Shown piece after piece: positions 1 to 44,557 of a DNA stretch of 44,557 nt (position 1 is the stretch's first letter; each line of letters starts with the position of its first letter). The notes under the pieces were generated by a model. The model did no database searches. It was not told the origin of the DNA and saw only the letters and a list, made by a program, of their open reading frames with translations. Source of the DNA: an uncultured Mycoplasmatota bacterium (GTDB taxonomy: Bacteria > Bacillota_I > Bacilli_A > RF39 > UBA660). The position numbers and the translations under genes were made by a program. The stretch spans positions 1 through 44,557 of the forward strand of contig USIB01000002.1 of NCBI GenBank assembly GCA_900554615.1. Reading direction: 5' to 3'.

Positions 1-63
1 TTCAGTATATTTTTATTTATTTTTATATACATACATATGTCTATATTATAATATAAAAAAGTT

Positions 64-133
64 TATGAGGAAGACTCCTTTTGGAGGCTTACTCATACCA
101 CGTAAAACATAAACTTGTTTATGGTTGAAGTGG
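64..133. repeat. Tandem double-hairpin intergenic repeat, copy E1 (AGAC..GGCT orientation on + strand)
   Basis: TATGAGGAAGACTCC-tttt-GGAGGCTTACTCATA, then CCACGTAAAACATAAAC..GTTTATGGTTGAAGTGG. About 85 nt is homologous to copy E2 at 9001-9065. It lies about 30 nt past the stop of the minus-strand gene 163-609. Confidence 0.8.
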
Positions 134-162
134 CAAAAAGAAAAAACTTAAATAATTAAGTT

Positions 163-609
163 CTATTTCTTTGCTTGTTTTAATGCATTATCTAATGCTT
201 CATATAGAGCATCTATTTTAATAGTACAACCACTTACAGAGTCAGTATAACCATCACTATCTAATTTTACTTTATCTAGTCCTTGATTATCTACAACATT
301 TTTTTCTAAGGCTTCTACTTGAGTATACCATTCTCCTACTTTAGAACCATATTCTACTCCATACATTCCATAAGCATCTCCTAGTTTCTTCTTTGTTGTC
401 TCTACTCCATCTTTAGTATATGTAGTATCTAAGTTTACATCAGTTATTTTACCATTCTTATCTACAGTTACTACTGCTGTTGCTGTATTATTTTGTCCTC
501 CATAACTATCGATAGCGGTACCTGTATATACTCCTTCTTTATATCCCTTAGAACATCCTGATAGTAGTACTAATCCTAATACTGTTACTAAACATAATCT
601 TTTTTTCAT
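163..609 (-). CDS. Lipoprotein with FMN_bind-like domain
   Basis: 148-aa ORF with signal peptide and lipobox LLSGC. C-terminal DSVSGCTIKI resembles the D-x-x-[ST]-G-A-[ST] flavinylation motif of FMN-binding domains (A replaced by C). SD GGAGGATAAG precedes the ATG. Confidence 0.6.
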   Translation of the reverse strand: MKKRLCLVTVLGLVLLSGCSKGYKEGVYTGTAIDSYGGQNNTATAVVTVDKNGKITDVNLDTTYTKDGVETTKKKLGDAYGMYGVEYGSKVGEWYTQVEALEKNVVDNQGLDKVKLDSDGYTDSVSGCTIKIDALYEALDNALKQAKK

Positions 610-692
610 CTTATCCTCCTACTCATATATTATAAATTATTTTTGGGGATTTGACTAGAGGTAAAATATTATTTTTTATTTATTTTACACTT

Positions 693-881
693 TTATCTTG
701 TCTTTTTTCTATATTTTTGGTCTAAAGCATACTCTTTTAATTTTCTAAGTGAGTCTACTGTTGGGTGTTTATAGTCTTCTGGTGTTATTCCATAATGCTC
801 TAGTTCATAGTATGGTGGATAGTTTAAGGCTATTATAAATGTTGAAAATGCTCTTCCTATCTCTACACTTGTATTTATCAT
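693..881 (-). CDS. Small hypothetical protein (62 aa from the internal ATG)
   Basis: ORF-track frame 693-929. The SD AAGGAGGATAAAAAA sits directly before the ATG at 881, so I prefer the shorter start. I recognise no family. Confidence 0.4.
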   Translation of the reverse strand: MINTSVEIGRAFSTFIIALNYPPYYELEHYGITPEDYKHPTVDSLRKLKEYALDQKYRKKTR

Positions 882-969
882 TTTTTTATCCTCCTTTGCT
901 TCATTTATTTTATTCTTTTTATTCTGCATAAATCTCCTCCCATAATTTAATCTTATGCTAGGTATTTTT

Positions 970-2205
970 TTATATGCCTTCTTTTTTATCTAAAAGATGT
1001 TTTATGGCTCTTGTTACTATTATTTTTCCATAACTATAACTTAGGGCTCCCTGCTGGTAGGCTATATATGGACTTCTAAGAGGACCATCACAAGATAGTT
1101 CTATGGAACTTCCTTCGGTAAAACTTCCTGAAGCCATTATTATTTTATCATCATATCCTGGCATTTCTGATGGCATTATTATAGCGTTTGAATCTATTTT
1201 GGAGTTTGATTGGATTCCTCTTACATATTCTATAAGGTCATTTTCTTTTTCAAATATTATATTTTGAACTATATCTACTCTCTCTTCATTGTATTTTGGA
1301 CTTACTTTATATCCTAAATGTTCAAACATATAAGAGGTATATACTGCTGTTTTGATAGCGGCTGCTACTACGCTTGGGGCAAAGTATAATCCTTCTAGTA
1401 TATTTCTATTTTGGTTTAGACTTGGTCCTACTTCTAGGGCTTGTCCAGGTACATTTAGTCTTTCGGCACATAGATTTACTAGGTCTTCTTTTCCTACTAT
1501 ATAACCACCATTAGAGGCTATTCCTCCTCCTAGATTTTTTATTAGTGAGCCTACACAGATATCTGCTCCTACCTCGGTTGGCTCTTTGATACTTACCATT
1601 TCGCAGTAGCAGTTATCTATCATTATGATTACTTCTTTATTTATTTTTCTAATAGTTTTTATTACTTTTTCTATTTTTTCTATACTTATACTCTCTCTTG
1701 TACTATATCCTTTACTTCTTTGTATTTCTATTACTTTGGGTTTGTTATTTTTTAGATAGGCTTCTATTTCTTGGTAATTGAAGTCGTTATTTACAAGGTC
1801 TATTTGGTCGTAATGGATATTATAGGCTTTTAGTGATGATGGATTATCGTTGAAACCTATTACACTATCTAGGGTATCGTATGGTTTTCCACTTATTGAT
1901 AAAAGGGTATCTCCTGGCCTTAATAGGGCGAAGAAGCAAGTTGTAAGAGCGTGTGTTCCAGAGATGAACTGACATCTTACTAAGGCTGACTCGGTTTTGA
2001 ATATGCTGGAATACACTCTTTCTATTTTGTCTCTTCCTATATCGTTATATCCATATCCTGTTGTGGTATTTAAATCTGTTTCATTTATTCCTACTTCTAT
2101 AAAGGCTTCTAGTACTTTGTTACTATTGTATTCTTCTATTATGTCTATCTTTTTATTTATTTCTTCTAGGTCTATTTGACTTTGTTTTTTTAACTCTTCT
2201 AACAT
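970..2205 (-). CDS. ynbB: YnbB / aluminium-resistance family PLP-dependent enzyme (Met_gamma_lyase-like)
   Basis: 411 aa. TGYGYNDIGRD, FISGTHALT and GSLIKNLGGG (PLP lysine context) are typical of the YnbB family. Confidence 0.8.
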   Translation of the reverse strand: MLEELKKQSQIDLEEINKKIDIIEEYNSNKVLEAFIEVGINETDLNTTTGYGYNDIGRDKIERVYSSIFKTESALVRCQFISGTHALTTCFFALLRPGDTLLSISGKPYDTLDSVIGFNDNPSSLKAYNIHYDQIDLVNNDFNYQEIEAYLKNNKPKVIEIQRSKGYSTRESISIEKIEKVIKTIRKINKEVIIMIDNCYCEMVSIKEPTEVGADICVGSLIKNLGGGIASNGGYIVGKEDLVNLCAERLNVPGQALEVGPSLNQNRNILEGLYFAPSVVAAAIKTAVYTSYMFEHLGYKVSPKYNEERVDIVQNIIFEKENDLIEYVRGIQSNSKIDSNAIIMPSEMPGYDDKIIMASGSFTEGSSIELSCDGPLRSPYIAYQQGALSYSYGKIIVTRAIKHLLDKKEGI

Positions 2206-2933
2206 TTTTTTCCTCCATCTATTCTTATTATACTATTATTTATATAACTTGCTTTATCACTTATTAGGAATGATATTAGTTCGGCGACTTCTTCTGGTTT
2301 TCCAAATCTTTTTAATAGTATTTTTTCTTCTTCTTTTTCTTTGAAGTCATTGTCTAGGTTTTGATTCATCTCGGTATCTATCCAGCCTGGGCATACTGTG
2401 TTTACTCTTACATAAGGTGATAGATAGTTTGCTAAGTTATTTGATACGGATATTAGTCCGGCTTTTGATGAGTCATAATCTATGCTCTCTATGTATGGTG
2501 TATCTAGGGCGTTGGTAGAACTTATATTTATTATTACTCCATATTTGTTTTCTTTCATTTTTGTGGCTATTTTTTGACTAAGTAAAAATGGGGCTATTAG
2601 ATTTATGTCTAATATTTTTTTATAATTTTCTTTAGTTTTATCTTCGAAAGTTGTATCTATTGCGATTCCTGCATTATTTATTAGGATATCTATTTTTGGA
2701 TATTTTTGATAGATTTCTTCTAGCATTTTATCTATTTCTTCCTCTTTGGATAAATCACATTGTACCACTAGCGGGATACTATTTGTTTCTTTTGTTATTT
2801 TTTCTTTTAGGTTATTTACTCTATCTTTTCCTTTATTATAATGTAATATTACTTCGTAGTCTTTGGATAGAAGTTCTGCTACTGAAGCGCCAATTCCACT
2901 TGATGAACCTGTTATTAATACTACTTTTTTCAT
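2199..2933 (-). CDS. Short-chain dehydrogenase/reductase (FabG-like)
   Basis: TGSSSGIG cofactor motif, NNAG, and the catalytic S..YxxxK (YDSSK). It overlaps ynbB by 7 nt. Confidence 0.85.
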   Translation of the reverse strand: MKKVVLITGSSSGIGASVAELLSKDYEVILHYNKGKDRVNNLKEKITKETNSIPLVVQCDLSKEEEIDKMLEEIYQKYPKIDILINNAGIAIDTTFEDKTKENYKKILDINLIAPFLLSQKIATKMKENKYGVIINISSTNALDTPYIESIDYDSSKAGLISVSNNLANYLSPYVRVNTVCPGWIDTEMNQNLDNDFKEKEEEKILLKRFGKPEEVAELISFLISDKASYINNSIIRIDGGKKC

Positions 2934-2993
2934 ACTTTCCCTCTTTCTTCTTTGGTATTATATCACATTTTGTATTTTTTTTAAAGAAAATAC

Positions 2994-3022
2994 TTGTCAA
3001 ATGATAAAAAATATGTTATTAT
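2994..3022 (+). promoter_or_regulatory. Sigma-A type promoter for tRNA-His
   Basis: TTGTCA (2994-2999), 17-nt spacer, TATTAT (3017-3022), about 13 nt before the tRNA 5' end. Confidence 0.45.
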
Positions 3023-3035
3023 ATGTATTGTCTAT

Positions 3036-3112
3036 GGCGGAATTGGTGAAGGGGTTAACACGGTGGATTGTGGTTCCATTATGCGTGGGTTCGAGTCCCA
3101 CATTCCGTCCCA
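3036..3112 (+). tRNA. tRNA-His (anticodon GTG)
   Basis: Hand-folded cloverleaf: acceptor GCGGAAT/ATTCCGT, extra G-1 opposite discriminator C73 (His hallmark), anticodon loop TTGTGGT, T arm GTGGG-TTCGAGT-CCCAC, encoded CCA. Confidence 0.9.
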
Positions 3113-3132
3113 GATATATGTATTTTAGCATG

Positions 3133-3170
3133 ACCAACTCAACTTCACATGGGTTGGTTTTCCTTTTTAT
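3133..3170 (+). terminator. Possible intrinsic terminator after tRNA-His
   Basis: ACCAAC (3133-3138) pairs with GTTGGT (3153-3158), followed by TTTCCTTTTTATTT. The loop is long (14 nt), so the hairpin is weak. Confidence 0.4.
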
Positions 3171-3221
3171 TTAAAATTACTATGGCTTATCGTGGTAGTT
3201 TTTTTATTTTATATTGTTATA

Positions 3222-3250
3222 AAAGACTTGGAATAATTATCCAAGTCTTT
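3222..3250 (-). terminator. Hairpin overlapping the yqeY stop codon
   Basis: AAAGACTTGGA (3222-3232) / TCCAAGTCTTT (3240-3250), an 11-bp perfect stem. The U-run is short on the minus strand. Confidence 0.5.
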
Positions 3251-3680
3251 CTTTTACTAATTTGTTTACTAAGGACATATCTGCTTTTCCTTTTACAAGT
3301 GGAGAGATTGTTTTCATTAGTAATCCCATATCTTTTGGTGATGATGGCTTTACTTCTTCAAATGCTTTATCTATTATTTCATTTAACTCTTCCTCTGTTA
3401 ATTGTTTTGGCATATATGTATTTAGTATTTCTATTTCTTTTTCATTTTGTTCTACTAAATCACTTCTACCAGCAGCAGCAAACTCTTTTATGGAATCTTT
3501 TCTCATTTTTATTTGTTTTGAGATTACCATAATTACATCTTCATCTGTTAATTCTTCTCTTGGATTTGGTTTTGCTAATTGCATAGCACCCTTTATCATT
3601 CTGATAACTCCAAGACGAAAACTATCTTTATTTTTCATTGCTTCTTTTAAGTCGTTATTTATTTTTTCTGATAGTGGCAT
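3237..3680 (-). CDS. yqeY: GatB/YqeY domain protein
   Basis: 147 aa with the N-terminus MPLSEKINNDLKEAMKNKD...R.IK typical of YqeY. It lies directly downstream of rpsU, as in Bacillus. Confidence 0.85.
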   Translation of the reverse strand: MPLSEKINNDLKEAMKNKDSFRLGVIRMIKGAMQLAKPNPREELTDEDVIMVISKQIKMRKDSIKEFAAAGRSDLVEQNEKEIEILNTYMPKQLTEEELNEIIDKAFEEVKPSSPKDMGLLMKTISPLVKGKADMSLVNKLVKERLG

Positions 3681-3694
3681 TACGATGACCTCCT

Positions 3695-3904
3695 TTAGTA
3701 ATTTCTTTTATTTTTTTTACGAGAGTTTATTGTGTTTTTTTTCTTCTCTTCTTTTAACCTTACCCCTGGTTTTTTGTAGCCCTCTGCTCTTTCTTTAGCC
3801 TTAGAGAGATTTCCGTTACGTGCAACTTGTGTCTTGAATCTTCTTAATGCAAACTCTACATCATTATTCTTTACGTTAACGGTTACTTTAGTACCTGCTG
3901 ACAT
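3695..3904 (-). CDS. rpsU: 30S ribosomal protein S21
   Basis: 69 aa, contains the ALRRFK motif and a basic C-terminal tail. Strong SD GGAAGGAGGGA. Confidence 0.9.
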   Translation of the reverse strand: MSAGTKVTVNVKNNDVEFALRRFKTQVARNGNLSKAKERAEGYKKPGVRLKEEKKKNTINSRKKNKRNY

Positions 3905-3933
3905 TCTATCCCTCCTTCCGCTTTTTCATTAAG

Positions 3934-3962
3934 ATTATATCATTATTTGTTATATTTTACAA
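3934..3962 (-). promoter_or_regulatory. Sigma-A type promoter for rpsU-yqeY
   Basis: Minus strand: TTGTAA (3962-3957), 17-nt spacer, TATAAT (3939-3934), about 30 nt upstream of the rpsU ATG. Confidence 0.55.
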
Positions 3963-4151
3963 GCAGTAAAGGATATTTTTTTGATAAAATGTGACTTTTT
4001 TTGCTATTTGGAGCAGAAAGGGCTACCACTCTACATAGTGGATGGGATTGTTTCTAACCTTTATATAGGGGATTTTCTGCTTCCTAGAGGATTAACCTCG
4101 TCCACAGACTTAACTTCCGACTGGCATGGCCGTACCTTTTTATTTTATTAT

Positions 4152-4325
4152 TTATCTTTGTATATCACACATTTTGTTCTCTGCTTTTCTTCTTATATAA
4201 TTTCCTAGAGACTCTCCTATCGAAAATATTACTTCAATTGTCTTGTAAATAGCGGTAAGCATTCCTGATGTTATTGAGTCTCCTCCACTTACATTTTGCA
4301 TTTCTTCATTTTTTAACTCTTTCAT
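4152..4325 (-). CDS. Double-glycine-leader bacteriocin precursor B (57 aa)
   Basis: Hand translation gives MKELKNEEMQNVSGG|DSITSGMLTAIYKTIEVIFSIGESLGNYIRRKAENKMCDIQR. SD AAAGGAGAAC precedes the ATG. It is not in the ORF track because it is shorter than 60 aa. Confidence 0.75.
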   Translation of the reverse strand: MKELKNEEMQNVSGGDSITSGMLTAIYKTIEVIFSIGESLGNYIRRKAENKMCDIQR

Positions 4326-4340
4326 TATGTTCTCCTTTCT

Positions 4341-4481
4341 TTAACTACATTTTTTAGGATTTGAATAGCCATATAATAATCCTGAAATGAAGGCTATAAC
4401 TGCACTTATTACTCCTCCTAGAACTACTGTATTAACTCCTCCATTTATTTCTTTCATTTCTTCTGTTTTTAATTCTCTCAT
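4341..4481 (-). CDS. Double-glycine-leader bacteriocin precursor A (46 aa)
   Basis: Hand translation gives MRELKTEEMKEINGG|VNTVVLGGVISAVIAFISGLLYGYSNPKKCS. SD AGGAAGTGA sits 5 nt before the ATG, which is 5 nt after the accessory-gene stop. The mature part is hydrophobic and rich in GxxxG motifs. Confidence 0.8.
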   Translation of the reverse strand: MRELKTEEMKEINGGVNTVVLGGVISAVIAFISGLLYGYSNPKKCS

Positions 4482-4485
4482 TTTT

Positions 4486-4911
4486 TCACTTCCTTAATAT
4501 ATATTTTATTATTTTTTTATTTTCTTTTATTAGCCTTAAATCTAATGTTAAATTATTATACTTATATTTATTTGGAAGATTTAATTCTAATATTATTATT
4601 TGATATGTTCTTTTATTATCTGTAATATATTTTCTATCTATTTCCTTTATTTTATATTTATATTCTTCTTTATCTATTATAATAGTATCATTTTTGGTTA
4701 TATATTTTATATCCTCTAGGGGGACAATTATTTTTATAGAGTAGTCTTCTTCGGATAATACTATTCCTCTTACTTTGTAATATATTTTATAATTAAATAG
4801 TATAGCAAATGTAATTAGGGAAAGTATTGTTATTATTATTATCATTATATAAATATATACATAGTATTTTATTTTTCTTTCTAGTATTATTTCTACATCT
4901 ATATGATTCAT
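4486..4911 (-). CDS. Miniature bacteriocin-export accessory protein (single TM, HlyD/LcnD-like role inferred)
   Basis: 141 aa with one N-terminal TM helix (YVYIYIMIIIITILSLITFAILF). The start overlaps the ABC stop (ATGA). The function is inferred from position only. Confidence 0.5.
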   Translation of the reverse strand: MNHIDVEIILERKIKYYVYIYIMIIIITILSLITFAILFNYKIYYKVRGIVLSEEDYSIKIIVPLEDIKYITKNDTIIIDKEEYKYKIKEIDRKYITDNKRTYQIIILELNLPNKYKYNNLTLDLRLIKENKKIIKYILRK

Positions 4912-6989
4912 TTATTTACCTCCTCTAGAGAGTATACTTCTCCATCTTCTATTTTTATTATTCTATTATATAGGTCATTATTATCTCTTCGATGAGATAC
5001 TATTATGAATGTTTTATTATGAAAATATGTGAATATATCTTGTAATATTTCTCTTTCTAATTTTATATCTATTTGATTTAGGCCTTCGTCTATCATTATT
5101 ATTTTACTACTCTTTAGTAATCCTCTTGCTAGTATTATTCTTTGTCTTTGTCCTCCACTTATATTTATTCCATTTTCTTCGATTAAATAGTCATATCCTA
5201 ATGCATTATCTTTTACGATATCATCTATATGAAGTATTTTACATATATTTAAGTAATCTATTTCACTTATATCTCTATTTAATAGGATATTATTTCTTAT
5301 GGTATCATTAAATAGTTGTTCATTCTGGGATATATATGTTATGTTTTTTCTTATATCTGATAGGCTATAATCGTTTATATCATAATTATTTATATATATT
5401 GTTTTTCTGTCCGCCTCTAAATATTTATATAATAATTTTAATATAGTTGATTTTCCTGAGCCAGAAGAACCTAGTAATAATACTCTATCTTTATCTTTAA
5501 TAAATAAATTTATATCTTTTAAGATTATATTTTTATTATTATAAGTATACTTTAGATTGGTTATTTTTATATTTCCATTTATTTCTAATATTTCTTTTTC
5601 GTTTATTTTTTCTTGGGATACTTCTAATAAATTATTTGCCCTTGTTATACTACTTTTTACATAATGATAATCATAAATTATATCTATTATATTTCTAACT
5701 GGATATATTAAATAGTTTGTCATAAAACTTATTGTTATATAGTCTCCTACTGTCATACTATTATTCATTATTTCTTTTAATATATAGAAGTTTATTAGTA
5801 GTATAGAAATATCCATTATATAATCTTTTAATAATACTATGATGTTATTTTGTTTATCTATATGATATTTTGTATTTAAAAGAGATGTATAATCTTTTGT
5901 AAACTTATATATTATCTTATCTTCTATATTTAATCCTTTTATGGCCTCAAAGTTATTTACGGCTTCTATTATATTTTTGTTGGTTTGGGCTACCTCTTCT
6001 TGAACTTTAACTGTTTGATATTTTATTTTTTTATTAAAGATTATTATTATTAAAAGGTATAATAAGTCTACTAGTAAATAGATATTTAATATTTGTTTAT
6101 TTATATTAGATATCACTATTATTGCCGCTACTAAAAGTAGTAAGTCTAATAATATGGTTACTATTAGTTTTGAAATAAATGTTTTTATGTTGGATAAATC
6201 GTTTATTCTTGATAATACTTCTGAAGATGTTCTATTTTTATAGTAATTATAGGGAAGTAAAATTACTTTAGTGAATGCTGTTAGAAGGATTTTTATATCT
6301 AGTTTTTGATTTAAATAGATTAAGAGATGATTTCTAATGTAATTTGTTATATTTTTTATTATTAACAAAATGAAGAATGCTATTGTTATTACTATTAGAT
6401 TATTTATCTCTGTATCTATTACTTTATCTAATATTATTTGTGAATAAAGACTAATTAAGCAAGATAGTAATGTTACTATTATGGATAGGATTATTATGAA
6501 GATTATTATTTTTTTATTGCTTGTTAATACTTTTATTATCTCTTTATTTAGACATTTGGTATTTTTATAATCTGGTAATATTCCTACTTTTTCTAATATC
6601 ATTATATAGCCTGTCCATATATTATTAAAGTCAAAGATATCCATTATTACTTTTCCTATTGCTGGGTCCATTATTAGTAGTTTATTATTATTTACTTTAT
6701 AGACTACGATAAAATGCATACTACTATTTTTGCTTACTTGACATATAAATGGTGAAGTTATTTCTTTTATTTTTTCTATTTCTTCTACCTTATAACTTTT
6801 GGCTATTAGTCCGATTTGATTAGAGGCTTCTTTGATATTATAGAATGTTGTTCCCTCTTTAGTTGTTTTTGTCATATCTATTATTTTTTCTTTAGATATG
6901 TTTCCTCCGTAGTAGCGGACTACTGATAAAAGACAAGATGCTCCGCAGTCTTTATTTCCTTCTTGTAAGACTATTAAACTTTTTTTCAT
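4908..6989 (-). CDS. Bacteriocin-processing ABC transporter with N-terminal C39 peptidase domain
   Basis: 693 aa. C39 catalytic context QEGNKDCGASCLL with downstream His (MHFIVVY), six-TM region, Walker A GSSGSGKST, signature ISGGQRQR, Walker B IIMIDEG. Confidence 0.9.
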   Translation of the reverse strand: MKKSLIVLQEGNKDCGASCLLSVVRYYGGNISKEKIIDMTKTTKEGTTFYNIKEASNQIGLIAKSYKVEEIEKIKEITSPFICQVSKNSSMHFIVVYKVNNNKLLIMDPAIGKVIMDIFDFNNIWTGYIMILEKVGILPDYKNTKCLNKEIIKVLTSNKKIIIFIIILSIIVTLLSCLISLYSQIILDKVIDTEINNLIVITIAFFILLIIKNITNYIRNHLLIYLNQKLDIKILLTAFTKVILLPYNYYKNRTSSEVLSRINDLSNIKTFISKLIVTILLDLLLLVAAIIVISNINKQILNIYLLVDLLYLLIIIIFNKKIKYQTVKVQEEVAQTNKNIIEAVNNFEAIKGLNIEDKIIYKFTKDYTSLLNTKYHIDKQNNIIVLLKDYIMDISILLINFYILKEIMNNSMTVGDYITISFMTNYLIYPVRNIIDIIYDYHYVKSSITRANNLLEVSQEKINEKEILEINGNIKITNLKYTYNNKNIILKDINLFIKDKDRVLLLGSSGSGKSTILKLLYKYLEADRKTIYINNYDINDYSLSDIRKNITYISQNEQLFNDTIRNNILLNRDISEIDYLNICKILHIDDIVKDNALGYDYLIEENGINISGGQRQRIILARGLLKSSKIIMIDEGLNQIDIKLEREILQDIFTYFHNKTFIIVSHRRDNNDLYNRIIKIEDGEVYSLEEVNK

Positions 6990-7019
6990 TTTACCTCCTC
7001 TTATTATTTTTTCTTATAT

Positions 7020-7163
7020 TTATCTTTTGGTTGTTAGTTCATTTAGTAGGTCCATTAGACAACACTTGCAATTTTCTCCTTGTTCTTCTGTTTCTTCTTG
7101 CTCATCTTTTTTCTCTTCTAGTTCTTTTGCTAATTCTTTTTCAATGAATATTGTTAAATACAT
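7020..7163 (-). CDS. 47-aa acidic peptide with CxCC motif, first ORF of the bacteriocin operon
   Basis: Hand translation gives MYLTIFIEKELAKELEEKKDEQEETEEQGENCKCCLMDLLNELTTKR. The 16 nt AGGAAGTGAAAAAATG (SD plus start) is identical to that of precursor A. It ends 30 nt before the ABC start. Confidence 0.45.
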   Translation of the reverse strand: MYLTIFIEKELAKELEEKKDEQEETEEQGENCKCCLMDLLNELTTKR

Positions 7164-7591
7164 TTTTTCACTTCCTTTCTTTTTGTTTTTTTATTGATAG
7201 ACACTTCGTCCCGTGCGCCTCACCTCCTTCATATATTAAATACTCCAATTTTTTCGTGTTTTGCCAAAATTACGATAATTTGTTTAAAAAAGTTGAAAAA
7301 GCATACAAAAAACGAACGTAAAATTAACTTCTAGTTAATAATTTGACTCATTTTTGACTATTTTGAGTTATCCACAGGGGGCCTAGAAAAACATGTTTTG
7401 AGGGATGTACCTATTTTATTGGTAAGATTATTACCTAAAATGTATATTTTATACCAATACTAAAAAGTGCAAATAGTAACCTCTATTTACCATCTTACAA
7501 AACTTTTTTATAAAAATATACTTAGATTTCACTGGAAACATAAACCCATTTATGATTGAAATAGATAAGAAAATGTTAAGAAAATAAATTA

Positions 7592-7862
7592 ATGAAAAGA
7601 TACGAAATTAGAGGTAAGCAGGTAATGTTAGATTGTGATGTAGTATTTCTTTTTGATTATCAAACTAAAAAATCAAATAGAAATGTAAAAAATAGTATTG
7701 AAAGGTTTCCTGAAAATTATTGCTTTAGGCTAAATGAATAAGAATATGAATTCTTGAGGTGAAAAAATTGCACTTCAAGTAACAACAAAAAAAGTCCATA
7801 CATTTCTGTATGAAACTTTTTTGACGACTCACGACTTCAAAAGTTTCCTGAGTACTAATCAA
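7592..7862 (+). pseudogene. Decayed ORF6N (KilA-N superfamily) gene, N-terminal part
   Basis: MKRYEIRGKQVMLDCDVVFLFDYQTKKSNRNVKNSIERFPENYCFRLNE*EYEFLR*KNCTSS matches the IRGxQVMLDxDLA..TK.LN..VKRNxxRFPxDFxFQL core of ORF6N as I recall it. Two in-frame stops (7739, 7760) are followed by loss of frame. Confidence 0.6.
7824..7862. repeat. 39-nt direct repeat, left copy, flanking the Abi gene
   Basis: ACGACTCACGACTTCAAAAGTTTCCTGAGTACTAATCAA matches 8782-8820 at 35 of 39 positions. Confidence 0.85.
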
Positions 7863-7885
7863 TATTATTATATACTTTTTTAATT

Positions 7886-8767
7886 TTAATTATTCCTATA
7901 AAATCCCATTAAATGTAAAATAATATCTATATTTACTGATTTTATTTTAATTTCTAATTTATTTATTTCCATATCTATTAATTTTTTTAATTCTAAACTT
8001 TTTTCTTCATCTAATAAAACTTGCATAGATTTCATAATCATATATAAATTTGTTGAATTATTTTTATTTATATAATTCTTATCAATATCTTTAAATGTTA
8101 ATAAAAATTTGCTATGAAACGAAAATAATCTATCATTATGAGCACATATATTTCTAATCATTGTCATATTCTTCATAATTTGTTTTAGTAATTTATCAGA
8201 TATTTTAAATTCTTTGCTTATCATTTGTCTATCTGATTGCTTTAGCATAGTATATAATCTACTTAATTCACCAAGTGTTAATATTTTTGTTAATACAAAT
8301 GGCGGAACAAACCCATATTCATTAATATAATGAGTCAATGCTTCATGTTTACCATTTTGTTTTTCTATTTCTTCTTTTATTTTTTCTATTGACTCCTCAA
8401 TAATAGAATTATTAACACTATTATCAAAGTTATCTACCACTAAATAATTTTGTATACCATACTTTTCTGATATAGTTTCTGCTAATAGAGATTTAATAAT
8501 AGTTTCAATATCAAGAATATATTTTAAAAATATAAATCTAATATTTTTATCAAATTCATATAAAGCATATATTTCATCAAAGGATACATTCTTTTTATAA
8601 TTATTATCAACAGTCTTAAAAACATCTTTATAACTATTTATAATTGAATAATAAGAATATTTTTTAATTTTATTTATTGTATCTTCTTTATTAGAAATAA
8701 TTACCCCTTTAGTAATCAAATATTCCACTAATTCATTTGGATTTTTATATTGTTTCAAGATTATCAC
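7886..8767 (-). CDS. Abi_2 family abortive-infection protein (AbiD/AbiF-like)
   Basis: 293 aa. LYEFDKNIRFIFLKYILDIETIIKS and IRNICAHNDRLF match the FD..LR...iE and RN.cAH motifs of the Abi_2 family. Confidence 0.8.
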   Translation of the reverse strand: MIILKQYKNPNELVEYLITKGVIISNKEDTINKIKKYSYYSIINSYKDVFKTVDNNYKKNVSFDEIYALYEFDKNIRFIFLKYILDIETIIKSLLAETISEKYGIQNYLVVDNFDNSVNNSIIEESIEKIKEEIEKQNGKHEALTHYINEYGFVPPFVLTKILTLGELSRLYTMLKQSDRQMISKEFKISDKLLKQIMKNMTMIRNICAHNDRLFSFHSKFLLTFKDIDKNYINKNNSTNLYMIMKSMQVLLDEEKSLELKKLIDMEINKLEIKIKSVNIDIILHLMGFYRNN

Positions 8768-8781
8768 TTCCTTAAAATAAA

Positions 8782-8820
8782 ACGACTCAGGGCTTCAAAA
8801 GTTTCCTGAGTACCAATCGA
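8782..8820. repeat. 39-nt direct repeat, right copy, flanking the Abi gene
   Basis: ACGACTCAGGGCTTCAAAAGTTTCCTGAGTACCAATCGA. It translates to TTQGFKSFLS, resembling the FTEQGVAMLS segment of ORF6N proteins. Confidence 0.85.
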
Positions 8821-9000
8821 CATAAATATACCATATTTACTATCAATAGTCAATACTTTTGGCTTAATTTTTTAAACATGGTATATCAACTAATTTATAT
8901 TTAATTTTTTTTAAAGATTTAGGTAATAAATGTTTTGCTATTACTAAGATAGTAGAGGATAATATATTAAAAGAATTATTAGATAAACTTTAAAAATATT

Positions 9001-9065
9001 ATGATGAAGACTAGAATAGGCTTCATCATACCACGGAAGACTTATTTTATATAAGGCTGAAGGGG
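9001..9065. repeat. Tandem double-hairpin intergenic repeat, copy E2
   Basis: ATGATGAAGACT-agaat-AGGCTTCATCAT, then CCACGGAAGACTTAT..ATAAGGCTGAAGGGG. It lies 21 nt past the PBP stop codon. Confidence 0.8.
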
Positions 9066-9086
9066 CAAAAGAAAAAAAGAGCATTA

Positions 9087-11255
9087 TTACTCTTTATTTA
9101 AATCAAAAAACTTATTTACTACTTTAGCAGATATTCTTTTTGTAACAGCGGACTGACTAGAGTTTGGTACACTTACATCAGGAGAAACTACTACGATACT
9201 CATCTTAGGATTTTCACTAGGTGAATAGCCGACAAATGATGAAGTTATTGTCTCAGTATCTACTTTTCCATCTTCATTTGTATCAATAAAACTTTGACTT
9301 GTTCCTGTTTTTCCTGCTGATAAAGTATAATTTCCCATATATCCATATCCTAGTCCATATTGTACTACACTACTAAAGCCTTCTCTTACTCTATTTATGT
9401 ATTTTTCTTCTACTGACAGACTACTTATTACTTTTGTTTCTGCCTTATATGTTAATGAGCCTAACTTATCCCCTGTCTCACTTGCATTATATACTTCTTT
9501 TAATAAGTATGGCTTTAATCTCTTTCCACCATTGGCTATGGTATTTATATATTGTGATAATTGTATTGGTGTATATGTATCATACTGACCTATTGAGAAG
9601 TCTAATAAATGTCCTGGTAGTTTACTTGTTCCCATGTATCCTAAACTTTCTACAGGAAGGTCTATTCCTGTTTTTATTCCAAGTCCAAACTCAGCATACA
9701 TATCTCTATATTTTTTAAAGGCATTGCTATCTAAAGATAGACTTTTATTGTACTCATATGTTCCTTTACCTACTTTGATAGCTATCTTATATTGATATAC
9801 ATTTGATGAATATGCTAAAGCATATATGTCGTCGATATCTCCCATTGTTCTCCATGAACATTTCTCTGGTGTATCTTTTATCTTCAGACATTCATCATAT
9901 ATATGACTTCCTATATCAATAGCACCATATTTATACCCTACCATCATTGAGGCTCCTTTTACTACTGAGCCTGGTGTTACGGGAAGGGTTACGATTCCTG
10001 GAGTATAGTCTACAATATACTTTGAGCCATCTTTTTCTAATACTTGCTTTCCGCTCATTGCTAGTATCTCTCCTGTATTTGGGTCCGCTACTACGGCAAA
10101 AGAACGGTTGTAGTAGTCTGTTCCAGCTTCGCCTTTGGCATTATATACTTCTTCGGATAGTACTTCTTCTAGGTACTTTTGAAGATTTATATCTATTGTT
10201 AGGACTATATCGCTTCCTCTTTTTCCTTCACTTACTAATTCATAACTATTATCTGATAATAGTCTATACTTGGCTTTTGTTCCTTTTAGATAGTCTTCAT
10301 ATTGATATTCTAAATATGATATTCCTACTCTATCATCTAGGGAGTATCCTTTCTTTAAATAGACTTCTGCTAGTTCTGATGGTATTCCTTGACTATTTGA
10401 TGAGACACTTCCTAATATACTCTTGAATGTATCTCCATATGGATATACTCTTTCCCAATCTAACTTGGTATTAAAGCCTTTTAGGTTATCTATATTTTCA
10501 CTTATATAAGCATATTCTTCTTCAGTTACTTCTTTATTTTTTATTACTTTTTCGGCATATGAGTAACCTCTATTCATTAAGTAATAGATGTATGCGGCTT
10601 TTTTATCTCTCTCGGTATATTCTTTTATTTCTTCTTCTAGTCTTTCATAGATAAGTTTTTCTATATCTTTATCACTTAGTTTTCTCTTTTTGTATTGGTC
10701 CCACTCTTCTTCGGTTATCTTGCCCTGACATTCTTTATAATGGCCTTTGTAATAGAAGGTCTTTAGTCTATCGGTAGTAACACGAGAATAGTCTATATCT
10801 ATATTGTCTCCTACTACATAGGCTAATTCTATTTCTTCTTTTGCTGTTATATTCTTTTCTTTTTTATAATATATTGTCTTTACGGCTTCGTTGTCGACTA
10901 GTAGATTATAATTTCTATCATATATTCTTCCTCTTGGTACACTTGATGATTCTACTGTTTTTTCAGTAGACATTGCTAACTTTTCTTTATAGTAGTCTTC
11001 TTTTATTACTTGAAGATAGAATACTCTTCCTAATATTATGATATATAGTATTATTACTACTATGAAAAGGATACTATATCTTTTATCTACTATTTCGATT
11101 AATGTTCTTTTGTCTTCTTTTTTGGTTTTGTTTATTGGTTTATTTTTCTTCTTTATTTCTTTTGTATATTTCTTTTTATTTGGTTTATTTATCTTTCTTT
11201 TCACTAATATCCCTCTATTCATTATTATTATATCATATTTATTATAATTATACAT
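9087..11255 (-). CDS. Penicillin-binding protein 2 type transpeptidase (PBP2B/SpoVD-like)
   Basis: N-terminal TM helix. SxxK (GSVVKG), SxN (YSSNVY) and KTG (GKTGTSQ) motifs occur in the expected order. The exact start is uncertain (ATG at 11255 or 11222). Confidence 0.9.
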   Translation of the reverse strand: MYNYNKYDIIIMNRGILVKRKINKPNKKKYTKEIKKKNKPINKTKKEDKRTLIEIVDKRYSILFIVVIILYIIILGRVFYLQVIKEDYYKEKLAMSTEKTVESSSVPRGRIYDRNYNLLVDNEAVKTIYYKKEKNITAKEEIELAYVVGDNIDIDYSRVTTDRLKTFYYKGHYKECQGKITEEEWDQYKKRKLSDKDIEKLIYERLEEEIKEYTERDKKAAYIYYLMNRGYSYAEKVIKNKEVTEEEYAYISENIDNLKGFNTKLDWERVYPYGDTFKSILGSVSSNSQGIPSELAEVYLKKGYSLDDRVGISYLEYQYEDYLKGTKAKYRLLSDNSYELVSEGKRGSDIVLTIDINLQKYLEEVLSEEVYNAKGEAGTDYYNRSFAVVADPNTGEILAMSGKQVLEKDGSKYIVDYTPGIVTLPVTPGSVVKGASMMVGYKYGAIDIGSHIYDECLKIKDTPEKCSWRTMGDIDDIYALAYSSNVYQYKIAIKVGKGTYEYNKSLSLDSNAFKKYRDMYAEFGLGIKTGIDLPVESLGYMGTSKLPGHLLDFSIGQYDTYTPIQLSQYINTIANGGKRLKPYLLKEVYNASETGDKLGSLTYKAETKVISSLSVEEKYINRVREGFSSVVQYGLGYGYMGNYTLSAGKTGTSQSFIDTNEDGKVDTETITSSFVGYSPSENPKMSIVVVSPDVSVPNSSQSAVTKRISAKVVNKFFDLNKE

Positions 11256-11274
11256 ATAGTTAAGTGGGTGATTT

Positions 11275-11556
11275 ATGAATATTTATTTTATTGGTGAATA
11301 TGTAAATAGACTTAGGAGAAGTGATATTGTTTATTATGCTGAAAAACAGGGTATTTATTTAGATAAAGATGAAGTTGATATTATCTTTGACTATATTAAG
11401 AATGACTATAAGACTATTATCTATGGTAATCCTAAGGATATTCTAGAAGAGATTAAGTTTAAGGTTAAACCTCTTACTTATAATAAGATTGAGAATCTAT
11501 ATATTAAGTTTAAGGATAGAATTGATACATTTACTAAGAATATAAGAGAAAGTTAG
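11275..11556 (+). CDS. DUF2624/YqfT-like small protein
   Basis: 93 aa with SD GTGGGTGA. It lies next to nfo, as yqfT lies next to yqfS in B. subtilis. The family assignment is from memory only. Confidence 0.45.
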   Translation: MNIYFIGEYVNRLRRSDIVYYAEKQGIYLDKDEVDIIFDYIKNDYKTIIYGNPKDILEEIKFKVKPLTYNKIENLYIKFKDRIDTFTKNIRES

Positions 11557-11619
11557 TTAGTGGCTTCCTCTTATTTTTTATATTTCTAAACTATTATTCT
11601 ACTATTATCTTCTGATATG

Positions 11620-12531
11620 TCAATTATTTCTTATTTTATTTATTAATTCTTTATCAAACTCTTTATTTTTTATCATTTCTATTTCATATTTATATGGTGG
11701 ATATATCTTTTCTTTAGAATTATCTTCTTTTGTTACATATGGGGTTTCTAGTATTTTTGGTACTTCTTCTAATCTTTTATTATAAATAATATTAATTAAA
11801 TTATCAAAGCCTATTGTTCCAAATCCGATATTCTCATGTCTATCTTTATGGCTATTTATATTGTTTTTACTATCATTTATATGTATACATTTTATTTTAT
11901 TTACTCCTACTAAGTTATCAAATGTATCTAATAGTTTATTAAAATCTACTAAGTCATATCCTGCGTCATTTAAATGACAGGTATCTAGACAAACTCCTAT
12001 TTTATCTTGATATTTTACTTTATCTATTATTTGTTTTAATTCTTCAAATGTCTTTCCTACTTCATTTCCTTTTCCTGCCATTGTTTCAAGTAAAATTGTT
12101 ACATCATAATCGTTATCTAGTATTAGATTTAAACCTTTACTTATATTACTTATAGCGTCTTCTCTTGTTGTATTGACTGCAGATCCTGGGTGTAATACTA
12201 GATATTTTACTCCTAATGTATGACATCTTTCTACTTCATTTATTAGAAATGATACAGAGAAATCAAAGTTATTAAAATTGGCTAAGTTTACTATATATGG
12301 TGCATGTACTATTACTTTTTCTAAGTCGATATTATTTTCTTTCATTAATTTATATGCTTCCATAGTAAGAGCATCTTCTATTTGTCCTCTATTTGTGTTT
12401 TGTGGGGCTCCTGTATAGAACATAAATGTATTTGCATTATAACTAAGTGCTTCTTTTACACTCCCAAGTAATTGGGTATCATTCTTATATGATACATGGC
12501 TTCCTATTATTAATTTCATATTATTTATCAC
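11620..12531 (-). CDS. nfo: Endonuclease IV
   Basis: 303 aa. HAPYIVNLA, LVLHPGS, LETMAGKG, CLDTCH and HINDSK metal-ligand motifs of the Nfo TIM barrel. Confidence 0.9.
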   Translation of the reverse strand: MINNMKLIIGSHVSYKNDTQLLGSVKEALSYNANTFMFYTGAPQNTNRGQIEDALTMEAYKLMKENNIDLEKVIVHAPYIVNLANFNNFDFSVSFLINEVERCHTLGVKYLVLHPGSAVNTTREDAISNISKGLNLILDNDYDVTILLETMAGKGNEVGKTFEELKQIIDKVKYQDKIGVCLDTCHLNDAGYDLVDFNKLLDTFDNLVGVNKIKCIHINDSKNNINSHKDRHENIGFGTIGFDNLINIIYNKRLEEVPKILETPYVTKEDNSKEKIYPPYKYEIEMIKNKEFDKELINKIRNN

Positions 12532-12587
12532 TTCCTTATATATTTATTATACTATATTTTATTTTAAATATAAAGTATTTTATTTAT

Positions 12588-12652
12588 CACTCTAAGCCTT
12601 AATGTCTTAGAGTGTTAGTTTAAGCCAATATATTTTTATTGTCTTAAACTAA
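12588..12652. repeat. Tandem double-hairpin intergenic repeat, copy E5 (opposite orientation: AGCC..GTCT on + strand)
   Basis: CACTCTAAGCC-ttaat-GTCTTAGAGTG, then TTAGTTTAAGCC-14 nt-GTCTTAAACTAA. Confidence 0.85.
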
Positions 12653-12705
12653 TATATCAGCCATATCTACTTTATAGAAGCATATACTATATACTAAAAT
12701 TGAGT

Positions 12706-12732
12706 ATAATAAAAAGAGGATTACTCCTCTTT
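12706..12732 (-). terminator. Intrinsic terminator of the pilin-like gene
   Basis: AAAGAGGA-ttac-TCCTCTTT, followed on the minus strand by TTTTTATTAT. Confidence 0.7.
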
Positions 12733-12764
12733 AGTATTTGTTATTTAGATATATCTTTTTAAGA

Positions 12765-13325
12765 TTAAGATGCTGATATAGCAGCTCTATCACCGTTTGA
12801 CGCAGTGCTTATTGCATAAACAGTGTATCCAGATACTTGGAACTTACCGCCATTCTTAGAAACTAGAATAACCTCTGCTCCACCAGTACCACTATTTTTT
12901 AATCTAATTGCAGAACAATCTGTTTTTTTAATAGTGTATTTACCATCTTGACCTACTGTTGGTACAGTAGTAGCATTAGCAGTTCCGTCAAAACCCGTAG
13001 CAAGAGCAACATCTGTTTCTTTTAATTCTAAAACATCAGCAAGTGATTTTGTATTATCTGTAGTTTTAATACTATTTATACATTTCCAAGTTCCATCTGC
13101 TGGTGCAACTGCTCCATTTAATACACCTGGACTAAGCAATTCTTGTGCAGCTGCTGTATTATAACTATTTGCAGCCTCTCCTGCTAAGTTCCAGATACTT
13201 TGTACTCTAGCATCTGCTATTGTTTTGATAATTGTAGGTACTGTTACTACAACAATAATTGCAAGTATTACGATAACTGCAAGTAATTCTATTAAAGTAA
13301 AACCTTTCTTATTTAATTTTTTCAT
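12765..13325 (-). CDS. Prepilin-type N-terminal cleavage/methylation domain protein (type IV pilin / pseudopilin-like)
   Basis: MKKLNKKG|FTLIELLAVIVILAIIVVV class III signal. SD GAGGAGGAAG precedes the ATG at 13325. The body is Ala/Gly/Thr-rich and visibly more GC-rich than its neighbours. Confidence 0.8.
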   Translation of the reverse strand: MKKLNKKGFTLIELLAVIVILAIIVVVTVPTIIKTIADARVQSIWNLAGEAANSYNTAAAQELLSPGVLNGAVAPADGTWKCINSIKTTDNTKSLADVLELKETDVALATGFDGTANATTVPTVGQDGKYTIKKTDCSAIRLKNSGTGGAEVILVSKNGGKFQVSGYTVYAISTASNGDRAAISAS

Positions 13326-13376
13326 TTTCTTTCTTCCTCCTCTATTCATAAGATAATATTATCATAAAATTACTTA

Positions 13377-13931
13377 TTAGTCAATTACTTTACAATAAAT
13401 ATTTACATATTTATCACTATATTTTTTTGTCTTTATTAATTTTAAATTGTTATAAGTATCAGATAATTTATCTAAACTATATTCTATAACTAATAATCCA
13501 TTATCATATAATAAATCATATTTACTTATAAGTTCTATTACTTCATTTGCTACTTTCATTTTATAGGGGGCGTCTACTAGAATTATATTAAACTTTATAT
13601 TATTATCTTTAAAGTATTTTAATGAATCTTTATAATCTTTATTTATTACTATACTTTTATCTTTTATATTTAAATTATCTATATTTTTATTTAGATATTT
13701 TAGTATTTCTTTTCCATTATCTACAAAATAACATTTATCTGCTCCCATAGATATTGCTTCTATTCCAAGACTTCCTGTACCTGAAAATAAATCTAATGCA
13801 GTAGAAGACTCTATATAGTTTTGGATACTTGCAAACATTGATTCTTTTACTCTATCCATTGTAGGCCTAGTACCTGGTGTATTATAGCCTAGTATATTTC
13901 TACCTTTTAAATAACCACTTATTACTCTCAT
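13377..13931 (-). CDS. rsmD: 16S rRNA (guanine966-N2)-methyltransferase
   Basis: 184 aa. RPTMDRVKE, SAM motif DLFSGTGSLGIEAIS and DAPY. Confidence 0.85.
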   Translation of the reverse strand: MRVISGYLKGRNILGYNTPGTRPTMDRVKESMFASIQNYIESSTALDLFSGTGSLGIEAISMGADKCYFVDNGKEILKYLNKNIDNLNIKDKSIVINKDYKDSLKYFKDNNIKFNIILVDAPYKMKVANEVIELISKYDLLYDNGLLVIEYSLDKLSDTYNNLKLIKTKKYSDKYVNIYCKVID

Positions 13932-14224
13932 TTTTTACAACCTCTTACTTCTGTATACTCTTTATATCTTTTATTTATATCCATAATATAATAAAAGAGT
14001 TTATTATAATATTTCATATATTCTTTATATTCTTCGTAACTATTTATTTTTAATTTAAGAGATATTTTTTCATAATCATCATCTGTTTTATGATACTTCA
14101 TAATAAGTTCTAATAAGGTTTTATTATCTAATACTTTTTGTTTATTATAATCTAGATTTTTTATTAAATCACTATTTTCAAAAGTATTTATTAGTTCCTT
14201 AGTTTTTTCTATTACATTATCCAT
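13928..14224 (-). CDS. Small helical protein, possibly YlbF/YheA (UPF0342)-like
   Basis: 98 aa, translationally coupled on both sides. Its position upstream of rsmD resembles the ylbF-ylbH neighbourhood. Sequence similarity was judged only by eye. Confidence 0.35.
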   Translation of the reverse strand: MDNVIEKTKELINTFENSDLIKNLDYNKQKVLDNKTLLELIMKYHKTDDDYEKISLKLKINSYEEYKEYMKYYNKLFYYIMDINKRYKEYTEVRGCKK

Positions 14225-14670
14225 TATCTATACTTTAAACTCTTTTCCATTTCTCTTTTTATATCTCTTTCTTTTATAGTTTCTTTTTTATTATAATTCT
14301 TTTTACCTTTAGCAAGTCCTAATTGTACTTTTGCTTTATTCTTTACGAAATATATTTTTAATGGTATTATTGTATATCCATCTTTTTCTAGTTTATCTCT
14401 TAGTTTTAGTATTTCTCTTTTATGTAGTAATAATTTTCTTGTTCTATCTTCTTCATGATTAAATATATTTCCTTCTTTATATTGAGAAATATGGGTATTT
14501 AATAAATATATTTCATTATTTCTAATAATAGCATAACTATCTTTAATATTTACTTTTCCTTCTCTTATAGATTTTATTTCTGTACCAGTTAGTACAATAC
14601 CGGCTTCATAAGTATCCTCAATTTCATAGTCATATCTTGCTTTTCTATTTAGTATTTCCATTTGTATCAC
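14224..14670 (-). CDS. smpB: SsrA-binding protein
   Basis: 148 aa. NRKARYDYEIEDTYEAGIVLTGTEIKS and the basic C-terminal tail are typical of SmpB. Confidence 0.9.
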   Translation of the reverse strand: MIQMEILNRKARYDYEIEDTYEAGIVLTGTEIKSIREGKVNIKDSYAIIRNNEIYLLNTHISQYKEGNIFNHEEDRTRKLLLHKREILKLRDKLEKDGYTIIPLKIYFVKNKAKVQLGLAKGKKNYNKKETIKERDIKREMEKSLKYR

Positions 14671-16018
14671 CTTTTTCTATTTCATTTTTTGCTTTTAAAT
14701 ATCTTTTGATTAAAAAAGTCAAAAAGTATGGAAATGTATAGAACTTACCATTAAATCCTATATTCTTATTACAAAGTTTAATACCGTATTTTATATCGCT
14801 ATATTTTTTATCATCTATCAAGTTATTAAGTGAGATTGTACTATTATCATTTGCTTTTACTTCTATTGGGATTAAGGAGTTCCAATCTCTTACAAAGAAA
14901 TCCATTTCTACTGTTCCTTTTTCATTTTTATAAAAGAAGAGAGAATAACCTGATTTTACTAACATATCTCCTACTACATTTTCATATATTGCTCCTTTAT
15001 ATGTATTAAAGTTTTCATTTTTTCTTAAATCATCTTGGGCTTCATCATCTAATGAGGCTATTAATAATCCTGTATCTCTAAAATAGATTCTATAATTATC
15101 TGGATTATAATTTCCTTTTAGAGGTAAATTAGGACTCTCTAGGCAGTAACAGATATTTATGATACTAGCATTATTAAGCCAATCAACAGTTCCTATATAT
15201 TCTCTACTTCTAGCACCTGACTCAACTTTAGATATTTGGAACTTTTTATTTTCGTTTCCAAGAAAAACTGGTATCTTATTATATACGTTTAATATTTTGG
15301 CTTGGTCTAAGCCAGAGGCATATTTTGTTATATCTTCTTTATAATCTAATAATATTTGTTTTTGCATATTAAGTATTCCACTAAAGTTTTTATTTTTTAT
15401 AAATGTATTAACAATCGCAGGCATTCCTCCTAAAATCATATATTCTTTAAAGTTTTTTGACATTACATCATATTGTATTTTAGTAAGAGGCTCACATTTT
15501 AACATACAATTAAATAAATCATCTATCTGTTCTTCACTATAGCCTTTAGCCCAAAGAAACTCTTCAAAATCCATTGAATACATTTCATAGTCTTGCTTAT
15601 TTCCTACACTATTAGATTCTATTTTTGCGTAATTAATTCCCATCATAGAGCCAGAGCAGATTACATCATACCTTTTATCAAGATTAAATGATTTTAATGA
15701 AGTGGCACAATTAATGCAATCTTGTAATTCATCAAAGAATATTAATGTTTTGCCTGGAACAAACTTAAAATCATTATTAATTAATGATATATTTTTTATA
15801 ATTGTATCTACTTTAAAACCATTATCAAATATTCCCTTATACTCTGATTCTAATGCAAAGTTTATTTCTACTATATTCTCATAATTATTGCGAGCAAAGT
15901 TTTCTATTGCATCTGTTTTTCCTACTTGTCTAGCACCTTTTACTATTAGTGGTAACTTGTTTTCACTATTTTTCCATTCTATTAAAAAATCATCAATTTT
16001 TCTTCTTAATCTTGTCAT
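14645..16018 (-). CDS. AAA-family ATPase with DUF4143-type C-terminal domain (COG1373-like)
   Basis: Walker A GARQVGKT, Walker B IFFDELQ, C-terminal YENVVGDML...VEMDFF...IPIEVKA. It overlaps the smpB start by 26 nt. Confidence 0.75.
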   Translation of the reverse strand: MTRLRRKIDDFLIEWKNSENKLPLIVKGARQVGKTDAIENFARNNYENIVEINFALESEYKGIFDNGFKVDTIIKNISLINNDFKFVPGKTLIFFDELQDCINCATSLKSFNLDKRYDVICSGSMMGINYAKIESNSVGNKQDYEMYSMDFEEFLWAKGYSEEQIDDLFNCMLKCEPLTKIQYDVMSKNFKEYMILGGMPAIVNTFIKNKNFSGILNMQKQILLDYKEDITKYASGLDQAKILNVYNKIPVFLGNENKKFQISKVESGARSREYIGTVDWLNNASIINICYCLESPNLPLKGNYNPDNYRIYFRDTGLLIASLDDEAQDDLRKNENFNTYKGAIYENVVGDMLVKSGYSLFFYKNEKGTVEMDFFVRDWNSLIPIEVKANDNSTISLNNLIDDKKYSDIKYGIKLCNKNIGFNGKFYTFPYFLTFLIKRYLKAKNEIEKGDTNGNTK

Positions 16019-16039
16019 TTTTTCATCTCCTATTACATT

Positions 16040-16118
16040 TTATCACATTTTTCCGACTTTTTTCAATAGATTTATCACATTTTTCCAACTTTTTTTTGCT
16101 TATTTATCACATTTTTCC
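16040..16118 (-). promoter_or_regulatory. Three direct repeats TTATCACATTTTTCC at exact 32-bp spacing upstream of the ATPase gene
   Basis: Copies at 16040, 16072 and 16104. The minus strand reads GGAAAAATGTGATAA, and each copy carries a TGTGATAAA extended -10-like core. The proximal copy is preceded by TTGAAA at about 16-17 nt. Confidence 0.7.
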
Positions 16119-16125
16119 ATTTATT

Positions 16126-17325
16126 TTAATTTATACTATTTACTTCTATAGTATTATCCATATTCTTAATAACACTAGCATACTTATTATATACTCTTTC
16201 ATAATCACTAAGATATGTTTTTATATCTGGATTAGAAAGTGGTATTACTTTATAATTTTTATTATTCTTAGAGTATGTATATATTAGTTCATTAGTTTGA
16301 TTACTTAATTTTATACTTGTATTATTATCTTTATCAATATGTTTTGTTATTTTTACTGTACTAAGTAGTCCTACTGTAGTATTATAATCAATATTAGTTT
16401 CTTGAGCTGAAAGGAAATTACCTAAAGAATATACTACTAAAGTATCATTTATATATGTAACTGGCATTACTACGTGTGGATGTGTTCCTATTATAATATC
16501 TACTTTCTCTTCTGATAAAAAGGAAGCCATATCTAATTGATAATTTGTTGGAATATGGGTATATTCTACTCCCCAGTGCATTGCTACGATTAATACATCT
16601 ACTTTATCTCTTACTCTTTTTATATCTTCTTTTACTTTTTCTTTATATTCTTGATACTTAGTATCTGATTCTAAATTATTTCCAGTACAAGGCCATACAT
16701 TTACTAAATATTCTTTTCCTTCTGGTACTTTAATTCCATTTGTTCCATAAGTATAATTTAACATTGTATAAGTTATATTATTTACTTCTTTTATTCTTAC
16801 TTTATCTCTTTCTTCAAAAGATAAATAGCTTCCTACCGCTAAGACAGATGGGTGCTCATTCCAATAATTTACTGAGTTTGTTATTGCTTTTTCTCCTCTA
16901 TCTAGAGTATGATTAGTGGCTAGACTTACTAAATTAAATCCTGCATCTATCATAGCGTCTCCTACTTCATATGGTGAATTAAATGAAGGATAACTAGATA
17001 GTCCTATTTCCTCTCCTCCTAGTATTGTCTCTTGATTATAGTAGGCTATATCATATTCTTTTACTATATCTTTTATATATGTTAAAGCAGGTTTAAAATC
17101 ATAACCATTACTTGTTTTCATTGCATTATATAATCTATCATGTACTAATAAATCTCCAACCATAACTAAACTTGCACTATATTCTTTTGGTTTTTCTTCT
17201 TCCTTTACTTCTATCTTATTATTACTACTTGATAATTTATTATATCCATAGTGGAAACCTGCAATTGCTACTAGCAATAGTAGTACTATTATTACTATTT
17301 TATTCTTTTTCTTTCTTCTTCTCAT
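16126..17325 (-). CDS. CapA/PGA_cap family metallophosphoesterase-like membrane protein
   Basis: N-terminal TM helix. MVGDLLVHD, ATNHTLDRG, HWGVEY, GTHPHV and GNF motifs. Confidence 0.8.
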   Translation of the reverse strand: MRRRKKKNKIVIIVLLLLVAIAGFHYGYNKLSSSNNKIEVKEEEKPKEYSASLVMVGDLLVHDRLYNAMKTSNGYDFKPALTYIKDIVKEYDIAYYNQETILGGEEIGLSSYPSFNSPYEVGDAMIDAGFNLVSLATNHTLDRGEKAITNSVNYWNEHPSVLAVGSYLSFEERDKVRIKEVNNITYTMLNYTYGTNGIKVPEGKEYLVNVWPCTGNNLESDTKYQEYKEKVKEDIKRVRDKVDVLIVAMHWGVEYTHIPTNYQLDMASFLSEEKVDIIIGTHPHVVMPVTYINDTLVVYSLGNFLSAQETNIDYNTTVGLLSTVKITKHIDKDNNTSIKLSNQTNELIYTYSKNNKNYKVIPLSNPDIKTYLSDYERVYNKYASVIKNMDNTIEVNSIN

Positions 17326-17396
17326 TATATACCTCTTATTCCTACTGAAAGATTTTTCACTATTTGGTAAAATCTTTCACTACAGCCATATTGTTT

Positions 17397-17450
17397 AAAA
17401 GGAAGACCTTAGGCTTCCTTTTACCTTTGAAGACCAAAGGGCTTCAAAGG
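17397..17450. repeat. Tandem double-hairpin intergenic repeat, copy E3
   Basis: AAAAGGAAGACC-tt-AGGCTTCCTTTT, then CCTTTGAAGACC-aaa-GGGCTTCAAAGG. It lies 5 nt past the stop of RNase R paralog 2. Confidence 0.9.
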
Positions 17451-17455
17451 ATATA

Positions 17456-19504
17456 TTATCTTTTTTTAACTTTCTTCTTACTAGAAGTATACTCTATATT
17501 TCTATTACTTTCTCTATTAAAAGTTATATCACCAGTATAAGTATCAACTTTAACTACTCTAACTCTAATAAAATCTCCTACTAATATTCTCTCATTAGAA
17601 TTAATACCATATAAAGAGAATCCATCTTTAAGATTATATTCATGTTTACTAATAAATACTTTACCCTCTATCATATTAGGAAGTAATACTTTAATATATT
17701 CATTACTAACCTCTGATACTAAACCATCAAAATCATAACCAATATATTTCTCCATATGTTCGGCTTTCCTAATATCAGTAGTACTTCTCTCTACTTTATC
17801 TGCTCTTCTCTCTGCACTAGTAGCCATATCTGCAAGTTTAGGTAGTAATACTAACCATTTCTTTCTAGCATAATTGTCTCCATAAGTAATAGAGTCCATT
17901 AATACTCTCTGATTAATTAAATCACATCTTCTAATGGGAGAACTAAAGGTAGCATAAGCAGGTACTCCTATGGCAAAATGTCCTATATTATAAGCACTAT
18001 ATTTTGCTTTTGATTGGCCTTTTATAGCATAACTATCAAGAATAACTCTCTCTTTACTATCTTTATATAAGTTTAATCTATCTATAATCTCTCTACTAGA
18101 GAAATCACTCATTTTAGAAGGATTATATCCTCTTTCTTTAAGTAAATGATTCCAAGAAGATAACTTATTTCTATTAGGCTCATCATGATTTCTAGCAATA
18201 AATGGTAGTTTATGTTTTATAAAATAATCAGTAAGAACTAAATTATGTAATATCATTAAAAACTCTATTAAATCTTCTGCTTTACCTTGATATCTCTTTT
18301 TTATATTCTTTGTCTTATTATTCTCTAATATAACCTTAACTTCACTACTGGTAAAATCTAAGAATCCATTCTTTAACATATCATCTTTAATAAGTTTAGC
18401 AACTTCATATAGTCTATCTAACTCTTTAGTATAGTCTTCATAACCCTCTATTACACTATTTCTTTCTAGATAACTATTAACTTCATCATAAGTCATACGC
18501 TTCCTACTATTAATAATTGAAGGACTTACTCTATAAGAGATAACTTTACCTTTATTATCTACCTTAACAACTGAAGTAATAGTAAATCTATCTTCTCCTG
18601 GTATTAATGAACATATTCCATTTGAAATATAATGATGTAAATAGGGATTAACCATACCAGGAGGGTATACGGATATTCCTCGATTCATTGTCTCATCCCA
18701 TATCTTAGTACCATCTTTGATATACTTACAGACATTAGCAATACTAATATAAATATCATCATTATATACTCCGATGGCGTCATCAAAGTCTTTTGTATCG
18801 TCTCCATCTATTGTTGTCATAGGAATATCTCTTAAATCAATAGTTCCTTCTCTTTTAGCAGTCTCTATTTCTCTACTCGTAACCTTATTTGGTATTTTCC
18901 TAAGTTCTTCCATATATTCATTACTAAAACTAATAGGAAAACCGTTTTCTAATAATATTTCTTTTTCTCTAGTACCTAAGTCATCTTTATGACCAATTAC
19001 TTCTTTAATTTCATTAGTCTTACCATCTATTAAAACTTTAGTACCAATGGGATATATTTTATCTAAAATAATATCTTCTTTATCTTTACTTCTAACTAAA
19101 TAGTATTTACCTTCCTTAATAACTTCTCCAATATAATTATGATATTCTCTTTTTAGTATCTTAACTACTTTAGCGGTAACTCCTGATGTGTCTACTAGTA
19201 CGATATCATGGTTTTCTAAAGACTTATGGTCTTTATATACTACATCTAATTCTGTTTTATCATCAAATACTACTATTGGTCCTTTTCTCTTAGTAACCTT
19301 AATCTTACCTTTTTTTAAAGTGGTATTAGAAGTAAGGGTATATTTTCCTTTCTTATCTCGAAAGATGATACCCTCTTCTTCTAATACTTTGATAGACATC
19401 ATAAATCTCCTGCTATCATGAGTATCTAATGCTTTAGATATATCTTCTAACTTCATAATTTTATTCTTTTTCATACTAAGTAATGTAACTATACTGCTTT
19501 CCAT
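17456..19504 (-). CDS. RNase R/RNase II family exoribonuclease, paralog 2
   Basis: 682 aa. RNB motif TTIDGDDTKDFDDAIGV, HFAIG...FSSPIRRCDLINQR (one residue shorter than the canonical RRYPDL), S1 domain and a Lys-rich tail. Confidence 0.85.
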   Translation of the reverse strand: MESSIVTLLSMKKNKIMKLEDISKALDTHDSRRFMMSIKVLEEEGIIFRDKKGKYTLTSNTTLKKGKIKVTKRKGPIVVFDDKTELDVVYKDHKSLENHDIVLVDTSGVTAKVVKILKREYHNYIGEVIKEGKYYLVRSKDKEDIILDKIYPIGTKVLIDGKTNEIKEVIGHKDDLGTREKEILLENGFPISFSNEYMEELRKIPNKVTSREIETAKREGTIDLRDIPMTTIDGDDTKDFDDAIGVYNDDIYISIANVCKYIKDGTKIWDETMNRGISVYPPGMVNPYLHHYISNGICSLIPGEDRFTITSVVKVDNKGKVISYRVSPSIINSRKRMTYDEVNSYLERNSVIEGYEDYTKELDRLYEVAKLIKDDMLKNGFLDFTSSEVKVILENNKTKNIKKRYQGKAEDLIEFLMILHNLVLTDYFIKHKLPFIARNHDEPNRNKLSSWNHLLKERGYNPSKMSDFSSREIIDRLNLYKDSKERVILDSYAIKGQSKAKYSAYNIGHFAIGVPAYATFSSPIRRCDLINQRVLMDSITYGDNYARKKWLVLLPKLADMATSAERRADKVERSTTDIRKAEHMEKYIGYDFDGLVSEVSNEYIKVLLPNMIEGKVFISKHEYNLKDGFSLYGINSNERILVGDFIRVRVVKVDTYTGDITFNRESNRNIEYTSSKKKVKKR

Positions 19505-19517
19505 TTAAACCCTCCTG

Positions 19518-21677
19518 TTAGTTGTTATTATTTTTTTTCTTTTTCCCTTTATTCTCCTCTTTCTCATCATATACTTCGAAGTCTATTTCTGATTTATCTT
19601 TATCTGCTCTTACTACTCTAATGGTAATTTTATCTCCAAAAGCATACTTCTTCTTACTCTTCTTTCCTACTAGAGCCATCATATCACTATCATATATGTA
19701 ATAGTCGCCTTTTATATTCTCTACTTTTATTAAGCCTTCTACTGTGTTATCTAGTTCTACAAAGATACCAAACTCTTGTACTCCGGAGATTATTCCTTCA
19801 TATATTTCTCCTATATGGTCCATCATATATTCGGCTTTCTTCATTTTGTCGACATCTCTTTCACAGTTCTGAGCGTCTTGTTCTCTAATTGAACAATGTT
19901 CACTCTCTATTGGTAAGGCTTCTCTTGCTTCTGCGATTACTTTTTCACTATAGTTGTAGTTGTAATTTTTTAATAGTCTATGTAATATTAAATCTGGATA
20001 TCTTCTGATAGGAGAAGTAAAATGGCTATAGCACTTACTTCCTAAGCCAAAGTGGCCTATATTTATATCAGAATAAACGGCTTTTGATTGACTTCGAATA
20101 GCCATATCGTGTAATACTCTAACTTCTGGTACTTCTTCTAGTTGTTTTAATATATGTTGTAAGTCTTTAGGAGAGTCTATCTTACTCTTTCCATTTACTA
20201 CATATCCATGAAGTGATAAGAACTTCATAAAGTCTCCTAGTCTCTTTTCATCTGGTTTATCATGAACACGATATATACCTGGTAGATTTTTATAGTAGAT
20301 TGAACTTGCTACTGTCTCATTAGCCGCTATCATAAAGTTCTCGATTAGTTCTTCACCTGTTCTTTGTACTCTAGCCTCTATCTCTATTGGATGACAAGCA
20401 TCATCTACTTTAATCTTAGCCTCAGTACTTTCAAACTCTATATATCCTCTACCTATCATTTTTTTTCTAAGTATCTTGGATAACTCTTCCATTAGTCTTA
20501 GAGTGTCTTCATATGGTTTATATTCATCACTAGGATTATTTTCTTCTAGTAACTTATTTACTTCTTCATATGTCATTTTCTTTCTACTTCTTATTATTGA
20601 CTTGAATATTTGATAACTTGTTATATTTCCTTTATTATCTATTATCATTTCACAAGTAAAGGCAAATCTATCTTCATTTTCATTTAGTGAACATATTCCA
20701 TTGGATAACTTATGAGGAAGCATTGGAAGTACTCTATCTACTAAGTAAACACTAGTACCACGAGAATATGCTTCTTCATCTAAGGCTGAGCCTTCTTTTA
20801 CATAATATGAAACATCAGCGATATGGACTCCTAGATGATATTTATTATCTTCACTTTTGGTTAATGATATTGCATCATCTATATCTTTTGTGTCTGCTCC
20901 ATCTATTGTAAATATTTCTTTATCTCTAAGGTCTCTTCTTCCACTTGATAATTCTTTTTTTATTTCTTCTTCGGTTAAATATGATGGAATACTATCTAGT
21001 TCTAGTGCTACTTCTTCTGGAAAGGTTGGACTAAAATTATATTCATAGACAAAGGATAGGATATCTACTCCAACATCATTTTTATGTCCTATTATTTTGA
21101 TTATCTTTCCTACTCTTTTTCCATCTTTTATTGGCTCTACGACTACTTTATGTCCTTCTACTGCTCCATTTAAGTTATCTCTTGGTATATAGATATTTGT
21201 TCCTTTTTTATCTGGTTTTACGAAATAGTCATTATCTATCTTTATTACTTCTCCTACTAAAGGGTCATAATTTCTTTTAATTACTTTAATTATCTTTCCT
21301 TCTGGTCTAGTCATATCTTTATTTAGATATTCAAATAATACTAAGTCTCCGTCCTCTGCACCATTTATATTCTTCTCATTTACATAGACATCTTTTGAAT
21401 CTTTATTTATTTCAATAAAACCAAATCCTTTATCGTTTAGTATAAGATTCCCCTTTACTAAGTGACTATTTTCTAGTAGTAGATACTTTTTCTTCTTTTC
21501 ACTATAATATAAAATGCCATCACTTACTAGACTATCTAATATATTCTCTAGGCTTTGATATTCTTCTATACTTGTAAGTCCAAGCATATCATTTAACTGC
21601 ATTATAGTAAGAGATGTATTTTCTGTTAATTTCTCTATTATTATTTCTTTCACTAAACTCTCCTCCTTTTTATTCAA
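19518..21677 (-). CDS. rnr: Ribonuclease R
   Basis: 719 aa. FTIDGADTKDIDDAISL, HFGL..HFTSPIRRYPDLILHR, S1 domain and a Lys/Asn-rich tail. It sits between secG and smpB as in other Bacillota. Confidence 0.9.
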   Translation of the reverse strand: MNKKEESLVKEIIIEKLTENTSLTIMQLNDMLGLTSIEEYQSLENILDSLVSDGILYYSEKKKKYLLLENSHLVKGNLILNDKGFGFIEINKDSKDVYVNEKNINGAEDGDLVLFEYLNKDMTRPEGKIIKVIKRNYDPLVGEVIKIDNDYFVKPDKKGTNIYIPRDNLNGAVEGHKVVVEPIKDGKRVGKIIKIIGHKNDVGVDILSFVYEYNFSPTFPEEVALELDSIPSYLTEEEIKKELSSGRRDLRDKEIFTIDGADTKDIDDAISLTKSEDNKYHLGVHIADVSYYVKEGSALDEEAYSRGTSVYLVDRVLPMLPHKLSNGICSLNENEDRFAFTCEMIIDNKGNITSYQIFKSIIRSRKKMTYEEVNKLLEENNPSDEYKPYEDTLRLMEELSKILRKKMIGRGYIEFESTEAKIKVDDACHPIEIEARVQRTGEELIENFMIAANETVASSIYYKNLPGIYRVHDKPDEKRLGDFMKFLSLHGYVVNGKSKIDSPKDLQHILKQLEEVPEVRVLHDMAIRSQSKAVYSDINIGHFGLGSKCYSHFTSPIRRYPDLILHRLLKNYNYNYSEKVIAEAREALPIESEHCSIREQDAQNCERDVDKMKKAEYMMDHIGEIYEGIISGVQEFGIFVELDNTVEGLIKVENIKGDYYIYDSDMMALVGKKSKKKYAFGDKITIRVVRADKDKSEIDFEVYDEKEENKGKKKKNNNN

Positions 21678-21703
21678 AAAGACTTAAAAATATATTTTAA
21701 GTC

Positions 21704-21916
21704 TTATAATGATATTATTAAACATAATACAAAGAAAGTAAAACCTAAAACATATGTTAATCTTGTAACAAATAGTTCAAATCCTCTTTCTTTCCTATTT
21801 GCAAACAAATCAGATGTTCCCCCCTGAATTATTTGTGATGCAGATTCTGCTTTACCACTTTGTAGTAAAACGACTGCTATTAATAGTATTGATACAATTA
21901 TTAATGCTATTTCCAT
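21704..21916 (-). CDS. secG: Preprotein translocase subunit SecG
   Basis: 70 aa from the ATG at 21916 (SD AAAGGAAG). Two TM helices and the VLLQSGK motif. Confidence 0.75.
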   Translation of the reverse strand: MEIALIIVSILLIAVVLLQSGKAESASQIIQGGTSDLFANRKERGFELFVTRLTYVLGFTFFVLCLIISL

Positions 21917-22003
21917 AGTTAATCTTCCTTTCACACATTATTATTATAGCAAATATATTATGGTTTGTAAATATTTTGTCTTGTTTTTTATGTTACTTTT
22001 ACT

Positions 22004-22059
22004 CAATCTAAGCCTTATTGTCTTAGATTGTCATTTATAGCCTAAAAGTCTATAAATGA
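22004..22059. repeat. Tandem double-hairpin intergenic repeat, copy E6
   Basis: CAATCTAAGCC-ttatt-GTCTTAGATTG, then TCATTTATAGCC-taaaa-GTCTATAAATGA. It lies in a divergent intergenic region. Confidence 0.9.
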
Positions 22060-22406
22060 TTAATTATGGGTGTGACTATTTGGGGTGAAGTGCTTTTTTT
22101 ACTAAATAATTACTTTTCTAACTTTTTCCCTACTTTATAGTGAATTTTATTAGTATTATTTTTACCACAGTATTATCCATTAAATTAACTTTTAGACATA
22201 TAATCATATATTTAAATTAATATACATCCTCTAAATTGATAATAAACGCATACTTTTATATTTCTAATTTTAATATACAAAAATTTGTGATAGAATATAT
22301 ATATGTATAACTTTAACTGATTATTTAACTAGAAATACATTTTCAAGTTAACATATCGGTCAATTTGTTGTATTTTAATTAATTATTTAGTTTAAGAGGT
22401 GGCGAA

Positions 22407-23111
22407 ATGAAAAATTATATAACTATCACAAATGAGTATTTTGAAATATTAATTCCATTATCATTAAAAGAATATGGTGAGGAAGTATTAAATTATTCAA
22501 CAGACAAAGTAAAAGAGTTTTTGTCATTTTTTAGAGAACAAAATTGCGAAAAAATAAAAGGAGCATTTCTAATTAATCATGATGACTTTATTAATAGAAT
22601 TAAAGAGGTATCTGCTCCCAATTCACCATTACCTCCTGAATGGGCTACAGGATGTTTCTATGGCGGAGAAACACAAATATTGCTTAATGAAAATAGCCCT
22701 TATGAAAATTTTAATACACTTGCTCATGAAAGTTTTCATTTACTATTTTCTAAATTTGTCTATAAAAAAAATAACATTGAAAGAATTGTATGGCTTGATG
22801 AATCACTTGCTAATAATTTTGATGGATCAACAGATAAACTAATAAAAGACGGAACATTCAAAAATATTATTATTAAATTAATAAATAATAACAAATTGCC
22901 TAATATGAATGAGTTATCGTTTTCAAAAGGTAATATTATAACAAAAGAATACAATGGCTATGACTTATTTAAAGTTGTTGGAAGATACTTAATAGAAACA
23001 AAAAGTGATTTATTAGATTATATAAATAATAAAGAAAGAATTATAAATGATGGAAAGAAGATTCTCGAAGAGAGCTTAGACTACTTTATATCAAAATATA
23101 ACTTAAAATAA
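22407..23111 (+). CDS. Putative zinc metallopeptidase (HExxH)
   Basis: 234 aa. HESFH with a downstream E (WLDESLA). SD AAGAGGTGG. Confidence 0.45.
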   Translation: MKNYITITNEYFEILIPLSLKEYGEEVLNYSTDKVKEFLSFFREQNCEKIKGAFLINHDDFINRIKEVSAPNSPLPPEWATGCFYGGETQILLNENSPYENFNTLAHESFHLLFSKFVYKKNNIERIVWLDESLANNFDGSTDKLIKDGTFKNIIIKLINNNKLPNMNELSFSKGNIITKEYNGYDLFKVVGRYLIETKSDLLDYINNKERIINDGKKILEESLDYFISKYNLK

Positions 23112-23241
23112 AGGATATTATACATTACTTCTATAATTTTAAACTTGATATTTTTTTATTAATAATAGACAGATATTCTAATAAAAGAAAAAAAGTATCT
23201 GACCTAATTCTTTTCTTTGAACTAGTCAAATACTTTTTTAC

Positions 23242-24675
23242 TTAATATTGAATACCCCAAACAACCAAATCTTTAGCCTCTTTACCACAGACTATACATT
23301 TATCATCAATCTTTTCTTCATTAAATGGGATACATCTGGATTTACAACCTCTAATTTCTTTTATTTTCTCTTCACAAGCGGTATCTCCACACCACATAGC
23401 CTTAATAAAACCAGGATGATTGTTAATAATATCTTTAAACTCCTCTAAATCTGTACAAGTATAAGTCATCTCTTCTTTTCTTCTAAGAGCTCTATCATAC
23501 ATATCTCTTTGAATATCTTCAAGTAATACTTTAACATCATGAATAATATCTGTATTAGTAAATACTTGTACCTTCTCTCTAGTATCTCTTCTTACTAAAG
23601 TAATCATATTATTTTCTAAATCTCTTTTACCTATTTCTATTCTGACAGGGATACCATTAACTTCAGCCTCAGCAAACTTATATCCAGGACTTCTATCAGT
23701 ATTATCAATATATGCTTCGATACCTTCTTCTTTTAATTTATCTAAGTAATCATTAGCAAGACTTAATACTTCCAAATCCTTAGTAATAGGAATGATAACT
23801 ACCTTTTTAGGAGCAATTTTTGGTGGAAGAACAAGTCCATAATCATCAGAATGAACCATTATAAGAGCACCAATCATTCTAGTAGATGCACCCCAAGAAG
23901 TTTGATAAGGATACTCTAGTTTATTCTCTCTACTAGTAAACTTAATATCATAAGCCTGTGAAAACTTCTGACCAAAGTAATGGCTAGTAGCGGACTGAAG
24001 TGCTACACCATTATACATAAGAGATTCTACTGTATAAGTATATTCTGCTCCTGCAAACTTCTCTTTCTCGGTCTTTCTACCTACAATACTTGGAATTGCT
24101 AAATATTCATGAAAGAAATTATTATAAATATTTAACATATTTAAAGTTTCACTTTCTGCTTCTTCTTTTGTTTCATGAATAGTATGTCCTTCTTGCCATA
24201 AAAATTCACGACTTCTTAAGAATGGTCTAGTTTCCTTCTCCCATCTTAATACACTACACCACTGATTATATAGTTTAGGAAGGTCACGATAAGAACTAAC
24301 TACTCCTCTATAATAGTCAGAGAAAAGTGTCTCAGAAGTAGGTCTTATACATAATCTCTCATCTAATTCTTTATTACCACCCATTGTAACCCAAGCAACT
24401 TCTGGAGCAAATCCTTCGACTAATTCTCCTTCTTTTCTAAGTAGATTTTCAGGTATTAATAAAGGCATATAAACATTTACATGTCCTGTTTCTTTAAACT
24501 TACTATCTAGTCCTTTTTGTATATTTTCCCATAAAGCATATCCATTAGGCTCAAAAACAATACAACCCTTAGTATTAGAATATGTTGCTAAATGGGCAGC
24601 ATTTACTACATCAGTATACCACTTAGCAAAATCTACATCTCTACTTGTTATTTTAGTATTTTGCTTATTATTCAT
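23242..24675 (-). CDS. proS: Proline--tRNA ligase (archaeal/eukaryote-like short form)
   Basis: 477 aa. Class II motifs (FRSREFLWQEGH, GASTR), a C-terminal zinc-binding domain with Cys pairs, and the ending WGIQY. Confidence 0.92.
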   Translation of the reverse strand: MNNKQNTKITSRDVDFAKWYTDVVNAAHLATYSNTKGCIVFEPNGYALWENIQKGLDSKFKETGHVNVYMPLLIPENLLRKEGELVEGFAPEVAWVTMGGNKELDERLCIRPTSETLFSDYYRGVVSSYRDLPKLYNQWCSVLRWEKETRPFLRSREFLWQEGHTIHETKEEAESETLNMLNIYNNFFHEYLAIPSIVGRKTEKEKFAGAEYTYTVESLMYNGVALQSATSHYFGQKFSQAYDIKFTSRENKLEYPYQTSWGASTRMIGALIMVHSDDYGLVLPPKIAPKKVVIIPITKDLEVLSLANDYLDKLKEEGIEAYIDNTDRSPGYKFAEAEVNGIPVRIEIGKRDLENNMITLVRRDTREKVQVFTNTDIIHDVKVLLEDIQRDMYDRALRRKEEMTYTCTDLEEFKDIINNHPGFIKAMWCGDTACEEKIKEIRGCKSRCIPFNEEKIDDKCIVCGKEAKDLVVWGIQY

Positions 24676-24772
24676 AAAAATCCTCCTAGTCTTAACTTCT
24701 TTTTATTTTTTTAAATCTCACAATATTTACTATATCACAACTTACCTATGAAATCAATATTTTTATAAATAT

Positions 24773-25348
24773 TTATCTCTTAATACTTATTTTTTTTATT
24801 AGTTTATATCCTTCGTTAGAAGTAGGTTTATCACTTGCTATTACATCTCCTTCATAACCATTTTTATATGTCCATATTCCTTCTTTATTTAACCTACAAA
24901 AATGATAATCAGGAGGAAAACTACTTGTTACATATTTCTGTTTAGTATCTTGGAATACTGCTATTTTATAGGGAGATAAATCATATTTATCAGTAGTATA
25001 ATCAATTTTAAGTATATCTAAATCACTATATATAGCATTTAATAACTTCTTTTCAGTAGATATATCAGTAATACCACTTAATACTCCAGGATCAATATCA
25101 AATACATTAAAGTCCATCACTTGGTAAAAACTTTCTTTAAAATACTTAGGTAATTTAAGTCTTAGAGCATAACCATAACAATTAATATCACTAGTATTCA
25201 TATAATAATCAATTTCTTCCTTAACTGAAGGATATTCTTTTAACTTTCTTAATCTAATTCTTAAATATTTAATATATAACTCTAATAATTCATTATAATT
25301 TAAATTATTATTTTTAACTTCTTTTTCTATATCTTTAATACTTTTCAT
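24773..25348 (-). CDS. Conserved hypothetical protein, tandem paralog 2 (putative Cys-His hydrolase)
   Basis: 191 aa. Shares NCYGYALRL, PG..SGI, YKIA and D[YF]HF.RLN..GIW..K.GY.G.VI with the upstream gene. Confidence 0.65.
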   Translation of the reverse strand: MKSIKDIEKEVKNNNLNYNELLELYIKYLRIRLRKLKEYPSVKEEIDYYMNTSDINCYGYALRLKLPKYFKESFYQVMDFNVFDIDPGVLSGITDISTEKKLLNAIYSDLDILKIDYTTDKYDLSPYKIAVFQDTKQKYVTSSFPPDYHFCRLNKEGIWTYKNGYEGDVIASDKPTSNEGYKLIKKISIKR

Positions 25349-25350
25349 TA

Positions 25351-25917
25351 TTATCTTCCTATATCTAATTTCTTAATAAGAGAGTATCCAATATTACAAG
25401 TAGGTTTTATATTTTTAATAACTCTTCCACTATATCCTTCTTTACAAGACCAAATACCATTATTATTTAATCTCCAGAAATGAAAGTCTCTTAATCCATC
25501 ATCTATTAAAATAGATTTTTGATAATATAATGCTATTTTATATAAATGACTACTATCTATACATTCATTATATTTAATTCCTAATACATCTAAATCTCCA
25601 TATAATCCTTTAAGTAAATCTTCTTCTGTTAGAATATCATGTATACCACTAAAACAACCTGGATAGAAATCAAAGTCATCTCCTAGTTCTCTATCAAAAG
25701 ATTTTGCAAAGTATTCTGGTAAATCTAATCTTAATGCATATCCATAACAATTAACTACTTTATCATTCATATAATATTTATAATCACTTCTTATACTTGG
25801 TATAGAACTCTGCAATTCTTTTACTAATTTTATATACTTTATATATAATTCTAATAATTCTAAATATGATAAATCATTATTTATTACTTCTTTTTTTATA
25901 TTATCTATGCTATCCAT
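25351..25917 (-). CDS. Conserved hypothetical protein, tandem paralog 1 (putative Cys-His hydrolase)
   Basis: 188 aa, collinear with 24773-25348 along its whole length. SD AGAGGGAGAG. There is a 2-nt gap to the next gene. Confidence 0.65.
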   Translation of the reverse strand: MDSIDNIKKEVINNDLSYLELLELYIKYIKLVKELQSSIPSIRSDYKYYMNDKVVNCYGYALRLDLPEYFAKSFDRELGDDFDFYPGCFSGIHDILTEEDLLKGLYGDLDVLGIKYNECIDSSHLYKIALYYQKSILIDDGLRDFHFWRLNNNGIWSCKEGYSGRVIKNIKPTCNIGYSLIKKLDIGR

Positions 25918-25984
25918 TATACTGTTACTCTCCCTCTTTAGTTCTTAATACTATACCATAATATTATTTAAAATGCAATTATTT

Positions 25985-26028
25985 TTTGTGTATTATATTC
26001 ACAGTGAATACTTTCTAACTTAGAGATA
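25985..26028 (-). promoter_or_regulatory. 44-nt conserved upstream module, copy 1 (contains TATAAT)
   Basis: TTTGTGTATTATATTC-N4-TG-N3-ACTTTCTAACTTAGAGATA, shared with 41952-41995. The minus strand carries TATAAT and the palindrome TCTAAgTTAGA. Confidence 0.6.
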
Positions 26029-26170
26029 TACAAATAAAAAAAGTACACTCGTACTCTCTTTATAATTACTAAAATGTTATTGGAGTTGTTGATGTAAATG
26101 TATAGTCTGTTCTTGGACTATTTGGTAATTTATTTTTATCAATATTAAAATATCTCCTAAATATACTATT

Positions 26171-26229
26171 TGTAAGAGAGACAAATAATTTGGCTCTCTT
26201 ACACCACGGAAGACTACAGGCTCCCGTGG
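26171..26229. repeat. Tandem double-hairpin intergenic repeat, copy E4
   Basis: TGTAAGAGAGAC-9 nt-GGCTCTCTTACA, then CCACGGAAGACT-ac-AGGCTCCCGTGG. It lies 22 nt past the yqfD stop. Confidence 0.85.
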
Positions 26230-26251
26230 AAATAATAATAAATATATCCAT

Positions 26252-27433
26252 TTAAGAATTAATATCAGTATTTATAACCTCTTTATATGAAGTAATATCT
26301 TCAGTACAAGTAATAAATAAATCTACTAGTATTTTACTAGATAAATCTTCTTCATTAATAACCTTAATATTAGTAATATCTACAATACCTGAATACTTAT
26401 CTAATAGTTTCTCTTTAGCAGTCTCTATAGCCTTCTCTCTAGCAGTATCATATGTATATATATCATTTATAACCTTAGTCTCATATTCATCTTCATAAGT
26501 TAAAGAAAGAGGTATAATATTATTATTAAAAATATATTTTATATTTCTATCAAAGGATTTATATTTATGAAAATCAAAGAATGATATTCTTTTATCTAGT
26601 AAGTTAAAGACTAGTACTTTCTTCTTTTTACCTGTATATATTGTTTCGTTATAAATATAAGGATACTCTACTCTAACTGTATACCAAACCTCTCCCTCTA
26701 CTCTTCCACTTGCAGACTTTGATACTTTACTATTATTTGGAAGTGTTATATCTGAAGATATAATGGTATCTCCTTTTTTTACATAAGTATCTACATTTCT
26801 AACTTTCTCTCCTGATATGGCATATATTTTCTTAATGACTGCATTCTTTGAAGATACTATATCATATACTTTATCATCTATATTATCTTTATTTATTATT
26901 CTCTCTTCTACTCTAACTGTATATTTAGTTCCTTCTCTTATTATTTCTAGCCATTCTAATGTATCTTTATTGTCTTCTAGTATCTTCTTTTTTATTTTTT
27001 CTATTTCTTCATAATCTTTAACAAAACTATATTTTTTTATGCCATTTTTATCTAACTCTTCATTTACTAATTTTATTATGTTGCTATTTGAATGAATTAC
27101 TTCTATACTAAATATGATATTTGATAAGGTATAAATCATAAGCAGTCCTACTAGTAAAAATATTAGAACAAATATATTCTTCTTTATGTATTTTAATAGT
27201 CTTAATTTTCCATAGTATTTTATTATTTTTATATTATATATTGTTTTTAGTCTAAGTACTTTATCTAGTTCGTTATAATCTATTATTATGTACATGGTGT
27301 TATAGGACTTTGGTATAACTTTTTCGATATTTACTTTGTTATTTATTAGTCTTCTTAAGAAATTATCTACATTTCTTCCTTCTATTTTTATTTTTATACT
27401 ACTGTTAAATAGTCTAAATATTTTATCTTTCAT
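26252..27433 (-). CDS. yqfD: Sporulation protein YqfD
   Basis: 393 aa. N-terminus IKIKIEGRNVDNFLRRL, a central TM helix, and adjacency to yqfC. Confidence 0.85.
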   Translation of the reverse strand: MKDKIFRLFNSSIKIKIEGRNVDNFLRRLINNKVNIEKVIPKSYNTMYIIIDYNELDKVLRLKTIYNIKIIKYYGKLRLLKYIKKNIFVLIFLLVGLLMIYTLSNIIFSIEVIHSNSNIIKLVNEELDKNGIKKYSFVKDYEEIEKIKKKILEDNKDTLEWLEIIREGTKYTVRVEERIINKDNIDDKVYDIVSSKNAVIKKIYAISGEKVRNVDTYVKKGDTIISSDITLPNNSKVSKSASGRVEGEVWYTVRVEYPYIYNETIYTGKKKKVLVFNLLDKRISFFDFHKYKSFDRNIKYIFNNNIIPLSLTYEDEYETKVINDIYTYDTAREKAIETAKEKLLDKYSGIVDITNIKVINEEDLSSKILVDLFITCTEDITSYKEVINTDINS

Positions 27434-27448
27434 AGTATCATACTCTTT

Positions 27449-27688
27449 CTACATAAAAGTAATATTCTCTATATTTCCTGATATTAATATCTCATTATCC
27501 ATCATTCTTGTTATTACTAGATTGCTTCCTTTTATTTGATATACTTTTTCTTCATATCTAATACTTATTATTTTAGAGGTGAAATCTAGTATTTCGGTAT
27601 AGTTTATGATATCTAATTTGTTATATTTATATATCATACTATATTTTTTATCATTTATATAATTATCTAATCTATTTAATATTTTCAT
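27449..27688 (-). CDS. yqfC: Sporulation protein YqfC (YabP family)
   Basis: 79 aa. Contains the motif ...NLVITRMMDNEILISGNIENITF. Confidence 0.8.
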   Translation of the reverse strand: MKILNRLDNYINDKKYSMIYKYNKLDIINYTEILDFTSKIISIRYEEKVYQIKGSNLVITRMMDNEILISGNIENITFM

Positions 27689-27808
27689 AATAATATATAT
27701 GTTGTGGTATCTTAATTTATGTAAAATATTTATTTTTTAGGTGAATGTAGTACAATTTTTAAATCATTTATCATATGTTATATTGAATATAAAAAAGGGG
27801 TGGATTAT

Positions 27809-28228
27809 ATGTGTAACAATGAAAATAATTCTTGTGAGAATTGCATTGCAGACATTCTAAAGGTTATTCTTATACTTCAGCAAAGTGTATGTCAAAATGA
27901 CTGCTGCTTAGAGACTTGTGACAGAGGTTTTTTAGGTCAAAATAGTAGTTTCTGCTACAACACTAGACCTATAGTATTATATACTTGTGGTAGTGGAAAT
28001 ACACCACTTGCTATGCCAATAAGTAAAGACCCATCTATTACTACTACTAGCAATGTCTTTAGACTTGAAAAATTAGATGGCTGCTGCGCTACTTGTAGAG
28101 TACTTGCTAATAATACTGATGAATCTAGTGTATTTCCTTATGAAGCAACTAACTCGTTCTTTACTATTAACTTGAACTGCTGCTGCGTTCTTAGATGTCT
28201 AGATGATACTTTTGTTGAATGTATATAA
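27809..28228 (+). CDS. Cysteine-rich spore coat/exosporium protein, CotY/CotZ-like
   Basis: 139 aa from the ATG at 27809 (SD AAGGGGTGGA). It has 18 Cys, including CC and CCC clusters. NCIADILKVILILQ, PIVLYT and FRLEKLDGCCATCRVL resemble the CotZ family. Confidence 0.65.
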   Translation: MCNNENNSCENCIADILKVILILQQSVCQNDCCLETCDRGFLGQNSSFCYNTRPIVLYTCGSGNTPLAMPISKDPSITTTSNVFRLEKLDGCCATCRVLANNTDESSVFPYEATNSFFTINLNCCCVLRCLDDTFVECI

Positions 28229-28256
28229 AAACAGGTGATTAAACCTGTTTTTTTGT
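28229..28256 (+). terminator. Intrinsic terminator
   Basis: AAACAGGT-gattaa-ACCTGTTT, followed by TTTTTGT. Confidence 0.8.
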
Positions 28257-28455
28257 ATTATAAAAGCCTATGATTGGATTGGTGCTATTTTGCCTAGTTA
28301 CTTGATAGTTTATATGTTGTGTTCTTTCTTTTTGATTTTTATGGTTTTAAGTACTAGGATTTTTTTATTTGGTTGTATTCGTTTATAAAGATTAGGCTGT
28401 TTTCTTGTTTTTCTTGTAAACAAAGGGCTTTATTCGTTCATACTATGTTAAAGAG

Positions 28456-29076
28456 TTATATATTTTTGACTCTTTTCTTTATTTTAGTATTATTATATTC
28501 TTTGTTATAGAGAGTGTTTATTCTCTCTTCTTCTTTGTGAATTTGTTTATTTACATTTATGGTAACTATGGTATCTGTATGTTCATTCTTCCTATTGGTA
28601 GCATTTTTATCTTTACTTAATTTATTAATACTAGTTAATACTCTTTCTCTTTCTTTTGTTTCAATATTTATGAGATTATTAATTTCCATCATTTTGTTTT
28701 TTATTTTAGTATCGTCATAAATGATACAGGTAGCGGATGTTACTCCAAATAAACTAATGAGAGGTATTAAGATATGATTTAGTTCAATGCCTATAGTATG
28801 GTTAAATAGTATTATAGGAATAATTAATATTAGAGAAAAGAAAGATAGTTTTCTCGATATTCTTTTTATTTTGTTATGTTTTTTATACTTTTTATTATAT
28901 CTATTATATTCTTTGTTAAGACTTTTAATGTCTTGTTCTAAATACTCTGAAATATTCTCTAATTTTAATATTTTAATTATGTTATTTGTATACATTCTCT
29001 TTCTAGGAAGCATATCTTTTTTATCAAATATTATTATGTTATCAGAATTTTTTGGTATAAAATAATTATTATTCAT
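28456..29076 (-). CDS. Hypothetical membrane protein
   Basis: 206 aa with two central TM helices and Lys/Asn-rich flanks. Confidence 0.5.
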   Translation of the reverse strand: MNNNYFIPKNSDNIIIFDKKDMLPRKRMYTNNIIKILKLENISEYLEQDIKSLNKEYNRYNKKYKKHNKIKRISRKLSFFSLILIIPIILFNHTIGIELNHILIPLISLFGVTSATCIIYDDTKIKNKMMEINNLINIETKERERVLTSINKLSKDKNATNRKNEHTDTIVTINVNKQIHKEEERINTLYNKEYNNTKIKKRVKNI

Positions 29077-29206
29077 AAATAGTCCTTTCTTCTTTATAAA
29101 TATTATACATTAAATTATATGAAAGTCAATAATGTAAATATTGTAAAGTTTTGTTGACTAATATTTAAAAATAAGGTATATTTATCATAGAAGGAGATGT
29201 ATATAT

Positions 29207-29890
29207 ATGGATATGGAAGATTTTGAGAGTAAATATAATGATGCTCAGTTAGAGAGAATGCTAAATGAAAATGCAAATAGAAATAGAGTTAGTAATAAAT
29301 CGATAGGAAAAGATAAGGTTACTAGTTATAGTAAGAAGAAGCAGAGTAAAAAGTTATTAGGTAAGAATGGGAAAATAATACTTACTATTGCTCTTTTGGT
29401 GATAATGGGGATTAATACTCCTAAAGCAATTAGAACTGTTAGGTATGCTTCTGACTTAAATAAGGCTATTAAGATAGTTACAGAACAGGCAAATGATAAC
29501 TTAGAAAATGCTAACTTAGTTGATGTTGACGATAAAGGTAATGTTACGATAAAAGATGGAGGAAATAGTATTAGTGATTATGGTAGATTAAACTTATGTG
29601 ATCCTTCAATAGCAGAAATATATGCTTATGATAAGGCCCTTGATGGTGCTGGAGATACTATTAATACTGAGTTTGAAAAGTTAATAGAGGCTACTAGTTA
29701 CAAAGATGGAATGTATAACTATACTTCACTAGCCCAATATTATACAGTAAATGGATTAGTTGATAAAGATGGAAAACCTAGTGGAGCAGAGTTTAAGAAG
29801 TATGCTGAAGAACAATTAGTAAAATCATATCGTGATGGTACTATTGATGATATTATGACAAGTGTAGTAAATGAAAGTAGAGGTAAATAA
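29207..29890 (+). CDS. Hypothetical single-pass membrane protein
   Basis: 227 aa. SD GAAGGAGATG. TM helix IILTIALLVIMGI. Confidence 0.5.
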   Translation: MDMEDFESKYNDAQLERMLNENANRNRVSNKSIGKDKVTSYSKKKQSKKLLGKNGKIILTIALLVIMGINTPKAIRTVRYASDLNKAIKIVTEQANDNLENANLVDVDDKGNVTIKDGGNSISDYGRLNLCDPSIAEIYAYDKALDGAGDTINTEFEKLIEATSYKDGMYNYTSLAQYYTVNGLVDKDGKPSGAEFKKYAEEQLVKSYRDGTIDDIMTSVVNESRGK

Positions 29891-29891
29891 A

Positions 29892-30125
29892 ATGGATACT
29901 ATTGTTTTAGATGATAATATTGAATATATTATTGTAAAAGAAGAAAGAATTGATAATACTCTTTATACTTTATTTGCTAATATAAATGACAATACTGATA
30001 TTTGTTTTAGGAAAACTACAAGTGATGAAGAGGGAAACCTGTATTATTCAGGTTTAGATGATGAAAAAGAGTTTGAGAAAGTTAGTGCATACTTTGCAAA
30101 GGTAATGTTAAAGGAAATAGATTAA
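29892..30125 (+). CDS. DUF1292-like small protein
   Basis: 77 aa from the ATG at 29892, one nt after the upstream stop. The pattern IVLDDNIEYIIV...TLYTL...EEG..Y..L.DE.EFE.V resembles DUF1292. Confidence 0.45.
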   Translation: MDTIVLDDNIEYIIVKEERIDNTLYTLFANINDNTDICFRKTTSDEEGNLYYSGLDDEKEFEKVSAYFAKVMLKEID

Positions 30126-30131
30126 TTGGTT

Positions 30132-30800
30132 CTATTTCCTTTTAATATCTATAGTATATTTTGATTTTCCTCTATAATTATTATCTTTATCAAAGTCATC
30201 ATCATCATCATAAGTAAAGGCTGTTAATGTAATATAATCTACATCATCTATATCATAAGTAGCAAATATCTTAACTGATGATAAAATAGTATTATCTTCC
30301 ATACTCTCTAGATGACTATAATATACTCCATCAGGAACATTAACATCATCATATAAATATACATAAATATATTTTCCATATCTATATATATCTGGCTCTA
30401 AGAAGTTGCCCCCTTCCCTAGTACCATCTTTTAAGGTATAAGTTATGTTATAACCTATTTTATATTTATCTATATCAGTATAATTGTTATAATATTTCTT
30501 CCAAGTATCTTTGAAGTTACTACCACTGATAGAACTATCATTAGTTAGAAATACTTCAAAAGAGCCAATATCTTGCATACTATTAAAATCAGCATAATAT
30601 GTATCTTTAATTATCTCTTTATTATAGTAACTTCCGTTAGCGGGATATATACCAACATTTATTATATTATCATCTACATAATTATCTTCTTTAGTGATAC
30701 CAGATACATTAATATCAATAGTATCTTTATCCTTAGTAGCAGCAAATGAGCAGCCACTTAGTAAGAGAATAAATACTCCTAATAACTTAACATACTTCAT
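30132..30800 (-). CDS. Hypothetical lipoprotein
   Basis: 222 aa, lipobox LLSGC. Confidence 0.6.
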   Translation of the reverse strand: MKYVKLLGVFILLLSGCSFAATKDKDTIDINVSGITKEDNYVDDNIINVGIYPANGSYYNKEIIKDTYYADFNSMQDIGSFEVFLTNDSSISGSNFKDTWKKYYNNYTDIDKYKIGYNITYTLKDGTREGGNFLEPDIYRYGKYIYVYLYDDVNVPDGVYYSHLESMEDNTILSSVKIFATYDIDDVDYITLTAFTYDDDDDFDKDNNYRGKSKYTIDIKRK

Positions 30801-30813
30801 ATAATCTATCTCC

Positions 30814-30906
30814 TTATCTACTACTCTTTCTTTCTTTTTCTAAAACTATTCTTTCTAGTTCTTCTTCAGTATAAGTAGTAAGTATCTTTTTTAATTTACT
30901 TTGCAT
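30814..30906 (-). CDS. 30-aa small ORF with strong SD
   Basis: MQSKLKKILTTYTEEELERIVLEKERKSSR. AGGAGGAACA sits 4 nt before the ATG. It ends 13 nt before the lipoprotein start. Confidence 0.35.
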   Translation of the reverse strand: MQSKLKKILTTYTEEELERIVLEKERKSSR

Positions 30907-30973
30907 AATGTGTTCCTCCTATTTACTTAAGTATATCACACTTTAGGAAAAATAAAAAGAACTCTTATGTTCT

Positions 30974-31405
30974 TTATAGATATTTTTTTAGTTCCTCTAC
31001 TGCTTCTTCTCCTAGAGATGTATATTCTTCTGCTAGTTTATGGACTTCTTTATCTAAAGATTTATTATTTAGTATTCTTCTTCCTTCTATGATACCCATA
31101 TTTGTTCCTTGAACTAGTAATTCTGTTAGTTTTGAGTCAGTATCATCTGTCATTGTTTTCATTTCTATACCCCAAAAAGTCATCATTTTTTCCATTTTAT
31201 TTATTTTATGAGGTGTATCATCTTTATTGTATTTTGGATACATATCATTTATCTTCTTAGATATTTCTTTATACTTCTTATTTTGTTTTTCTAGTTCTTT
31301 TTGTAATTTTTTATTTTCTATTTTATCATAAATATATGATATAGCAGTACTACCCATATTACAACCTTTATTTAATTCATCTAATGCATTTATATTATCT
31401 TTCAT
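30974..31405 (-). CDS. Helical-bundle protein (DUF2383/ferritin-like, tentative)
   Basis: 143 aa, all-helical by composition. The family call is tentative. Confidence 0.35.
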   Translation of the reverse strand: MKDNINALDELNKGCNMGSTAISYIYDKIENKKLQKELEKQNKKYKEISKKINDMYPKYNKDDTPHKINKMEKMMTFWGIEMKTMTDDTDSKLTELLVQGTNMGIIEGRRILNNKSLDKEVHKLAEEYTSLGEEAVEELKKYL

Positions 31406-31471
31406 ATCTTTATTCCTCCATTTATATTATGGAAGTATATTTATAGTTTTATACAAATATATTATTTTATT

Positions 31472-31543
31472 CACTACAAGCCTAATTATATTAGTCTTGT
31501 TAGTGCTATTTAGAGCCAATATAAATATATTGTCTCTAAATAG
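31472..31543. repeat. Tandem double-hairpin intergenic repeat, copy E7
   Basis: CACTACAAGCC-11 nt-GTCTTGTTAGTG, then CTATTTAGAGCC-14 nt-GTCTCTAAATAG. Confidence 0.85.
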
Positions 31544-31578
31544 GTATCAACCATACTTATTATATATAAGTATTAACT

Positions 31579-31619
31579 AAAATACATTTACAAAGGAAAG
31601 TAATTATGAGATAATATAT
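31579..31619 (+). promoter_or_regulatory. 41-nt perfect direct repeat, copy 1 (promoter TTTACA-17-TGaGATAAT)
   Basis: AAAATACATTTACAAAGGAAAGTAATTATGAGATAATATAT is identical to 32572-32612. -35 at 31587-31592, extended -10 at 31607-31615. Confidence 0.8.
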
Positions 31620-31644
31620 CTATCTATATGAAAGAGGAGGAATA

Positions 31645-32508
31645 ATGAATAATAATTTAATTAAAGCAGAAATAAATGTTAATAATAATAAAGTGAATAT
31701 TATAAGAATCGGAAGTGAAGAATATATTTCTTTAACCGATTTAGCAAGAAGTGAAAATTCAGAAAGTCCTGCAGATGTTGTAAAAAATTGGCTAAGAAAT
31801 AAAGAGACAATCTCTTTTCTCGGAGTTTGGGAAGAACTAAATAATGAAAACTTTAAACTGATCGAATTCGACCAGTTTAAAAATGAAGCAGGAAGGAATG
31901 CTTTTACTATGTCACCACAAAAATGGATTAGAGAAACAAATGCTATTGGAATAATTTCTAAATCTGGAAAGTATGGCGGTGGAACTTTTGCACATTCTGA
32001 CATTGCTTTAGAGTTTGCAAGTTGGATTAGTCCCGAATTCAAATTATATTTAATTAAAGAATTTGAAAGGTTAAAAAGAAATGAAGCATATCTAGAAAAA
32101 ATAGATTGGAATGCTAGTCGCGTTTTATCAAAGGCAAATTATAGAATACATACAGATGCAATTAAAAACTCAATTATTCCTAATTTACTTACTGAAAAAC
32201 AAAAAAAGTTTGCATACCCTAATGAAGCAGATTTACTGAATGTTGCATTATTTGGAGTAACTGCTAAAGAGTGGAAAGAAAAAAATCCAAACTTAAAAGG
32301 TAATCAAAGAGACTATGCTGATATTAGACAATTATTAGTTCTGTGTAACATGGAAAACTTAAATGCTATAATGATTAATGATAATATACCACAGTCAAAA
32401 AGAATAGAAAAATTAAATAAAGTCGCTATACAACAATTAAAAATCCTAGAAGGTGATAAAAATTTAGAGCAACTAAAAACTAATGCAATAAAAAAAATTG
32501 AGAGTTAA
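31645..32508 (+). CDS. KilA-N domain protein
   Basis: 287 aa. ISLTDLAR...W.R...T..FL..WE, G.FAH.DIALEFA.WISPEFKLYL. Confidence 0.8.
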   Translation: MNNNLIKAEINVNNNKVNIIRIGSEEYISLTDLARSENSESPADVVKNWLRNKETISFLGVWEELNNENFKLIEFDQFKNEAGRNAFTMSPQKWIRETNAIGIISKSGKYGGGTFAHSDIALEFASWISPEFKLYLIKEFERLKRNEAYLEKIDWNASRVLSKANYRIHTDAIKNSIIPNLLTEKQKKFAYPNEADLLNVALFGVTAKEWKEKNPNLKGNQRDYADIRQLLVLCNMENLNAIMINDNIPQSKRIEKLNKVAIQQLKILEGDKNLEQLKTNAIKKIES

Positions 32509-32571
32509 TATTAATTTTAGTTATGTAGCAAAATAATACTAATTGAGTCTCAAGTTTCTATTATATAAATA

Positions 32572-32612
32572 AAAATACATTTACAAAGGAAAGTAATTAT
32601 GAGATAATATAT
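32572..32612 (+). promoter_or_regulatory. 41-nt perfect direct repeat, copy 2 (same promoter, drives the HD gene)
   Basis: Identical to 31579-31619, offset exactly 993 nt. Confidence 0.8.
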
Positions 32613-32631
32613 TGTAGAAAGGAAGGATAAT

Positions 32632-33306
32632 ATGAATATTAATAATAAATTAAAAGAATATATAGAGGGAAATATATTTACAAGTTATGAAAGAAATGAT
32701 GAAGGTCATAATTTAAAACATATTAAATATGTAATAGATAGAAGTTTAAAGTTTGCTAGTACTATAGAGAATATTAATTATGATATGGTTTATACAATAG
32801 CAGCATATCATGATATCGGTCATTATATAGATGCTAAGAATCATGAGAAAGTATCTGCAGATATGCTATTAAATGATAAAAAGTTAAGAGATTTTTTTAC
32901 CGAAGAGGAAATACAAATTATGTCTGAAGCAGTTTACGACCATAGAGCAAGTATGGAAGGAGAGCCAAGAAGTATATATGGTAAAATTGTATCTTCTGCT
33001 GATAGAAATGTCTTAATTGAAGAGCCTCTTAGAAGAACTTATTCATACAGACTAGAACATAATCCTGATGATACTTTGGATAGTATAATAGAAGAATCTA
33101 GAATACACTTAGTTAATAAATTTGGTAAAAAGGGATATGCTAGTGAAAAGATGTATTTTGAAGACTTGGATTATAAAAAGTTTTTAGAAGATATAAGTGC
33201 TTTAACTAGTGATAAAGAATTATTTAGAAAGAAGTATCTTGAAACAAATGGTATTAATGATAATTTAGATGGTAAAATTAAGGTTAAAGAGTTAAAAAGA
33301 ATATAA
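32632..33306 (+). CDS. HD-domain phosphohydrolase
   Basis: 224 aa. H..H at 27-31, AAYHDIGH, DH and SSADR. Confidence 0.8.
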   Translation: MNINNKLKEYIEGNIFTSYERNDEGHNLKHIKYVIDRSLKFASTIENINYDMVYTIAAYHDIGHYIDAKNHEKVSADMLLNDKKLRDFFTEEEIQIMSEAVYDHRASMEGEPRSIYGKIVSSADRNVLIEEPLRRTYSYRLEHNPDDTLDSIIEESRIHLVNKFGKKGYASEKMYFEDLDYKKFLEDISALTSDKELFRKKYLETNGINDNLDGKIKVKELKRI

Positions 33307-33329
33307 TTAAAACGAGTAAATTACCCGTT

Positions 33330-33806
33330 TTATTTTTTAGTTAATCTTTTTTGATATGCTCCATCTATTTTACAATCGTATGTCTTAATAGTTCTATCTT
33401 CTAAAAAATATCCTTCATAATTAATAAATGGATATGGTAAATTATTTATATCAGCCCAAATTAGTTCTTCACATTTATCTTTTTCTACTATTTTAGGAAG
33501 ACCATTATACTTTGATATTTCAAAATAATAATCAATATATGGTTCTAATATTTTTTCATCTATCTCAAAGTAATTTCTTCTTAAAACAACATAACTATTA
33601 ATTATACCTTTAGGATTAATTTCGATATCTAATTCTTCTTTTGCCTCTCTAATTAATGCTTCATATTGGTTTTCTCCTTGGTCTATATGACCTGCAGGAA
33701 GAGCATAATATCCAGGCCATAATTTTGTACCTTTTCTTTTTTGAAGTAATATTTTATTATTATCCATTATTATCATATGGACGGCACTTTTAAACATTTC
33801 TTTCAT
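33330..33806 (-). CDS. NUDIX hydrolase
   Basis: Nudix box GHIDQGENQYEALIREAKEELDI (GX5EX7REUXEEXGU). Confidence 0.85.
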   Translation of the reverse strand: MKEMFKSAVHMIIMDNNKILLQKRKGTKLWPGYYALPAGHIDQGENQYEALIREAKEELDIEINPKGIINSYVVLRRNYFEIDEKILEPYIDYYFEISKYNGLPKIVEKDKCEELIWADINNLPYPFINYEGYFLEDRTIKTYDCKIDGAYQKRLTKK

Positions 33807-33906
33807 TTATATCACCCTATAATTCATCAAAACTTTATCAGTAACAAAACAGTTCTATTTCAAACAAAAGTGGAATTATCATCAATAGAATATCTAAATT
33901 GATTAT

Positions 33907-34515
33907 TTATTTTTGTTGCTTTAAAACTTTTGAATATTCTTTATCATTTTGATTATCAAAACATTCAATATTTCTAAGTTCCATATTGTGTTTAGCATAA
34001 ATATTTGTCACTTCTTCTAAAGTAACATTTTCAACATACCAATCAAAATACTTTGAATATAATTCACTTCTTTTAAATAATAATAATCTTCCACTAACCA
34101 TAAATAGATTTAGAATTTTATCTTCATCGTTTTCTTTAACTCTTTTAAAACCAAATCTTTCTAAGCCAAAAACACCATCAAGTGCTCTAGTAGATTTATA
34201 AAACCAAGGTTTAGTACCATCTATTTTTTCTGTGAAATCAATTAAATATGATAGTACTTTAAAACCTTCTTCTCTAGACATTTCTTCTGGAAATCTAAAA
34301 GTATTGCAAGGCCAAGTTATTACGCCAACATTATTATCTTGTCTTCCAATATATTCATTAATCCTGTGATAGTCTATAAAATATAACCTATATATATCTT
34401 GATTACCAATAGGATGATTCTCAAATGTAGCATCAAATTCAAAATCTCTAGAGACAGGTAATTCATCTGCTAAAAGTCTCTTTTTAAATTCTAGTAACTT
34501 CTCTTTTAAGTTCAT
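33907..34515 (-). CDS. Hypothetical protein
   Basis: 202 aa from the ATG at 34515 (SD GGGAGGAGG). I recognise no family. Confidence 0.5.
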   Translation of the reverse strand: MNLKEKLLEFKKRLLADELPVSRDFEFDATFENHPIGNQDIYRLYFIDYHRINEYIGRQDNNVGVITWPCNTFRFPEEMSREEGFKVLSYLIDFTEKIDGTKPWFYKSTRALDGVFGLERFGFKRVKENDEDKILNLFMVSGRLLLFKRSELYSKYFDWYVENVTLEEVTNIYAKHNMELRNIECFDNQNDKEYSKVLKQQK

Positions 34516-34663
34516 ATATAAACCTCCTCCCTCATGCAACTATTATACCATAATTTTAATTATTATTTGCATATTATGCTTGATAAATAATAAAAATATG
34601 ATAAAATATAGTGTAGATATTGATTTATATCAATAAATATAAAATTTAGAAATGGAGGTTTCT

Positions 34664-35446
34664 ATGGATATTAATTATGAATTAAAAAGATTAAGAGACA
34701 CAAAAAAACAAATATTGGCTAGTAGAAATAATTTAAGAGAAAGTCAAGAACAAGAACTAGCAGAAGCAAAATCAAAAATTGAAAAAAAATACAATATTTT
34801 AATTGAGAGTAATAATATCGACTTAATTAATATAAAAAACAGAATCTATTATCAGTGTAAAGTTATAGAACAATATTCAAAATTCAATTTAAAAGACATT
34901 AGTAATATATTGGCTAGTTTAATAAGTACTTATAAATCTGAAAGTTTTATAGTTATAGATTTATCATATAAAATTAAAGGTGCTTTATTTAATGATGCAT
35001 TATTTATTATAAATATGAAAAAATTAGAATACTTAACTTCTAAAGTAGAGATTAAGAATAAACACATTAATAGTTTAATAAAAAATGGTTTTATAGTTAA
35101 ATTGGTGACATCATTTTCAAAGAGTCAATTTCCTACTGAAATATCATTTTATACTGCAGATTCTAAAGGTGGAATAAATCAAAATGTAAACTTTGGATGT
35201 TTTGAATATGCAAAATATTTTATTGACTATCTAATAAATTATAGAATTGAAAATAATCTTAATGAAATTTCTTTTAGTGAATTAGAAATGTTAAAAAATA
35301 AGTTTATATGTTGTAATTTAAATCAAATAAAAGAATATCATGAATCTTTGGACGAAGCAAAAAGAATAAAATTTGAAGAAGCACTAGATCATGATAGGCA
35401 AGTAAGAAACAGAAAGTTACAAAAAATTTTAAAAAGTCAAAAATAA
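34664..35446 (+). CDS. Hypothetical protein with N-terminal coiled coil
   Basis: 260 aa from the ATG at 34664 (SD GGAGG 6 nt upstream). I recognise no family. Confidence 0.5.
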   Translation: MDINYELKRLRDTKKQILASRNNLRESQEQELAEAKSKIEKKYNILIESNNIDLINIKNRIYYQCKVIEQYSKFNLKDISNILASLISTYKSESFIVIDLSYKIKGALFNDALFIINMKKLEYLTSKVEIKNKHINSLIKNGFIVKLVTSFSKSQFPTEISFYTADSKGGINQNVNFGCFEYAKYFIDYLINYRIENNLNEISFSELEMLKNKFICCNLNQIKEYHESLDEAKRIKFEEALDHDRQVRNRKLQKILKSQK

Positions 35447-35523
35447 AAGCCATAGCATACTTCATCACTTATTAGTGAAAGTAGCAAGTAGGCTTTTTCT
35501 TTTTTCACTTTTTTTGGCAATTA

Positions 35524-36012
35524 TTAATAATCACTATTTAATCGTTTTTGAATAACTAAACTTTTTCTTTTTGTTTCTTTTTTTAAATCTTCTAGAGTAA
35601 ATCCAAATATTTTTGAAAGATATAATATTTCTACTAATAACTTTTTTATAACTTCTTTATCTAGTTCTTTGTTTAAATCAGTGCCATATTCATAAAGCTT
35701 TAGAAACACTTCAACTACATTTCTATCATTTTCTTCTATAAAGTCTTCATTTAATGATACATCAGTAATATTACAAAAATAAAGAATCATAAACAAACAA
35801 TCTATATATTCTTCTAATATTTTTTCTTTATTTCCAGATTGCTTTGTACTCCAAAACTTAAAACATCTTGTTTCATTTGCTAATTCACCAAACTCTACTA
35901 ATAACTCAAGTTTATATTTTTGAATTATTTCTGGTGATTTTATATTATATTGTAATGAAAATAATTCATCTAAATATTTTGTTTCTTTATAAATACTTGT
36001 TATATCTAGCAT
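35524..36012 (-). CDS. Dimeric (all-alpha) dUTPase-like NTP pyrophosphohydrolase
   Basis: 162 aa from the ATG at 36012. LELLVEFGELANETRCFKFW and EEYIDCLFMIL match the dUTPase_2 pattern. The longer track ORF runs to within 4 nt of the tRNA. Confidence 0.55.
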   Translation of the reverse strand: MLDITSIYKETKYLDELFSLQYNIKSPEIIQKYKLELLVEFGELANETRCFKFWSTKQSGNKEKILEEYIDCLFMILYFCNITDVSLNEDFIEENDRNVVEVFLKLYEYGTDLNKELDKEVIKKLLVEILYLSKIFGFTLEDLKKETKRKSLVIQKRLNSDY

Positions 36013-36087
36013 CGTTACACCCTTGCCTATCACAACTATAAAATATTTTATACCTGAACTATAGAAGTTCGAGTTTAATATCAATTA

Positions 36088-36161
36088 TGGTGCCAAATGT
36101 AAGAATCGAACTTACCTCTAGGCATTACGAGGGCCTTGTTCTACCACTAAACTAATTTGGC
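36088..36161 (-). tRNA. tRNA-Thr (anticodon CGT)
   Basis: Hand-folded: acceptor GCCAAAT/ATTTGGC, D arm GTTT-AGTGGTA-GAAC, anticodon loop CTCGTAA, T arm GTAAG-TTCGATT-CTTAC, discriminator A, encoded CCA. Confidence 0.85.
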
Positions 36162-36212
36162 AAATGTTTCTATATAATTATATCACAAAAATACAATTAT
36201 ATAGATATTTTT

Positions 36213-39200
36213 TTATAATTTCTCTAATTTATTATTAATAATAGAATATAAATATATATATGTAGGTTTACCAAATACTTTTTCAATATAATCTTTATAA
36301 CCATTTAATTGTTTAATATAAGCATCATCATTAATATTTTTAAGTTTATAATCAATGATTTTAATATAATCATCATATTCAAGTATTAGGTCAATTATAC
36401 CATGATATGTGATATTATCTTTTTCATAAATAAATTCATACTCTTTATATGTATTAGCAGACCCTATTTCCACTTTATCTAAAAACTTAATAATAATATC
36501 TTTATCTTTGTCTTTTAGATTATCTATATTATGAAAATCTGTAAGTTCAAATAGTTCGTGTACTTTCCTACCATACTCTAGTTTTTCTTCTTCTTCCTTA
36601 GTAATTAAATGAATATTCTTTTTAGAAAAAGATTTATCTTCTTCTAGTTCTGTTTTAATATCAATATCTTTAACTTCTAGAATAGAATTATTTCTATTAA
36701 TCTCTTTAGTATAATTACCATTCTTAATCATATTATAATTTTTTGATAAATTAATATTATTAATATCAATACTTTTATAATATGGTTTAGTTATACTTTC
36801 AAGAGAATACATAATACTAGCAAAATTATTGTATTTATCACGAATACTGTCATCAATAATGTCATTAATATAATAGTTATTATCTTTGTTATTAGAAGGA
36901 AGAACAAATATCATTTTCTCTTTGGCTCTAGTTAATGCTACATATAATAGTCTTATTCTTTCACTAATATTTTCTTTAATATAATTTTTATAACTTAAAT
37001 TATGATAAATAGTGTTATAGAAGAAATTATCTTTATATGGAATTATAATACCATATTCTTCATCATAAGTATATTTACTAGTAGCGTCACTAATATTAAA
37101 CTTACTATATAATATTCCGAAGTAGCAGATATTAAACTCTAGTCCTTTAGAAGCATGTATAGTCATAATTTTGACAGAGTCTTCTGCGGTATCTCCTTCT
37201 TGATATTCTATTTTTAAATTATTACTAATAATATCTTCAAGATACTTTTGATAATCATAAATAGAATAATTTAAATTAGAAAGATTGCTAGTAATTTCTT
37301 TTAATTTTTCTATTCTAAGTACATTAGAGGAGTAATCTCCTAGTACAAACAATCTATTATATATATCATAAGAATCTATAATTATATCTATAATTTCATC
37401 TAGAGATAAATAGTCTAATTTATCAGCAATACTTTTTGATACTTTATAAATATCACTATCTATGTAATTATTATTTACAAAGTAATTGAATAATGTATTA
37501 TCATCAATGCAAAAGATGAAACTTCTACCTAGAGATAAGAATAAGTGTTTAAACTCATTATCAATAGAATTATTTTTAATTTTGATAATAAAACTAACTA
37601 TATTTTTAATAATAGTAATTATCTCTCCATCTATTAAATTAACTGCTCTTACGATAGAAGTAGGAATATCATTATATTCTAATATTCTTTTATATAGTTC
37701 AAAGTTTTTACTACCATCAAGTAAGATAGCAAAATCACTATATTTAATTTTTCTAATACCATTAGTGTCTTTTCCAAAAGCAAGATAACCACTTTCTACT
37801 TTATCTTTTATATCTTTAGCAATAATAAAGGCTTCGACTTCATTATTCTTATAACTAGTTTCATTATTATATGAATATACTTCAAAGTTATTATTCTCCT
37901 TGTTATCCCCCTCCCCTTTATACATTAGATTACCATATACCATTTGATGAGATGTTTTATAATCAGCACCACCTAAGTAGTCATCCATAAGAGGATTAAA
38001 CATAAGATTTATATTATTAATAACCTCTTCTCTACTTCGAAAGTTTTTATTTAAATCAATTTTTATTCCACCAATATTTTTGCTGTAGGAGTCATATTTA
38101 TTCTTAAAAATATAAGGATTGGCATTTCTAAAACGATATATAGATTGTTTTATATCACCAACCATATAGACATTATTATTAGAAATATAAGAAATAAACT
38201 CTTCTTGTACATCATTAGTATCTTGATATTCATCGATTAATATTTCATTTAGATTATTCTTTATTTCATCTCTTATTTCGATATTTTCTTTTACTAATTT
38301 AATGGCTAAATTAGAAATATCTGAATATTCATAACTATTATATTTACTCTTATATTCATATACTCTTTTATCTAATTCTTTTATAATATCAATGATAGTT
38401 TTAACATAATCTTTTGTCTTATAAATACTTTCTTTAATAGAAATACTATTTTTATAGATAGTAAGGTCTTTAATATTCTTTATACAAGAACTAATTTTTT
38501 CTTTATATTCTTTAGTTATATCAGATACTCCTTTGGCTTGTGGAAGTTTAATACTAGTAATATTTTCTTTTATCTCATCATAAGTAGTAGAGTCTATTAA
38601 TAAGGATAAGGCTTTATACATCTTATCTAGATAATCACTATCATCTATATATTCTAGATATTCTCTAATTTTATCTATAATTTTTAGAATATATTTGGTA
38701 TATAAAGATATATCATTATCTATTTTTTCATCATTAAATGTATTATTAATATAATTATCTAAGTAAGAAGATTTATTTGTTTTTAAATCTAACTTATTAT
38801 TAATACTTAAAATAAAATCAAATATTTCGTTATCATCTTTTAATGAATAAGTAGAAATAAGGGATAGAAAGTCTTTATCTTCTTTTTCATAGTATTCATT
38901 AAAAATATCTGTAAGTACTTTTCTTTTATAGAGAGTAATAACAGAGGCTTCGATTATACCAATATCTCTACTTACATTTAAATAATAGTGATATTTTTTT
39001 ACTAGTGATAAAGCATAGGCATCAAATGTTGTTATATCAGCAGTATCTAACTTAGATAATTCGTGAGTTAATCCAGCCTTTTTTAGTTTGTCTCCTATTC
39101 TCTCACGCATTTCTTTAGCAGCCATCTTTGTAAAGGTTAGAATAAGAAGATTATCTACTGATACTCCATTCTTTACTTTTTCTAATACTCTTTCTGTTAG

Positions 39201-39293
39201 AACGGCAGTTTTACCTGAGCCTGCTCCTGCTGAGACTATAATATTAGTTCCTTCCGTATAGATAGCCTTTTCTTGTTCTTTTGTCCAAGCCAT
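36213..39293 (-). CDS. addA: ATP-dependent helicase/nuclease subunit A
   Basis: 1026 aa. Walker A GAGSGKT, UvrD motifs (DEYQDTN, KQSIYRFR), C-terminal nuclease GIIDLI...IIDYK. Confidence 0.9.
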   Translation of the reverse strand: MAWTKEQEKAIYTEGTNIIVSAGAGSGKTAVLTERVLEKVKNGVSVDNLLILTFTKMAAKEMRERIGDKLKKAGLTHELSKLDTADITTFDAYALSLVKKYHYYLNVSRDIGIIEASVITLYKRKVLTDIFNEYYEKEDKDFLSLISTYSLKDDNEIFDFILSINNKLDLKTNKSSYLDNYINNTFNDEKIDNDISLYTKYILKIIDKIREYLEYIDDSDYLDKMYKALSLLIDSTTYDEIKENITSIKLPQAKGVSDITKEYKEKISSCIKNIKDLTIYKNSISIKESIYKTKDYVKTIIDIIKELDKRVYEYKSKYNSYEYSDISNLAIKLVKENIEIRDEIKNNLNEILIDEYQDTNDVQEEFISYISNNNVYMVGDIKQSIYRFRNANPYIFKNKYDSYSKNIGGIKIDLNKNFRSREEVINNINLMFNPLMDDYLGGADYKTSHQMVYGNLMYKGEGDNKENNNFEVYSYNNETSYKNNEVEAFIIAKDIKDKVESGYLAFGKDTNGIRKIKYSDFAILLDGSKNFELYKRILEYNDIPTSIVRAVNLIDGEIITIIKNIVSFIIKIKNNSIDNEFKHLFLSLGRSFIFCIDDNTLFNYFVNNNYIDSDIYKVSKSIADKLDYLSLDEIIDIIIDSYDIYNRLFVLGDYSSNVLRIEKLKEITSNLSNLNYSIYDYQKYLEDIISNNLKIEYQEGDTAEDSVKIMTIHASKGLEFNICYFGILYSKFNISDATSKYTYDEEYGIIIPYKDNFFYNTIYHNLSYKNYIKENISERIRLLYVALTRAKEKMIFVLPSNNKDNNYYINDIIDDSIRDKYNNFASIMYSLESITKPYYKSIDINNINLSKNYNMIKNGNYTKEINRNNSILEVKDIDIKTELEEDKSFSKKNIHLITKEEEEKLEYGRKVHELFELTDFHNIDNLKDKDKDIIIKFLDKVEIGSANTYKEYEFIYEKDNITYHGIIDLILEYDDYIKIIDYKLKNINDDAYIKQLNGYKDYIEKVFGKPTYIYLYSIINNKLEKL

Positions 39294-39295
39294 AA

Positions 39296-39604
39296 TTATC
39301 TGCCTCTTTTCTTACCTTTATCTTCATCTATAAGTTCCTTGATAGAATCTTCATCTATATATAGCCCTTTTTCTACCCTTTTATATGGCATAAATAAAGA
39401 GTCTGCTATTCTCATTTCTTCTTCATATTTTTCCTTAGTTATATTCTTAGTTAAAATTGGCTCTACCATATGTATTAAGAAATCATTTACTGTAATAAAC
39501 ATATCTCTATCATCAGAATAAACTACTGATTCATTATGTTTAACTAATTTATCTCCATCATATATATCTACAAAATATAACTCATCATATTTATACTTCA
39601 TCAT
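39296..39604 (-). CDS. 102-aa hypothetical protein wedged between addB and addA
   Basis: SD GGAAAGGAAG sits 3 nt before ATGATG at 39604. It overlaps the addB stop by 14 nt and ends 2 nt before the addA ATG. Confidence 0.55.
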   Translation of the reverse strand: MMKYKYDELYFVDIYDGDKLVKHNESVVYSDDRDMFITVNDFLIHMVEPILTKNITKEKYEEEMRIADSLFMPYKRVEKGLYIDEDSIKELIDEDKGKKRGR

Positions 39605-41876
39605 TATCTTCCTTTCCATTAATATATACTTTATTTTCTTCTCTTAAGTAGCAGATATCTCTATATTTACAAAAACCACAACTAACATTTTTTCCATCTA
39701 TTATCTTAGGATTAATATCAAAGTCAGATTTTAATATATCATCAATAACATTATCTATTATCTTATCAGTATCAGAAATAATATTATTTATCTCTTCTCT
39801 ACTAAGAACTTTAGCAGTCTTATAAAAACCATTGTTACTAGTTTTTATAGTTTTAATTAGTTTAGAATCATTATAAGTAGTATCAAACTTAGATAGAATA
39901 TTCTCTTCATTAATAGAGTATCCTTCTAATCTAAGATTCTTTTCTCTTTCTTCTTCATAATTCTTAGTATTATCTAGTTTTCTATCAAATAATTTTTGGA
40001 GATAAAAGCCTACTACTTCTATATTAGATAAATTCATTTTACTAGATAAATATAAATATATAGGTAGTTGAAGGCCTAGTCCATACTTCATATTTTTTAA
40101 GTCAATAGTAGGATTACCTGTCTTATAATCAATAATAGATAAATAAGTAGTATTATCTTCTTCTTTATACATAACTTTATCAATAACACCTTTAAAAGTA
40201 ACCTTGATATTTCTATCTTTATTTACACATACACTCTTCTCAGTCATATGTTTATCAAAAGTAGAATAAGAATGTTCTTTTTTTACAATATCACAAATTG
40301 AACGTAGTTCTTCTTTAATATTATTTAAAATATATTCTTCTTTCTTAGTTAAAGTTCTGGCACTACTTAAATATTCATCAAAGTATTTGTCAGAAGAAAA
40401 CTCTTCCTCATATATATGAGATAATACATAATGACATACATTACCGAGTAATATCTTAAAATCATCTTCTATTACACTAATCTTTAGAATATTATCAATA
40501 TAATATTTAAACTTACATTCATTGTAATGTTCTAGTGATGTATATGAAAGAACTAAATTATTATTTAAATATCTATATAACTTCTCTTTTTCAATAGGAG
40601 TATATTTATTATCATACTTCATATAAGGTATACTATAATTATTATATAAAATATCTAAGTCTTTATCTTTAATATTATATTTAACTAAGTTATCTAGTTT
40701 TTCTGCTAGTAGGATTTTATTCATCATATTAGAATTATTATAACTAATCTTGTTATTTTTAATTATATTAACATCTAATAATAAATCACTTCTAGTATAA
40801 GCAGTAGTATTATCATTTAATTTATAACTAATAGTTAGATTATTGATATTACCAAGTCTTTTTATTACTTCTATTTTCTTATTTATATTTAATTTATTAC
40901 TTGTATCTAATTCGAGTATTTCTTTTTCTTTATCACTAAAGTAATCACTATCTGTATGTAACATAGGAATATTTTCTTTATTAAAGCCAAGTAAGAATAC
41001 ATAGTCATCTTCTTCAAAATAGTCTTCTATATTACATATTTTAATACCAGTAATATTGTTATCGAAGTAAGTATTTTTAAAATCATTAGTAATTAGTTCT
41101 ATTACTTCTTTTTTATCTTTTATAAAACTATAGTTATTTAGAACTTTGACTATTTTTTCTTTTAACTCTATATTATTTATACTATCTATAATGTTATCTA
41201 TATCATCTAAGTTATTTAAAACTTTCTTTACTTCATTAGTAGAATATATACTTCTTTTCTTTATAGATATAGGAATATTATATATTTTAAATATTCTATA
41301 TATTTCTTCATTATATTCGTTTGATATAATTAATTTTATCTTCTTTATATCTATGTTATTTTTTATTAAATTAGATATAGAATCTGCTAGATAAAGAACT
41401 TCTTCTTTAGTATTATTAAATTCATATATATTATCTATTTTATTATTCTTATATTTATAATCTACTACTGTATAATCTAAACCTTTTAATATACTTTGAT
41501 AATATTTATTTATGTAATCATATCCATATATATATATCTTTTTATCTTTTACATAGTTTTTAAATCTATAATCATATATTAATAAATTATTATTATCTAA
41601 ATGCTCTTTTATTTCTTTTAATAATTTCATTTTTTTGTTATCTAATTTATCACTTATATAATATAAATTATTTAAGTATACTAAAGCACTACTTAGATTA
41701 ATATTATACTTTTTCATTAAGTTATATATTGTTTTATTATCATAATTAAAAGTATATTTCTTTATGAAGTCTTCTAGTGATATAAACTTTATATTATAAT
41801 TATAATATTCTTTTCTTACTTTCTCTATTATTTTATTTTTTATGTTATTTGGTATTATTAATATATATTCTTGCAT
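39591..41876 (-). CDS. addB: Helicase-nuclease subunit B (RexB-like, no Walker A)
   Basis: 761 aa. C-terminal PD-(D/E)xK nuclease GVIDKV...IIDYKTG, plus a four-Cys cluster (NECKF ... CGFCKYRDIC). No GxxxxGK[ST] is found anywhere. Confidence 0.85.
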   Translation of the reverse strand: MQEYILIIPNNIKNKIIEKVRKEYYNYNIKFISLEDFIKKYTFNYDNKTIYNLMKKYNINLSSALVYLNNLYYISDKLDNKKMKLLKEIKEHLDNNNLLIYDYRFKNYVKDKKIYIYGYDYINKYYQSILKGLDYTVVDYKYKNNKIDNIYEFNNTKEEVLYLADSISNLIKNNIDIKKIKLIISNEYNEEIYRIFKIYNIPISIKKRSIYSTNEVKKVLNNLDDIDNIIDSINNIELKEKIVKVLNNYSFIKDKKEVIELITNDFKNTYFDNNITGIKICNIEDYFEEDDYVFLLGFNKENIPMLHTDSDYFSDKEKEILELDTSNKLNINKKIEVIKRLGNINNLTISYKLNDNTTAYTRSDLLLDVNIIKNNKISYNNSNMMNKILLAEKLDNLVKYNIKDKDLDILYNNYSIPYMKYDNKYTPIEKEKLYRYLNNNLVLSYTSLEHYNECKFKYYIDNILKISVIEDDFKILLGNVCHYVLSHIYEEEFSSDKYFDEYLSSARTLTKKEEYILNNIKEELRSICDIVKKEHSYSTFDKHMTEKSVCVNKDRNIKVTFKGVIDKVMYKEEDNTTYLSIIDYKTGNPTIDLKNMKYGLGLQLPIYLYLSSKMNLSNIEVVGFYLQKLFDRKLDNTKNYEEEREKNLRLEGYSINEENILSKFDTTYNDSKLIKTIKTSNNGFYKTAKVLSREEINNIISDTDKIIDNVIDDILKSDFDINPKIIDGKNVSCGFCKYRDICYLREENKVYINGKEDNDEV

Positions 41877-41951
41877 TTATAAATCACCTATATTAATTAT
41901 CTCATATTTATAGAAAAATATAAAGTATAATTATTAAATATTTTTTTATTC

Positions 41952-41995
41952 TTTGTGTATTATATTCGGGGTGTAGACTTTCTAACTTAGAGATA
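41952..41995 (-). promoter_or_regulatory. 44-nt conserved upstream module, copy 2 (upstream of addB)
   Basis: Same module as 25985-26028, in the same orientation and at about the same distance (75-80 nt) from the downstream ATG. Confidence 0.6.
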
Positions 41996-42000
41996 GATAA

Positions 42001-42029
42001 GTAAAAAGAAGATAGTCTAGTATCTTCTT
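42001..42029 (-). terminator. Intrinsic terminator
   Basis: AAGAAGATA-gtctag-TATCTTCTT, followed on the minus strand by TTTAC, giving a T5 run. Confidence 0.6.
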
Positions 42030-42312
42030 AATTAATAATACACATATTCAGTAGTCAAAGCACTTTTATTTCCTACAGCATCTATACAAGCACCTTCATA
42101 AAATTTAACCTTTACACCAACACTAGTTCTTTATTAGGATATAATCTAAATTTATATGCTTTATACACAATAGCACCAACTTGCATATGAATGATAACAT
42201 ATGGTTAAATTATTTTCATTACAATTTCATACATAAGTTTGCTAAAAATGCATATTTTTTATGCAACGAGTAAGTAAATAATACTGGTTAAAAAAGATAG
42301 TTCTATTATATT

Positions 42313-42342
42313 AAAAGGTAAGTCATATTTGACTTACCTTTT
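42313..42342 (-). terminator. Intrinsic terminator of the surface-protein gene
   Basis: AAAAGGTAAGTC-atattt-GACTTACCTTTT, a 12-bp stem abutting the stop codon. Confidence 0.75.
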
Positions 42343-44354
42343 TATGATACTATTTGGTAAGGATTTGAACTGCTTCCATTTCCAGTAGTATTTATACTAA
42401 CTGATGTGTTTAAATATAATGTTGGTACTATATTATATTCATACCACGATACTATTTCTGTGCCAACACTGCCATTACCTGTTACATACCATGCAAAATA
42501 TACTTCTTTGGTGCTATGGCCCATTATTCTGGCATTTGATTTTCCTGATGATAGGATTGGATATAGCCAATTATTGCTTGTGCAATAAGTATCACTATAA
42601 TTTGGTAATGTCATTTTAGTACAATGTTTGCGAAGACCTAATGATCCGATAGCATTACTAATTTCTGCTGCATATCCATAATCACTTGAGTATATTAAGG
42701 CAACTTTCCCAGTCCAAGTAGTGGCACGACCAGTATATACTTTTCCTGTTGTTCTTTCTAGATTATATGCTGCTGAAGGTAACATATCAATGTCGTCTCC
42801 ACTTCTTAAATACCAAGTCATGTCAGGTATTAAAGTTCTTGTTTTTTCTTTTAATCCTATACTAGACATATCACAAGTTTTTGTTGCATTAATAGCGGTA
42901 CTACCAGAATAGCAAGTACCACTTTTTCTATTCCAATATAATCCATCACCTGTTCCTGCTGTTCCACTTACTGGATTTAACATTTTCATAAGTCTAGCAT
43001 TAACCCAGTTGCTATTACCTCTAGTGACACTATTATCTAAAGAATACTTTCCAATTGGTTCGTTTCTTACTAGTTTTACTTTACCATCAGTTACTCCTAT
43101 TATTCTCCACTTCTCACAATTAGTACTTGGATAAGTATCACAGTTAAAATATATATAATTATTTGGACTTGCTCCATAATATCTTATATTATTACCTACA
43201 TCTTTCATTAAATTATGTGTAGTATCATATTGATATTTTTGACCTGTTGGCCCTACTTCTGTCTTAGTGGCATTATTATATAAGTTAGTTATATATGTTG
43301 CAAGTGGTGTACCTGTACTTATTGTATTAGTTAAACTAGTAGCGACATTTGTGTTTCCTGCACTATCTTTAGCGGCTCCTGCAGTGACTGTTACTGTTTT
43401 AGAACCATCGGAAGCATGTGTTACTACTAGAGTATATTTTGTGTCACTTACTTTCGTGAATGTTCCTTTTGTTCCTTCACTTACTGTTATTCCACTAGCG
43501 GTAAAGCCTGATACTGCTTCACTAAATGTAAATGTATATGTTACAGTTCTCGATGTTGATGTACTTTTTGTTATTGTAACAGTTGGTTTTATAGTATCTA
43601 TTGTATTAGTTAGACTCTTTGCTGTGTTATTATTTCCTGATAAGTCATTACATACATTTTCTTCGACTGTTATTGTTTTTGCTCCATCTGATGAGTGTGT
43701 TACTACTAGAGTATATTTTGTGTCACTTACTTTCGTAAATGTTCCTTTTGTTCCTTCACTTACTGTTATATCACTTGATGTAAAATTACTTACTTTTTTA
43801 CTAAAGGTAAAGGTATATGTTACTGTTCTTGATGTTGATGTACTTTTAGTTATTGTAAGTGTTGGCTTTTCTGTATCTATATTTGTATCATTTACTAAAG
43901 TCATATTTTCAGATTTTATTATATATCCAGTACTTGATAATACTCCTAATGTTACTTTAGTTTTAACAATAGAATTATTTTTTATCTGAATATATATTTT
44001 TTTATTAGTATTAGTTTCTATACTTCCAGTAGGAGATTCTCCATCACTAAACTTATGAGTAACACCTACATCAATATCACTATTGTCAGTAATATAAAAA
44101 GAAGAATAATTAAGACCACTAGAAGTAATATTATTAATATTAATAACAATTACTCTAAAATCATTAGCTTCAATAAAAATATCAGTAGTATCAATAACCT
44201 CTTCTTCACAAGTTAAAGTAGTATTAATAGTTATTGGATTATCTATCTCAATACTAGTAGTAAACATAGCATAAGTAGAACCTATTCCTAGTCCTAATAA
44301 TCCTATTGTTATTATTCCAATTAAATATAATGTTTTTAATTTTATCTTTTTCAT
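42342..44354 (-). CDS. Secreted/surface protein: SipW-type signal peptide, two Ig-like repeats, C-terminal Cys-containing domain
   Basis: 670 aa from the ATG at 44354 (SD GGAGGT). The signal ends GIGSTYAMFTTS, like the TasA/camelysin-class SipW signals. There are two 93-aa repeats. The C-terminal part has a WRIIGVTDGKVKLV-type motif. Confidence 0.8.
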   Translation of the reverse strand: MKKIKLKTLYLIGIITIGLLGLGIGSTYAMFTTSIEIDNPITINTTLTCEEEVIDTTDIFIEANDFRVIVININNITSSGLNYSSFYITDNSDIDVGVTHKFSDGESPTGSIETNTNKKIYIQIKNNSIVKTKVTLGVLSSTGYIIKSENMTLVNDTNIDTEKPTLTITKSTSTSRTVTYTFTFSKKVSNFTSSDITVSEGTKGTFTKVSDTKYTLVVTHSSDGAKTITVEENVCNDLSGNNNTAKSLTNTIDTIKPTVTITKSTSTSRTVTYTFTFSEAVSGFTASGITVSEGTKGTFTKVSDTKYTLVVTHASDGSKTVTVTAGAAKDSAGNTNVATSLTNTISTGTPLATYITNLYNNATKTEVGPTGQKYQYDTTHNLMKDVGNNIRYYGASPNNYIYFNCDTYPSTNCEKWRIIGVTDGKVKLVRNEPIGKYSLDNSVTRGNSNWVNARLMKMLNPVSGTAGTGDGLYWNRKSGTCYSGSTAINATKTCDMSSIGLKEKTRTLIPDMTWYLRSGDDIDMLPSAAYNLERTTGKVYTGRATTWTGKVALIYSSDYGYAAEISNAIGSLGLRKHCTKMTLPNYSDTYCTSNNWLYPILSSGKSNARIMGHSTKEVYFAWYVTGNGSVGTEIVSWYEYNIVPTLYLNTSVSINTTGNGSSSNPYQIVS
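43317..43874 (-). repeat. Two tandem 279-bp coding repeats (Ig-like domains)
   Basis: 43596-43874 and 43317-43595. Long identical runs occur at a 279-nt offset, for example GTGTCACTTACTTTCGT at 43441 and 43720. Confidence 0.9.
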
Positions 44355-44475
44355 ATCTTCTACCTCCAACAGAAAAAGACTATGAAAAATCCCTAGTATT
44401 TCTACTAGTTATTTCATAGTCTTTATTATTTATTAAATTACTTATAAAGCCTTTACTTATAAGTCTTGAAAACAT

Positions 44476-44484
44476 CCCCCCCCC
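44476..44484. repeat. C9 (G9 on the coding strand) homopolymer in the leader/promoter region of the surface-protein gene
   Basis: It is the only G/C run longer than 5 nt that I saw in the window. It lies about 120-130 nt upstream of the ATG at 44354. Confidence 0.9.
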
Positions 44485-44557
44485 TAGAACAGATTCTTGT
44501 TCGGATGTTATTATATTCTTGGGACAGCATTATGCGGGGGTTTCTACAAATCTTAAC

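What the first reader, a model, noticed from the sequence alone, without database searches (positions are those of the whole stretch)
4152..6989. Un-called two-peptide (class IIb-like) bacteriocin locus: two GG-leader peptides, C39-ABC exporter, unusually small accessory protein, no visible immunity or regulatory genes
Two minus-strand ORFs shorter than 60 aa lie directly downstream of the C39-ABC transporter and accessory gene:
- 4341-4481: MRELKTEEMKEINGG|VNTVVLGGVISAVIAFISGLLYGYSNPKKCS
- 4152-4325: MKELKNEEMQNVSGG|DSITSGMLTAIYKTIEVIFSIGESLGNYIRRKAENKMCDIQR

Both have 15-aa leaders of the xELxxxEMxxIxGG type, their own SD sequences, and mature regions with GxxxG motifs (GLLYG, GESLG). Those motifs are the helix-helix hallmark of two-peptide bacteriocins.

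Three things are odd. Each mature peptide carries exactly one Cys close to its C-terminus, so an intermolecular disulfide is conceivable. The accessory protein is 141 aa, whereas LcnD/ComB-type partners are roughly three times longer. No small hydrophobic immunity ORF, inducer peptide or two-component system is visible between 3905 and 7600.
Basis: partly seen in the sequence, partly recalled or inferred. Interest (0 to 1): 0.65.

Follow-up and report, generated by a model that had tools for sequence, protein, structure and literature searches.

The report
Conserved two-peptide bacteriocin-like export cassette
An uncultured gut bacterium carries a compact four-gene unit that should cut and export two small partner peptides of the kind bacteria use to kill rivals; it is unusual in being inherited at one fixed chromosomal spot across many species and in having no self-protection gene.

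Summary
On the minus strand, 4152-6989 encodes a C39-peptidase ABC exporter (693 aa), a 141-aa partner protein and two double-glycine-leader peptides (46 and 57 aa). These are the only such peptides in the 44.5-kb window.

Both peptides are real genes. Their dN/dS is 0.0-0.5, and they have 158 and 466 homologue clusters. The GG site, one GxxxG motif and one C-terminal Cys are invariant in each.

The cassette lies directly upstream of rpsU-yqeY in every close relative and in about half of the distant ones. It co-diverges with yqeY (rho 0.82), so it is old and vertically inherited, not a mobile bacteriocin island.

The small "accessory" belongs to a family of ~140-aa proteins, near-threshold to NCBIfam MAG1140. 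It has no sequence match to HlyD/LcnD. Its model is a TM helix plus a beta-barrel that weakly resembles membrane-fusion proteins.

No immunity gene exists here. Distant relatives carry a third ORF, a membrane-anchored paralogue of peptide B, which is a plausible immunity gene lost in this clade.

Best reading: a class IIb-like two-peptide bacteriocin, a new variant. Antimicrobial activity and the disulfide idea are untested.

The parts
4908..6989 (-). Peptidase-containing ABC transporter (PCAT), 693 aa: C39 peptidase (res 6-134), 6-TM domain (162-431), ATPase (490-636)
   Evidence: Pfam hits: Peptidase_C39 9e-34, ABC_membrane 8e-35, ABC_tran 1e-24. Best solved relative is PCAT1 4RY2, E 5e-94 over residues 2-686, with the DCGA Cys motif, MHF His and MDP Asp aligned. 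Motif positions: Q9, C15, H92, D108, Walker A 507, signature 611, Walker B 630-636, H-loop 665.
4486..4911 (-). 141-aa partner ('accessory') protein: N-terminal TM helix plus ~100-aa extracytoplasmic beta-barrel. Its start overlaps the ABC stop (ATGA).
   Evidence: NCBIfam NF045999 MAG1140 family: 34.9 bits against a cut-off of 35; 15 of 29 relatives hit it. No Pfam hit in 34 family members. The family has 171 representative clusters, nearly all 135-150 aa. AF2 model pLDDT 83: helix 2-38, then strands. Among the best Foldseek PDB hits are the membrane-fusion proteins BesA, MacA, MexA and Spr0693, at E 0.03-0.3.
4341..4481 (-). pepA precursor, 46 aa. Leader 4437-4481 (MRELKTEEMKEINGG). Core 4344-4436 (31 aa, hydrophobic TM-like helix, GLLYG, NPKKCS tail).
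   Evidence: TIGR03949 26.6 bits, above the 21.5 cut-off. Invariant G14 G15 G34 G38 N41 P42 C45. dN/dS 0.06-0.5. 158 homologue clusters. Core mass 3170.7 Da, GRAVY 0.98.
4152..4325 (-). pepB precursor, 57 aa. Leader 4281-4325 (MKELKNEEMQNVSGG). Core 4155-4280 (42 aa, amphipathic helix, GESLG, IRRK, Cys in a flexible tail).
   Evidence: TIGR01847 leader model 17.8 bits, above the 15.7 cut-off. Invariant G14 G15 M22 G37 G41 R45 R46 C53. dN/dS 0.0-0.69, and 0.0-0.18 in close pairs. 466 homologue clusters. AF2 model: helix 15-48, tail 49-57 unstructured. Core mass 4766.5 Da, hydrophobic moment up to 0.59.
7020..7163 (-). 47-aa acidic ORF (CKCC) 30 nt upstream of the ABC gene. Whether it belongs to the unit is doubtful.
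   Evidence: Present in all six same-species contigs, with 2 non-synonymous and 0 synonymous differences, and absent from every other species. No family hit. Its RBS plus start (AGGAAGTGAAAAAATG) is identical to that of pepA.
3934..3962 (-). Promoter of rpsU (TTGTAA-17-TGnTATAAT). It marks the downstream boundary of the cassette.
   Evidence: The block CTTGTAAA...TATAAT...AAAGCGGAAGGAGGG is near-invariant in 9 species.

Best explanation
This is a self-contained, chromosomally fixed export cassette for a pair of partner peptides of the class IIb (two-peptide bacteriocin) type.

Shown from sequence:
- Two precursors carry canonical 15-aa double-glycine leaders.
- A PCAT1-like ABC transporter has an intact C39 catalytic set and intact ATPase motifs.
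- A small single-pass membrane protein is translationally coupled to the transporter.

Inferred mechanism:
1. The C39 domain binds each leader through the -4/-7/-12/-15 hydrophobic residues. It cuts after GG and the ABC core exports the cores. These are a 31-aa very hydrophobic helix (pepA, 3170.7 Da) and a 42-aa amphipathic helix (pepB, 4766.5 Da).
2. The 141-aa protein acts as a minimal adaptor of the exporter: a TM anchor plus a beta-barrel like that of membrane-fusion proteins, without the hairpin and lipoyl domains. It is not essential to the design, because some relatives lack it.
3. Outside the cell the two cores pair helix-to-helix through their invariant GxxxG motifs. They then insert into a target membrane, probably through a receptor, and permeabilise it.
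4. The invariant Cys in each C-terminal tail either forms an A-B disulfide or acts as a required free thiol. Which of these holds is open.

The producer's self-protection is not encoded at the locus in this clade. Deeper relatives have a membrane-anchored paralogue of pepB in the immunity position, so the window's clade most likely lost it. That clade would then rely on the absence or alteration of a receptor, on the exporter itself, or on a gene elsewhere.
For: - ORFs, leaders and RBSs.
- Domain and catalytic-residue tests.
- pepA is above the TIGR03949 cut-off, and 10 of 12 orthologues match it at E<=0.01.
- Both peptides are under purifying selection.
- GG, GxxxG and Cys are invariant.
- The same gene order ABC-acc-A-B occurs in 21 or more species-level MAGs.
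- The cassette is present upstream of rpsU in all close relatives (yqeY identity 74% or more) and about half of distant ones. ABC identity tracks yqeY identity (Spearman 0.82, n=37).
- Charges inside the two GxxxG motifs are complementary across 38 distinct A/B pairs. A has Asp where B has Arg/Lys/Gln, and A has His/Lys/neutral where B has Glu/Asp. There are 0 cases of +/+ and 2 of -/-.
- Distant relatives show the canonical five-gene class IIb layout. Their third ORF (50-59 aa) has one TM helix and a C-terminal half homologous to pepB (hhalign prob 87.5%, E 3.6e-6) and dN/dS of about 0.2.
- The class IIb cluster definition and the existence of one-TMD immunity proteins come from PMC6957408.
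- Accessory fold. BesA is a hairpin-less adaptor according to PMC8277102.
- pepB is modelled as one long helix with a flexible Cys-bearing tail.
Against: - No activity, transcription or cleavage data exist.
- There is no immunity gene, regulator or inducer at the locus in the window or in about 25 close relatives. A dedicated immunity gene is part of the class IIb cluster definition.
- Deep vertical conservation at a housekeeping site is atypical for bacteriocin loci.
- The cores are only weakly cationic (net +2 and +1; pI 9.1 and 8.1). By my own recollection, typical class IIb peptides are more basic.
- The TIGR03949 match of pepA covers the leader and only the first half of the core (residues 3-30). 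pepB matches known families only in its leader.
- Neither core resembles any solved two-peptide bacteriocin.
- The fold similarity of the accessory protein is weak (E above 0.01, TM 0.35-0.47).
- The charge covariation rests on few independent lineage splits.
Confidence: 0.65

Rival explanations
1. The exported pair is not a weapon. It would be a lineage-specific signal or a self-used membrane component, with the PCAT used only as a leader-dependent exporter or insertase.
For: - The locus is fixed next to rpsU-yqeY, is vertically inherited, and shows no immunity gene or mobility.
- There are no plasmid or phage matches.
- The cassette G+C (22.4%) is close to that of the window (25.9%).
- The net charge of the cores is low.
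- PCATs are known to export pheromones as well as bacteriocins (PMC7018657).
Against: - No sensor kinase, response regulator or Rgg-type regulator lies next to the cassette in any locus whose surroundings were read.
- The 31-aa TM-like and 42-aa amphipathic cores with GxxxG are unlike known pheromones.
- The cassette is absent from about half of the distant relatives. It is decayed in one complete MAG chromosome (L060) and carries a premature stop in L006, so it is dispensable.
- An immunity-like third ORF exists in relatives.
Confidence: 0.15
2. The pair is a membrane-active toxin aimed at non-bacterial or very distant targets, such as host or eukaryotic membranes or unrelated phyla. The producer would be intrinsically insensitive and would need no immunity gene.
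For: - Immunity is absent from two of the three architectures.
- The carriers are host-associated, small-genome organisms related to Mollicutes. The complete MAG chromosome CP091726 is 1.46 Mb, and one relative is classified under Mycoplasmatota.
- The named relatives of the transporter and accessory families are Mycoplasma families (NF045998, NF045999).
Against: - There is no direct evidence.
- The third ORF in relatives implies that self-toxicity is an issue at least there.
- By my own recollection, class IIb peptides usually hit close relatives through specific receptors.
Confidence: 0.1
3. The peptide ORFs are relics or chance ORFs downstream of a transporter that now serves another substrate.
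For: There is no immunity gene. Some relatives show decay (L006 with an in-frame TAG, L060 fragmented).
Against: - dN/dS is well below 1.
- Functional residues are invariant across hundreds of clusters.
- The exact peptides recur on 270 and 415 contigs.
- There are zero differences in 4152-4481 among seven same-species copies, against about 50 differences across the 3.1-kb unit. These copies were picked for an identical pepB, so only the pepA part is independent.
Confidence: 0.03

Closest known systems
Class IIb linear two-peptide bacteriocin clusters (lactococcin G, plantaricin EF/JK, carnobacteriocin XY)
   Same: - Two adjacent GG-leader precursors.
- A GxxxG motif in each core, with predicted helical cores.
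- A C39-ABC exporter and a gene in the accessory position.
- Relatives carry a one-TM small ORF right after the second peptide, as CbnZ does (PMC6957408).
   Different: - No immunity gene in this clade.
- No three-component regulation.
- The cores have no sequence similarity to any solved or NCBIfam-modelled class IIb core beyond the leader region.
- One invariant Cys lies near each C-terminus.
- The locus is fixed in the chromosome and vertically inherited across a deep clade, rather than being strain-variable or plasmid-borne.
PCAT1 of Clostridium thermocellum (PDB 4RY2) and ComA
   Same: The match is full-length (E 5e-94 to PCAT1, 1e-77 to ComA). The C39 catalytic residues and ATPase motifs are conserved.
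   Different: Scores fall below NCBI's curated cut-offs for TIGR01193 (378 vs 524) and NF045998 (312 vs 500). The transporter is paired here with a 141-aa partner. By my own recollection, PCAT1 works alone and ComA works with the ~450-aa ComB.
NCBIfam NF045999 'MAG1140 family protein' with NF045998 'Mbov_0121 family peptidase-domain ABC transporter' (Mycoplasma)
   Same: These are the only named families that match the small partner protein (34.9 bits, full length 15-139) and that also match the transporter. The pairing of a small protein with a PCAT appears to be shared with Mollicutes.
   Different: Both scores are below the curated cut-offs. No function is published for either family: the only papers found list Mbov_0121 as a VFDB hit. 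Whether the Mycoplasma loci carry A/B-type peptides could not be checked.
Membrane-fusion / periplasmic adaptor proteins (HlyD, LcnD, ComB; hairpin-less BesA)
   Same: An N-terminal TM anchor and a beta-barrel domain. Foldseek ranks BesA, MacA, MexA and Spr0693 among its best hits.
   Different: About one third of the length, with no alpha-hairpin and no lipoyl domain. No HlyD-family Pfam hit in 34 members. The structural match is weak (E 0.03-0.3).

Membership tests
Class IIb two-peptide bacteriocin cluster (definition as in PMC6957408) | Two adjacent precursor genes with N-terminal double-glycine leaders | tested here: met
   The leaders end in GG, with hydrophobic residues at -4/-7/-12/-15. 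They are the only two such ORFs in the window.
Class IIb two-peptide bacteriocin cluster | GxxxG (or GxxxG-like) motif in each core peptide | tested here: met
   G34/G38 of pepA and G37/G41 of pepB are invariant.
Class IIb two-peptide bacteriocin cluster | Dedicated ABC transporter that removes the leader (C39 peptidase domain) | tested here: met
Class IIb two-peptide bacteriocin cluster | Accessory protein for secretion | tested here: inconclusive
   A gene sits in the accessory position and is translationally coupled to the transporter. It is 141 aa and not homologous by sequence to LcnD/ComB. Some relatives lack it altogether.
Class IIb two-peptide bacteriocin cluster | Dedicated immunity gene next to the structural genes | tested here: not met
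   No candidate lies in 3905-7600. An HMM built from the relatives' third ORF finds only pepB itself in the 44.5-kb window. A candidate is present in 12 distant loci.
Class IIb two-peptide bacteriocin cluster | Both peptides needed together for optimal antimicrobial activity | not testable with these tools
   This needs synthetic or purified peptides. Indirect support for A-B contact comes from charge covariation in the GxxxG motifs.
NCBIfam TIGR03949 class IIb bacteriocin, lactobin A/cerein 7B family | Score at or above the curated cut-off of 21.5 bits | tested here: met
   pepA scores 26.6 bits, but the match covers only residues 3-30 (the leader and half of the core). 10 of 12 orthologues match at E<=0.01. 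pepB scores 16.7 bits, which is below the cut-off and confined to the leader.
NCBIfam NF038034 / NF038035 lactococcin G-beta / -alpha families | Score at or above the curated cut-off of 37 bits | tested here: not met
   pepA scores 23.6 bits and pepB 15.2 bits.
Peptide cleavage/export ABC transporter (TIGR01193; PCAT) | C39 + 6-TM + ABC architecture with catalytic Cys/His/Asp | tested here: met
   The whole-protein score of 378 bits is below the curated 523.85 bits, so this is an outlying member.
NCBIfam NF045999 MAG1140 family | Score at or above the curated cut-off of 35 bits | tested here: inconclusive
   34.9 bits, E 1.4e-8, covering 15-139 of 141 aa. 15 of 29 relatives hit at E of 1e-3 or better.
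HlyD/LcnD/ComB membrane-fusion accessory proteins | HlyD-family domains (lipoyl, alpha-hairpin, beta-barrel) detectable by sequence | tested here: not met
   0 of 34 family members hit any HlyD Pfam model, and no PDB sequence match was found. Only a weak fold resemblance of the beta-barrel was seen.

The most novel reading that the evidence does not exclude
The cassette would be an ancient, vertically inherited two-peptide system of a Mollicutes-related gut lineage with three features.
1. The mature peptides act as a covalent A-B heterodimer, joined by a disulfide between the invariant C-terminal cysteines and docked through charge-matched GxxxG motifs.
2. Immunity, where present, is a membrane-anchored paralogue of peptide B that acts as a decoy partner for peptide A.
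3. The window's clade has dispensed with that decoy, which implies a target outside its own kind.
Probability: 0.15. Interest if true: 0.75.

Novelty: new variant of a known kind. Interest (0 to 1): 0.5.

Why it matters
Three points would matter if this is right.

- **An untapped peptide family.** The cassette would add a widespread family to the class IIb bacteriocins: hundreds of sequence clusters in human and animal gut metagenomes. It comes from a lineage with no cultured producers, and its cores are unrelated to characterised ones.
- **A minimal exporter partner.** The ~140-aa partner protein family has no Pfam model and is shared with Mycoplasma. It would be the smallest adaptor known for a peptidase-ABC exporter, and so useful for understanding what these accessory proteins actually do.
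- **Natural comparisons for open questions.** The family exists in three layouts: with the accessory and the third ORF, with the accessory only, and with neither. These give ready-made comparisons for two questions, namely what accessory proteins contribute and how two-peptide immunity works. The pepB-like third ORF suggests a testable decoy mechanism.

Tried and rejected
- Rfam found nothing in the 250-nt spacer after pepB. Its fold is not unusual (z -1.26), and a three-sequence alifold was weak.
- No intrinsic terminator was found after pepB. The promoter scan is uninformative in this A+T-rich DNA (40 sites found against 32.5 expected).
- Aligning the regions upstream of the ABC gene showed no conserved repeat or operator.
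A narrower third-ORF scan added only one new locus and no orphan copies.
- The Mycoplasma loci behind NF045998 and NF045999 could not be fetched. The only papers that mention Mbov_0121 list it as a VFDB hit.
- The IIBacFinder paper on gut class II bacteriocins has no text on this lineage and no held supplements.
- Abi_2 at 7886-8767 was rejected as an immunity gene. It is PF07751 (abortive-infection type), not the CPBP/Abi protease family, and it is strain-variable.
- The 47-aa upstream ORF was rejected as immunity. It is acidic, has no TM segment and is species-specific.
Full report
**What is there.**
The minus strand of 4152-6989 holds four tightly packed genes:
- a 693-aa ABC transporter (4908-6989);
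- a 141-aa protein (4486-4911), whose ATG overlaps the transporter's TGA stop;
- a 46-aa ORF (pepA, 4341-4481);
- a 57-aa ORF (pepB, 4152-4325).

Each small ORF has an SD-like sequence and a 15-aa leader ending in GG. Hydrophobic residues sit at -4, -7, -12 and -15. A pattern scan of all six frames found no other such ORF in the 44.5-kb window.

TGA is used as a stop codon, so the organism uses the standard code. The window is ordinary chromosome of a very A+T-rich Firmicute. It holds rpsU, yqeY, a PBP2-type protein, RNase R paralogues, ProRS, YqfD and AddAB-like genes. G+C is 25.9% for the window and 22.4% for the cassette.

**Are the small ORFs genes?**
Yes. Eleven species-level MAGs found through the transporter carry the same four genes in the same order. 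Ten more found through the 141-aa protein do the same.

Nei-Gojobori estimates give dN/dS of 0.06-0.5 for pepA and 0.0-0.69 for pepB. Close pairs give 0.0-0.28. Profile searches of 5.8 billion proteins return the following cluster counts:

| Protein | Homologue clusters |
|---|---|
| pepA | 158 |
| pepB | 466 |
| 141-aa protein | 400 |

Almost none of these carry a name. One pepA homologue is named 'class IIb bacteriocin, lactobin A/cerein 7B family' by NCBI, and another is called 'bacteriocin-like protein' by JGI. The exact window peptides occur as called genes on 415 and 270 public contigs. 'Un-called' therefore does not hold for public assemblies in general.

Invariant columns are as follows:
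- pepA: the GG site, G34/G38 (GxxxG), N41, P42 and C45.
- pepB: the GG site, M22, G37/G41, R45, R46 and C53.

The C-terminal Cys is kept in essentially all 240 listed homologues. A pepA subfamily has a second Cys inside the helix.

**The exporter.**
Pfam finds Peptidase_C39, ABC_membrane and ABC_tran. The best solved relative is PCAT1 (4RY2, E 5e-94, full length), followed by ComA.

The catalytic Gln9, Cys15, His92 and Asp108 are in place, as are Walker A, the signature motif, Walker B and the H-loop. Scores are below NCBI's curated cut-offs for TIGR01193 and for the Mycoplasma family NF045998. The protein is therefore an outlying but complete PCAT.

**The 141-aa protein.**
It is not a shortened LcnD. 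An exhaustive HMMER search of 1.84 billion representatives finds 171 clusters, nearly all 135-150 aa, and no long HlyD-type protein. None of 34 diverse members hits any Pfam model.

The only named relative is NCBIfam NF045999, 'MAG1140 family' (Mycoplasma). The window protein scores 34.9 bits against a cut-off of 35, and 15 of 29 relatives also hit it.

AlphaFold (pLDDT 83) gives an N-terminal TM helix followed by a small beta-barrel. Foldseek against the PDB gives no hit below E 0.01, and the single best hit is an unrelated helicase. The list is nevertheless enriched in membrane-fusion/adaptor proteins: BesA, MacA, MexA, Spr0693 and ZneB. BesA is itself a hairpin-less adaptor (PMC8277102).

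I read the 141-aa protein as a minimal adaptor of the exporter, on weak evidence. A whole group of relatives has ABC-pepA-pepB with no such gene, so it is dispensable to the design.

**Where the cassette sits and how old it is.**
I anchored a genome scan on YqeY. Every close relative (YqeY identity 74% or more) has the cassette immediately upstream of rpsU-yqeY. In three MAGs it lies on another contig instead; in two of these it is next to hrcA-grpE.

About half of the more distant relatives (54-65% identity) have it at the same site, and the rest lack it. Transporter identity tracks YqeY identity (Spearman 0.82, n=37).

There is no plasmid or phage match. rpsU keeps its own near-invariant promoter, so the cassette is a separate transcription unit.

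Within the window's species, the five ORFs from the 47-aa ORF to pepB are constant. The slot further upstream varies between strains: Abi_2, ORF6N or another gene. One complete MAG chromosome has a decayed copy (L060), and one MAG has an in-frame stop in pepB (L006).

The locus is therefore old, vertically inherited and dispensable. That profile is unusual for a bacteriocin, but it does not fit a housekeeping function either.

**Immunity.**
The wider comparison adds context.

Twelve distant loci carry a third ORF of 50-59 aa that overlaps the pepB stop. It has a basic N-terminus, one TM helix, and then the motif GxxxG[ST]xxR...C. It is under purifying selection, with dN/dS of about 0.2.

Its C-terminal half is homologous to the pepB core (hhalign probability 87.5%, E 3.6e-6). 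The GxxxG, Arg and Cys align with the same spacing. An HMM built from it finds pepB peptides as its next-best hits. It finds nothing else in the window.

With this ORF, those loci have the canonical five genes of a class IIb cluster as defined in PMC6957408. That paper also shows that such immunity proteins can have a single TM segment (abstract).

I infer that the third ORF is the immunity gene, possibly acting as a membrane-anchored decoy for pepA. I also infer that the window's clade lost it. Both inferences are untested.

**Do A and B touch?**
Across 38 distinct A/B pairs, the residue before the second Gly of pepA's GxxxG is charge-complementary to the residue after the first Gly of pepB's GxxxG:
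- Asp in pepA goes with Arg, Lys or Gln in pepB.
- His, Lys or a neutral residue in pepA goes with Glu or Asp in pepB.
- There are no +/+ pairs and two -/- pairs.

This is what a GxxxG-mediated helix pair predicts. It rests on few independent lineage splits.

AlphaFold models pepB as a leader helix, a break at GG, and one long helix (residues 15-48). Cys53 lies in a flexible tail. pepA's Cys follows an invariant Asn-Pro. Both cysteines are thus in flexible tails after the motifs, which is compatible with a disulfide but does not prove one.

The carriers are found in gut metagenomes, a presumably reducing habitat, and some pepA variants have extra Cys. A required free thiol is therefore an equally good reading. 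I recall lactococcin B as a thiol-activated precedent, but did not verify this here.

**Comparison with known families.**
pepA passes the curated cut-off of TIGR03949, but mainly through its leader and the first half of its core. pepB matches only leader models. The lactococcin G models are not reached. Neither core resembles any solved structure.

The system works like a class IIb bacteriocin cluster and meets four of its six defining features here. The immunity feature is tested and not met in this window, and the activity feature is untestable. I therefore call it class IIb-like and a new variant, not a member of any characterised family.

**Verdict.**
- Confidence that the cassette cleaves and exports two partner peptides is about 0.85.
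- Confidence in the full best explanation, including that the pair is antimicrobial, is about 0.65.
- Interest is moderate (0.5). The kind of system is well known. Four things are new and testable: the deep fixed conservation, the orphan small-adaptor family shared with Mycoplasma, the invariant Cys pair, and the pepB-derived candidate immunity gene in relatives.

Noticed in passing
L078:4457-4633, L074:4481-4645, L091:4497-4664, L103:4477-4656, L101:3621-3773 and seven more loci: A third small ORF (50-59 aa) overlaps the pepB stop in distant relatives. It has one TM helix and a C-terminal half homologous to the pepB core, with GxxxG, Arg and Cys at the same spacing. It is a candidate immunity gene derived from the bacteriocin peptide itself, and it is absent from the window's clade.
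   Followed up: yes
L072, L075, L077, L079, L085, L086, L096, L099, L100 (between the ABC gene and rpsU): A third architecture has only ABC-pepA-pepB, with no 141-aa gene and no third ORF. In these loci pepA has an SxxxG-like motif ending in Asp-Gly, and pepB has G(K/R)SLG.
   Followed up: partly
window 3985-4140 (-): A ~150-nt G+C-richer non-coding element lies between pepB and the rpsU promoter. Its core, GTCGGAAKTTAWGTCTGTGGA, is conserved in the window's species and L009 (a near-identical stretch in L021), and absent from other relatives. It has no Rfam match and no convincing structure. Its function is unknown.
   Followed up: partly
window 7020-7163 (-): A 47-aa acidic ORF with a CKCC motif lies 30 nt upstream of the ABC gene. 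Its 16-nt RBS plus start is identical to that of pepA. It is found only in this species. The differences seen are both non-synonymous, so coding status is unproven.
   Followed up: partly
window 7592-8767: A strain-variable slot lies between the cassette and the PBP2 gene. In the window it holds an Abi_2 (abortive-infection type) gene and a 49-aa fragment that I recognised by eye as ORF6N-like (not tested here). Other strains have a full ORF6N gene or an unrelated 190-aa gene.
   Followed up: partly
L006:8680-8850; L060:2930-4780: There are signs of decay in some genomes. In L006 an in-frame TAG follows directly after the pepB leader. In the complete MAG chromosome CP091726 (L060), the ABC and accessory genes are fragmented, pepA has lost its Cys and pepB has lost its leader.
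   Followed up: no
window 4326-4343: pepA and pepB are in the same reading frame, separated only by TAA and five codons. A single stop-codon read-through would yield a fused A-linker-B precursor.
   Followed up: no
window 17456-21677 (-): Two adjacent RNB-domain (RNase II/R family) genes of 682 and 719 aa. Only the second has the cold-shock, OB and S1 domains.
   Followed up: no

Follow-up and report, generated by a model that had tools for sequence, protein, structure and literature searches.

Two abutting hairpins, each with a single A·G mismatch near its tip, lie beside the stop codon of a second RNase R gene. This locus raises the question of whether such pairs belong to a dense family in which structure and one fixed mismatch are kept while the stem sequence is free, as the original prediction held, and what kind of element such a family would be. 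The window, which is the whole stretch of 44,557 nt analysed, was considered together with DNA from close and distant relatives and with metagenomic sequence.

Paired hairpins in the window and the anatomy of the unit

All seven predicted loci are present in the window, each with two adjacent hairpins (termed A and B), and both strands of every copy fold as two abutting hairpins with z = -4.0 to -8.0 relative to shuffles. The division of their surroundings also holds, four copies being located 5-29 nt past stop codons and three upstream of promoters or between divergent genes. At the locus of the original finding (copy 3, plus strand), hairpin A (17396-17423) has the sequence TAAAAGGAAGAC-CTTA-GGCTTCCTTTTA and hairpin B (17424-17450; CCTTTGAAGAC..GGCTTCAAAGG) is of the CC type; 5 nt separate it from the stop codon of the second RNase R gene (minus strand, 17456-19504). 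The other stop-proximal copies are likewise on the plus strand beside minus-strand genes. Copy 1 possesses a hairpin A (64-97; TATGAGGAAGAC..GGCTTACTCATA) with one additional G·A mismatch and a degenerate hairpin B (98-133; CCACGTAAAAC..GGTTGAAGTGG), the end of which is 29 nt from the stop of the gene at 163-609. In copy 2 (hairpin A, 9000-9030), hairpin B (9031-9065; CCACGGAAGAC..GGCTGAAGGGG) contains a 3x3 purine internal loop (GGA/GAA) and is 21 nt from the stop of a PBP gene (9087-11255), while in copy 4 (hairpin A, 26171-26203) 22 nt separate hairpin B (26204-26229; CCACGGAAGAC..GGCTCCCGTGG) from the yqfD stop codon (gene at 26252-27433).

Copies 5, 6 and 7 are on the minus strand. Hairpin B of copy 5 (12588-12614; CACTCTAAGAC..GGCTTAGAGTG), which is of the CA type, sits 13 nt upstream of the promoter -35 of the minus-strand gene 11620-12531, followed by hairpin A (12615-12652) and an upstream box (12653-12681; GCTTCTATAAAGTAGATATGGCTGATATA). 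Copy 6 (hairpin B, 22004-22030; hairpin A, 22031-22059) has its B hairpin upstream of the conserved secG promoter (21971-21943), at a distance of 32 nt from the -35. Hairpin B of copy 7 (31472-31505), with one bulge or mismatch, is 66 nt upstream of where the minus-strand gene 30974-31405 starts; hairpin A (31506-31543) and an upstream box (31544-31570; CTTATATATAATAAGTATGGTTGATAC) complete this copy.

The apex G-A-C..loop..G-G-C, in which an A·G mismatch is enclosed by a G-C and a C-G pair, had been predicted for all 14 stems and is found in 13 of them; in the second hairpin of copy 1 (98-133) it is lost (AAC…GGT). Copies 2 and 7 also have extra internal mismatches in hairpin B. A suggested eighth copy at 44444-44470 has only five of nine basal pairs, was missed by a relaxed scan that detected in the window no copy beyond the seven, and is no copy, or a decayed one at most.

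Across the family, hairpin A takes the form T+N7+A-GAC..loop..GGC-T+N7+A, with a 9-bp basal stem and a T…A foot, and hairpin B the form C+N5+AA-GAC..loop..GGC-TT+N5+G, with an 8-bp basal stem and a C…G foot. Within a unit the two are in direct tandem, in identical orientation and with a spacer of 0 nt. When units were anchored on B only, an A hairpin was found at offset zero in 33 of 33, with 9/9 basal pairs in 29 and 8/9 in the other four. Approximately half of the units also have a 5′ box of about 30 nt, GCTTATA-TATAAT-AGA(TATGGYTGATAT), the hexamer of which is seen in 31 of 63 unique doublets as TATAAT (25) or TATGAT (6), so that only position 4 varies. The box lies at one of two preferred distances from A, either 4-8 nt or 13-16 nt, and in the long box a TTGAT or CTGAT string is situated directly 5′ of A. 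An A-rich stretch usually follows B. Non-orthologous copies have subfamily variants of box, A and B in common, and the only sequence shared by all copies is AGAC/GGCT; restriction-site avoidance (GAAGAC/AGACC) was considered in this regard.

Covariation, clade restriction and turnover of the units

For a non-circular test of pairing and covariation, a DNA pattern with the stems left free was used. This retrieved at least 55 unique doublets from low-GC metagenomic contigs, 34 of them fully paired, compared with 1-5 of nine pairs in A and 3-6 of eight in B for the chance matches of the same pattern on high-GC contigs (n = 15). In this set 97.9 % of cells are paired, two-sided changes occur in 247 cells against 65 in shuffles, and the covariation score is 0.60 against 0.12, a value reached by none of 500 shuffles; sliding the register of the stems lowers pairing to 22-57 %. 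The A·G mismatch is invariant in this family. As predicted, the family is dense and keeps its structure and one mismatch while the stem sequence is left free. Compensatory change can also be followed at single loci, with a G-C to A-T exchange in the orthologs of site 3 hairpin B in L008 and L028 and with double changes between L110 and L184 and between L149 and L166, which by their common flanks are apparently the same locus in each case.

The further mismatches found within stems are concentrated at positions 5-6 of B and, on the GAC..GGC strand, comprise 20 purine·purine and no pyrimidine·pyrimidine cases, an asymmetry from which it follows that one single strand matters. By analogy, conservation of structure and one mismatch corresponds to the logic of known protein-read hairpins and would suit recognition by shape.

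A strict descriptor matched 53 hairpins when applied to 253 kb of DNA from close relatives. Applied to distant relatives of matching GC (935 kb) and to some of the nearer ones (166 kb), it matched none. At least about 100 further true copies came from metagenomes, all on contigs of 23-31 % GC and many of them in human-gut assemblies. The density is seven units per 44.5 kb in the window, about 0.1-0.3 per kb in the RNase R-anchored clade loci and about 0.15 per kb in unbiased loci; extrapolation of the last figure to a 1.46-Mb genome gives an estimated 150-250 copies per genome. None of the 63 unique doublets examined was internal to an ORF. A BLAST search of plasmid and phage collections with a consensus unit gave no match, and in a scan of viral contigs 13 of 14 matches were chance matches on contigs of higher GC; the single genuine doublet (L209) has genes for secreted proteins around it, without obvious phage genes. 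A full-text literature search with 14-mer apex sequences returned no paper.

At orthologous sites, units of 77-130 nt are either there in full or missing altogether. L005 has an insertion of about 130 nt (box, A, B and tail) within the T-run of a terminator, which L007 is without, and L029 has a 77-nt insertion after a stop codon, which is lacking in L005, L006 and L007. Upstream of secG and ProRS, different lineages have different units. From these two filled-versus-empty comparisons no terminal repeat, target duplication or target sequence could be clearly defined; the pair in the terminator T-run has a possible TCTTTTT duplication, and the target is not common to both pairs. Copying of A stems from the insertion target was considered and rejected, there being no excess of direct or inverted matches in the 100-nt flanks over permuted controls. 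A SINE-like retrotransposition, suggested by the A-rich tail and the insertion into a T-run, was also dropped; the only apparent target duplication has the wrong polarity, and the box would not be copied as it would lie upstream of its own start site.

Decay of units is also evident. L009 and L068 have one unit in 22 kb and, at the ortholog of site 3, a single perfect hairpin (AAAAGGAAGTC..GACTTCCTTTT), while in L007 the B mismatch of this site has drifted to A·A. The long persistence of units with conserved stems at orthologous sites is explained no worse by a host function than by selfish spread.

Gene-ward polarity and possible roles of the units

Units are located between housekeeping genes in both orientations, and in about 46 of 53 cases it is the B end that is directed towards the closest gene. 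In CC-type doublets B usually begins about 20 nt or less from a stop codon. Neighbouring units are back to back (B′A′..AB) in 27 of 66 pairs, and in 9 of 9 pairs closer than 150 nt. With respect to replication strand (GC skew) there is no bias, as the forward strand of the unit coincides with the C-rich strand for 78 units and with the G-rich one for 64 (four against three in the window).

The preferred reading, given a probability of about one half, is that of a lineage-restricted, high-copy, non-coding intergenic repeat family of the REP/REPIN/MITE kind with units read by a protein. One strand, most likely that with the A·G mismatches, would fold as single-stranded nucleic acid, be it single-stranded DNA or RNA, and a clade-specific protein would read the hairpin geometry and the fixed mismatch near the tip, and not the stem sequence. 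By analogy with other protein-read hairpins, such a structure-specific reader is probable. It would maintain the family, whether through the copying or conversion of units or through some use made of them, and with its loss the elements would decay or become "repaired" into ordinary perfect hairpins. Units would persist at harmless or useful edges of transcription units, just past stops or terminators and just upstream of promoters, with B towards the gene. Most units are not plain terminators, though a number of those close to a stop codon probably have an additional role as 3′ hairpins or weak terminators. Counting against such a REP-like, protein-read model is the diversity of the stems, which is far above that of known REP families. 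Also against it are the failure to find a partner gene in the fragmentary DNA searched (see below), the lack of clearly defined terminal repeats, target duplication or target sequence, A arms that do not derive from the flanks, and an orientation independent of GC skew.

A possible, though rather unlikely, alternative is that the units act on RNA as boundary elements. Here the outward-facing pair of 3′ hairpins (B′ then A′, GCC..GUC) would terminate or stabilise the RNAs leaving a transcription unit at either end, with the mismatch read by an RNA-binding protein or RNase particular to the clade. The gene-ward direction of B, the closeness of CC-type B hairpins to stops and the back-to-back preference would all suit this, as would the finding that in 30 of the 52 doublets with both neighbouring genes called the adjacent mRNA would read B′A′. 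Several units have a T-run 3-6 nt past A′, and the perfect hairpin retained by L009 at site 3 resembles a terminator. However, the suggestion that the stop-proximal copies may double as terminators fared poorly, as a simple terminator scan passed over all seven window copies on both strands and only two of the four stop-proximal copies (1 and 2) have a T-run after the stem, beginning 3-4 nt past it. The promoter-proximal copies have no T-run on either side. Moreover, many copies outside the window come after a distinct canonical terminator, which often falls between the stop codon and the unit and would leave the unit largely untranscribed. The purine·purine bias would become pyrimidine·pyrimidine on the functional RNA, which is possible but leaves the single fixed C·U unexplained, and whole-unit insertions and subfamilies would not be expected of terminators arising de novo.

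A distinctly unlikely variant combines polarity with protein reading. It supposes that a clade-specific protein unrelated to the Y1/HUH transposases reads the A·G hairpins, on an extruded DNA strand or on nascent RNA, as oriented boundary marks at the two ends of transcription units, B always being turned to the gene, so that they serve as an insulator or roadblock against incoming transcription, with the A stem kept perfect by arm-to-arm correction.

It is also quite improbable that the units are small RNA genes or portable promoter/leader modules, in which the TATAAT of the box would be a -10, transcription would start 5-16 nt before A, and hairpins A and B would form the RNA body or a 5′ stabiliser. 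Such modules would account for the box hexamer with its one variable position, for the two preferred distances from A and for the purine·purine internal loops on the box strand, and behind some units there is a canonical terminator pointing the same way (e.g., L029 17603 and L027 21162). Nevertheless, this terminator is not consistent, the A-rich stretch being the usual sequence after B, half of the units have no box, and neither a -35 nor an extended -10 is conserved. Box-bearing units also lie tail-on to the 3′ ends of convergent genes, where transcription would be antisense. TATAAT-like strings are common at 26 % GC, and promoter-like sites are not enriched over shuffles. No Rfam family matches the units; at gathering score the whole window yielded only two tRNAs, and around copy 5, at E up to 10, the best matches had E of about 7-8, none of them relevant.

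Very doubtful is the possibility that the units are miniature derivatives of IS200/IS605 elements, with A as the left-end and B as the right-end hairpin, or attC-like sites moved by a known single-strand recombinase. As with the ends of IS200/IS605 elements, PATEs and MITEs, two imperfect hairpins lie on one strand with a fixed unpaired feature; in IS200/IS605 the enzyme reads the hairpins as single-stranded DNA, with stem irregularity a part of recognition. Whole-unit presence or absence would fit mobility, and the TTGAT found 5′ of A in the long box is the target of ISDra2. In spite of this, the hairpins touch, with nothing between them, their stems vary from copy to copy, there is no defined target tetra- or pentanucleotide, and the lack of a GC-skew orientation is unlike single-stranded transposition on the lagging-strand template. 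The parallel with IS200/IS605 drawn originally also suffers from the partner search, in which tblastn with approximate queries (IS200 TnpA, IS608 TnpA and E. coli RAYT) found no homolog near units in about 1.3 Mb of element-bearing DNA from many genomes, in fragments that could easily miss a single-copy gene. The one IS200-like gene detected is in L079, a distant relative without the elements, and its end hairpins are GC-rich and unrelated to A and B. With attC sites the units share the retention of structure and unpaired bases with sequence left free, and one folded strand as substrate; however, they occur in both orientations among housekeeping genes without a one-way cassette array, and no integrase is present among the Pfam families listed for L001-L004 or among eight scanned proteins. 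An ORF6N-domain gene recurs among the genes enclosed by facing units and was considered as a partner; it is not convincing, as this recurrence may reflect one orthologous region.

Chance hairpins in AT-rich, low-complexity intergenic DNA can be set aside almost entirely, for although AT-rich inverted repeats are common at 26 % GC, the descriptor matched 53 times in 253 kb and not once in 1.1 Mb of equally AT-rich relatives, covariation exceeded all 500 shuffles and the geometry is constant (9 bp and 8 bp, with 0 nt spacing).

Comparison with known repeat systems

The best-understood repeats of the REP type are those of Proteobacteria, in which the reader is a domesticated transposase that recognises a sequence tag together with a mismatched hairpin. 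The hosts here are uncultured, small-genome, low-GC gut Bacilli, in which only geometry and one mismatch are kept, in a direct-tandem architecture. A partner protein, should there be one, would count as a new reader of nucleic acid specific for structure, and the family would be a clean natural test of shape versus sequence recognition. The strict descriptor also supplies a sharp metagenome marker for the clade, and the units flag edges of transcription units and insertion hot spots in genomes so far uncultured.

Intrinsic terminators resemble the units in that many copies are stop-proximal, some with a T-rich run after them, and in that the L009 ortholog is an ordinary perfect hairpin. They differ in the fixed mismatch, the doubled hairpins, the missing or displaced T-run and the position of many units upstream of promoters or past a real terminator.

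The pneumococcal BOX and RUP elements, bcr1 of Bacillus cereus and the Correia elements are modular non-coding units of 60-150 nt with tens to hundreds of copies. These are gene-adjacent, occur in both orientations, fold stably and sometimes have promoter- or terminator-like signals. What identifies them is conserved sequence and, in most of these families, terminal inverted repeats together with target duplications. In the present family, by contrast, it is structure, one mismatch and strict stem lengths that are conserved, and no terminal repeats were found.

REPs and REPINs, known from E. coli and Pseudomonas together with their transposase-like RAYT (TnpA_REP) protein, are also short extragenic imperfect palindromes, of 20-40 nt and with more than 100 copies per genome; the units here number a few hundred per genome by extrapolation. 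Both are clade-restricted, patchy among relatives, persistent at orthologous sites and located after genes. In the E. coli REP a mismatched bulge (C:A + A:G) is required for RAYT binding, while randomising the stem abolishes it (PMC3479197). The REP/RAYT parallel of the original prediction is retained for the dense extragenic family and for the fixed mismatch inside the stem, by analogy with which protein reading is proposed here. It does not extend to a GTAG or CGTC head, to inverted pairing or to a RAYT gene, none of which was found in the units or the DNA searched. The feet are T…A (A) and C…G (B), with no GTAG or CGTC in the flank logos, and the hairpins, inverted in REPINs and BIMEs, are here in direct tandem without a spacer. 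REP stems are conserved in sequence, whereas those of the units are hypervariable, with the conserved part at the tip and not the foot, and half of the copies have the additional 30-nt box. On the best reading, and by the features tested, these units are thus members of neither REP/RAYT nor IS200/IS605 and constitute a new, REP-like repeat family.

Anatomy of the paired hairpins

The doublets, each a unit of two abutting hairpins (A followed by B), form a real, statistically solid and previously undescribed REP-like family. Two adjacent hairpins were borne out at all seven predicted loci of the window, namely 64-133 (copy 1), 9000-9065 (copy 2), 17396-17450 (copy 3), 26171-26229 (copy 4), 12588-12652 (copy 5), 22004-22059 (copy 6) and 31472-31543 (copy 7). 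If the strand reading GAC..GGC is termed forward, copies 1-4 are forward on the plus strand and copies 5-7 on the minus strand, in agreement with the two orientations proposed. The apex motif which the original prediction assigned to all 14 stems is present in 13, having been lost from hairpin B of copy 1 (98-133), while the suggested eighth copy at 44444-44470 was not upheld, as only five of its nine positions pair when read from the sequence and a relaxed scan recovered no further copy. Folding of the seven copies gave two abutting hairpins on both strands, with z-scores of -4.0 to -8.0.

The anatomy of the doublet is stricter than was first noticed. In the canonical hairpin the basal stem leads through a G-C pair to the A·G mismatch, which a C-G pair closes on the far side; beyond this pair come 1-6 bp of apical stem and the loop. 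Longer apical stems covary (GAC-T..A-GGC, GAC-A..T-GGC, GAC-C..G-GGC), which favours a 1x1 mismatch over a bulge. Hairpin A has a basal stem of 9 bp with T as its first base and A as its last, and hairpin B a stem of 8 bp beginning with C and ending with G; there is no spacer between them, the base after A being the C of B in 20 of 21 unique cases. Hairpin A is AT-rich and highly variable and B is better conserved, with additional internal mismatches in B of copies 2 and 7. A search anchored on the B consensus alone found an A hairpin at zero offset in 33 of 33 cases, 29 with 9/9 pairs and four with 8/9.

Basal-stem mismatches beyond the fixed A·G, read on the forward strand of 68 unique doublets, comprise 20 purine·purine and no pyrimidine·pyrimidine cases, the remainder being five T·G and eight C·A or A·C. 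These concentrate at positions 5-6 of B, the site of a GGA/GAA internal loop in one subfamily. Such asymmetry is not expected of duplex-palindrome recognition and points to a role in single-stranded form, as DNA or RNA, with either strand conceivable.

Occurrence, covariation and turnover

The strict descriptor (at least seven perfect basal pairs plus GAC..GGC) gave 53 matches in 253 kb of close relatives and none in 935 kb of relatives with equal GC content whose RNase R is at most 56 % identical, confirming that copies occur beyond chance. Some nearer relatives (73-81 % identity) were likewise without a match over 166 kb. GAC..GGC is as frequent in the 253 kb as the commonest Watson-Crick triplets. 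A metagenome scan used a pattern shown to be specific, in which AGAC, GGCT and some bases at the junction are the sole fixed letters, and matched at least 119 loci. Among the matches listed, about 100 were contigs of 23-31 % GC with properly paired hairpins, many contigs of this GC range carrying human-gut assembly labels, and no properly paired hairpins were present in high-GC contigs. The same listed matches include 55 unique low-GC loci, 34 fully paired at pattern-free positions and 21 with 1-3 mismatches, and 15 high-GC chance matches, in which 1-5 of 9 (A) and 3-6 of 8 (B) positions pair. For the unique low-GC set of these listed matches, standard pairs fill 97.9 % of cells, both-sided changes number 247 cells vs 65 in shuffles, and pairing drops to 22-57 % when the register is slid. 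For this set the covariation score reaches 0.60, compared with 0.12 in shuffles, none of 500 being as high.

Gain and loss involve entire units. Between a pilin-like gene and the next gene in one relative (L005), about 130 nt, made up of the box (a 5′ segment of about 30 nt with TATAAT), A, B and a tail, interrupt the T-run of a terminator which is unbroken in L007, L009 and L020. In L029, 77 nt consisting of B′, A′ (the hairpins read on the opposite strand) and a T-rich tail sit directly behind the stop of a PGA_cap-family gene and are absent in L005, L006, L007 and L024. The upstream regions of secG and ProRS carry differing units or none by lineage, beside the same conserved promoters. Particular box, A or B variants are shared in mixed combinations by non-orthologous copies, suggesting copying and recombination among units. 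A stems copied from flanking DNA were also considered, an idea without support when flanks were compared.

A stems of loci with the same flanks in different strains differ by fully compensated changes (L110 vs L184; L149 vs L166). At the orthologous position of copy 3, a G-C pair of B has become A-T by a double change in L008 and L028, the mismatch of B is now A·A in L007, and no hairpin is present in L010. L009 and L068 (83 % RNase R identity), which have one unit in 22 kb, carry here a single perfect hairpin AAAAGGAAGTC..GACTTCCTTTT replacing AAAAGGAAGAC..GGCTTCCTTTT and B. This decay series indicates that the hairpin can persist as an ordinary one once the mismatch is no longer kept, and we infer that lineages in which the family persists have some factor of their own that maintains the mismatch.

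Genomic context and transcription

The genes of the window (44.5 kb, 25.9 % GC) are of ordinary Firmicute kinds, for housekeeping and sporulation, and include those for AddAB-type helicase-nuclease proteins, PBP, SmpB, SecG, ProRS, two RNase R paralogs, YabP and YqfD. One contig of MAG GCA_900772265.1 is identical to the window over 22 kb; the named relatives closest to it are 'Firmicutes bacterium CAG:321', 'Clostridium sp. CAG:302' and a large number of uncultured 'Bacilli'/'Tenericutes' MAGs, among these the complete 1.46-Mb chromosome CP091726.1. The RNase R-type genes stand in tandem after secG (17456-19504 and 19518-21677, both minus strand), the first with OB, CSD2, RNB and S1 domains and the second, missing in L012, L014, L017, L021 and L022, with RNB and only a weak S1. 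The secG promoter lies within 6-30 nt of the ProRS end in most relatives; the window has about 1.2 kb inserted between them (22060-23241), with copy 6 at the insert edge and an unannotated gene for 234 aa (22407-23111, plus strand) with an HESFH motif. L004 is about 100 % identical to the window and encodes the second RNase R without any difference; beyond window position 22274 its content is instead an HTH gene and a MunI-type restriction gene. In L006, about 300 nt upstream of ProRS, a separate 39-nt repeat (CTAGCCAATTGCGACAACATTGTTGTCGCAATTGATATA) containing a perfect palindrome occurs twice within about 170 nt and has no relation to the mismatched doublets. An accessory island flanked by housekeeping genes (4486-8767), with copy 2 at its right edge, encodes a bacteriocin-type ABC transporter with an apparent peptidase domain (4908-6989), an Abi_2 abortive-infection gene (7886-8767) and an ORF6N remnant. 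Nine consecutive C at 44476-44484 (G9 when the minus strand is read) precede by about 110 nt a gene for a large, repeat-containing, secreted protein (42342-44369, minus strand) and may be a slipped-strand (phase-variable) tract.

No unit lies inside an ORF among the unique doublets examined. As predicted, copies 1-4 follow stops of minus-strand genes by 5-29 nt and copies 5-7 lie upstream of promoters or starts, copies 5 and 6 at 13 and 32 nt before the -35 and copy 7 at 66 nt before the start codon. The promoters downstream of copies 5 and 6 (gene 11620-12531 and secG) are good sigma-A-type promoters, that of secG being kept in every relative alignable across the region. Where both neighbours were called (52 doublets), 30 doublets lie between two genes that are both on the strand opposite to the doublet, 12 between two genes on its own strand, five between divergent and five between convergent genes. 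In about 46 of 53 doublets the B end is the one closer to a gene, and 27 of 66 neighbouring unit pairs are back-to-back (B′A′..AB), as are all nine pairs closer than 150 nt; transcription units therefore tend to be bracketed, with B ends inward.

ORF6N-domain genes, often tandem or truncated and some with a C-terminal HDRF..D..HSGASF motif, lie between or beside units in L016 (2386-3273), L018, L019, L027, L093, L165 and L198; the window has a KilA-N gene after copy 7 (31645-32508) and the ORF6N remnant (7601-7747) 1.25 kb from copy 2. Insertion of mobile genes into the same intergenic hot spots may be the reason. The sole true doublet on a contig labelled viral is at 11485-11537 of L209 (IMGVR_UViG_3300045988_179395), a doubtful label as neighbouring ORFs encode signal-peptide-bearing secreted proteins.

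It is possible, if unlikely, that the doublets act as RNA boundaries. The related proposal that stop-proximal copies double as terminators holds partly at best: a T-run follows copies 1 and 2 only, beginning 3-4 nt past the stem, and a consensus scan called none of the seven window copies on either strand, nearby ordinary terminators being called. T-runs are absent on both sides of promoter-proximal units. For many metagenomic units a canonical terminator (hairpin and T-run) intervenes between stop codon and unit, and such units appear to sit in untranscribed spacer before the next promoter.

Other hairpins were also seen. Perfect ones with AAGTC..GACTT or AAGAC..GTCTT (e.g., AAAAGGTAAGTC-ATATTT-GACTTACCTTTT) occur at 42313-42342, 3222-3250 and 21679-21705; the first shares its 'corrected' apex with the copy 3 ortholog of L009 and may once have belonged to the family or be an ordinary terminator. 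A hairpin with a 12-bp stem, TGAAAGATTTT..AAAATCTTTCA (17346-17379), separates copy 3 from the start of a PGA_cap-family gene (16126-17325, minus strand); it is kept in L007, L028 and L029 and altered in L009, and may be a 5′-leader structure of that gene.

CC-type units have B as CCNNNNAAGAC..GGCTTNNNNGG and unconserved flanks, B mostly beginning less than about 20 nt from the stop codon of an opposite-strand gene. CA-type units have a near-constant B (CACTCTAAGAC-CTTA-GGCTTAGAGTG or CACTAAAAGAC..), a hypervariable A (TTNNNNNNAGAC) and usually the upstream box, GCTTATA-TATAAT-AGA, to which TATGGYTGATAT may be added. Of 63 unique doublets, 31 carry this box, its end lying 4-8 or 13-16 nt from A; copies 5 and 7 of the window have one. 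A small-RNA or promoter reading of the doublets is improbable; the box offers TATAAT, and no conserved -35 was seen upstream of it.

Candidate partner and known systems

The working hypothesis, given a probability of roughly one half, is that a putative clade-specific protein would recognise the mismatched hairpin on one strand, the units being tolerated or put to use at the edges of transcription units. Searches by tblastn with approximate queries (IS200 TnpA, IS608 TnpA, E. coli RAYT) gave no match in about 1.3 Mb of element-bearing fragments from many genomes, where a single-copy gene is easily missed. The sole match, in the distant relative L079, which has no elements, was an IS200-like gene with unrelated end hairpins. 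An ORF6N-domain gene is unconvincing as partner; it is unit-flanked in several loci, but perhaps all are one orthologous region.

No Rfam family matches the units, the consensus unit had no match in plasmid and phage collections, and no paper in the full-text collection searched contained the apex 14-mers. Compared with intrinsic terminators, the doublets fail the tested terminator features, and by arrangement they do not fit the cassette array of integron attC sites. The suggested IS200/IS605 parallel failed on the features tested, unit orientation having no dependence on GC skew (78 vs 64).

The REP stem of E. coli has a mismatched bulge (C:A and A:G) whose correction abolishes RAYT binding, as does stem randomisation, and its 5′ GTAG is essential for that binding (PMC3479197). 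Membership of the REP/RAYT systems, also suggested originally, fails on the tested features, since the doublets lack a GTAG or CGTC tag, have hairpins in direct tandem where REPs form inverted pairs, and tolerate almost any stem sequence; no RAYT is known for them. However, like REPs, they are short extragenic imperfect palindromes of a high copy number by extrapolation, clade-restricted and long-persisting, with a fixed stem irregularity. REP/REPIN elements are the nearest known kind to the doublet family, which plausibly works in a REP-like manner.
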